The notes below the pieces were generated by a model that made no database searches, was not told the DNA's origin, and worked only from the letters and a program-made list of their open reading frames with translations. Shown in pieces: positions 1 through 32,000 of a stretch of DNA of 32,000 nucleotides. Each line of letters opens with the position of its first letter. Position 1 is the first letter of the stretch. This DNA is from Bryobacterales bacterium (lineage in GTDB: Bacteria > Acidobacteriota > Terriglobia > Bryobacterales > Bryobacteraceae). Location of the stretch: NCBI GenBank assembly GCA_963803725.1, contig CAWDOH010000017.1, positions 214,722-246,721 of the forward strand, in the 5' to 3' direction. The translations under genes were made by a program, and so were the position numbers.

Positions 1-714
1 GCGATGGCCGTGGCTAAGTCCCACCATTTCGGACCGGCCTTCCTGCGGCTGGCGTTTCCGGCGGCGGGGGCGCTGCTGGCGCTGATTCTGGCCCGCGCCA
101 CGCAGCCGCGTCCGGCCTCCGCGGCGGTCAAAAAACCGCCCCAACAAACCCTCCCCAAAGTGTTCTGGTGGTATGTGGCCGCGGCCGGAGTGCTGGCGTT
201 CGGGTTCATCGATTTTCCGCTGCTGGCGTACCACTTTCAGGGCAGCGCGATCATGCAATCGCCGGTGATTCCGCTGCTGTACGCTGGTGCCATGGGAGTG
301 AACGGCCTCACCGCTCTGGTCCTGGGGCGGCTGTTCGACCGCTATGGGCTGCCGGTGCTTTCGGCGGCAATCGTGGTCTCCCTGGGAGCGCTGCCGCTGG
401 GCTTCCTGGGCGGATTCGGCGCGGCCATCGCCAGCGTGGTCTGCTGGGCCATCGGGCTGGGCGCGCAGGATGCCTGCCTGCGCTCGGGCATCGCCCAGGT
501 GGTCTCCATGAACAAGCGCGGCGGCGCATTTGGCGCCTTCAACGGCGTCTTCGGCGTGATGTGGTTCGCCGGCAGCGTGATTATGGGACTGCTCTACGAC
601 CGCTCGATTCCCACGCTGGTAATCTTCGGCGTGGTGGCGCAGTTGGCCGCGGCGGTAATGTTCTTCCGCCTGAGGCACCCGCTGGCGGCCGCCGCGGCCG
701 CCGAGGCCCATTAG
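1..714 (+). CDS. MFS-type transporter, C-terminal half (5' end lies outside the window)
   Basis: The frame is open from the window edge to TAG at 712-714. The translation is a run of about 6 hydrophobic helices with an MFS-like loop (LVLGRLFDRYG) and no soluble domain. Confidence 0.55.
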   Translation, partial: AMAVAKSHHFGPAFLRLAFPAAGALLALILARATQPRPASAAVKKPPQQTLPKVFWWYVAAAGVLAFGFIDFPLLAYHFQGSAIMQSPVIPLLYAGAMGVNGLTALVLGRLFDRYGLPVLSAAIVVSLGALPLGFLGGFGAAIASVVCWAIGLGAQDACLRSGIAQVVSMNKRGGAFGAFNGVFGVMWFAGSVIMGLLYDRSIPTLVIFGVVAQLAAAVMFFRLRHPLAAAAAAEAH

Positions 715-935
715 GCCAGTGGCTTAACACCGCGTGTCGTCTTCGGTCGCTGGTTTCGGGGCCAGCCGTCTCTGCTCGAACTCACCACAACACTGGCATC
801 GCGCAGATTCTAGGCCAATTCCGACGCCGGACTGAACTGGTATATTAAAGTTCGAGACAACCCTGAGCCATATTGTTTCGCCCAGCAGTTCGTTTGTTGA
901 CCGAACCATCACGATTGGCATTGAAAGCAGCGCCC

Positions 936-1313
936 ATGAGCACCCGCTCTTTTCCTGAATGGTTTCCGGACGATTGCCCACCGGACACTGCCATCGGCGC
1001 TGCCGGAGAGGTGTACAGAATTGTAGCCGCTACAACGCTTTCGATAACTGATTTCTTAACTCATCACGAGATGGGTACGGCTCTTACCGCGCCTCCGTGC
1101 AGGCGATGTGGGATATCGGTCTTTAACTCATATGAAAACGCATTGCATAGACTTCGTCTGAGTCCACATCTGGGAAAAGCCATAGCCACCGGTATCCTGG
1201 CATCGACAAGCGGTAAGGTAGAGATCCCGAACTCCACTGGTCACCTGGCATGGCGGCCGTATGCGGATGTTGACCGGCCGGCATTGTTTAAAGAGGTGAA
1301 ACAATGCCCCTGA
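936..1313 (+). CDS. hypothetical protein (125 aa, Cys-containing: DDCPP...PPCRRCG), first gene of the low-GC cassette
   Basis: ATG at 936 lies within ORF 873..1313. The sequence is protein-like and not low-complexity. Its stop overlaps the next ATG (ATGCCCCTGA at 1304-1313). No family was recognised. Confidence 0.5.
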   Translation: MSTRSFPEWFPDDCPPDTAIGAAGEVYRIVAATTLSITDFLTHHEMGTALTAPPCRRCGISVFNSYENALHRLRLSPHLGKAIATGILASTSGKVEIPNSTGHLAWRPYADVDRPALFKEVKQCP

Positions 1314-1792
1314 CGATTCCAGTCCGTGAACAACTGCCGCCTGGCCTCGTGGAACGGCATTTGCCGGTACATCAGGTCCTGTACGAGGCCGAAATACCGG
1401 TTGTCTATGTGACGAACACTGCTCAAGGGCAGTTACTTCTCGCGTATGTTGCGGACGACAACGCTGACGGTGTCTTTACGCTCCTCGCACCAGTAACGAC
1501 CGACACCATCGCGCAGATAGAACTCGGTTCCACGCCCAATCGCGAAGCACTCGCAGCCTCTTGGCTTTGGTTACATATCAACGGCGGCAGTCAGTTCGGA
1601 CTTTGGACCGTCGATATCAAGGACGTGCCAAGTGACTTCCTGCCACTTCCCGGCGTTCTGCTTCGTGCGGAAATGGAACCCGTTCTTCGCGCTCGCGCCG
1701 TCGGCCATCAGGTGGTGCTCGGCCGAATACCGGCAAGCGTCGTCTCCTTATCTTGCGGATGGGACCAGGAAAGCCATGAACGCATTGCTTGA
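1304..1792 (+). CDS. hypothetical protein, second gene of the low-GC cassette (possibly the N-terminal part of a frameshifted larger gene)
   Basis: The ATG overlaps the upstream stop by 10 nt. The translation is protein-like up to about ...GRIPASVVS. The last ~15 codons look less protein-like, while the +1 frame becomes protein-like there. Confidence 0.5.
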   Translation: MPLTIPVREQLPPGLVERHLPVHQVLYEAEIPVVYVTNTAQGQLLLAYVADDNADGVFTLLAPVTTDTIAQIELGSTPNREALAASWLWLHINGGSQFGLWTVDIKDVPSDFLPLPGVLLRAEMEPVLRARAVGHQVVLGRIPASVVSLSCGWDQESHERIA

Positions 1793-2441
1793 TCACATGT
1801 TCGCCACGCCTATCGAGGGTCGCCCACGGCAAGAGCATCGCGCACTTTACGACCTTCCCATTCAGAGATTCGCATTCTCGAGCCTTGAACTCAGCTTTGG
1901 TGCCCCGGAAGAAAGCCTGGTCGCGGTTGACCAAGTTCGAGAAGCCGCTCAAAGGCTTGAAACAGGTTTGACCTGGGCGAGCACCTCTACACCAGAGCCC
2001 TGGGGCGAAATCCCCGAAGATGAGCGCGCAACTATTCTGAGAGCTGCCTTGTTTCTGACGCCCCCCGCGGCAGGACCGATCTCCGAAATCCACGTCTCCG
2101 GCCGGTGGATTCACAACCGGAAGTTGCGACTCACCCGAGAGTCCAGAAGACGTGTTCGTCAAGAGCTGCGGCGCGTCGACTCCGAGCGAATTGTCAGATA
2201 CGAGGGCAGAATCGGTGAACTTGACATCGATAATCTTAGCTTTACGCTACGAGATACAGTAGACGGTCAAGATCGACGCGGCTTCTTCACTGAGGACCTC
2301 CTGGACGACATGGTAGCGCTCCTTTCCGATGTTCGCCGGGTTGCGGTCGCAGGTGTCGAAAGACAGGGACGCTTGCTAGTCTCAGCGGCTGGGCCACTTG
2401 AAGATCCTGGCGTTCCCGAGGCACTGCCAGATTCGGAATAA
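1776..2441 (+). CDS. hypothetical protein, third gene of the low-GC cassette (or the C-terminal part of a fused gene)
   Basis: ATG at 1776 lies inside ORF 1632..2441 and overlaps the upstream ORF by 17 nt. The 221-aa product is charged and soluble-looking (…RVRQELRRVDSERIVRYEGRIGELDIDNLSFTLRD…). No family was recognised. Confidence 0.5.
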   Translation: MNALLDHMFATPIEGRPRQEHRALYDLPIQRFAFSSLELSFGAPEESLVAVDQVREAAQRLETGLTWASTSTPEPWGEIPEDERATILRAALFLTPPAAGPISEIHVSGRWIHNRKLRLTRESRRRVRQELRRVDSERIVRYEGRIGELDIDNLSFTLRDTVDGQDRRGFFTEDLLDDMVALLSDVRRVAVAGVERQGRLLVSAAGPLEDPGVPEALPDSE

Positions 2442-2576
2442 CTGAATCAACCGAGCAAAATCGGACTTCTTCGGGCCGCAACACGGATGTATCCCTCCCT
2501 TCCGCCGCCCTCGCGCTCCCCTTCCCTATGCCATAATGAACCTGCATTCCGTGCACTCACCAGGGGGGACACCTTC

Positions 2577-3590
2577 ATGTCTACAGGACAACCTGCCGTA
2601 ACGCCAGAGCGGATTTCGGCGCTGGCGTGGGGCTACGCCGCTCCGCTGATTATGGAAGCGGCGGTGCACCAGGGCATCTTCGATCTGCTGGATGGCGGGC
2701 CCAAGAGCATCCAGGAACTGGCAGCCCTGACGGGCGCTTCCCCGCGCGGACTCCGCGCCATCCTCCACGCCCTGACGGGGCTGAACCTGCTGGCGCATGA
2801 GGACGATGGCAGGTTCGCGCTCACCCCCGAAAGCGCCGCGTTTCTGGTCAGCAACCGGCCGGGCTATCTGGGCGGCCTGATCCGCCACACCAGCACGCAG
2901 CTCATCCCCCTGTGGCTGAAGCTGAACGATGCGGTACGCACCGGCAAACCGGCGGCCGGAGTCAACCAGCAGGGTCCCGGATCGGAATTCTTCCATGAGT
3001 TCGTGATGGACATTTTTCCGATGAGCTACCCCACCGCGCAGTCGCTGGCGAAGCATCTGGCGGCTTCCACCGCCCCGGCGCGCGCGCTCGACCTGGCGGC
3101 CGGCTCTGGGGTTTGGGGCATCGCCCTGGCGCAGACGTTTCCGGAATTGCGGGTCACCGCTGTGGATTGGCCGCTCGTGCTCGAGGTGACCCGCCAGAGC
3201 GTCGAGCGCTTCGGCGTGGCCGCCCGCTTTTCGCTGCTGCCGGGCGATCTGCTGGAAACCGATTTCGGCTCTGGATACGACCTCGCCACGCTGGGCCACA
3301 TCCTGCACAGCGAGGGTGAGCGGCGCAGCCGCTTGCTGTTGCGCAAAACCTTCGAGGCCCTCGCGCCCGGCGGCACCATTGCCATTGCCGAGTTCCTGGT
3401 GAACGAAGACCGCAGCGGTCCGCCCAATGGGCTGCTGTTCGCGGTGAATATGCTGGTGGCCACCGATGAGGGAGACACCTGGTCGTTTCCCGAAATCGCC
3501 GGTTGGCTGGCGGAGGCGGGGTTCGCCAATGCGCGCACGCTGCCGGGGCTGGGGCCTTCCCCGCTGATTCTGGCGAACCGGCCGGCCTGA
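2577..3590 (+). CDS. class I SAM-dependent O-methyltransferase (dimerisation/winged-helix N-domain plus O-MTase domain)
   Basis: ATG at 2577 is preceded by GGGGGGA at 2563-2569. The N-terminus (GIFDLLDGGPKSIQELAALTGASPRGLRAILHALTGLNLL) is typical of the plant/bacterial OMT dimerisation domain. SAM motif I is LDLAAGSGVWG, and a later IAIAEF motif is present. Confidence 0.75.
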   Translation: MSTGQPAVTPERISALAWGYAAPLIMEAAVHQGIFDLLDGGPKSIQELAALTGASPRGLRAILHALTGLNLLAHEDDGRFALTPESAAFLVSNRPGYLGGLIRHTSTQLIPLWLKLNDAVRTGKPAAGVNQQGPGSEFFHEFVMDIFPMSYPTAQSLAKHLAASTAPARALDLAAGSGVWGIALAQTFPELRVTAVDWPLVLEVTRQSVERFGVAARFSLLPGDLLETDFGSGYDLATLGHILHSEGERRSRLLLRKTFEALAPGGTIAIAEFLVNEDRSGPPNGLLFAVNMLVATDEGDTWSFPEIAGWLAEAGFANARTLPGLGPSPLILANRPA

Positions 3591-3693
3591 CGCCCGATTG
3601 TCCCGCGGGCTGCTTCCCTGAGCCTCGCCCACACGTGCGACGAGTGGCCCTTTTGAGCCTCGCCCAAGCGTGCCCGGCAACGGTGGCTTTTAG

Positions 3694-3702
3694 TGTATAA
3701 TC
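3694..3702 (+). promoter_or_regulatory. candidate -10 element TGTATAATC upstream of TonB-dependent receptor 1
   Basis: A perfect TATAAT lies at 3696-3701 in the intergenic region. The identical 9-mer recurs upstream of the paralogous receptor at 8741-8749. No convincing -35 was found. Confidence 0.3.
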
Positions 3703-4009
3703 AGACACCGTTACAACAGGGGCCAGTGAACCAGTATTGCGTGAGAGCATCCCATGGAGAAGGCCGAACGCCGCCCGGCGGTTGTGCGCCGGCTACTCCT
3801 CATCCGTATCGCTCCGGTGCCTGGACCGTCCGGAATAGCGACTCCGCTGTTTCGCGGCGGCCTTGCAGGCCAGGTGCTTGCTCTCCCTTTATTGCGCTCC
3901 ACCGGCGATTTTAGTTTGACCGATCCCATAGCGCCAAAAGCAGCTTATGCCGGCGCATGGTTTTGGTCGTTTTTAGAGGAGTTAGCGTAAGGCCAGGGAG
4001 GGTCTTCAG

Positions 4010-7000
4010 ATGAGGGGTACACGTTTTATCAGCCGTTTCCTGCCGGCAGTGGCCGGCATTTCGATTCTGCTGTTGGGGGCTGGCGCGCCCGCCGCTTATA
4101 GCCAGACTATGACCACAGGCGACATTGTCGGCACGGTGACCGACGTCACCGGGGCGGTCATCCCCAACGCCAAGATCACGGTGACATTCACCGACACCAA
4201 CGAAGTTCACACCGCCGCCAGCAACCAGAGCGGGCAATACCGCTTCTCGCTGCTGCAACCGGGCAATTACACAGTCACGGCCGAAGCCACCGGCCTGAAA
4301 TCCAAAACCGCCCAATTCACCCTGCTGGTAGGCCAGGAGAGCGCCATCAACCTGAAGCTGGAGGTGCAAGGCACGCGCGAGGTGGTCGAGGTACAAGCCG
4401 AGGCCAGCATCCTGCAAACCGAAAACGCCAACCAGGCCAGCGGCTTCAACACCTCCCAGGTGGTGGTTCTGCCGGCCAACGGCGGTGATATCACGACCAT
4501 CGCTTACACCGTTCCCGGGGTCATCCAGGGTAAGGGTTCCGACACCTTCGCCACCAACGGCATTCCCGGCGCCGCCAACCTGTTCACCCTCAATGGCGCC
4601 GACGACATGGACCCCTACCTCAACATCAATAATTCCGGGGCCAGCAACAACCTTCTGGGCGCCAATGAGGTGGCCGAGGCCTCCGTCGTCCTGAACGCTT
4701 ACAGCGCCGATTACGGCCGCATGTCGGGTGCGCAGGTGAACTACGTGGGCAAGACCGGCACCAACAGTTTCCACGGCAACCTGTTCCACAATTTCAACGA
4801 CAAAATTCTCAACGCCAACACCTTCTTCAACAACCAGGCCAGCCTGCAGGAACCGCGCGCCGATTCGCACAACTTCGGCGGTTCGTTCGGCGGCCCCATC
4901 AAGAAGAACAAGCTGTTCTTCTTCTTTAACTACGAAAGTCTCCAGTACTCCCTGCCCACCTCCGGCGTGGTCGATATTCCCTCTCCCCAGATGGAGACTT
5001 ACGCTCTGGGAACCATCCCCGCCGAAGCCAAGCCGCTCTACCAGGATGCTTTTGCGCTCTGGAACGGCGCACCGGGCGCCAAGAACGCCGTCCCGGTGAC
5101 CAACGGCAACGGCCCCTTGCAGGACGGCCATGACCACCTCGGCTGCGGCATCGGCACCTTCTGGAACGCCGGTGTGCAAGCTCCCGGCGGCGGCGTCTTC
5201 GGCACCACCGTGCCCTGCTCCGATGCCTTCGCCGAGAACGCCAGCGAGATTAACAAGGAGAGCCTGGTCACCGTCCGCGGCGACTACAACATCACCGACA
5301 AGCAGAAGATCAACGCCCGCTATAACTACGACTGGGGCATCCAGGCCACCGGCCCCAGCTTCATCAACTCGGCTTTCAATTCGCTCAGCAACCAGCCATC
5401 GGATCAGGGCCAGTTGACCTATACCTATGTCATCTCCCCGAGCGTGGTGAATAACTTCATCGGGTCGGGATCCTGGTACACCGCCATCTTCGGCGTAGCC
5501 AACTTCGCCGCGACCTCGGCTTTAATGCCCGAGAGAATCAACGTCAGTGACACCGGCTGGGCCGCCCTGGGCGCCGGCATCCCCGATGGCCGCAACGTGG
5601 GCCAGGTTCAGTTGGTGGACGATCTGACCTGGGTGCACGGCAACCACACCTTCAAGACCGGCATCAACTACCGCTTCGATAAAATCACCGACACCAGCAT
5701 CTCCAGCGGTTCCCAGATCGGCTCGTACACTTTCGCCGATTTGACCGACTTCACCACCGGCCAGGTCAACGCCACCGGCTTGGGAGATACATTCACCCAG
5801 AGCTTCCCGGATATTTTCGCCGCACATATCCGCATGAGCTTCCCTGGGCGCGTATGCGCAGGATGAATGGAAGGTGCGTCGCAACCTGACGCTCACGCTG
5901 GGTTTCCGCGTGGAACACGATGGCAACCCGGCCTGCCTGGATAATTGCTTCGCCCGCATGGACACCCAGTTCGGCATGCCCGGCTACGTCGGCGGCGCCA
6001 ATGTCTCGTACAACCAGACCATCCAGACCGGACTGCACAACGAGTACCAGAATCTCGAAACGGCCATTCCGGAACCGCGCTTCGGCTTCGCCTGGAGTCC
6101 TAACTCGAAGACCGTCGTGCGCGGCGGAATCGGCCTCTTCGCCACCCTGTTTTCGGGCAGCAGTGCCGCCAATATATTCGATAACGCTCCCAGCAAATTC
6201 TCTCCCAGCGTCACCTTCGGGGAGATCGGATTGCCCAGCGATCCCAACAGCTCCGCGTACGCCGCCCTGGCTGCCTACAACGTATTTACTTCCGGATTCA
6301 AGGCCGGCGACACGCTCACCCAATTGCAAGCCTCTCTCGGTAAGATTCCGTTCAGCGCCCCCAGCTACTACTCCTACCCGAACAACTTCGCGGCCCCCAA
6401 GACCACCGAGTGGAGCGTCGAAATCGAGCGTTCGCTGACCTCCCATGACGTCCTGGCGTTAAGCTACACCGGCAATCACGGCTACGATCAGGCCGTTACC
6501 AATGGCTGGTCTAATGCCTTCCTGCTGCTGGCCAGCAACGGGCAGAACAAGTATTACGGCACCAGCTTCGCCGGTCTCCCCACCGCGGCGCCCGATCCGC
6601 GCTTTCTGACCGTCTATCAAGTGCTGACGCAAGGCTATTCCAACTACGACGCCATGACTCTCCAGCTCCGCCACTCGCTGAAGTGGGGCTTCCAGGGCCA
6701 GGTGGGCTGGACGTGGTCGCACGCACTGGGCCTTGCCACCATTTCCAACCCCTACGACATGCCCTTCAACTATGGCAACCAGAGCTTTGACGCGCGCCAT
6801 ACCATCGTGAGCGACCTGATCTGGGCGGTGCCGTTCCATTTCGGGAACCGCTTCGCCAGGGCGGCGCTGGGCGGCTGGAACTTCGGCATGAAGTTCTATT
6901 TCTACACCGGCTTCCCCTTCACCTCCTCGGATAGCAAGATTAACGCGCAGATCAATTCCGGAGGCGGCTTCAGCGGAACCTTCCTGGCCACCGATATCGC

Positions 7001-7412
7001 ACCGCAACTGCCCTCCAATTGCACCGCGATTCATGGCACCAGCACGCCGCCCTGCTGGACCACCGCCGATTTCGAAACTTACAACTCCACTTCGGGAGTG
7101 GCCACGCCGGTACAGAACAACTTCGGCGAAACCGGTCCCGGGGTTTTCCGCGGCCCCGATTTCTTCGATATCGATACGCAGCTCACCAAGAAGTTTTTCG
7201 TCAAGGAAAAGTATGCCTTCGAGTTCGGAGCGCAGGCCTTTAACACCCTGAACCACCCGAACTTCGGCAACCCCACGGCTTCCATCACCTCAGGAACCCT
7301 GGGCACCACCACCAGCGTTGTCGGCCCCACTACCAGCCCCTACGGTTCGTTCCAATCGTCCACTATCGTAGGAGGCCGGCTCATCGTAGTCACGGCGAAG
7401 TTCAGCTTCTAG
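4010..7412 (+). pseudogene. TonB-dependent receptor with N-terminal carboxypeptidase-regulatory-like domain, split by a +1 frameshift near 5840
   Basis: ORFs 4010..5866 and 5874..7412 are collinear with the paralog at 9086..14132. The gene has a signal peptide (…LLLGAGAPAAYSQ), a CarboxypepD_reg-like beta-sandwich (GDIVGTVTDVTGAVIPNAKITV…GQYRFSLLQPGNYTV) and a C-terminal …VTAKFSF. Removing one T from AGCTTCCCTG (5837-5846) gives IRMSSLGAYAQDEWKVRRNLTL, which matches the paralog's FYVQDEWAATRSLKL. Confidence 0.8.
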
Positions 7413-7429
7413 CAGTTCCCGCAGGGCGT

Positions 7430-7451
7430 GGGGCAGGCGCAGGCCTGCCCC
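7430..7451. terminator. GC-rich hairpin between convergent genes (candidate bidirectional terminator)
   Basis: GGGGCAGGC-gcag-GCCTGCCCC forms a perfect 9-bp stem. It lies 18 nt after the receptor stop (7412) and 6 nt before the 3' end of the - strand gene (7457). No clear U-tract is present. Confidence 0.45.
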
Positions 7452-7456
7452 GCCGC

Positions 7457-8065
7457 TCAACCCACATCCACAGGCTTGCCGTTTACCTTCCAGCTAATCA
7501 TGCTTCCCGCCGGAACCAGTTGCAGACGCAGATTTTCAGCGCCGCCCAGACCCACCTTGCCAACCACCGCTTCCAGCGCCAGCGCCTCTTCGCCGCTCTC
7601 AAACGGCATCGACGAGTAACAGTAAAACTCCGTGGGATGGGCAAATTTCTCCATCCCGCCGGGTGGAACCTCGCGAGTCAGAAGAGGCGCGTAATCCCGG
7701 TACAACGTCACATCGATTACCGCGGATTGCGGCCCGCTCAGCCCGTTCCCCACGTCGAGCGAGTCAGCGGAGGTTTGCGTCCGCGAAAGCACCGGAACTC
7801 CATCCGTCAATTCCACCCGAAACGCGTCGCCATATCTGGCCTCGGCGAACGCGGTTCCATGGTCCACCCCGTGCACAATGCGGGAAACCTGGACGCCGAT
7901 CTGAAAATCCCCATCCACCGTGCCGATCCCGGCGCCCGGGCCGAGGTCGAAATACTTCCAGGCCGTCAGCGCCAGGGGAATCGGCTCCTGCACCGTCAGT
8001 TGGGAGGCGTGCAGAAAAATCCGGCGCCGGAAAGTCGTGCCGTTTTCGATTTCGATCTGGATCAC
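7457..8065 (-). CDS. hypothetical protein, tandem paralog A (202 aa)
   Basis: This is a complete ORF, clearly homologous to the adjacent ORF. Shared blocks are LTAWKYFDLGPG/LAAWKRFDLAPG, GDFQIGVQV/GDFRVGAQV, YGD, LTDGVPVLS/LTNGIPTLS, VGNGLSGP/VFNGLDGP and VTLYRDYAP/VTIYRDYAP. No signal peptide is evident. Confidence 0.6.
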   Translation of the reverse strand: MIQIEIENGTTFRRRIFLHASQLTVQEPIPLALTAWKYFDLGPGAGIGTVDGDFQIGVQVSRIVHGVDHGTAFAEARYGDAFRVELTDGVPVLSRTQTSADSLDVGNGLSGPQSAVIDVTLYRDYAPLLTREVPPGGMEKFAHPTEFYCYSSMPFESGEEALALEAVVGKVGLGGAENLRLQLVPAGSMISWKVNGKPVDVG

Positions 8066-8081
8066 TGCATTCTCTCCCGTC

Positions 8082-8654
8082 TCATTTCGCGGCGCCGCTC
8101 GCCCATTGAATCGTCGTGCCGTCGGCCGAAGGCGTGATCTTCAGCCGCATCACCGGATCGGCTGGCTGAAACCTGCCCACAACCGGCTCCATCACCAGCG
8201 CCGAACTGCCGCCGGTAATCGGTTTGGATGCGTAAGCAAACAGTTGACTGCTGGGGGTATAGGCGCTGTGGTATTGGGGTGGAACGTCGTCGCCGGCCCA
8301 AGGCGCATAATCCCGGTAAATCGTCACGCGGATCGCCGCGGCATCCGGTCCATCAAGGCCGTTGAACACCTGAATCTGGTTCCGCGTCGCCCCGCTGGCG
8401 CTGGAGAGTGTCGGAATTCCGTTGGTCAATCCGAAGGTATAGATATCCCCGTAGTGAGCGTCGGCGGCCACCGTGCGATGGTCCAGCACGGTACCGCTCG
8501 CAACCTGGGCGCCTACCCGGAAGTCGCCGAAGGCGGTGCCGATGCTCTCGCCCGGGGCGAGGTCGAAGCGCTTCCAGGCAGCCAGCATCAAAGCAACGGG
8601 CTGCGTCACAGACAGGCCCGCCGGAGAGAAACCACCGGCTGCGCCATCCGGCAT
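8082..8654 (-). CDS. hypothetical protein, tandem paralog B (190 aa)
   Basis: It sits 16 nt upstream of paralog A on the same strand and shares the motif blocks listed for A. An in-frame stop lies 4 codons upstream of the ATG at 8654. Confidence 0.6.
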   Translation of the reverse strand: MPDGAAGGFSPAGLSVTQPVALMLAAWKRFDLAPGESIGTAFGDFRVGAQVASGTVLDHRTVAADAHYGDIYTFGLTNGIPTLSSASGATRNQIQVFNGLDGPDAAAIRVTIYRDYAPWAGDDVPPQYHSAYTPSSQLFAYASKPITGGSSALVMEPVVGRFQPADPVMRLKITPSADGTTIQWASGAAK

Positions 8655-8740
8655 TCTTCCGCGTTACCCTGGCGATCCAATCCCCCGTCCTTCTTATGCG
8701 CGACATAAGATTTTTGTTTGCCGCCCCTGCCCGCGCGTAT

Positions 8741-8749
8741 TGTATAATC
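8741..8749 (+). promoter_or_regulatory. candidate -10 element TGTATAATC upstream of TonB-dependent receptor 2
   Basis: TATAAT lies at 8743-8748, with a possible -35 TTGCCG at 8718-8723 (19-bp spacer). The 9-mer is the same as at 3694-3702. Confidence 0.3.
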
Positions 8750-9085
8750 GCATCTATCCGATCGCAGGGGTTTGCTCAAGTTGAGTTGCATGAAGTTTTA
8801 GCCCGCCCGGAAATGGGCGCTGCCCGCCCTTCCAGGTTGCCCTGTGTCCGCCTTTTCTGCGCGCGGATGGGTCTGGACTGCCGGTTTTTCCCGGCGGTAG
8901 GCCCGGTTGGCGGAAGCCCTGCCGCTCCCGCTTCCTGCTCAAGCTGAGTTAGCTTGTTTCACCGGCTTGCATTCACACGGCAACTTGGTTATAACTGTTC
9001 CCATAGTTGCCAGCCCACTTGTTGCCTAGCGCGCATCCTTTGGCAATTCGAATCGGAGTTAGTTCGTAACACCAGGAGGTTCATT

Positions 9086-10582
9086 ATGAGGGATACACGA
9101 AGCCTCGCTATTTCCAGGCTGGCTGTCGCCGGTCTATCCATGTTGCTGCTGGTCGCGGCCGCCCCGGCCGCATTCGGCCAGACACTCACCACCGGCGACG
9201 TAGCAGGTGTTGTAAGAGACACCACCGCCGCCATCGTGCCCGCTGCCACCGTGACGCTCAAGAGCACCGAGACCAACGAGGTCCGAACCGTCGTCACCAA
9301 CTCCGCCGGCGAGTACCGTTTTTCGTTGCTGAAGCCCGGCGATTACGAACTTTCGGCGCAATCCCCTGGCCTTAAATCCAAGATCGCCAAATTCACTGCG
9401 CTGGTCGGCCAGATTTCCGAAATGAACATCACCCTCGACGTCACGGGAACTCAGGAAGTGGTCACCGTCGAGGCACAGTCGGCCCTGCTACAAACTGAAA
9501 ATGCCAACCTGGAAACCGGCTACACCACCACCCAGGTGGCGGACCTGCCCATGCCGGGCGGCGATTTGACCACCCTCGCGATGACCGTCCCCGGCGTGCG
9601 CGTCTCGGTGGTGGGCGGCAGCGGCAACATGAACGCCAACGGCATTCCCGGCTCCTCCGTTTTGTTTACTCTCAACGGCAGCGATGAAATGGACCCGTAT
9701 AACAACCTCAACAACTCCGGCGCCAGCAACAACCTGCTGGGCGCCAACGAGGTTGCCGAAGCGGCCGTGGTCTTGAATGCATATAGCGCGCAATACGGGC
9801 GCATGGCCGGCGGTCAGGTCAATCTGGTGGGCAAATCCGGCACTAACAGTTTCCACGGCAACGCCTTCTATAACTACAACGGCGAGTTTCTGAACGCCAA
9901 CGACTTCTTCAACAACCTCGAAGGCGTGCATCGCGGACGTTCGGTTTCGCAGCAGTTTGGCGCCTCTTTCGGCGGCCCGGTCATCAAGAACAAGCTCTTC
10001 TTCTTTGCGGACTACGAGGCTCTGCGCTACGTGCTTCCGGCGGCCGGCGTCATCTCGGTCCCTTCGCCGGCCCTCCAAAGTTACACCCTGGCCCACGTGC
10101 CGTCTGCCTCGATCCCTCTGTACCAGGATTATTTCTCGCTGATTAATGCCGCCCCCGGCATCAGCCGCGCGATTCCCGTGACCAATGGCTCCGGCCCCTT
10201 GCAGGATGGCAACGGCCATCTCGGCTGCGGCACCGGCACCTTCACAGGCACCCCCACGGGAACCGGCGGAACCTTCGGCGTCAACACCTCCTGCGCCCTG
10301 GCCTTCGGCATCAACGACACCGAACTCAATACCGAAGGGCTCGTGACCAGCCGCGTAGACTACAACATCAACGATAAGCAGAAGCTCTTCTTCCGCTACA
10401 ACTACGACTTCGGATTGCAGGCCACTGGCACCAGCCCCATCTCTCCGACCTTCAACTCGGTGAGCAACCAGCCGCAGGACACCGGCTCCGTCAATTGGAC
10501 CTACGTCATCACGCCCACCCTGGTGAATAACTTCGTGGGGTCGGCGTTCTGGTACAGCGCCATTTTCGGCGTGGCCAATTTC
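9086..10582 (+). pseudogene. TonB-dependent receptor paralog 2, 5' portion (interrupted by an IS element)
   Basis: AGGAGG at 9074-9079 precedes ATG 9086. The gene has a signal peptide (…LLLVAAAPAAFGQ) and a CarboxypepD_reg-like domain, and is collinear with receptor 1 up to …AIFGVANF, where the IS sequence begins. Confidence 0.85.
10575..10582. repeat. 8-bp target-site duplication CCAATTTC (left copy)
   Basis: It is identical to 12214-12221 and immediately flanks the IS terminal inverted repeats. Confidence 0.8.
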
Positions 10583-12213
10583 GAGAATGTTTACCACGCG
10601 GTGAGGCACACGTTGGCGTAGGCGTGGACGGTCGCGTTCGATTGATTTTGAAGTTTTGCGGTTGCGACGGGGCCGAAGCGAGTGGAGGGAGCCGAATGGT
10701 TGTTAGGGCAAGTCAGGGTGATGGCCCGGCGGGAACGATCTCCAGCAAGATCGGACAAGCGGAACGTAATAACTTCACCAACTGACCAAAAGCATCTTTT
10801 CCCTGCTGCCAGCAAGTACGCAAAACGCTGGCCAGAATCTGCTGTGTGCGGGCCCCGTTCTCCGTCCGATTACCACCCCAGGTCTTGCGTGCCATCGCCA
10901 TCAGCCGGATCGCCCGCTCGGCGAAGTTGTTGGTGGCATGCAAGCCAGGACAGCGCAGAAAGGTGAACAAGTGCGGCTGCTCGTGGCATAGGTGTTTGGC
11001 CAACCGTTGGTTGTCTGGGCAAGAAAAGTGCTGATCCAATAAGCGGTCCATCCGGGCTTCCAGCCGCCCGGTGGCCACCGCTAAACCATGGCGAGAAACC
11101 GCGCCCCCTTGGTAGCGATCCCGCAACCGGAGACTCTCCTGCAGCAGCGTTTTGACTGCCATCGGGAATTGGGCGGCCGCTACGGAAGCCACCTGGATCA
11201 TCTCGCGACACCGCCGGATCAGGTGTTCCAGGCAACTCTGATGAAACGCCTGCTCAAAACCATAGAAACAACGCGCTCCGTCATGCACCAGGAAACCGGC
11301 GTAGTCCTCTCCCAGAATCGCCGCCGCTTCCGCATATCCGCGATGCGGTTCAATCACGTAAACGGTGACCTGCTGGCTCAACAAAACCCGCAGATTCTGG
11401 GGACGTGCGCCCACTCTCCAGCCCGTGTCGTCCAGCCACACCACCGGGCTTTGCCGCAGCGCGCTTCGCAGTTGCTGGTAAGTAGGCGCCGCCAGATTCC
11501 CCAATCGCTCCAAAGCCCGGCAGACCCCGCTCCGGCTCCACTTCAACCCATAGCCCAGTTCCAGCACCCGCGCCGTCCGCTCGTGCGACAACCCCAATTC
11601 TTTGTTGAGCACTGCCGCCATCGACAAGGCCTCTGGTCCGACTTGCACTTCCCCAACGCGGAGCGAATCGGAGGTCTGCAACGGATGCCGGCCTTGCGCT
11701 TGCCGTCCGCAGCAGGCACAAGTCCCCACCTCCACATCAAAGCGGCGGACGATGGTCATCCGCACGATGTCTTCTTGGTACTGAGGTTGGGTGTTCTTCA
11801 GGATGATCGGACCTTGACAGTGCTGGCAGCGCGGCGGAAGTGGCACGTGGATTTGCTCATCCACCCGTTTGGGGACGGGTCGCGTAGCTCGCGCTCCGTA
11901 TGCCGCCCCAGGCTTACGTCCTGGCGGCTTGGGGTTACTCTTGGGTTCCCCCTTGGAAAACGGCGCGGCACTTCGTTTGTTGGCACGGAGCGCTTCTTCC
12001 AGTTCCTTTCGCAGGCGCTCGTTCTCCGCCAGCGCGCACTTCAACTGCGTCTCCAGAGACTCGACTCTCCGTTCGAGATCCTTCTCGCGATCTGAGGAGC
12101 CACCGCGGTTGGGCGCTTGCATCCATTTGAAGATGACATAAGCTAAACGATTTGTCCAGCCCCTTACTTCGACATCCCTGTCTTTATTGAGTCACGGGCT
12201 GGTAAACATTGTC
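10583..12213 (-). mobile_element. IS66-family insertion sequence, single-ORF type (1631 bp)
   Basis: Imperfect 25-bp terminal inverted repeats are present: 10583-10607 GAGAATGTTTACCACGCGGTGAGGC against the reverse complement of 12189-12213, GACAATGTTTACCAGCCCGTGACTC (19/25 match). The element is flanked by an 8-bp direct repeat, which is the typical IS66 duplication length. It contains one transposase ORF. Confidence 0.8.
10713..12122 (-). CDS. IS66-family transposase (469 aa)
   Basis: It has an N-terminal coiled coil (LERRVESLETQLKCALAENERLRKELEE), a Cys-rich zinc-finger region (PPRCQHCQGP…GTCACCGR), and DDE-region motifs VVWLDDTGW, FLVHDGARCF, HQSCLEHLIRRC and ATNNFAERAIR. Confidence 0.8.
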   Translation of the reverse strand: MQAPNRGGSSDREKDLERRVESLETQLKCALAENERLRKELEEALRANKRSAAPFSKGEPKSNPKPPGRKPGAAYGARATRPVPKRVDEQIHVPLPPRCQHCQGPIILKNTQPQYQEDIVRMTIVRRFDVEVGTCACCGRQAQGRHPLQTSDSLRVGEVQVGPEALSMAAVLNKELGLSHERTARVLELGYGLKWSRSGVCRALERLGNLAAPTYQQLRSALRQSPVVWLDDTGWRVGARPQNLRVLLSQQVTVYVIEPHRGYAEAAAILGEDYAGFLVHDGARCFYGFEQAFHQSCLEHLIRRCREMIQVASVAAAQFPMAVKTLLQESLRLRDRYQGGAVSRHGLAVATGRLEARMDRLLDQHFSCPDNQRLAKHLCHEQPHLFTFLRCPGLHATNNFAERAIRLMAMARKTWGGNRTENGARTQQILASVLRTCWQQGKDAFGQLVKLLRSACPILLEIVPAGPSP

Positions 12214-14132
12214 CCAATTTCAGCAAAACCACGGCTCTGATGCCGGAAGAAATCGCCGTCGCCGATGGCGGCGCCAACGGCGGCGGATTCGCCACGGTCG
12301 GCGCCTCGTTTCCGGACGGCCGCAATGTCGGCCACGGCCAGGCCATCGACGACCTCTCCTGGACCAAGGGGACGCACACCTTCAAAGCCGGCGCCAGTAT
12401 CCGCTACGACAAAGTCACCTATACCAATATCGCCGGCGGCGCCTTCGTCGGGGCATACACGCTTGACGACCTCGCCGATTTTGCCAACGGCACCTTGAAC
12501 TTCAGCGGAACGGGCTTGGGCAGCAGCTTCGTCCAATCTTTCCCCAAGTGGACCGCGGTCCACTTCCGCCTTCCTTCCGAAGACTTCTACGTGCAGGATG
12601 AATGGGCCGCCACCAGGAGTCTGAAGCTGACCCTCGGCATGCGCTTCGAGATGGACCCCAACCCGAGCTGCACCGATCATTGCTTCGCCACCCTCAGTAC
12701 GCCCTTCAATTCGCCCAGTTATCAGGGCGGCGCCAACATCCCTTATAACCAGACCATCGACACCGGCCTGAACAAGGCGTTCTATAACATCCAGACGGTC
12801 GTTCCGGAACCCCGCATCGGCATCGCGTGGTCGCCGTTCGGCAATAGCAAGACCGTTGTCCGCGGCGGCTTCGGCATCTTCTCCACCGTCTATGCGGCCA
12901 GCCTCGCGGGCACCTTCGCCGCCCAGTCGCCCAACGTGTTCAAGCCCTCGGTCACCTTCGGTACGGTCGGCCTCTCCACCGATGCGAACAGTGCGGTCTA
13001 CTCCGCCATTGCTTCCAACGCAGGCTTCCAGTCGGGCTTTACGGCCGGCGACACCCTCGCCCAGATCAAGGCCGCCCTGGGCAAAATCGCCTTCTCCCTG
13101 CCCAGCTTCAATTCCGCCCCCGAGAACTACTCCGCTCCCAAAGACTACGAGTGGAACATCGAAATCGAGCGCCAGATCACTCCGCACAACGTCCTGGCCC
13201 TGACCTATGTAGGCAACCACGGCTACGACATCCAGGAATCCTACAACCTGGATGCCTACACCGGAGCCAGCGGCGTCAGCCGTTACGGCGGCGGCTATGG
13301 CGGCCTTCCCACGGTCGCTCCCGATCCCCGCTTCCTTAGCGTTGCGCAGTACGAGAACAACGGCATTTCCAACTACGAGGCCGGCACCATCCAGTTCAAG
13401 CACAGTTTCGCCGGCGGACTCACCGGCCAGATCCACTACACCTGGAGCCATGCCCTTGGAACCGTCGGCTGGTACAACCCCTATAGCATCGCCACCGGCT
13501 ATGGCGACCTGAACTTCGACAACCGCAGCCAGATGTCCGCCGACTTCGTCTGGAACCAGCCCCACCGGTTCCAGAGCAGGCCCCTGAATTCGCTCCTGGG
13601 CGGCTGGATGTTGAGTAGCAAACTGTACGTGTACAGCGGCCCGCCCTTCAGCGTGACCGATAGCAAAATCCCCTCCCAGATCAACTCGGCGGGCGGCATC
13701 GGCACCATCCTGTCGGACCTGGTGACCCCCAGCGCCGCCTTCATCGGTTGCGGTGCCGCCGCCATCAGCACGCCGTGCATGCCCAAGACTGACTTCTCCA
13801 CCTATTCCAGCACCTCGGGAGTCGCCGCCCCCATCCAGACCGACTGGGGCAACATCGCCCCCGACAGCTTCCGCGGTCCCGGCTACTTCGATATCGACAC
13901 CCAGCTCGCGCGTACCTTCAAAATCAAAGAGCGGGCTTCCCTGCTCATCGGTTTGAACGCCTACAATCTCCTCAACCATCCCAACTTCAAGACCCCTTCG
14001 GGCAGCATTTCTTCGGGATCGTTCGGCGAGATCACCACCGACGTGGCCCCTCCGACCAGCGCCTACGGCTCCTTCCAGGGCGCCGCGGTTTCCGGGCGCG
14101 TCGTCGTGCTGACCGGCAAATTCGTCTTCTAG
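12214..14132 (+). pseudogene. TonB-dependent receptor paralog 2, 3' portion
   Basis: Deleting the IS and one duplication copy joins GCC AAT TTC | AGC AAA ACC in frame (…GVANFSKTTALMPEE…), matching receptor 1 (…GVANFAATSALMPER…). The protein ends …VLTGKFVF. Confidence 0.85.
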
Positions 14133-14167
14133 CGAAGCCGTGGAATAAATCCAACTCGCCCAGGCTG

Positions 14168-14204
14168 GGGTAGTGGCGCAAGGTTGTGTTTAGCGCCACT
14201 ACCC
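14168..14204 (+). terminator. hairpin downstream of receptor 2 (candidate terminator, no U-tract)
   Basis: GGGTAGTGGCGC (14168-14179) pairs with GCGCCACTACCC (14193-14204) around a 13-nt loop, about 35 nt after the stop at 14132. Confidence 0.35.
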
Positions 14205-14582
14205 AGGCTGGCGCCTACGCCACAACGTGGGGCATGCTTCAGCTTGCCCCGGTCATGCTTTTAGCCCTGCTTCGATCTCTCCACGGCCTTTTTACGCGCG
14301 AGGCCCCGAAACCAACGCCCGGAGCCGCGACCGGAGGGAGCGGTTCCAAAAGCCTTCCCCCGCCCTCAACCTCTCCAGCCTATATCCAGAGGCGAATGGC
14401 GATGCTCCGGATGCCCAGTGCCCCGCCGCTTTTTCGCGGTGGGGCAGGCTTTTCACTTTCCCGGAACCTTTTTCTCGGGATCTGCCGCGATCTTGCCTCC
14501 CGGCCGCTCTTCCACGCACCCCTTCGCCCGCCCCGTGCATCCATAGGATCGGTAGAGATAAGTGCTTTGAAATGCGCTATCC

Positions 14583-14591
14583 TGTTATAAT
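14583..14591 (+). promoter_or_regulatory. extended -10 promoter TGTTATAAT upstream of ispH
   Basis: This is a perfect TGnTATAAT. Its 3' end is 17 nt before the ispH ATG (14609), which implies a very short leader with no evident SD. Confidence 0.4.
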
Positions 14592-14608
14592 TTAAACAAC
14601 TCACCACT

Positions 14609-15580
14609 ATGCCTCTTAAGCCTTTCGCACCAGGATGCGGCGCGGAGAAAAAGATCTTTTTGCTTAAACCGCGCGGTTTTTGCGCCGGGGTGGTTCGCGC
14701 GATCGATGTGGTCAAGATCGCGCTCGATCTCTACGGCCCGCCGGTCTACGTGCGCAAGGAAATCGTCCACAACAAGCATGTGGTGGATGAGTTACGCGAA
14801 GCCGGAGCCGTCTTCGTCGAGGAGCTGGATGAGGTCCCCGCCGGTGCCCGCGCCATCTTCAGCGCCCACGGCGTGGCCCCCTCGGTGCGCCGCGAGGCCC
14901 GCGAGCGCCGCCTGGACGTGATCGACGCCACCTGCCCCCTGGTCACCAAAGTGCATCTGGAAGCCGTGCGTTTCGCGCGCGACGGGTTCAGTATCGTACT
15001 CATCGGCCACAAGGACCACGACGAGGTCATCGGCACCCTCGGCGAAGTACCCGAGCGCAGTTACCTGGTGGAAACCGTCGAGGATGTGGATCGCCTGGAT
15101 TTGCCCGATCCCACGCGCGTCCGCTATCTCACCCAAACCACCTTGAGCCTCGACGAAACCCGCGAGATCGTCAACCGCCTCAAGCAGCGCTTCCCGCTCG
15201 TCCAGGGACCTCCCGCCCAGGATATCTGCTATGCCACCGAGAACCGCCAGATGGCCGTCAAGGCGGTCTCCGAGTTTTGCGACCTGTTGCTGGTAGTAGG
15301 ATCGCAGAACAGTTCCAACTCCAAGCGGCTCGTCGAGGTGGGTGACAATTTCGGAGTCCGTTCGTACCTGGTGAACGACCGTACCGATATCGACACCCTG
15401 TGGCTGGAAGGCGTGCGCAATGTGGCCGTCACCGCAGGCGCTTCGGCGCCGGAACACCTGGTCCAGGAATTGATCGAGTTCCTCAGGGAACGGGGCTTTC
15501 ATAACATGGAGGAACTGGAGTTGGTGGAGGAGGACGTGCGGTTTTCCCTGCCGGGCGAACTCATGATTTCGATCCAATGA
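14609..15580 (+). CDS. ispH: 4-hydroxy-3-methylbut-2-enyl diphosphate reductase (IspH/LytB)
   Basis: The N-terminus …KPRGFCAGVVRAIDVV, together with ATCPLVTKVH and SSNSKRL, carries the three conserved Cys contexts of IspH. The length (323 aa) is typical. Confidence 0.9.
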   Translation: MPLKPFAPGCGAEKKIFLLKPRGFCAGVVRAIDVVKIALDLYGPPVYVRKEIVHNKHVVDELREAGAVFVEELDEVPAGARAIFSAHGVAPSVRREARERRLDVIDATCPLVTKVHLEAVRFARDGFSIVLIGHKDHDEVIGTLGEVPERSYLVETVEDVDRLDLPDPTRVRYLTQTTLSLDETREIVNRLKQRFPLVQGPPAQDICYATENRQMAVKAVSEFCDLLLVVGSQNSSNSKRLVEVGDNFGVRSYLVNDRTDIDTLWLEGVRNVAVTAGASAPEHLVQELIEFLRERGFHNMEELELVEEDVRFSLPGELMISIQ

Positions 15581-17517
15581 GCGCGTCGGTACAAGTCGGA
15601 AGTACACTCGAAGCGGCGGCGCGGCACGCCGCCCGCAGGGCCTCGGCTTTCCTGGCCCAGATGCAGAAGCCTGATGGCCATTGGTGCGCGGAGCTTACCG
15701 CCGACACCACCCTCGAGTCCGACTACATCCTGTTTCAACTGTGGCTTTACCCGCCCGAAAAAGGCCGCTGGAATCCCCAGACGCGCCGCCTCATCGATAA
15801 AGCTGCGCGGTCCATCCTCGACCGCCAGTTGCCCGATGGCGGTTTCAACATCTACGTCGGCGGGCCGTCCGAAGTCAGCGCCTCGGTGAAGGCGTATTTC
15901 TCGTTGAAACTCGCGGGCCTGGATGTGGACGATCCGCGCATGGCGCGCCTGCGGCGGCGCATTCTGGAGTTGGGCGGCATTCAGGCGGCCAATAGCTACG
16001 TAAAAGTCAACCTGAGCCTCTTCGATCTCTACCCGCGGCAGTATTGTCCCAGCATTCCGCCCGAAGTGGTGCTGCTGCCGTTCCATTTTCTGTACCAGAT
16101 GTCTTCGTGGACCCGCGCCATCGTAGTCTCGCTGTCCATTGTCCACTCCTCCAATCCGCGGCGTTCCGCGCCCGCCGGCTTCACCCTGGATGAGATTTGG
16201 CTGCCGGGCGCCAGCCCCGAATTCCAGCGGGACCCCAACTGGGTCACCTGGCATAACCTCTTCTTAGCGGCCGACGGTTTTCTGAAATGGTGGGAGCGCC
16301 ACGGCAGCCAGTCCTTGCGCCGCAAGGCCATTGCCATTGCGCGCGAGTGGATGATCGAGCGCATGCGCCACTCCGATGGATTGGGCGCCATCTACCCGCC
16401 CATGATGTATTCGGTCATGGCGCTCGATTGCCTGGGCTACGCCAAAGACGACCCGCTCCGCCTGGAAGCCCTCCGCCAGTTCAACAAGCTGATGGTGGAC
16501 GATGGCAAACGCTTCTTCATCATGCCCTGCTTTTCGCCGGTGTGGGACACCGCCATCGGCGCCTTTGCTCTCGGCCAGGCCGACCCCGAGCACCCAGCCC
16601 TGCGGGGGGCAGCCGATTGGCTGCTGGCCCGCGAAGTGCGGCGCAAAGCCGATTGGTCGGTGAAGCGGCCGCATACCGAACCCTCCGGCTGGGCCTTCTT
16701 CTATCAGAACGAGCACTATCCCGATGTGGACGATTCGGCCATGGTCATGCTCGCGCTGGCCGATTCGGCCGGATCGAATCCCGCAGCCCAGTTGGCCTGT
16801 CACAAACGCGGTGTGGACTGGCTGCTGGCCATGCAATCCGGCGATGGCGGCTGGGCGGCCTTCGACGCCGATAACAACTGGGAGTTTCTCAACGGCGTGC
16901 CCTTCGCCGATCACAATGCCATGCTCGACCCCACCTGCGCGGATATCACCGGCCGCGTGCTGGAGGCGCTCGCGGCGCACGGCGTGGAACGCAGCCATCC
17001 GGGGATGCGACGCGGCGTGGACTGGCTGGTGCGCCACCAGGAGGCCGACGGAAGCTGGTACGGCCGCTGGGGCGTGGCGTACATTTACGGCACCTGTTTT
17101 GCACTGCGCGGCCTGGCCGCCTCCGGCGAAAGCGATCGCGAGGCCCACGTGCTCCGCGCCGGCGAGTGGCTGCGCTCCATCCAGAATGCCGATGGCGGCT
17201 GGGGCGAAAGCTGCGCCAGCTACGAGAACCGCGTCTTCACCCCCGCTCCCAGCACCCCTTCGCAAACCGCCTGGGCTCTCATGGGACTGATCGCCGGCGG
17301 AGATGCCGCCAGCCTCAGCGTGCAGCACGGCATCGAATATTTATTGGAAACGCAGCGCGAAGACGGAAGCTGGGCCGAAACCCTCGCCACCGGCACCGGG
17401 TTCCCGCGCGTGTTCTACCTGAACTATCATCTCTATAAAGACTATTTCCCCTTGCTGGCGCTGGCTGCTTTCGTCAGGACCCGCTCAAGCTCGCATGGTT
17501 CCAATTCCCGTGGTTAA
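15577..17517 (+). CDS. shc: squalene-hopene cyclase
   Basis: The ATGA overlaps the ispH stop. The catalytic DxDD motif is present (YPDVDDSAMV). Multiple QW repeats are present (MQKPDGHWCAE, QSGDGGWAAF, HQEADGSWYGRWG, IQNADGGWGE, TQREDGSWAE). Length is 646 aa. Confidence 0.92.
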   Translation: MSASVQVGSTLEAAARHAARRASAFLAQMQKPDGHWCAELTADTTLESDYILFQLWLYPPEKGRWNPQTRRLIDKAARSILDRQLPDGGFNIYVGGPSEVSASVKAYFSLKLAGLDVDDPRMARLRRRILELGGIQAANSYVKVNLSLFDLYPRQYCPSIPPEVVLLPFHFLYQMSSWTRAIVVSLSIVHSSNPRRSAPAGFTLDEIWLPGASPEFQRDPNWVTWHNLFLAADGFLKWWERHGSQSLRRKAIAIAREWMIERMRHSDGLGAIYPPMMYSVMALDCLGYAKDDPLRLEALRQFNKLMVDDGKRFFIMPCFSPVWDTAIGAFALGQADPEHPALRGAADWLLAREVRRKADWSVKRPHTEPSGWAFFYQNEHYPDVDDSAMVMLALADSAGSNPAAQLACHKRGVDWLLAMQSGDGGWAAFDADNNWEFLNGVPFADHNAMLDPTCADITGRVLEALAAHGVERSHPGMRRGVDWLVRHQEADGSWYGRWGVAYIYGTCFALRGLAASGESDREAHVLRAGEWLRSIQNADGGWGESCASYENRVFTPAPSTPSQTAWALMGLIAGGDAASLSVQHGIEYLLETQREDGSWAETLATGTGFPRVFYLNYHLYKDYFPLLALAAFVRTRSSSHGSNSRG

Positions 17518-17535
17518 GGCTATGAAAGTTACGCT

Positions 17536-18642
17536 ATGAAATTTCCCATCTCGATGACCGCCGGCCTGGCCCGATACATTTTCAAAAACAAGATGCATCC
17601 GCGTCCGGAGTGGCAGAAGACCGCGGCGGTGGCCCCGGATGCCGCCAATCCGTTCCGCATCCTGGCCTCCAAGACCGGCGCCAAGAGCCAGCCGCATCCC
17701 ATGATCCACAAGCGCTTTCCGATCGTCCTGATGCTCGAGCCGCTGCACGCCTGCAACCTCACGTGTACCGGCTGCGGCCGCATTCGCGAGTACGAAAGCA
17801 CCATCACCGAGCGCGTCCCGCTGGAAGAGTGCCTCTCGGTAGTGGATGAGTGCGGCACGCCCATCGTCTCCATCTGCGGCGGCGAGCCCATGATGTACCC
17901 GCAGATCGGCGAGCTGGTGGCCGGCATCCTGGACCGCAACCGCCACATCCTGCTGTGCACCAACGGCATGTTCATCAAGAAGCGCCTCCACGAGTTCACC
18001 CCCGACCCGCGCTTTTACTTCAACGTCCACCTGGACGGCATGGAGAAGAATCACGACATCGCCGTGGAGCGCGAAGGCGTCTTCCGCGAAGCCATCGAAG
18101 GCATCCGCGTGGCTAAGGCGGCCGGCTTCAAAGTCTGCACCAACACCACGGTCTATAAAGAGACCGACATGCGCGAAATTGAGGAGCTGTTCGAGTATCT
18201 CAAGCAGTTCAACCTGGATGGCCACCAGATCGCGCCGGCCTATGGATATTCCGCCGTCAACGACCGCGAAATTTTCATGACCCGCGATGACGTGCACGAA
18301 AAATTCCGCGAGTTCGACCGCATTGCCAAAAAGTACAATGTCCGCCAGACCCCCGTGTACATGGAATTCCTGCGCGGCGAGCGCGAGCTGCCCTGCACCG
18401 CCTGGGGCAATCCCACTTACAACGTGAAGGGCTGGAAGGGTCCGTGTTACCTGATCACCGACGGCCATTACAAGACCTTCGAAGACCTGATGACCCAGAC
18501 CCCCTGGGAAAGCTATGGCCCCGGCAACGACCCGCGCTGCGAGCACTGCATGATGCACTGCGGCTTCGAACCCTCCGCCGCCCTCGGCATCAACGCCAAA
18601 TTCAGCGACAATTTCAAGCTCTTGAGCTGGATGCTGCGCTAA
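17536..18642 (+). CDS. hpnH: adenosyl-hopene transferase, radical SAM enzyme HpnH
   Basis: The radical-SAM motif LEPLHACNLTCTGCGRIREY (CxxxCxxC) and SICGGEP are present. The conserved C-terminus includes CTAWGNPTYNVKGWKGPCYLI and RCEHCMMHCGFEPSA. Confidence 0.88.
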   Translation: MKFPISMTAGLARYIFKNKMHPRPEWQKTAAVAPDAANPFRILASKTGAKSQPHPMIHKRFPIVLMLEPLHACNLTCTGCGRIREYESTITERVPLEECLSVVDECGTPIVSICGGEPMMYPQIGELVAGILDRNRHILLCTNGMFIKKRLHEFTPDPRFYFNVHLDGMEKNHDIAVEREGVFREAIEGIRVAKAAGFKVCTNTTVYKETDMREIEELFEYLKQFNLDGHQIAPAYGYSAVNDREIFMTRDDVHEKFREFDRIAKKYNVRQTPVYMEFLRGERELPCTAWGNPTYNVKGWKGPCYLITDGHYKTFEDLMTQTPWESYGPGNDPRCEHCMMHCGFEPSAALGINAKFSDNFKLLSWMLR

Positions 18643-18678
18643 CCGGCCCCCTTAGTCGGCCGTGCTACCTTGGTCATT

Positions 18679-18942
18679 ATGATCACCGTGCAAGAGGCTT
18701 CCGCGCGAGCCATGGAATATGCCCGCGAAGTGCTCGGCGACATGACTTACACCCTGGAGGAGTTTGAGTTGCGTTCGTACCAGGACAGGCCGTTCTGGTA
18801 CATCACCCTCGGCTTCCCGACGCGGCGTCCCCCTGCACCGGAACTACTCCAATTGATTGGCACTGCTTTGCCGCTGGAGTATAAAACCTTTCTGGTGGAT
18901 GCTGCCAGTGGGGAACCGATCGCCATGAAGTTGGCGAGCTGA
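18679..18942 (+). CDS. small hypothetical protein (87 aa), translationally coupled to the PIN gene; possible non-canonical antitoxin
   Basis: ATG lies at 18679, with an alternative TTG at 18670. The stop TGA shares one nucleotide with the next ATG (TGATG at 18940-18944). No RHH/AbrB/Phd-type DNA-binding motif was recognised. Confidence 0.45.
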   Translation: MITVQEASARAMEYAREVLGDMTYTLEEFELRSYQDRPFWYITLGFPTRRPPAPELLQLIGTALPLEYKTFLVDAASGEPIAMKLAS

Positions 18943-19433
18943 TGACCGATTATGAGCGGTTCGGCCGGGATGCCCGCTCCCGAGGTGTCCTGATCGACAC
19001 GAACCTGCTGGTGCTATTGATCGTCGGTTTAGTCAATCGCGATCGTATCCCGCAATTTAAGCGGACCAGCCACTTCAGCGCCAAGGATTGGAACGTGCTC
19101 GCTGCAATGCTAGACCATATCCCACGCAGGTACTGCGTGGCGCACATCCTCGCGGAAGTGAGCACCCTGACGGACATGCCAGGCCCGGAACGTTTCCTCG
19201 CAAGAGGAGTATTACACCGGACTATTTCCGGTTTAGAGGAAGTGCCCATCGCCAGCCTGGATGCCTGCAAGTCTCCCTATTACCGCCGTCTTGGCCTGAC
19301 CGATGCAGCCATCGTCCTCATCGCCCAACAGCGCGGCTGTTCGGTCGTCACCAACGATTCCGCCCTGTACCTGGCTCTCATGGAGGAGGGCGCTTCCGCC
19401 ATCAACTTCGATGACCTCCGAAATCTCCTCTGA
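18942..19433 (+). CDS. PIN-domain protein (putative ribonuclease toxin)
   Basis: Four acidic positions sit in PIN-typical contexts: VLIDTNLL, ILAEVSTL, GLTDAAIV and VVTNDSAL. Length is 163 aa. Confidence 0.6.
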   Translation: MTDYERFGRDARSRGVLIDTNLLVLLIVGLVNRDRIPQFKRTSHFSAKDWNVLAAMLDHIPRRYCVAHILAEVSTLTDMPGPERFLARGVLHRTISGLEEVPIASLDACKSPYYRRLGLTDAAIVLIAQQRGCSVVTNDSALYLALMEEGASAINFDDLRNLL

Positions 19434-20324
19434 CCATCTCCGGCTCTCCCGCCTTTCTCCGCGCTTCCTCCGCCCCCTCGGCGTCTCTGCGGTGAATCCC
19501 ACTCCCCCCACTCCTCCGCCTCTCCGCATCTCCCCGCCGAACCCGCCCGCGCCCTCGCGCCTCAAAGCCCCCTCTTGCCTTTCTCCGCGTTTCCTCCGCT
19601 CCCTCCGCACCTCTCCGGAAACTCCGCTTCCTCTACGATCTTTCCTGACCTTGGGTCTTCTCCGCGATTCCTCCGCGTCTCCGCGTCTCCGCGTCGAATG
19701 GGACCCGCCGCTGGCCTGTCGGGAATTTCCTCGCCGCAAGAACACCGACAGGTCCGCGGTGAATCCCACTCCCCCCACTCCTCCGCCTCTCCGCATCTCC
19801 GCGCCGAACCCGCCCGCGCCCTCGCGCCTCAAAGCCCCCTCTTGCCTTTCTCCGCGTTTCCTCCGCTCCCTCCGCACCTCTCCGGAAACTCCGCTTCCTC
19901 TACGATCTTTCCTCACCTCGGGTCTTCTCCGCGATTCCTCCGCGTCTCCGTGTCTCCGCGTCGAATGGGCCCGGCCGCTGGCCTGTCGGGAATTTCCTCG
20001 CCGCAAGAACACCGACAGGTCCGCGGTGAATCCCACTCCCCCCACTCCTCCGCCTCTCCGCATCTCCGCGCCGAACCCGCCCACGCCCTCGCGCCTCAAA
20101 GCCCCCTCTTGCCTTTCTCCGCGTTTCCTCCGCCCCCTCCGCACCTCTCCGGAAACTCCGCTTCCTCTACGATCTTTCCTCACCTTGGGTCTTCTCCGCG
20201 ATTCCTCCGCGTCTCCGTGTCTCCGCGTCGAATGGGCCCGGCCGCTGGCCTGTCGGGAGTTGCCTCGCCCCGAGAACATCGACATAAATCGATGCCTGTG
20301 CTCCGCGGTGAATCCGAGGCCCTC
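19434..20324 (+). repeat. tandem array of three ~267-bp C/T-rich repeats plus partial copies
   Basis: The phase marker GCGGTGAAT occurs at 19489, 19756, 20023 and 20305, giving periods of 267, 267 and 282 bp. Units 1 and 2 are nearly identical, and unit 3 diverges at its 3' end. Each unit contains the hairpin CCTGTCGG…CCGACAGG (for example 19715-19722 with 19745-19752). The array fills the whole gap between the PIN stop and the hpnA ATG. Confidence 0.9.
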
Positions 20325-21308
20325 ATGAAACCCGCCCTGGTCACCGGCGCCTCCGGCTTCCTCGGCTGGCACGTCGCCCGCGTGCTCCTCGAACGCGGCC
20401 ACTCCGTGCGCGCCCTCGTCCGCCCCGGCAGCCGCGTCACCGATCTCGATGTAGAAACCGTCACCGGCGACCTCCGCGACCGCGCCTCCCTCGACCGCGC
20501 CGTCCAGGGCTGCGAACTGCTCTTCCACGTCGCCGCCGATTACCGCCTGTGGGCCCGCCATCCCGAGGAACTCTACCGCTCCAACGTAGACGGCACCCGT
20601 AACCTGTTCGAAGCCGCCCGCGCCGCCGGCATCCAGCGCGCCGTCTACACCAGCACCGTCGGATGCATCGGCATTCCCCCCGGCGGCATCGGCGACGAAG
20701 ACACCCCCGTGTCCCTCGCAGACATGGCCGGCCCCTACAAACGCTCCAAGTTCCAGGCCGAACAAGTGGCCCTGCAATTTGCCCGCGACGGCTTCCCCGT
20801 GGTCATCGTCAACCCCACCGCGCCCATCGGCGACCACGACGTGAAGCCCACCCCCACCGGCAAAATCGTGGCCGACTTCCTGGCCGGCGCCATGCCCGCA
20901 TTCATCGACACCGGCCTCAACGTAGTGGATGCCCGCGACACCGCCGAAGGCCACTGGCTCGCCTGCCAGCACGGCCGCGTGGGCCAGCGCTACATCCTCG
21001 GATCGGAAAACCTCACCCTGGCGGAAATCCTGCGCAAGCTCGCCCGCATCACCGGCCGTAAAGCCCCCACCGTGCGCCTGCCCTACGCGGTTGCCTGGTG
21101 CGCCGGAGCCTGCTCCACCGCTTGGGCGCAAATCACCGGCATCGCCCCGCGCGTCCCCCTGGACGCCGTCCGCATGGCGCGCAAGAAAATGTGGGTGAGT
21201 CACGAAAAAGCCGCCCGCGATCTCGGCTTCCATCCCGGCCCTGCCGATGTCGCCCTCGCCCGCGCCGTCGCCTGGTTCGAGCGCCGCGCCCAGGCGCCCG
21301 CCGCGTAG
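20325..21308 (+). CDS. hpnA: hopanoid-associated NAD-dependent sugar epimerase/dehydratase HpnA
   Basis: ATG at 20325 gives MKPALVTGASGFLGWHVARVLLERGHSVRALVR, the GxxGxxG Rossmann motif. The catalytic YxxxK context is present (PYKRSKFQAE). The gene sits in hopanoid-cluster context. The part of ORF 19575..21308 upstream of this ATG is translated repeat sequence. Confidence 0.75.
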   Translation: MKPALVTGASGFLGWHVARVLLERGHSVRALVRPGSRVTDLDVETVTGDLRDRASLDRAVQGCELLFHVAADYRLWARHPEELYRSNVDGTRNLFEAARAAGIQRAVYTSTVGCIGIPPGGIGDEDTPVSLADMAGPYKRSKFQAEQVALQFARDGFPVVIVNPTAPIGDHDVKPTPTGKIVADFLAGAMPAFIDTGLNVVDARDTAEGHWLACQHGRVGQRYILGSENLTLAEILRKLARITGRKAPTVRLPYAVAWCAGACSTAWAQITGIAPRVPLDAVRMARKKMWVSHEKAARDLGFHPGPADVALARAVAWFERRAQAPAA

Positions 21309-21320
21309 GACTCGAAGCCC

Positions 21321-22013
21321 ATGCGCATCCTCCTGGTGGCCGCCGATCCCCGCGAGTTCTCAGGCATGCTTTCGCTCGCCTCCGACCACGGCCCCGTCCC
21401 CCTGGGCATCGATTGGGGCCGCTGCGCCCGCCTCGGCGACCACGATGCCCTGCTCATCGCCAACGGCGCCGGACGCGCCCGTGCCGGCGCCGCCGTCGAC
21501 GCATCCGACGAGTTCGGCCCCGATGCCGTGGTCAGCACCGGCTTCTGCGGCGCCCTCGACGAACGCCTGGATGTCGCCGATGTGGTGCTGGCAACCTCCA
21601 TTGACGATGGGCAGCGGCGCTTTTCCGCACTGCCCGCCGAAGGACCGGGTGAAACCTTTACCGGTCCCATCCGATCTATTGAACGAGTAGTATTGAGCGC
21701 AGAGGAGAAGTGTTTACTGCGGAATTCGGGTGCCTGCGCCGTGGAAATGGAGGCCGCCGGAGTGGCCGCCCGCGCGCTGGAACTGGGGTTGCCCTTTTAT
21801 TGTGTGCGTGCGGTAACTGATTTAGCGGAGGAATCGCTGGCAAATGATTTTAATCGGGCCCTCCGTCCGGACGGTCATTTCGATACAATGAGTATTCTAT
21901 TGGGGGCCTTGCGTGATCCGGCCGTCCGCCTGCCGGAGTTGCTTCGCCTACGGAAGCGATCGATCCAGGCGGCACGCGCACTGGGGGAGTTTTTTGCCAA
22001 TTGCCGATTGTGA
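21321..22013 (+). CDS. hpnG: hopanoid-associated nucleosidase/phosphorylase HpnG (PNP_UDP family)
   Basis: The 230-aa product has the PNP/MTA-nucleosidase-like pattern (VVSTGFCGAL, AVEMEAAGVA, VRAVTDLA). It lies immediately after hpnA in a hopanoid locus. Confidence 0.7.
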   Translation: MRILLVAADPREFSGMLSLASDHGPVPLGIDWGRCARLGDHDALLIANGAGRARAGAAVDASDEFGPDAVVSTGFCGALDERLDVADVVLATSIDDGQRRFSALPAEGPGETFTGPIRSIERVVLSAEEKCLLRNSGACAVEMEAAGVAARALELGLPFYCVRAVTDLAEESLANDFNRALRPDGHFDTMSILLGALRDPAVRLPELLRLRKRSIQAARALGEFFANCRL

Positions 22014-22035
22014 CCTGAGCGATATTCCCGAAACC

Positions 22036-23091
22036 ATGCACGCGGCGGTCTATCGCGGCCAGAGTGTCGTCAGCGTCGAAGAGATTCCTACGCCCGCCAT
22101 CGGCCCCGGCGAAATCCTGATTCGCGTGGAGGCTTGCGGAATTTGCCACACCGATCTGAAGAAAATCGAACATAACTTATTGGCCCCTCCGCGCGTTTAT
22201 GGCCATGAAACTGCCGGCGTGGTCGCGGCCGCCGGCCCCGGCGTCGAAAAGTTCCAGCCCGGCGATCGCGTCGTCGCCTTTCACCACATCCCCTGCCTCG
22301 AATGCTTCTACTGCCGCCGTAAGATCTACGCCCAGTGCCCGGTCTACAAACGCGTGGGAATCACCGCGGGCTTCGAGCCCGCTGGCGGCGGCTTTGCCCA
22401 GTACGTGCGCGTCATGGACTGGATTGTGGCTCGCGGCGTGGAGCGCATCCCCGCCGGCATCTCCTTCGAGCGCGCCACTTTGGTGGAACCCCTGAACACC
22501 TGCCTCAAAGCCGTGGTGCAGTGCGATCCGCAGCCCGAAGATACCGTGCTCGTCATGGGCCAGGGACCTATCGGCCTCATGTTCACCATGCTCGTCGCCC
22601 GCACCGGCGCGCGCGTGGCCGCAACCGATACCATCGCCGAGCGGCGGACCCTTTCCTCCCGCTGCGGCGCCGCCTTCACCTGGGATCCGCGCACTGCCGA
22701 CATCCCCGCCGAATTGCGCCGTCTCACCGGCGGGCGCGGCGCCGACCTGGTGATTGTAGCCGTTTCCACACCCGGCATCGTGCAGCAGGCCATTGCCGGC
22801 TCCCGCCCCGGCGCCCGCATCCTGCTGTTTGCCCAAACCGCCGCCACCGAGCGGATCGAGGCCTCCGGCGCCGAGATTTGCGCCGGTGAACGAACCCTGT
22901 TTGGATGTTATAGTGCTTCGGTGGACTTGCAAAAGGAGTCCGCAAATCTGGTTTTTAACGGCGAACTGCCCGTGGAGGAGCTGATTTCCCATTGTTTGCC
23001 GTTGGTTAAAATCCGTTCAGGAATGGATTTGGCATTGCATCCGGGACCTAAATCGTTGAAAATAATCGTTCAGCCACAGAGGTGGTCATAG
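22036..23091 (+). CDS. zinc-dependent medium-chain dehydrogenase/reductase (alcohol/polyol dehydrogenase family), copy 1
   Basis: Catalytic Zn motifs are ACGICHTDL and YGHETAGVV. The structural Zn cluster is CLECFYCRRKIYAQC. The nucleotide-binding motif is VMGQGPIGL. Confidence 0.8.
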   Translation: MHAAVYRGQSVVSVEEIPTPAIGPGEILIRVEACGICHTDLKKIEHNLLAPPRVYGHETAGVVAAAGPGVEKFQPGDRVVAFHHIPCLECFYCRRKIYAQCPVYKRVGITAGFEPAGGGFAQYVRVMDWIVARGVERIPAGISFERATLVEPLNTCLKAVVQCDPQPEDTVLVMGQGPIGLMFTMLVARTGARVAATDTIAERRTLSSRCGAAFTWDPRTADIPAELRRLTGGRGADLVIVAVSTPGIVQQAIAGSRPGARILLFAQTAATERIEASGAEICAGERTLFGCYSASVDLQKESANLVFNGELPVEELISHCLPLVKIRSGMDLALHPGPKSLKIIVQPQRWS

Positions 23092-23102
23092 TGAAGAGCC
23101 AC

Positions 23103-24131
23103 ATGATGGCTGCTGTGCTTTACGGCAAGGAACACTTGCAGGTTGAGCCGGTGGCCATTCCCACAATTCAAAGCGGAGACATTCTCGTACGAGTGAAAGT
23201 GGCGCTGACCTGCGGAACCGATGTCAAGGTTTTTCGCCGTGGTTATCATGCTCGAATGATCGTCCCGCCCGCTGTTTTCGGGCACGAACTGGCCGGCGAC
23301 GTGGTCGCCGTAGGCGAGGATGTCACCAGGTTCTTGGTCGGGCAACGCGTCGTGGCGGCCAATTCGGCGCCCTGCGAGCAATGCTATTTTTGCCGTCGCG
23401 GTTTGCAGAATCTCTGCGACGACCTGCTGTTTAACAACGGCGCCTACGCCGAGTATATTCGCATCCCCGCCCGCATCGTGGAACGGAACACCTACCTGCT
23501 TCCCGCGCACGTGGATTATCAGGATGCCGCCCTGGTCGAGCCTTTGGCGTGCGTCGTGCGCGGCCTCGAGGAAACCAATCCCCAGCCCGGCGATACCATG
23601 GCCATCATCGGCCTCGGCCCCATCGGCCTCATGTTCGTGAAGCTGGCCAAGCTCTACGGCTGCCGCGTCATCGCCGTGGGCCGCCGCAAAACCCAGTTGG
23701 ATCGCGCCGCCCTCCTGGGCGCCGACGAGCTGGTCGTCGGCAGCGATGAAGCCAACCCCGTCCGCACCATCCGCGACCTCACCCACGGACTCGGCGTGGA
23801 TGTGGCCATCGAAGCCGTCGGCCAGCCGCTTACCTGGGAGTGGGCCGTCGGCATGGTCCGCCGCGGCGGCACCGTCAATTTCTTCGGCGGCTGCCCCAAC
23901 CACAGCACCGTCAATCTCGATACCGCCCTGCTGCACTACTCCGAAATCACCTGCAAAGCCAGCTTCCATCACACCCCGGCGTACATCCGGAAGGCGCTGG
24001 ATCTGATTTATCAGGGGCACATCGCGGCTTCGTTCTTCGTCAACAATCAGGAGCCTCTGGCCAACCTGCTGGAAGTGATGCGCCACCTGATGAGCCACAA
24101 CGGCCATTTGAAAACGGCCATCGTTCCGTAA
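23103..24131 (+). CDS. zinc-dependent medium-chain dehydrogenase/reductase, copy 2
   Basis: Motifs are LTCGTDVKV, FGHELAGDVV, CEQCYFCRRGLQNLC and IIGLGPIGL. The start is uncertain: ATG at 23103/23106, or GTG at 23082/23091 overlapping the upstream stop. The stop TAA directly abuts the hpnC ATG. Confidence 0.78.
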   Translation: MMAAVLYGKEHLQVEPVAIPTIQSGDILVRVKVALTCGTDVKVFRRGYHARMIVPPAVFGHELAGDVVAVGEDVTRFLVGQRVVAANSAPCEQCYFCRRGLQNLCDDLLFNNGAYAEYIRIPARIVERNTYLLPAHVDYQDAALVEPLACVVRGLEETNPQPGDTMAIIGLGPIGLMFVKLAKLYGCRVIAVGRRKTQLDRAALLGADELVVGSDEANPVRTIRDLTHGLGVDVAIEAVGQPLTWEWAVGMVRRGGTVNFFGGCPNHSTVNLDTALLHYSEITCKASFHHTPAYIRKALDLIYQGHIAASFFVNNQEPLANLLEVMRHLMSHNGHLKTAIVP

Positions 24132-25072
24132 ATGACGGGTCCGGGCGAATCCGCGTTTCTCCCGCCGGCCGAATTCGTGAGGTCGCCAGCGGCTCTTCAG
24201 AAGACTTACACCGCCGAAGAAGCGCGCCGCTACACCCGCTGGCTGGCCACCCACCACTACGAAAATTTCCACGTCGTCAGCTTCCTGCTCCCGCAGCGCC
24301 TCCATCAGGATTTCTACAACGTCTACGCCTATTGCCGCTGGGCCGACGACCTCGGCGATGAAATCGGCGATCGCGCCGAAAGCCTCCGCCTGCTCGCCTG
24401 GTGGCGCACCCAACTTGACGCCATGTACGCCGGCCGCGCCGCTCACCCCGTCTTTGTCGCCCTCGCCGGCACCGCGCGCCAATTCGCCATCCCCCGCGAG
24501 CCGTTCGCTGACCTGATCTCCGCCTTCATCCAGGATCAGACGGTCGGCCGCTACCAGCGATTGGCCCGACCTGTTCGGCTACTGCCGCAACTCCGCCAAC
24601 CCCGTCGGACGTCTGGTGCTCTACCTCTGCGGCTACTCCGATGCCGCCCGCCAGCGCCTTTCCGACGCCACCTGCACCGCCCTGCAACTGGCCAATTTCT
24701 GGCAGGATGTCACCGTCGACTGGCGCAAGGATCGCGTCTACATGCCCCTCGACGTCCTGGAGCGCCACGGCTCCAGCGTCGACGATTTGTCCGCTCCGCC
24801 GCTTCACTCCAGCCTTCCGCGATGCCATGCGCGAGATGCGTTGGCAAGGCCCGCGAACTTTTCCTCGAAGGCCTGCCGCTGGTAGGCATGGTCGACCGAC
24901 GCCTGGCGCTTGGACCTCGATCTGTTCAGCCGCGGCGGCCTGCGCGTGCTCGAAAAAATCGAGGCGGCAGGGTTACGACGTGCTCTCCGCGCGGCCGGCC
25001 ATTTCCAAGGCCGAGCGCGTGGGCCTGCTGCTGGCCTCGCTCGCCCGCACGGCGTTTGCACGGTCGGCATGA
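24132..25072 (+). pseudogene. hpnC: HpnC-type squalene synthase-family gene, disrupted by five +1 frameshifts as given
   Basis: HpnC-like segments appear in successive frames:
- frame of 24132: …HYENFHVVSFLLP…YAYCRWADDLGDE…FIQDQTVGRYQ
- then DWPDLFGYCRNSANPVGRLVLYLCGY…LQLANFWQDV…
- then RRFTPAFRDAMREM
- then VGKARELFLEGLPLVGMVDRRLAL
- then DLDLFSRGGLRVLEKIEAAG
- then YDVLSARPAISKAERVGLLL…
The frame switches lie near 24558, 24796, 24839, 24912 and 24973. Confidence 0.75.
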
Positions 25073-25945
25073 TGCACGAGATCGATCAATCCTACTCGTA
25101 CTGCCGAAGCGCGTGGCGCGCACGCGGCGCCAAAAACTTCTACTACTCCTTCCTCCTGCTCTCCGCCCAGCAGCGCAAGGCCATGTGCGCCATCTACGCC
25201 TTCATGCGCTATGCGACGACCTGAGCGATGAACCCGGCGCCATCGCGCGCCGCCATCGAAGCTGGCGCAATCAACTGGAAGCCGCCCTCGACGGCCACTT
25301 CAGCGGCCACCCCGTCTGGCCCGCCTTCCACCACACCGTGCGCCGCTTCGGCATTCCCCACCAGTACTTCCGCGAAATGATCGATGGCGTGGTCTCCGAC
25401 CTGGAGCCGCGCCGCTTCGAAACCTTCGACGAGCTATACCGCTACTGCTACCAGGTCGCCTCAGTCGTCGGCCTCACCACCATCCACATCTTCGGATTCG
25501 ATACCCCCAGCGCTCTGCCGCTGGCCGAAAAATGCGGCGTGGCCTTCCAGCTCACCAACATCCTGCGCGACATCCGCGAAGACGCCGGCCGCGGCCGCAT
25601 CTACCTGCCCGCCGAAGACCTGCGCCGCTTCGGTGTCACCGAAGACGACCTCCGCGCCGGCCGCCGCACCGGCGGTTTCGTCGAGACTGATGCGCTTCGA
25701 AGCCGCCCGCGCGCGCGCCTATTACGACGAGTCCGCGCCCCTGCTGGATCTCATCCACCCCCGCAGCCGCCCCTCGCTGCTCGGCGCTGATTTCGATCTA
25801 CTCCCGCCTGCTCGAGCGCATCGAGCAAGCCAACTACGACGTCTTCACCCGCCGCGTGCGCCTCTCCGCATTCGAAAAATCCTGGATCCTCGTCCGCGCC
25901 GCGGTAGGGCAAGCTTTAGCAGGGCCGCCGGCGGGGCCGGTTTGA
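25069..25945 (+). pseudogene. hpnD: HpnD-type presqualene diphosphate synthase-family gene, disrupted by three frameshifts as given
   Basis: The ATGA overlaps the reconstructed hpnC stop. The segments are MMHEIDQSYSYCRS…NFYYSFLLLSAQQRKAMCAIYAFMRY | CDDLSDEPG…YRYCYQVASVVGL…FQLTNILRDIREDAGRGRIYLP… | LMRFEAARARAYYDES… | LISIYSRLLERIEQANYDVFTRRVRLS…. The switches lie near 25212 (-1), 25686 (+1) and 25786 (+1). Confidence 0.75.
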
Positions 25946-26281
25946 ACGAAAGTGTGACCCGCCGCCGGCCCCGCGCCAACCAACTCGGCTATAAACCTGA
26001 GCCACAAACGGCCGCGTGAGGAGCCGCTAACTGATTGAGCGGCAATGGGGTCACAGATGAACTTGCCCGGCTTCGATTTCCTCACAGCTTTCGAGGAACT
26101 CCCCCCGGAAGTCGCTGATAACAATCGATTGGCGGGAAATCAAGAAAGAGCCAATTTGCACTGCATACAACGCGGAGTCCCTCTCCCATTAGGTCCCCGC
26201 GCCCAGCGGGCGCTTCTGAGGGACCGTCGTCAATTTCGTGGCTGCGACACGGCACCAGGCCCTCCGCCCGTCGGCGGTCGC

Positions 26282-26380
26282 CCCCAATAAAAACAACCAG
26301 CCGTCCACGAACATCTGCACCAGGTCGATCAGGTAATCGTGACGGCGGATGTGCGCCAGTTCGTGCAGCAGCAGGGCTTC
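26282..26380 (-). pseudogene. remnant of an M56 (BlaR1-like) peptidase gene
   Basis: Only the zinc-site block EALLLHELAHIRRHDYLIDLVQMFVDGWLF is recognisable within ORF 26189..26533. The transmembrane N-terminus and the downstream domain are absent. Confidence 0.45.
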
Positions 26381-26507
26381 ACCGCGGCAAACGGACTGGG
26401 GCCCCCATTCGCCATTCGCCTCGCACTCGCATCGCTTAAGATTGGCTAACACAAAAGGCTCCTGTTCCGTCTTATCGGCTGGTGTAGACCCGTAGAGGAG
26501 GGGAGAG

Positions 26508-26972
26508 ATGAAGCCAATTGAGCGTTCTGCCACAGCAATTCTCGCGATTACGGTGTGTCTTGGAATCGCTCACGCCAGCGGACCAATAGCCGTATACGCG
26601 CTCGTGGACAAGGTGGTATTCGAACCCGGCGCGGACAAGCCGGAACGTATCCGAATCTCGGGTGTCTTCATTACCGCCGTGGACGGATCGTCGGACGTGT
26701 ATTCGCCGCCCCAGCGCGGATACCTCTACTTCACGTTGCCGAAAGGCAATGAGCAACTCGCGCGGAGGGAGTGGGCCGACCTGAAGTCCATCGCCGGTTC
26801 GCGCCAGGTAGTGGGACTCGGCTCCATTTGGTTCGGCAAGGCGCAGACGCGGGTCAGGAAATCGGATGAGGAGGCCAAGTCTCCAGACGACTATCCGATG
26901 GGAAATGGCTTGGTCAAAGTAAACCCGGACCAGCCCAGGGCCAAGGCGCTGCTGGATTACAAAGATCGCTGA
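26508..26972 (+). CDS. secreted hypothetical protein (154 aa)
   Basis: GAGGAGGGGAG lies directly upstream of the ATG. The signal peptide is MKPIERSATAILAITVCLGIAHA|SG. No family was recognised. Confidence 0.6.
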   Translation: MKPIERSATAILAITVCLGIAHASGPIAVYALVDKVVFEPGADKPERIRISGVFITAVDGSSDVYSPPQRGYLYFTLPKGNEQLARREWADLKSIAGSRQVVGLGSIWFGKAQTRVRKSDEEAKSPDDYPMGNGLVKVNPDQPRAKALLDYKDR

Positions 26973-26978
26973 ACTGCC

Positions 26979-28085
26979 ATGGCATCCGTCGCATGGGACT
27001 ACGCGAAGACGGGAATCTGGCGGTTCTCCCGCCGCGACGCCATTCTGGTAGCTCTGGCTGGGCTGCACGGCGTGGTGCTGGCCGCGTGGCCGGTGGCGCC
27101 GTTGATCGCCGCGGGAGTGTGGTGGAACGCAAACACCATCGCCCACAATTTTATCCACCGGCCTTTTTTCAGATCGAAGGAACTGAACCGTGCGTTCTCC
27201 GCCGCCTTGAGTGTTCTGCTGGGCATCCCACAGACACTCTGGCGCGACCGTCATCTGGCCCATCATGCAGGCGTGTCGTGGAGCTTGCGAGTTTCGCGGC
27301 ACCTGGCCGTCGAGACGGCGCTGGTCGTTAGCCTGTGGTCTCTCCTGGCCGCACGGCACCCCCGCTTTTTCCTGCTCACCTATCTTCCGGGCTATCTCGC
27401 CGGGTTGGGGTTATGCGCAATGCAAGGGTACTGCGAGCACGCCGTAGGCCAGCCCACCAGCCACTACGGTCGCGTTTACAACTTTTTCTGCTTCAACGAC
27501 GGTTACCACGCCGAACACCACGCCGATCCCGCAATTCACTGGACCGGGTTGCCAGACTATATCGCGGATGGCGCAGCTACCAGCCGGTGGCCGCCCTTGC
27601 TGCGCTGGCTCGACGTGCCGCCGCTCGAGGCCCTGGAGCACCTCGTGTTGCTGTCCCCCCGTTTGCAGCGTTTCGTCCTGCGCAGTCATCGAAGAGCCTT
27701 TCAGCGTCTCCTCCCGCAGCTAAACACCATTCGCCGCGCCACCATTGTGGGCGGCGGGCTCTTTCCCAGAACAGCCCTCATTCTGAGAGATCTGCTTCCG
27801 TCGGCACACCTCACAATTGTGGATTCCAACGCGCGCAACCTGGAGACCGCGCGCATGTTCCTGGGCGAAACCATCGAGTATCGCAGCGAGCGCTGCACCC
27901 ATGGCGCCCCATTCGATTGCGACCTCACGGTCATTCCCTTGTGCCTGGATGGCGATCGGTCGGCGTTCTATCGCCATCCGCCCTCTGCGGCAGTCCTGGT
28001 ACATGACTGGATCTGGCGCCGCCGCGGACGCGGAACCATCGTTTCCGTGCTGCTGCTGAAGCGCCTCAACCTGGTGCGGCAATGA
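26979..28085 (+). CDS. membrane fatty-acid-desaturase-family protein fused to a C-terminal Rossmann/SAM-methyltransferase-like domain
   Basis: Three His boxes are present in canonical order (HNFIH, HLAHH, HAEHH) with hydrophobic segments between them. The C-terminal ~130 aa carry RATIVGGGLFPRTALIL…LTIVDSN…DLTVIP, a glycine-rich nucleotide/SAM-binding-like pattern. Confidence 0.65.
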   Translation: MASVAWDYAKTGIWRFSRRDAILVALAGLHGVVLAAWPVAPLIAAGVWWNANTIAHNFIHRPFFRSKELNRAFSAALSVLLGIPQTLWRDRHLAHHAGVSWSLRVSRHLAVETALVVSLWSLLAARHPRFFLLTYLPGYLAGLGLCAMQGYCEHAVGQPTSHYGRVYNFFCFNDGYHAEHHADPAIHWTGLPDYIADGAATSRWPPLLRWLDVPPLEALEHLVLLSPRLQRFVLRSHRRAFQRLLPQLNTIRRATIVGGGLFPRTALILRDLLPSAHLTIVDSNARNLETARMFLGETIEYRSERCTHGAPFDCDLTVIPLCLDGDRSAFYRHPPSAAVLVHDWIWRRRGRGTIVSVLLLKRLNLVRQ

Positions 28086-29842
28086 GAGGAGCGAGCCTTC
28101 TGCTGGTCTTCCTGGCGGCGAAGCTGGCCGTCGTTTGGGGCCATACCACGCCGCTTTCGGGTCTGGCGCTGGTGGCATACGTGTGGCAGGATGCGGCGGT
28201 CGCGCTCGTGTTTGCGGCGCTCGATATCGGCCTCGAAAAGATGGGCGCGGCCACCAGAATTGCCTGCGCCATCTACTGGGCTGCAGCGATTTACGCAGCC
28301 ATCAACATACCGGTGGGGCGCGTGGTATTCACTCCACTCACCCGGCCGATGCTGCGGGCCGCGCGCGGGCCGTTAGCCGATTCCATGCTGGAATATGTCA
28401 CCGCATCCAACATCCTGCTGGTGATTGCCGTACTGGCGGCGGCCACCGTTCTGCCACGGTTGCTCAGGCGAGCGCCGCGGCAGTTGGCGAAAATGGGGCT
28501 GGTCTGCACCATTGCCGTGGTCCTGTTGGGACCGATGGCCGGCAAGCGGGTGGACACGCGCGGCATGGATCGCAACGTGATCACCGCGTTGATGGGCAGC
28601 GGATTGCCGCGAGCGGCCGCCAGAGCCGTAGCGGACGACTGGCGGGAATCGCGCTTTCCAGCGCAGCGCCCCACCGAGGACTTGGCGCAGTTTTCCGGAT
28701 CCGCCCGGGGTCTCAACGTGGTGATGATCAGTCTGGAATCCACCGCTGCTCAGTATCTGCCGCTTTACGGCGCGCCCGATGATGGCGGGCACGACCCGAT
28801 GCCTAATCTGAGCACCCTGGCCCGGCGGGCTCTGGTATTCGAAAATGCCTATGCGGTTTATCCCGAGAGCATCAAGGGGCTGTTCTCGGTTCTATGTTCC
28901 ACCTTCCCGGCTTTCGACAGCCGGCCGGAGGATTATGAAAACGCAGAATGCCGTTCCGTCGCCACGGCCCTGGCTGGCGCCGGTTACCGCACCGCCATGT
29001 TCCACTCGGGACGATTCGGGTACCTGGGGATGGAGGCGATTATCCGCCATCGCGGGTACCAGACCCTGGAGGATGCCGGCGATATCGGCGGCAATCACAA
29101 TTCCAGCTTCGGAGTCGACGAACCCGCCACGGTAGCAAAGATGTTGGCCTGGATTGACGGCCTGCCGCGCGGGCAAAGGTTTTTCCTCACCTATCTCCCC
29201 ATTGCCGGCCATCACCCGTATGCCACTCCCGAGCGCGGCCCCTTCCCGGAAACCGCCGAGATCGATCAATACCGCAACGCCCTGCATTACGGGGACGCTT
29301 CGCTGGGCACTCTCATCGAAGGCTTGCGGTCCCGCGGCCTCGAGCAGAATACGGTTTGGGTGATTTACGGCGATCACGGGGAGGCCTTCCATCAGCACGA
29401 GGGCAACTACGGCCACACATTTTTCCTCTACGAGGAAAATGTGCACGTCCCGTTTCTGATCGCCGCGCCCGGCCGGATGCGCCGCCAGGAACGCTTGCGC
29501 AAAGTGGTCAGCTTAGTGGACACCGCCCCGACCATTCTCGATCTGCTGGGTATACCAACGCCGCCGAATTACCAGGGGCGAACCATGCTGGATGGCGTAC
29601 CGCGGATGGCGCTTTTCTTTGCGGACTACTCCTTGGGACTCCTCGGCCTGCGCGATGGGCCTTGGAAGTTCGTTTACGAAATCGGCTCGGGCCGGGCAAA
29701 ACTGTTCAATCTGGACCGGGATCCGCATGAGAAATCCGACGGGTCGGCGCGCGAGGCCTCACGCGTATCGTGGTACGGCCAGGTCGTGCGCGGCTGGAGC
29801 AGTGCGCAGAAGAGCTATATTGCTCGATGCGCGCTCCGGTGA
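28082..29842 (+). CDS. LtaS/sulfatase-like (alkaline-phosphatase superfamily) membrane enzyme
   Basis: The ATGA overlaps the upstream stop. The N-terminal ~190 aa are polytopic and hydrophobic. A sulfatase-fold domain follows (NVVMISLESTAAQY, YPESIKGLFSVLCS, HSGRFGY, VWVIYGDHGEAFHQHEGNYGH). Confidence 0.7.
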   Translation: MRGASLLLVFLAAKLAVVWGHTTPLSGLALVAYVWQDAAVALVFAALDIGLEKMGAATRIACAIYWAAAIYAAINIPVGRVVFTPLTRPMLRAARGPLADSMLEYVTASNILLVIAVLAAATVLPRLLRRAPRQLAKMGLVCTIAVVLLGPMAGKRVDTRGMDRNVITALMGSGLPRAAARAVADDWRESRFPAQRPTEDLAQFSGSARGLNVVMISLESTAAQYLPLYGAPDDGGHDPMPNLSTLARRALVFENAYAVYPESIKGLFSVLCSTFPAFDSRPEDYENAECRSVATALAGAGYRTAMFHSGRFGYLGMEAIIRHRGYQTLEDAGDIGGNHNSSFGVDEPATVAKMLAWIDGLPRGQRFFLTYLPIAGHHPYATPERGPFPETAEIDQYRNALHYGDASLGTLIEGLRSRGLEQNTVWVIYGDHGEAFHQHEGNYGHTFFLYEENVHVPFLIAAPGRMRRQERLRKVVSLVDTAPTILDLLGIPTPPNYQGRTMLDGVPRMALFFADYSLGLLGLRDGPWKFVYEIGSGRAKLFNLDRDPHEKSDGSAREASRVSWYGQVVRGWSSAQKSYIARCALR

Positions 29843-30073
29843 AAGGACCTCGCGATTTCCCACAGGTAACGCCGTAGCGTCTACCAGAGAGGGCAACCTG
29901 GTTCGGAAGGCAACTGGCTACGAACAGAAGAAGCTCAAGGCGCGCTTTCCCGCATGGGCTTCTTCAGCTGCGCGAGCCCGGCTTCCGGCCGCCATTCGTG
30001 CGACGTCCGCCCAAAAACACCAAGGCCCGCGCAGCGCTCAGCACTATCCTTCAACGCGGGCTCCGTCGCGGCC

Positions 30074-30193
30074 TTACGTTCGCTTGCGGGTTAGGATGGC
30101 GTGGACCGCAGGCTGGGCAGCAGCAGTGGCGGGCAGCATCAGCAGCAGCATCGAAGCAGTCACCAGAGAGGTTCGAGTCGCCGCGTCGGTCAT
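30074..30193 (-). pseudogene. 39-codon signal-peptide-only ORF, likely the 5' remnant of a secreted-protein gene
   Basis: MTDAATRTSLVTASMLLLMLPATAAAQPAVHA… is followed by a stop, and no recognisable continuation appears in any frame. The start codon directly abuts the MITE end at 30194. Confidence 0.3.
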
Positions 30194-30529
30194 CCTAAAT
30201 CCGGCAGTTAGCCAGCCGCCCCGCCTCGTAGGGCCATTGGGGCCACCAATTTCCAACTGCGGCGCAGATCACCTTCCGGGTCACAAGCGGTTTATCCCTA
30301 AATCCGGCAGTTAGCCTGCCGCCCCGCCTCGTAGGGCTATTGGCGCCACCAATTCCCAACTGCGGCGCAGATCACCTTCCGGGTGACAAGCGGTTTATCT
30401 GCAACTGGTTGCAGCGCACGGCCACTGCCCGTTCCGCGGGGCTGCAACCGCCGGATTTAGGTTTATCTGCAACTGGTTGCAGCGCATGGCCGCTGCCCGC
30501 TCCGCGGGGCCGCAACCGCCGGATTTAGG
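30194..30529. mobile_element. MITE-like 165-bp element carrying a second copy of itself (outer copy 30194-30296 + 30468-30529)
   Basis: The terminal inverted repeats are CCTAAATCCGGCAGTTAGC… and …GCAACCGCCGGATTTAGG. The outer halves are about 95% identical to the inner copy. GTCAT is duplicated on the outer flanks (30189-30193 and 30530-34). Confidence 0.7.
30297..30461. mobile_element. inner MITE copy (165 bp) inserted at the centre of the outer copy
   Basis: It is a complete element with both terminal repeats. It is flanked by direct TTTATC (30291-30296 and 30462-30467), whereas an intact element has a single TTTATC at this position (30394-30399). Confidence 0.7.
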
Positions 30530-30556
30530 GTCATGTCTCATTCTCGCTGATGAGAA

Positions 30557-30841
30557 TTAATTTTCGGCAGGTCTCTCCGCGTGATCGATCACCAGAACTT
30601 CAACCGGACCCCTGGCGGGCACAAGTTTCAGACCGAGTTGTTCTTCTAGTGCAGCGAAAATGTTGGCGCTATTTGGCTCCGCCGGGAGACGGGAGCCGCC
30701 CGGCGCGAGCAGGCCCAGGAATCCCACTAACGTCGCGTCCGGAGTGAAACTCAGATCCAGATCGAATTCGCCGGTGAATCCGGTCTTATCCAGGACCGGG
30801 CGGTCCAATACGGATGTCAGTTCCCTGGCGAGGTCCGCCAC
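30557..30841 (-). pseudogene. C-terminal fragment of a TIGR03435-family (acidobacterial soil-associated) protein gene
   Basis: …LDRPVLDKTGFTGEFDLDLSF…IFAALEEQLGLKLVPARGPVEVLVIDHAERPAEN matches the family's C-terminal signature. An in-frame stop lies 6 codons upstream of the GTG at 30841, and no N-terminal part is present. Confidence 0.6.
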
Positions 30842-31021
30842 GCGAACCTTCCTTCCTTACCGGAGGTGACCACCGGGCTGCGCACCCGCGCCATGGGTCC
30901 CGTCTACCGGGCAGAACCGAGTTGCGACTCCCGCGACCGAAAACTCTATGGGTGGGGCCGACCCGAGATGCAAGGCCGCACGTCTTAATAAAATATCATT
31001 TGAAATCCGGTGTCTACCTGA

Positions 31022-31050
31022 TTGAATTTCTCTGCAGTCGGTGCTAATTT
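31022..31050 (+). promoter_or_regulatory. sigma70-like promoter: TTGAAT, 17-bp spacer, TGcTAATTT
   Basis: The -35 TTGAAT lies at 31022-31027, followed by a 17-bp spacer and an extended -10 TGC-TAATTT at 31042-31050. It sits about 30 nt upstream of GGAGGG (31069-31074) and ATG 31080. Confidence 0.4.
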
Positions 31051-31079
31051 AGCTTCCCAGCTCGAAATGGAGGGTGCAT

Positions 31080-31193
31080 ATGAAAAGAATGTTTACGTGC
31101 TTGCTCGTTGTGTTCGCCAGCGTCGCGATCGCGCTCGGGGCCGAAGCTACGCTGACCAAACGGTCGCGGCCCCAAATCCTGGGATCTGCATGA
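31080..31193 (+). CDS. 37-codon ORF encoding a signal-peptide-like sequence (upstream ORF or gene remnant)
   Basis: A good SD (GGAGGG) lies 5 nt upstream. MKRMFTCLLVVFASVAIALGAEA… is followed by TGA at 31191-31193. Confidence 0.25.
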   Translation: MKRMFTCLLVVFASVAIALGAEATLTKRSRPQILGSA

Positions 31194-31270
31194 TGATGGC
31201 GCAACGAGGAATGTGTTGTCGCGCCGGTGGTGGTATGAGAGTCTCTGTTGTTCCGCAGGAGGGAAGCCGA

Positions 31271-32000
31271 ATGACGGCTACGTCACAATCGATTGCGGCG
31301 TACTTCTGGACGGGAATCTTCATAACTTCGCTGGGTGCTGCGGGGCCTCGCTCAACACAAGATCGAGGCTTGGACAATAATACCCAATTTGAGGCAGCAT
31401 CTGTGAAGCCAGCGGCTATTGGACCCGGACGTGGTGGGATGTGGTCCGTTCGCGGCGGTCCCGGAACCAGCGACCCCGGTTTATACAGATGCAGTAGCTG
31501 CAGCCTATCAATGCTCATCACGCAAGCATATGGCATTATGTATTATCAGCTCTCAGGTCCGAGTTGGATGGATTCTGAGAGGTTCGAAGTGATGGCAAAG
31601 GTTCCGCGAGGAGCATCGAAAGAACAATTCCGCACAATGCTTCAAAATCTCTTAGCCGATAGGTTTAACTTAATTGTGCACCGCGGCAAGAAAGAGACGC
31701 GCGTTTATGACCTGGTTATTGCCAAGAGCGGCCCAAAATTGAAGCAGTCGTCTGAAAGTCAGATTGAGGAGATGATCGAGGGTGGGCCCAATCATGCAAC
31801 ATCGGCCAAGGGAGCACAAGTATCCGACATCGATAAGGACGGCTACCCGGTCTTAACTAGCGATTGTAGTCATTGCGTCAAGATGGCAAATGGAAAGATC
31901 GCCGTCCGACTAGACCGCGCAGGCATAGGGGATTTCATCGAATTTGTGGCTGGACAACTTGGGCAGCCGGTCTTCGATAGAACGAATCTCCAAGGCAAAT
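31271..32000 (+). CDS. TIGR03435-family protein (3' end outside the window)
   Basis: AGGAGGG at 31256-31262 precedes ATG 31271. An N-terminal hydrophobic segment is followed by FEAASVKP…, SLSMLITQAYGIMYYQLSGPSWMDSERFEVMAKV, MLQNLLADRFNLIVHRGKKETRVYDLVIAKSGPKLK, which are family signatures. The frame is open to the window end. Confidence 0.7.
   Translation, partial: MTATSQSIAAYFWTGIFITSLGAAGPRSTQDRGLDNNTQFEAASVKPAAIGPGRGGMWSVRGGPGTSDPGLYRCSSCSLSMLITQAYGIMYYQLSGPSWMDSERFEVMAKVPRGASKEQFRTMLQNLLADRFNLIVHRGKKETRVYDLVIAKSGPKLKQSSESQIEEMIEGGPNHATSAKGAQVSDIDKDGYPVLTSDCSHCVKMANGKIAVRLDRAGIGDFIEFVAGQLGQPVFDRTNLQGK

Follow-up and report, generated by a model that had tools for sequence, protein, structure and literature searches.

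A conserved pair of zinc-dependent dehydrogenases accompanies hpnC and hpnD in acidobacterial hopanoid gene clusters

The reduction of ribosylhopane to bacteriohopanetetrol (BHT) has had no assigned enzyme since its first demonstration in cell-free extracts. Geochemists make wide use of BHT and its stereoisomers as biomarkers, and few groups of soil bacteria are as abundant as the Acidobacteria. A hopanoid locus from a member of the Bryobacterales (Acidobacteriota) raises the question of whether two dehydrogenase genes located between hpnG and hpnC, designated MDR1 and MDR2, account for this reaction, as was originally predicted from their position. The premise of that prediction was sound, since published accounts still leave this step without an assigned enzyme. 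The conserved presence of a dehydrogenase pair in an acidobacterial hopanoid/squalene operon offers a concrete candidate for a redox step of the pathway. The locus was analyzed in a window consisting of the whole stretch of 32,000 nucleotides of contig CAWDOH010000017.1 (Table 1).

Table 1. Genes of the hopanoid locus in the window.
Gene	Coordinates	Strand	Product and basis of assignment
ispH	14609-15580	+	NCBIfam above curated cutoff
shc	15577-17517	+	SHC; NCBIfam above curated cutoff
hpnH	17536-18642	+	NCBIfam above curated cutoff
hpnA	20322-21308	+	Hopanoid-associated SDR ('sugar epimerase'); TIGR03466, 470 bits (cutoff 368)
hpnG	21321-22013	+	Hopanoid-associated phosphorylase/nucleosidase; TIGR03468 best NCBIfam match; Pfam PNP_UDP_1
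MDR1 (ug1)	22036-23091	+	Zn-dependent MDR dehydrogenase, 351 aa, NAD-type cofactor site
MDR2 (ug2)	23091-24131	+	Zn-dependent MDR dehydrogenase, 346 aa, NADP-type cofactor site
hpnC	24132-25072	+	Hydroxysqualene synthase; frameshifted in assembly; tblastn against intact HpnC of locus L002
hpnD	25069-25945	+	Presqualene diphosphate synthase; frameshifted in assembly

Open reading frames, Pfam matches and zinc motifs confirmed that two complete Zn-dependent MDR genes lie between hpnG and hpnC. MDR1 extends from an ATG codon at 22036 to a TAG codon (23089-23091) and starts 22 nt after the hpnG stop codon (22011-22013), the spacing on which the prediction relied. MDR2 is read from a GTG codon at 23091, which shares one nucleotide with the stop codon of MDR1, to a TAA codon (24129-24131) directly abutting the ATG of hpnC at 24132, again in agreement with the prediction. 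A second possible start codon of MDR2 (ATG 23103) would lead to a protein of 342 residues. The GTG codon is preceded, 7 nt upstream, by the Shine-Dalgarno-like sequence GAGGTGG, and the N-terminus that it specifies agrees with those of the homologues in the family alignment.

The seven genes upstream from hpnC are intact in the window, and the score of HpnG against TIGR03468 (163.7 bits) falls under the cutoff of that model (187.1). In the region of hpnC and hpnD, approximately 10 single-base insertions and 2 deletions scatter the homology over three reading frames. The possibility that these genes are true, old pseudogenes was rejected since removal of the inserted bases restored coding sequences devoid of internal stops, with 86% identity for hpnC (93 synonymous versus 44 nonsynonymous codon differences) and 85.5% identity for hpnD (85 versus 40). 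A scan of positions 14000-27000 for promoters and terminators returned counts equal to the shuffled expectation and was uninformative on the extent of the transcription unit.

MDR1 and MDR2 are members of the Zn-dependent MDR superfamily, which combines a GroES-like catalytic domain with a Rossmann cofactor domain, as both proteins matched ADH_N (PF08240) and ADH_zinc_N (PF00107) above the gathering cutoff. The catalytic zinc ligands are C37, H57-E58, and E151 in MDR1 and C41, H65-E66, and E150 in MDR2. The structural zinc is held by C87/C90/C93/C101 and C95/C98/C101/C109, respectively. The zinc ligands and the GxGxxG nucleotide-binding motif found in both proteins occupy positions that are invariant or nearly so in the family alignments. 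With Glu among their zinc ligands, both proteins fall in the same branch as the polyol and threonine dehydrogenases. The two enzymes share only 30% identity and differ in their cofactor sites. The second β-strand of MDR1 ends with Asp ('VAATD', NAD-type), and this residue, Asp198, lines up with the NAD-binding Glu of the threonine dehydrogenase (TDH) of P. horikoshii. The corresponding motif of MDR2, 'AVGRRK', is of the NADP-type, with Gly opposite the NAD-binding Asp of Thermus TADH, followed by Arg-Arg-Lys. From the aligned sequences, we infer that in most hpn-linked lineages MDR1 has an NAD-type site (Asp or Glu) and MDR2 an NADP-type site (Gly or Val followed by Arg or Lys). The discriminating position of MDR2 varies, being Asp in locus L088 and Glu in locus L094.

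The substrate specificity of the pair was approached by comparison with curated families. MDR1 and MDR2 did not reach the curated cutoff of any NCBIfam equivalog, including the models for threonine, sorbitol, inosose, and galactitol-phosphate dehydrogenases. Thus, the closest homologues do not assign the pair to threonine or sorbitol; such an assignment would have counted against the original prediction. The nearest families were TDH, IolM, GatD, and SDH, all far under their cutoffs. The best NCBIfam match of both proteins was the scyllo-inosose 3-dehydrogenase IolM (NF041097), with 145 and 166 bits for a cutoff of 450. Scores against the L-threonine 3-dehydrogenase models (TIGR00692 and NF003808) were 135 to 159 bits for cutoffs of 458 and 380, and those against the NADPH-dependent aldehyde reductase Ahr (NF047908) were only 73 and 103 bits for a cutoff of 470. 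Judged by sequence, both proteins resemble secondary-alcohol dehydrogenases of the polyol/threonine type more closely than aldehyde reductases. The predicted structure of MDR1 was of moderate quality (pLDDT 72), and Foldseek matched it to solved Zn-ADH and TDH structures with a TM-score of approximately 0.7; these matches in the PDB were generic folds that gave no hint on the substrate. The model of MDR2 was unusable (pLDDT 45).

MDR1 and MDR2 are orthologues of ug1 and ug2, whose linkage to hopanoid genes is already known and whose function was reported as 'not established' in the acidobacterial clusters in which they were described (Sinninghe Damsté et al., 2017; Front Microbiol 8:968, PMC5462960). 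According to that study, ug1 and ug2 encode Zn-dependent alcohol dehydrogenases of approximately 370 and 350 residues, ug1 following hpnA-hpnG and ug2 preceding hpnC-hpnD-hpnE in Acidobacteria of subdivisions 1 and 3. The genes of the window agree with this description in size, position, and taxon, and they share their order with 80 Bryobacterales loci as well as with Terriglobales-like loci. In the published account, the two genes were assigned to separate clusters, and ug2 was reported to be lost from the clusters of subdivision 3 (PMC5462960). In contrast, MDR1 and MDR2 were always adjacent in the evaluable loci, and the pair was also detected outside the Acidobacteriota.

MDR1 followed by MDR2 was present in every evaluable locus, both in Bryobacterales genomes (73 of 73) and in metagenome loci, mostly Terriglobales-like (76 of 76). 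The same order was found in loci L084, L086, L088, L092 (an Armatimonadota MAG), L093, and L094. Names of cluster members, used to place the contigs without hpn genes, yielded a single taxon, Armatimonadota for P0256. MDR1 displayed 76 to 92% identity with its 80 Bryobacterales orthologues and 41 to 54% with full-length relatives from other lineages. With MDR1 as the query, orthologues scored about 260 bits or higher and generic MDRs no more than 216. In all other pairs examined, the gene following MDR1 was an orthologue of MDR2 (43 to 57% identity). The two genes overlap by 4 nt (stop/start) in L083, L084, L093, L094, L101, L128, L146, L167, and L170, and they are probably co-translated. Median identity was 83 to 84% for the pair, 86% for IspH, 76% for SHC, and 54% for HpnG, the lowest value in the cluster. 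Purifying selection on MDR1 and MDR2 is thus comparable in strength to that acting on IspH. The order ispH-shc-hpnH, as in the window, was found in 80 Bryobacterales loci. Apart from these results, three candidate HpnG-MDR fusions were discarded: P0265 is a fragment covering the end of hpnG and the start of MDR1, the fusion partner in P0267 is a sugar-1-phosphate nucleotidyltransferase, and P0391 results from read-through of MDR1 into MDR2 in an assembly riddled with frameshifts.

The constant neighbors of the pair were hpnC and hpnD, one of which was directly downstream in 71 of 71 Bryobacterales loci, in 49 of 50 metagenome loci, in the Armatimonadota locus L092, and in L094. The linkage to hopanoid genes is therefore strongly conserved in other genomes, as the original prediction required. 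In comparison to the 2017 description, these results show that ug1 and ug2 form one inseparable module, that this module accompanies hpnC and hpnD across phyla, and that selection on it is as strong as on an essential enzyme. We consider it an even chance that ug1 and ug2 are a co-inherited module of two different Zn-MDR oxidoreductases serving as a lineage-restricted accessory of hopanoid/squalene metabolism rather than as a universal step. The pair would be the leading part of an MDR1-MDR2-hpnC-hpnD(-hpnE) unit, and MDR1 (NAD-type) and MDR2 (NADP-type) may work together as a redox couple, oxidizing and reducing a hydroxylated lipid of the hopanoid pathway at a secondary alcohol or carbonyl group. 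Three observations weigh against this explanation: most hopanoid producers lack the pair, five lineages harbor it without any hpn neighbor (L086/L091, L088, L093, L128, and L084), and the cofactor motif of MDR2 is not uniform.

The relationship of the pair to hpnG bears directly on the original proposal, in which one or both enzymes would be NAD(P)H-dependent reductases converting ring-opened (phospho)ribosylhopane into BHT. The pair is located between hpnG and hpnC in the Bryobacterales, where hpnG is directly upstream in 78 of 78 loci, and also in some loci of the Terriglobales. The published 'cluster C' consists of hpnA-hpnG-ug1 (PMC5462960). HpnA, an earlier published guess for the conversion of ribosylhopane to BHT, tracks hpnH in other phyla (PMC12583986), and its gene is directly upstream from the pair, without hpnG, in several lineages (L101, L148, L167, and L170). 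Polyols and sugars are substrates of the MDR family, and the NADP-type site of MDR2 would suit a reductase. However, of the 57 metagenome loci that could be evaluated, only 21 had hpnG directly upstream, no lineage outside the Terriglobia did, and the gene did not adjoin the pair in L092, L094, L101, L103, and L170. By gene adjacency, the specific tie to hpnG therefore did not appear to hold. Since the pair stays with hpnC and hpnD rather than with hpnG, a role as ribosylhopane reductase is possible but not specifically supported, and the hpnG connection should not be assumed. Furthermore, two enzymes that always occur together are more than a single reduction calls for, and similarity to the aldehyde-reductase MDRs was weak. 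C. thermophilum lacks ug2 and nevertheless produces 100% tetrafunctional BHPs (PMC5462960), and no candidate gene was found near the hpn clusters of Alphaproteobacteria (PMC12583986). We consider the reductase assignment rather unlikely.

The conserved proximity of hpnC and hpnD could point to a different role, in which the pair would act on hydroxysqualene, or on some other presqualene diphosphate-derived alcohol made by HpnD and HpnC, by oxidation, reduction, or inversion of its stereochemistry, thereby aiding or bypassing HpnE. Hydroxysqualene is the only alcohol of the HpnCDE route, is classed as a secondary alcohol in the pathway overview of PMC5462960, and would be the second candidate substrate. 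In many Terriglobales loci, MDR1 opens a separate MDR1-MDR2-hpnC-hpnD-hpnE unit preceded by unrelated genes. In some lineages, the pair is followed by hpnD without hpnC or hpnE, and hpnE was absent within 10 kb in all Bryobacterales loci. A general replacement of HpnE was nonetheless rejected because Terriglobales and Armatimonadota loci carry hpnE in addition to the pair. The part of the work of Pan et al. (2015) that is reported in PMC5462960 states that HpnC, HpnD, and HpnE suffice for squalene production in E. coli, and most bacteria harboring HpnCDE lack the pair. At the level of the family, the Cys/His/Glu plus Glu zinc site would be typical of enzymes acting on polar, vicinal-hydroxy substrates rather than on isolated lipid alcohols. 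A function in the squalene branch, with hydroxysqualene as the substrate, appears improbable. Gene adjacency by itself does not tell whether the pair acts on a squalene step or on the side chain.

It is equally improbable that the pair functions in the ordinary metabolism of soluble polyols, amino alcohols, or sugars and owes its place in hopanoid clusters to inherited gene order or co-regulation. This explanation would account for the best family matches, which are enzymes acting on soluble substrates, and for the pair lying beside unrelated genes in marine Tara contigs and in L088, L093, L128, and L084. It is opposed by the adjacency to hpnC/hpnD, which is kept at 41 to 54% protein identity in at least three deep lineages and approximately 150 loci, so that inherited gene order alone is unlikely, and, in the window and L094, by an MDR2 stop codon that abuts or overlaps the start of hpnC. 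Two further contexts are compatible with a soluble substrate: a low-specificity threonine-aldolase-like gene is located directly upstream from the pair in L092, and a cyanobacterial contig devoid of hpn genes carries a lone MDR1-like gene without its partner.

Within the explanation that we favor, an accessory redox module of the hopanoid/squalene pathway, the most plausible substrate class would be the C35 polyol or ribosyl side chain, and we tentatively propose a role of some kind on this chain. The reduction of ribosylhopane to BHT, which falls within this proposal and would most plausibly be catalyzed by the NADPH-type enzyme MDR2, is itself rather doubtful. So is the broader suggestion that ug1 and ug2 catalyze the late, unassigned reactions of the C35 side chain in members of the Acidobacteria and of a few further phyla. 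In one version of the mechanism, MDR2 would reduce ribosylhopane, or a ketose isomer of it, to BHT, and the NAD-type enzyme MDR1 would oxidize the C-34 hydroxyl, so that the two enzymes would jointly yield BHT and fix or invert its stereochemistry at C-34. Should the side-chain reading prove true, the pair would provide the first enzyme for the conversion of ribosylhopane to BHT and a gene-based marker of BHT isomers.

Several known systems resemble the pair, and each of them differs from it. The polyol/L-threonine dehydrogenase branch (TDH, sorbitol dehydrogenase, ketose reductase, and (R,R)-butanediol dehydrogenase) shares with MDR1 and MDR2 the fold, the catalytic and structural zinc sites, the Cys-His-Glu plus Glu set of ligands, and a proton-relay Thr that follows the Cys ligand. 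Its members were also the best matches found for the pair in the PDB, by sequence as well as by structure. Identity to this branch is only about 25 to 35%, and the nearest solved structures are about 25 to 30% identical. In contrast to its members, MDR1 contains its own conserved Gly-rich insertion, 'TAGFEPAGGGFA', and MDR2 its own invariant motifs, 'FFGGCP' and 'FHHTP'. IolM is likewise a Zn-MDR, acting on a secondary alcohol/ketone of a polyhydroxylated ring, but MDR1 and MDR2 score under the cutoff of its family and no inositol-pathway genes are located near the pair. HpnA is also an NAD(P)-dependent oxidoreductase of hopanoid clusters and adjoins the pair or lies near it in many loci; it differs by its SDR fold and by its wide occurrence among hopanoid-producing bacteria of many phyla, in contrast to the lineage-restricted MDR pair. 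In the Zymomonas cluster, in the Proteobacteria, the slot occupied by the pair upstream from hpnC is presumably filled by hpnA and hpnB. Finally, IolG and IolW, which convert myo- to scyllo-inositol, form a two-enzyme NAD+/NADPH stereoinversion couple. They belong to the Gfo/Idh/MocA family rather than to the MDR superfamily but resemble the pair in associating one NAD-type and one NADP-type dehydrogenase, which in IolG/IolW act on the same alcohol/ketone pair.

The hopanoid island lies on the forward strand, at 14.6–26 kb of the window, and includes two genes for Zn-dependent dehydrogenases of the MDR type, MDR1 (351 residues) and MDR2 (346 residues). The original prediction placed these two genes, intact, between hpnG and hpnC, and the ORFs, spacing and motifs confirm this observation: exactly 22 nt separate the hpnG stop codon from the MDR1 ATG, and the hpnC ATG immediately follows the MDR2 TAA, as claimed. 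MDR2 most likely starts at a GTG (23091), which shares one base with the MDR1 TAG, is preceded by GAGGTGG and gives an N-terminus agreeing with homologues. Since the top MDR1 matches in public genomes were Bryobacteraceae MAGs (91–92% identity), the host is a subdivision-3 acidobacterium.

Features of the hopanoid island and its upstream region (window coordinates).
Feature	Position	Strand
TonB-dependent-receptor-like gene, second	4010-7412	
TonB-dependent-receptor-like gene, first half	8954-10621	
Transposase-like ORF	10713-12122	-
TonB-dependent-receptor-like gene, other half	12240-14132	
ispH	14609-15580	+
shc	15577-17517	+
hpnH	17536-18642	+
PIN-like ORF	18942-19433	+
Tandem repeat, 267 bp x 3	19489-20284	
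hpnA	20322-21308	+
hpnG	21321-22013	+
MDR1	22036-23091	+
MDR2	23091-24131	+
hpnC + hpnD (both frameshifted)	24132-25945	+

In the closest relative, L002, both hpnC and hpnD are intact, and the homology of the window genes to them falls in all three reading frames. This is caused by some ten one-base insertions plus two deletions relative to close relatives, clustered within 1.8 kb; the seven genes upstream of hpnC are intact and the upstream 9.5 kb is clean. Following removal of the inserted bases, the translations were 86% identical to those of L002 and contained no internal stop codon, and the differences from L002 were mostly synonymous (93 synonymous and 44 nonsynonymous changes in hpnC, 85 and 40 in hpnD). 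Thus, the frameshifts most likely stem from misassembly or else arose very recently; the same evidence speaks against old pseudogenes. The 267-bp repeat (3.0 copies, 97% matches), which gives rise to long spurious ORFs on both strands, appears specific to this genome since only ~100 bp separate the PIN-like ORF from hpnA in L002. Upstream of the island, a transposase-like ORF, IS66-like by the look of its translation alone, splits a TonB-dependent-receptor-like gene, and a second such gene is broken into two frames at about 5866-5874.

The gene order IspH-SHC-(HpnH)-HpnA-HpnG-MDR1-MDR2-HpnC-HpnD was kept in all 80 species-level Bryobacterales genomes retrieved with MDR1. Median identity to the window proteins was 86% for IspH, 84% for MDR2, 83% for MDR1 and HpnH, 77% for HpnA and 76% for SHC, HpnG being by far the least conserved (54%). 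The score of the window HpnG, 163.7 bits, does not reach the 187.1 bits set as curated cutoff for HpnG. No hpnE was found within 10 kb of the pair in the window or in any Bryobacterales locus; hpnE directly follows hpnD in Terriglobales-like and Armatimonadota loci (L082, L083 and L092).

An exhaustive MDR1 search of 50%-identity representatives delimited the family: full-length relatives form a shell (41–49% identity, 260–350 bits), below which scores fall to 216 bits or less, the onset of generic MDRs. Terriglobales-like contigs carry IspH-SHC-HpnH-x-HpnA-HpnG-MDR1-MDR2-HpnC-HpnD-HpnE. The Armatimonadota MAG (L092) carries a threonine-aldolase-like gene, MDR1, MDR2, an 89-aa ORF and HpnC-HpnD-HpnE, with no shc, hpnH or hpnG found within 10 kb on either side of the pair. 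In a low-GC contig (L094), stop and start codons overlap within MDR1-MDR2-HpnC-HpnD, upstream of which nadA lies on the opposite strand. The second gene of every pair is an MDR2 orthologue (43–57% identity to MDR2, ~30% to MDR1). Pairs devoid of hpn neighbours were found in marine Tara contigs and in L088, L093, L084 and L128, and a lone MDR1-like gene in one cyanobacterial contig. Queuosine-pathway genes lie near two of the hpn-free pairs, in contexts otherwise unrelated, queF-II directly upstream in L084 (1130-1504) and queE two genes downstream in L088 (6015-6650), which may be a coincidence.

A metagenome scan provided 80 further loci (L095-L174), mainly Terriglobales-like, for comparison with the Bryobacterales loci (L001-L080), only evaluable loci being counted. 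The pair was present in 73/73 Bryobacterales and 76/76 metagenome loci, with HpnC or HpnD directly downstream in 71/71 and 49/50, respectively. HpnG was directly upstream in 78/78 Bryobacterales loci, but in only 21/57 metagenome loci, where HpnA (4/57) or an unrelated gene (32/57) was otherwise found, as in no Bryobacterales locus. In many metagenome loci, IspH-SHC-HpnA-HpnG lies 3–5 kb off on the opposite strand, and MDR1 comes first in an MDR1-MDR2-HpnC-HpnD-HpnE unit of its own; the genes ahead of this unit are adenylate kinase, TonB or RecN-like genes, or else phosphoketolase and acetate kinase. A divergent lineage displays the order (IspH)-HpnA-MDR1-MDR2-HpnD(-SHC), without HpnG or HpnC. 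Stop and start codons of MDR1 and MDR2 overlap by 4 nt in at least nine lineages, suggesting translational coupling. Together, these locus comparisons indicate that MDR1 and MDR2 are one module whose invariant partner is hpnC/hpnD, and that adjacency to hpnG is lineage-specific. The pair is catalytically intact, strongly selected and co-inherited within the hopanoid/squalene operon of Terriglobia, and two or more other deep lineages show it linked to hpnC/hpnD.

In L101, L120, L146, L167 and L170, which represent a divergent lineage, hpnD directly follows the pair and hpnC and hpnE are locally absent, the entire L101 cluster being IspH-HpnA-MDR1-MDR2-HpnD-SHC. Three separate lineages have a PMT_2-type membrane glycosyltransferase no more than 10 kb from the pair (L091:9885-11633, L092:128-1858 and L170:14345-16927), and a family-2 glycosyltransferase follows hpnD in L146 (3100-4119).

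MDR1 and MDR2 each contain ADH_N and ADH_zinc_N domains and, as predicted, complete zinc motifs, with a catalytic site (Cys, His-Glu, Glu) and a four-Cys structural site, both conserved across family alignments. With a mutual identity of just 30%, they represent two distinct families rather than a recent duplication. Neither reached a curated equivalog cutoff: IolM, TDH, GatD and further MDRs of the polyol type matched best, with roughly a third of the score needed, and the aldehyde-reductase model Ahr scored below these. The nearest solved structures, at ~25–35% identity, are Pyrococcus horikoshii TDH, Thermus TADH and whitefly ketose reductase. Both proteins have a Glu zinc ligand (motif VEPL) at the position of Cys174 in classical ADHs, which among MDR families is the mark of the polyol/threonine-dehydrogenase branch. 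Members of this branch typically act on secondary alcohols with a polar group alongside. Strand beta-2 of MDR1 ends in Asp or Glu in 12/12 family members examined, a residue that lines up with the Glu by which TDH binds NAD. In MDR2 of the window, Terriglobales, Armatimonadota and L084, a Gly, Val or Ala precedes Arg or Lys, the window Gly aligning with the NAD-binding Asp of TADH, which suggests NADP(H) as cofactor; L088 (Asp) and L094 (Glu) are exceptions. MDR1 contains a conserved Gly-rich insertion, TAGFEPAGGGFA, and MDR2 the invariant motifs FFGGCP and FHHTP. In one search match, P0267, a sugar-1-phosphate nucleotidyltransferase forms the N-terminal part of a fusion with an MDR1-like domain (37% identity), an architecture reminiscent of the ribitol-phosphate enzymes TarI/TarJ.

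We infer that an NAD-type MDR1 and an NADP-type MDR2 form a redox couple whose substrate is a hydroxylated lipid of the pathway. An active site of the polyol type, together with the adjacency of HpnA, whose gene tracks hpnH in other groups (PMC12583986), keeps alive a role in C35 side-chain redox chemistry, which is possible although doubtful. It would include the reduction of ribosylhopane to bacteriohopanetetrol (BHT) originally proposed, a step that still had no established enzyme as of November 2025 (PMC12583986) and which a 2026 review still draws as predicted nonenzymatic (PMC13459092). The original interpretation is thus supported in part: the premise of a missing enzyme holds, but the tie to hpnG is not conserved, a single reduction does not explain the invariable pairing, some BHT producers lack the pair, and some lineages have it with hpn genes absent nearby. 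Assignment of the pair to this reduction is a reasonable, testable hypothesis that the comparative evidence does not favour, and is unlikely. A hydroxysqualene-related role is rather improbable and unrelated soluble metabolism equally so, the remaining probability falling to some other function. Adjacency to hpnC is in itself no proof of a part in squalene synthesis, since Proteobacteria also place hpnA and hpnB in the slot directly upstream of hpnC (Zymomonas-type cluster).

The MDR-hopanoid linkage is itself already known. Sinninghe Damsté et al. (2017) described, in Acidobacteria subdivisions 1, 2 and 3, ug1, a Zn-dependent ADH of ~370 aa following hpnA-hpnG, and ug2, a Zn-binding ADH of ~350 aa ahead of hpnC-hpnD-hpnE, with functions "not established"; their candidate for the reduction step was HpnA (PMC5462960). 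C. thermophilum lacks ug2, yet its BHPs are 100% tetrafunctional (PMC5462960). Our literature search found no other paper tying these dehydrogenases to hopanoids, and a survey of alphaproteobacterial hpn clusters reported no additional candidate genes close by (PMC12583986). Relative to the published ug1 and ug2, of which MDR1 and MDR2 are orthologues, the present analysis defines the pair as a single module linked to hpnC/hpnD across phyla.

Follow-up and report, generated by a model that had tools for sequence, protein, structure and literature searches.

Private indels in hpnC and hpnD of a Bryobacterales hopanoid cluster: a probable local consensus artefact

Comparison with 79 relatives identified 12 private indel events (13 bases) spanning 24556-25782 in the hpnC and hpnD genes of the window (the whole 32,000-nucleotide stretch analyzed here), comprising nine +1, one +2 and two -1 events. 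On sequence comparison, these indels are probably a local consensus artefact, with both genes intact and functional in the organism. The pattern is private, confined, insertion-dominated, concentrated at sites polymorphic among relatives and free of signs of decay, and it probably has a technical origin. The initial annotation had offered two readings, a very recent inactivation of the squalene route or a local sequence-quality problem; damage consisting of indels only, the 10:2 excess of insertions, the presence of both alleles at the affected sites and parallels in Nanopore-only assemblies favor the latter.

Frame changes in hpnC and hpnD

The two affected genes, in which the hpnD start overlaps the hpnC stop (TGATG), and the gene preceding them are as follows:

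23082..24131, + strand: Zn-dependent alcohol dehydrogenase (ADH), intact, directly upstream of hpnC; Pfam ADH_N and ADH_zinc_N
24132..25072, + strand: hpnC (hydroxysqualene/squalene synthase HpnC), interrupted by five +1 insertions in the recorded sequence
25072..25945, + strand: hpnD (presqualene diphosphate synthase HpnD), with seven events in the order +2, +1, -1, +1, -1, +1, +1

Indels were called by three-frame translation and by MAFFT and blastn comparison with the relatives. All eight frame changes described in the initial annotation are present within a few bases of where it had placed them, but its total of eight is an undercount, two locally compensated pairs in hpnD having been overlooked. 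The 12 events, with window sequence set against that of the relatives, are:

24554..24559 (~24556), + strand, hpnC: indel 1, +1; CAGCGAT against CAG-GAT (L081) or C-GCGAT (L001, L023 and others)
24789..24797 (~24795), + strand, hpnC: indel 2, +1; GCTCCGCC against GC-GCGCC / CT-CCGCC
24835..24839 (~24837), + strand, hpnC: indel 3, +1; GAGATGCGT against GAG-TGCGT or GAGAT-CGT
24907..24913 (~24910), + strand, hpnC: indel 4, +1; CTTGGAC against CT-GGAC / CTC-GAC
24962..24970 (~24965), + strand, hpnC: indel 5, +1; GAGGCGGCAGGG against GAGGC-G... / GAACG-GCAGGG
25103..25109 (~25106), + strand, hpnD: indel 6, +2; TGCCGAAGCGC against TGC-CGG-CGC or T(C/G)(C/T)-AAG-CGC
25125..25129 (~25128), + strand, hpnD: indel 7, +1; CGGCGCC against CGG-GCC / CGC-GCC
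25210..25214 (~25212), + strand, hpnD: indel 8, -1; the lost column holds C (43 relatives) or T (34)
25241..25246 (~25243), + strand, hpnD: indel 9, +1; GCCATCG against GCCA-CG or GCCT-CG
25258..25262 (~25260), + strand, hpnD: indel 10, -1; the lost column holds C (60 relatives), G (11) or A (7)
25682..25688 (~25686), + strand, hpnD: indel 11, +1; GAGACTGATG against GAGA-TGATG or ..C-TGATG
25778..25783 (~25781), + strand, hpnD: indel 12, +1; CTGCTCGG against CTC-TCGG or CTG-TGGG

At indel 6, parts of both codon alleles stand together in the window, and the frame is regained at indel 7, 22 nt downstream, so that this +2/+1 pair turns YCKRVARTRAKN into the garbled YCRSAWRARGAKN. Indel 9 is likewise compensated by indel 10 some 17 nt later, the +1/-1 pair turning GATRAAIE into GAIARRHR. 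Homopolymer runs are not the site of most of the insertions.

The confinement of the indels to the hpnC/hpnD stretch is real. In the flank compared with relatives (14609-18641 plus 20334-24131, together 7,831 bp containing ispH, shc, hpnH, hpnA, hpnG and the ADH), there are no frame-breaking private indels, as against 12 in 1,814 bp, and the probability of such clustering under a uniform indel rate is 2e-9. A GC3 frame plot drawn across the window for further frameshifts was too noisy outside highly expressed or conserved genes.

Once frame-corrected, both genes are complete and read without stops, the latter as the initial annotation had noted, and no larger deletions accompany the small indels. 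The corrected HpnC (311 aa, the length of the intact L081 orthologue) scores 355.2 bits against TIGR03464 (cutoff 250.45; profile positions 2-266 of 267), whereas the uncorrected reading frame reaches 246.6 bits over two partial stretches, below the cutoff. The corrected HpnD (290 aa) spans positions 2-266 of 267 of TIGR03465, its top-scoring family, at 274.7 bits versus a cutoff of 278.6; its best database relative, P0001 (278 aa), is 91% identical, and P0024, at 85% identity, carries the NCBI name HpnD. Matches to Pfam PF00494 (SQS_PSY) cover positions 2-262 of 263 (231.7 bits) and 3-262 of 263 (278.5 bits) in the corrected HpnC and HpnD, respectively. The Asp-rich motifs, read from the corrected sequences, are intact in both proteins (ADDLGD/QDVTVD in HpnC, CDDLSD/RDIRED in HpnD), also as previously noted.

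The 552-aa open reading frame at 24132-25790 is indeed the chimera it had been taken for, with two partial SQS_PSY/HpnC/HpnD matches. Its best stretches cover positions 2-108 of the HpnC profile and 35-193 of the HpnD profile; residues 39-144 and 362-518 alone fit these profiles, and the remainder is out-of-frame HpnC/HpnD sequence, which stays open because out-of-frame reading of 62% GC DNA seldom hits stops. A protein search with this reading frame found no identical or near-identical chimera, and returned true HpnCD fusions (~40% identity) together with other frameshifted products. One could suppose that the sequence is right and functional as written, either as a true fused HpnCD or with its frames bridged by programmed ribosomal frameshifting, since a single reading frame covers most of hpnC and hpnD and genuine HpnCD fusions of ~640 aa exist (this search; PMC5462960). 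We give this supposition almost no credence, as most of the reading frame is off profile and it would take eight or more net frame changes, none of which is conserved in the 79 relatives. A fused HpnCD is rejected because no one frame contains two complete SQS_PSY domains, and programmed frameshifting is contradicted both by that want of conservation and by the want of a common slippery-site pattern on direct reading of the sites.

Selection and gene content in the hopanoid cluster

The hopanoid genes neighboring hpnC and hpnD are intact, as the initial annotation had reported, with full-length NCBIfam matches for shc, hpnH, hpnA and hpnG and a Pfam match for ispH. The cluster order, ispH-shc-hpnH-hpnA-hpnG-ADH-ADH-hpnC-hpnD, is common to L023 and L021 and partly to L001. 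The ADH at 23082..24131 is the 'ug2' gene, the Zn-dependent alcohol dehydrogenase whose association with hpnC in Acidobacteria was described by Sinninghe Damsté et al. (2017; PMC5462960), and it has no indels relative to L081, L001 and L023 and a dN/dS of 0.019 versus L081. On the same branch the remaining genes of the hopanoid pathway experience strong purifying selection, and squalene is therefore still needed.

The earlier remark that the window has no hpnE holds insofar as hpnE is not next to hpnD, but it carries no weight for pathway loss because L081, L003 and L023 also lack an adjacent hpnE and have unrelated genes downstream of hpnD (MarR/hydrolase, MacB-like, RND efflux); with the same arrangement in all three relatives checked, this absence is ruled out as a sign of loss. 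The M56 remnant reported after hpnD corresponds to an existing match, but a weak one of 23 residues on the minus strand (E = 0.012).

With the indels removed, dN/dS on the window branch is 0.08 for hpnC and 0.09 for hpnD, compared with 0.04-0.19 for the intact neighbors and 0.09-0.16 for the hpnC/hpnD orthologues in L001 and L023. Since the split from L081 (93.5% nucleotide identity to the window), with changes polarized by five outgroups, hpnCD acquired 10 nonsynonymous and 24 synonymous changes in the window lineage, and 23 and 35, respectively, in the intact L081 lineage. The relaxed selection, shift of dN/dS toward 1 and nonsynonymous excess that mark a pseudogene are thus not seen in hpnC or hpnD. 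Many frameshifts within a short span could suggest old pseudogenes that have undergone long neutral decay, but the substitution pattern, with dN/dS of ~0.08-0.09 and fewer amino-acid changes than in the intact sister lineage, refutes this, and the stop-free corrected sequences with full-length profile matches and both Asp-rich motif pairs kept leave it a negligible probability.

The usual bacterial ratio is about one indel per 10 substitutions, with deletions at least as common as insertions. If all window-derived nonsynonymous changes post-date an inactivation, the upper bound is ~14-26 neutral substitutions, for which 1.4-2.6 indels are expected at ~0.1 per substitution, and the probability of 12 or more is 3e-8 to 2e-5. 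The ratio of insertions to deletions, 10:2, has a probability of 0.019 if the two rates are equal and of 2e-4 with a deletion bias of 70%. Judged by these general reference ratios, 12 mostly insertional indels against at most ~14-26 neutral substitutions depart from the indel spectrum of bacterial pseudogenes, and ordinary pseudogene decay is rejected because indels are too frequent relative to substitutions and are mostly insertions.

Elsewhere in the window, an outer-membrane barrel gene carries a +1 frameshift near 5840 and another outer-membrane barrel gene is split by an IS66 element; real gene loss therefore occurs in this genome. The window resolves the intact IS66 copy within a gene as well as a tandem array of 3 x 267 bp (97% identity), which is consistent with long reads and makes a long-read or finished assembly plausible.

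A genuine and very recent inactivation, as the initial annotation had suggested, is possible, with HpnC and HpnD lost in this Bryobacteraceae lineage through a burst of small indels, most of them +1, but we consider it unlikely. Their loss would be tolerated if squalene came from a second hpnCD copy or from a one-step squalene synthase while the rest of the pathway stayed under selection. Second hpnC/hpnD copies, partial or complete, are present in the relatives L017 and L021, so redundancy is biologically plausible, and an FdfT-type synthase takes the place of HpnCDE in some Acidobacteria (PMC5462960). That two genes alone are hit, with clean flanking coding sequence, matches the outcome of purifying selection acting around a dead gene, and the IS66 insertion and the +1 near 5840 add other genes truly or apparently disrupted; nevertheless, the nonsynonymous-to-synonymous counts (10/24 versus 23/35 in L081) and branch dN/dS indicate that selection was not relaxed, and there are neither larger deletions nor in-frame stops. 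Inactivation would moreover demand an indel:substitution ratio near or above 1:1 (P <= 2e-5 at the usual ratio), a 10:2 excess of insertions mostly outside homopolymer runs, and compensated pairs (22 nt and ~17 nt) for which selection offers no reason once a gene has been broken at least five times. Its insertions would also have to favor polymorphic sites with both alleles, as those in known error-laden long-read assemblies do, and the indels occur in no other public sequence covered by our metagenome pattern scans and protein search.

Parallels in relatives and long-read assemblies

In 73 of the 79 relatives, hpnCD is without any indel whose length is not a multiple of three. Setting aside a few such events at the hpnC/hpnD junction (L050, L069 and L072), which are the only ones in short-read metagenome-assembled genomes (MAGs), all private 1-bp insertions in conserved hopanoid genes of relatives occur in Microflora Danica MAGs (L074, L040, L031, L020, L038, L056 and L037), which are Nanopore-only Flye assemblies given one Medaka round (PMC12313526). 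All nine +1 insertions of L074 lie within hpnC, and its remaining genes are free of them. Across the entire cluster, the ENA contig L084 carries roughly one surplus base in every 100 bp, with insertions making up more than 90% of its indels, and its gene calls for ispH, shc and hpnA are fragmented. Indel errors in long-read consensus sequences are documented and coverage-dependent (PMC9262707; PMC12313526), and public protein collections already contain similar chimeric products of error-laden long-read contigs, P0123 and P0127 among them.

The window insertions also carry a signature of both alleles: 8-10 of the 10 reduce to two different local k-mers, both found in relatives, compared with 26-54% of randomly simulated insertions (P = 2e-4 to 2e-3), where polymorphism among relatives is a proxy only for heterogeneity in the reads. 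The same enrichment appears in the error-riddled L084 (15/16, 12/16 and 10/16) and, as a weaker trend, in L074 (5-7 of 9, P = 0.05-0.10), and both window deletions fall on columns that are polymorphic among relatives. Exact-pattern scans of metagenomes gave no match over indels 9 and 10, with the indel or the corrected form allowed, and over indel 7, in either form, a sole match to a known L081-like JGI contig that lacks the insertion. Queries for products identical to those of the 552-aa reading frame, hpnH, the ADH, shc and ispH gave no match, although annotated start codons may differ or the source may be absent from the index.

A local consensus artefact would have arisen during assembly or polishing of ~1.2 kb with long reads prone to indels. 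The pile-up probably mixed reads of more than one closely related haplotype, or of a paralogous copy, and at positions with two alleles the consensus would have retained both bases, which would appear as a +1 or +2, or neither, which would appear as a -1. Several considerations weigh against an artefact, among them the damaged genes elsewhere in the window and the second hpnC/hpnD copies of some relatives. A technical cause presupposes that consensus quality fell locally, and a distribution with indels in two genes and none in ~7.8 kb of flank also fits selection around a real pseudogene. Along 22483-25908, substitution divergence to L081 does not change abruptly where the indel cluster begins and ends, and nothing independent therefore points to a heterogeneous or recombinant tract.

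If the artefact reading is correct, annotation would misjudge the genome, crediting it with no HpnC/HpnD squalene route or with a 'fused' 552-aa synthase. In combination, indel-only damage with unchanged dN/dS, insertion bias and the presence of both alleles at sites polymorphic among relatives can tell consensus errors from real pseudogenes without recourse to reads. If the indels are instead real, a very recent, highly localized and mainly +1 burst must have killed hpnC and hpnD without accompanying substitutions, a course of events to which we assign only a small probability. It would imply an unusual, indel-specific frameshift mutagenesis acting on ~1.2 kb, and a second, unlinked source of squalene in this Bryobacteraceae member, through which selection on shc, hpnH, hpnA and hpnG is maintained.

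Comparison with known systems

After correction, the two genes are hpnC and hpnD orthologues placed after the 'ug2' Zn-ADH, as befits the HpnC-HpnD-HpnE pathway, by which hopanoid producers make squalene in three steps (Pan et al., 2015, as summarized in PMC5462960); they differ from it in that hpnE is not adjacent, as in the three Bryobacteraceae relatives checked. Like the fused HpnCD known in subdivision-2 Acidobacteria (PMC5462960) and found in some Actinobacteria and Alphaproteobacteria, the window has HpnC-like and HpnD-like segments in a single long reading frame, but true fusions have ~640 aa and two complete domains in one frame, whereas this frame has 552 aa, partial domains and long out-of-frame stretches.

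With bacterial frameshift pseudogenes the window shares several frame-breaking indels in recognizable genes with intact neighbors, as well as other disrupted genes and an IS element nearby. It differs from them in that dN/dS is not raised, stops and larger deletions are absent, the indels are insertion-biased, and they are far more frequent per substitution than usual.

The likeness to long-read, especially Nanopore-only, consensus errors is that single-base indels fragment or fuse gene calls in otherwise conserved sequence, that insertions dominate in the window, in L084 and in the Microflora Danica MAGs of the same family, and that the errors are enriched at sites polymorphic among relatives. 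In contrast to typical long-read errors, those of the window are confined to ~1.2 kb and are not contig-wide, with comparable clustering in L074 only, and most lie outside homopolymers, the classical Nanopore failure mode.

Hopanoid genes and frame changes in hpnC and hpnD

The window (61.9% GC), whose nearest relatives are Bryobacteraceae/Solibacter-type Acidobacteriota, carries a hopanoid cluster with a gene order that recurs in relatives fetched from genome collections:

14609-15580, ispH
15577-17517, shc
17536-18642, hpnH
after hpnH, a PIN-like ORF
19486-20286, between the PIN-like ORF and hpnA, tandem array of three 267-bp units (94-100% identity)
about 20334-21308, hpnA
21321-22013, hpnG
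ending at 24131, two Zn-dependent alcohol dehydrogenase (ADH) genes
24132-25072, plus strand, hpnC
25072-25945, plus strand, hpnD

The Zn-dependent ADH gene ahead of hpnC corresponds to 'ug2' as described for Acidobacteria (PMC5462960). The tandem-array stretch (19424-20318) is missing from a relative's syntenic locus, L023, and a long ORF at 19575-21308 crosses the array merely by chance.

In three-frame translation, HpnC and HpnD sequence jumps between frames as the initial annotation had claimed. Alignments to five relatives, to L081 (an ENA metagenome contig and the closest relative found, with 93.5% nucleotide identity across 22483-25908) and to 79 relatives jointly identified twelve indel events private to the window; all eight frameshifts counted initially are present, and the four overlooked events form two locally compensated pairs that garble 8 and 6 residues.

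hpnC: +1 at about 24556, 24795, 24837, 24910 and 24965
hpnD: +2 (25106), +1 (25128), -1 (25212), +1 (25243), -1 (25260), +1 (25686), +1 (25781)

The neighboring hopanoid genes are indeed intact: the coding sequence flanking hpnC and hpnD, 7,831 bp of it comparable with the same relatives, is free of frame-breaking private indels; given a uniform rate, the probability that all twelve events fall in hpnCD is 2e-9. Once joined, the frame-corrected pieces of HpnC and HpnD match Pfam SQS_PSY end to end and cover the whole NCBIfam profiles, HpnC scoring 355 bits against a cutoff of 250 and HpnD 274.7 bits, slightly short of its cutoff of 278.6. At 25900-25945, hpnD extends 13 codons beyond the stop of L081, L023 and a third relative, L001 (GGG CAA... 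versus GGC TGA), which is either natural C-terminal variation or one more error.

The 552-aa ORF (24132-25790) spanning most of both genes is, as first described, a chimera of mixed frames, and stays open only because stops are rare in out-of-frame GC-rich sequence. A genuine HpnCD fusion was rejected, as the fusions of subdivision-2 Acidobacteria are roughly 640 aa and unlike the window ORF (PMC5462960). The lack of hpnE after hpnD, previously offered as evidence, is uninformative: L081, L003 and L023, the three relatives examined for this, also have unrelated genes behind hpnD. The reported M56 remnant after hpnD corresponds to a short ORF with a HELAHIRRHD motif (26189-26533, minus strand), which is probably a gene remnant; its Peptidase_M56 (BlaR1) match exists, but is weak, spans 23 residues of the HExxH region (E = 0.012) and lies on the opposite strand.

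Substitution patterns and gene decay

Codon alignments built after indel removal gave window-branch dN/dS values of 0.08 for hpnC and 0.09 for hpnD, indistinguishable from those of intact neighbors (0.04-0.19) and of the L001 and L023 orthologues. With window-versus-L081 changes polarized by five outgroups, hpnC and hpnD together accumulated 10 nonsynonymous changes and 24 synonymous ones in the window lineage, versus 23 and 35 in the intact L081 lineage. The corrected genes have no larger deletions and, in agreement with the initial description, contain no in-frame stops and keep both pairs of Asp-rich motifs. Therefore, hpnC and hpnD have undergone small indels and nothing else, and the earlier argument against long-term decay is borne out by the dN/dS values, the substitution counts and the stop-free frames.

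Bacterial mutation spectra hold roughly one indel per ten substitutions, and decay in bacteria is deletion-biased. If all window-derived amino-acid changes are assumed to postdate inactivation, at most about 14-26 neutral substitutions have occurred, for which this general ratio predicts 1.4-2.6 indels under neutral decay (probability of at least twelve, 3e-8 to 2e-5). Moreover, 10 of the 12 events are insertions (P = 0.019 even under equal insertion and deletion rates). The indel excess and insertion dominance, together with purifying-type dN/dS free of substitution-level decay, therefore reject ordinary pseudogenization, whether old or moderately recent.

A real inactivation of hpnC and hpnD, for which squalene must come from elsewhere, is unlikely. 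In its favor, selection would confine indels to two genes, divergence shows no step at the edges of the indel cluster and so no independent mark of a heterogeneous tract, and damage also affects other window genes (an outer-membrane barrel gene with a +1 shift near 5840 and a second one split by IS66); however, the substitution-level marks of decay are all missing, and a real event would need extreme recency as well as an insertion-specific process.

Other split reading frames and repeats

4010-7412, CarboxypepD_reg and OMP_b-brl_4 outer-membrane (TonB-dependent-receptor-like) gene, in two ORFs (4010-5866 and 5874-7412)
8954-14132, second outer-membrane barrel gene, interrupted; N-terminal part 8954-10621 (profile 3-228), C-terminal part 12240-14132 (profile 267-830)
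10713-12122, minus strand, IS66-family transposase gene interrupting the second barrel gene

The first gene is split by one +1 frame change at about 5835-5850 (...FAAHIRM and then, in the next frame, SLGAYAQDEWKV...), which could be a further consensus error or a real pseudogene. Overlapping ORFs at 1304-1792 and 1632-2441, in different frames and without a family match, might belong to a single gene whose frame shifts by +1 near 1750. At 30194-30529, in apparently non-coding sequence downstream of a sulfatase gene, two short adjoining segments of 103 bp and 68 bp are each present as two tandem copies. The intact IS66 inside a gene and the resolved, 97%-identical 3 x 267-bp array fit a long-read or finished assembly.

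Insertion sites and long-read assemblies

Most of the window insertions are not homopolymer extensions; they fall at sites polymorphic among relatives, and both alleles stand consecutively in the window.

Allele pairs and the resulting window sequence
CAG/CGC, CAGC
GAG-TGC/GAG-ATC, GAGATGC
AAG/CGG, CGAAG
CGG/CGC, CGGC
A/T, AT
A/C, AC
G/C, GC

When each candidate base was dropped in turn, and an insertion counted if at least two distinct k-mers occurred at the homologous place in relatives, 8-10 of 10 window insertions qualified, compared with 26-54% of random insertions simulated in the corrected sequence (P = 2e-4 to 2e-3). Both deletions also hit columns polymorphic in relatives (C 43/T 34 and C 60/G 11/A 7).

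hpnCD is free of non-3n indels in 73 of 79 relatives. Besides L050, L069 and L072, where such events are limited to the hpnC/hpnD junction, the relatives with non-3n hpnCD indels are Microflora Danica MAGs, and so are those in which ispH, shc, hpnH, hpnA or an ADH gene holds a private 1-bp insertion. These MAGs were assembled with Flye from Nanopore reads alone and polished with a single round of Medaka (PMC12313526). One Nanopore MAG, L074 (MFD01689.bin.1.102), carries nine private +1 insertions, all in hpnC (region aligned to window 24212-25009), with none in its other hopanoid genes; it is an independent case of clustered frameshifts in this locus, and two of the positions recur in L040. 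Other affected MAGs are L040, L031, L020, L038, L056 and L037. A further locus, L084 (ENA ERZ25039593 contig_95253, a Flye-style name), has about one additional base per 100 bp over the whole cluster, with >90% insertions and shattered gene calls. It was found via P0123, a chimeric 790-aa protein that switches frames as it passes through ADH, HpnC and HpnD. A 509-aa protein encoded on a 4.8-Mb contig, P0127, looks like a similar chimera, and public protein collections contain such products.

As a positive control for the both-alleles test, L084 was enriched like the window (15/16, 12/16 and 10/16), and in L074 the trend was less marked (5-7 of 9; P = 0.05-0.10). Apart from the junction events, the short-read MAGs of the panel show none of this insertion pattern. 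Frameshifting indels are established to persist in Nanopore consensus, above all below about 40x coverage (PMC9262707). Protein searches and metagenome pattern scans turned up no independent public sequence from this species, whether carrying the indels or lacking them.

Since the indels match the long-read error type and come without substitution-level marks of decay, hpnC and hpnD are probably intact in the organism, the indels are probably consensus errors of technical origin, and the frameshifts are most likely not a biological feature. Between the two readings proposed initially, we thus consider a localized quality problem the likely one and very recent inactivation improbable. The consensus over about 1.2 kb probably rests on a read pile-up that was poor or heterogeneous, which would stem from mixed strains or possibly from reads of a paralogous copy. 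Paralogous hpnCD copies exist in the Bryobacteraceae, with second copies, partial or complete, a few kb downstream of the first in two relatives' loci (L017, 3462-4892; L021, 11729-11986). In type, direction and site preference, the window indels are like those in long-read assemblies of the same locus in relatives.
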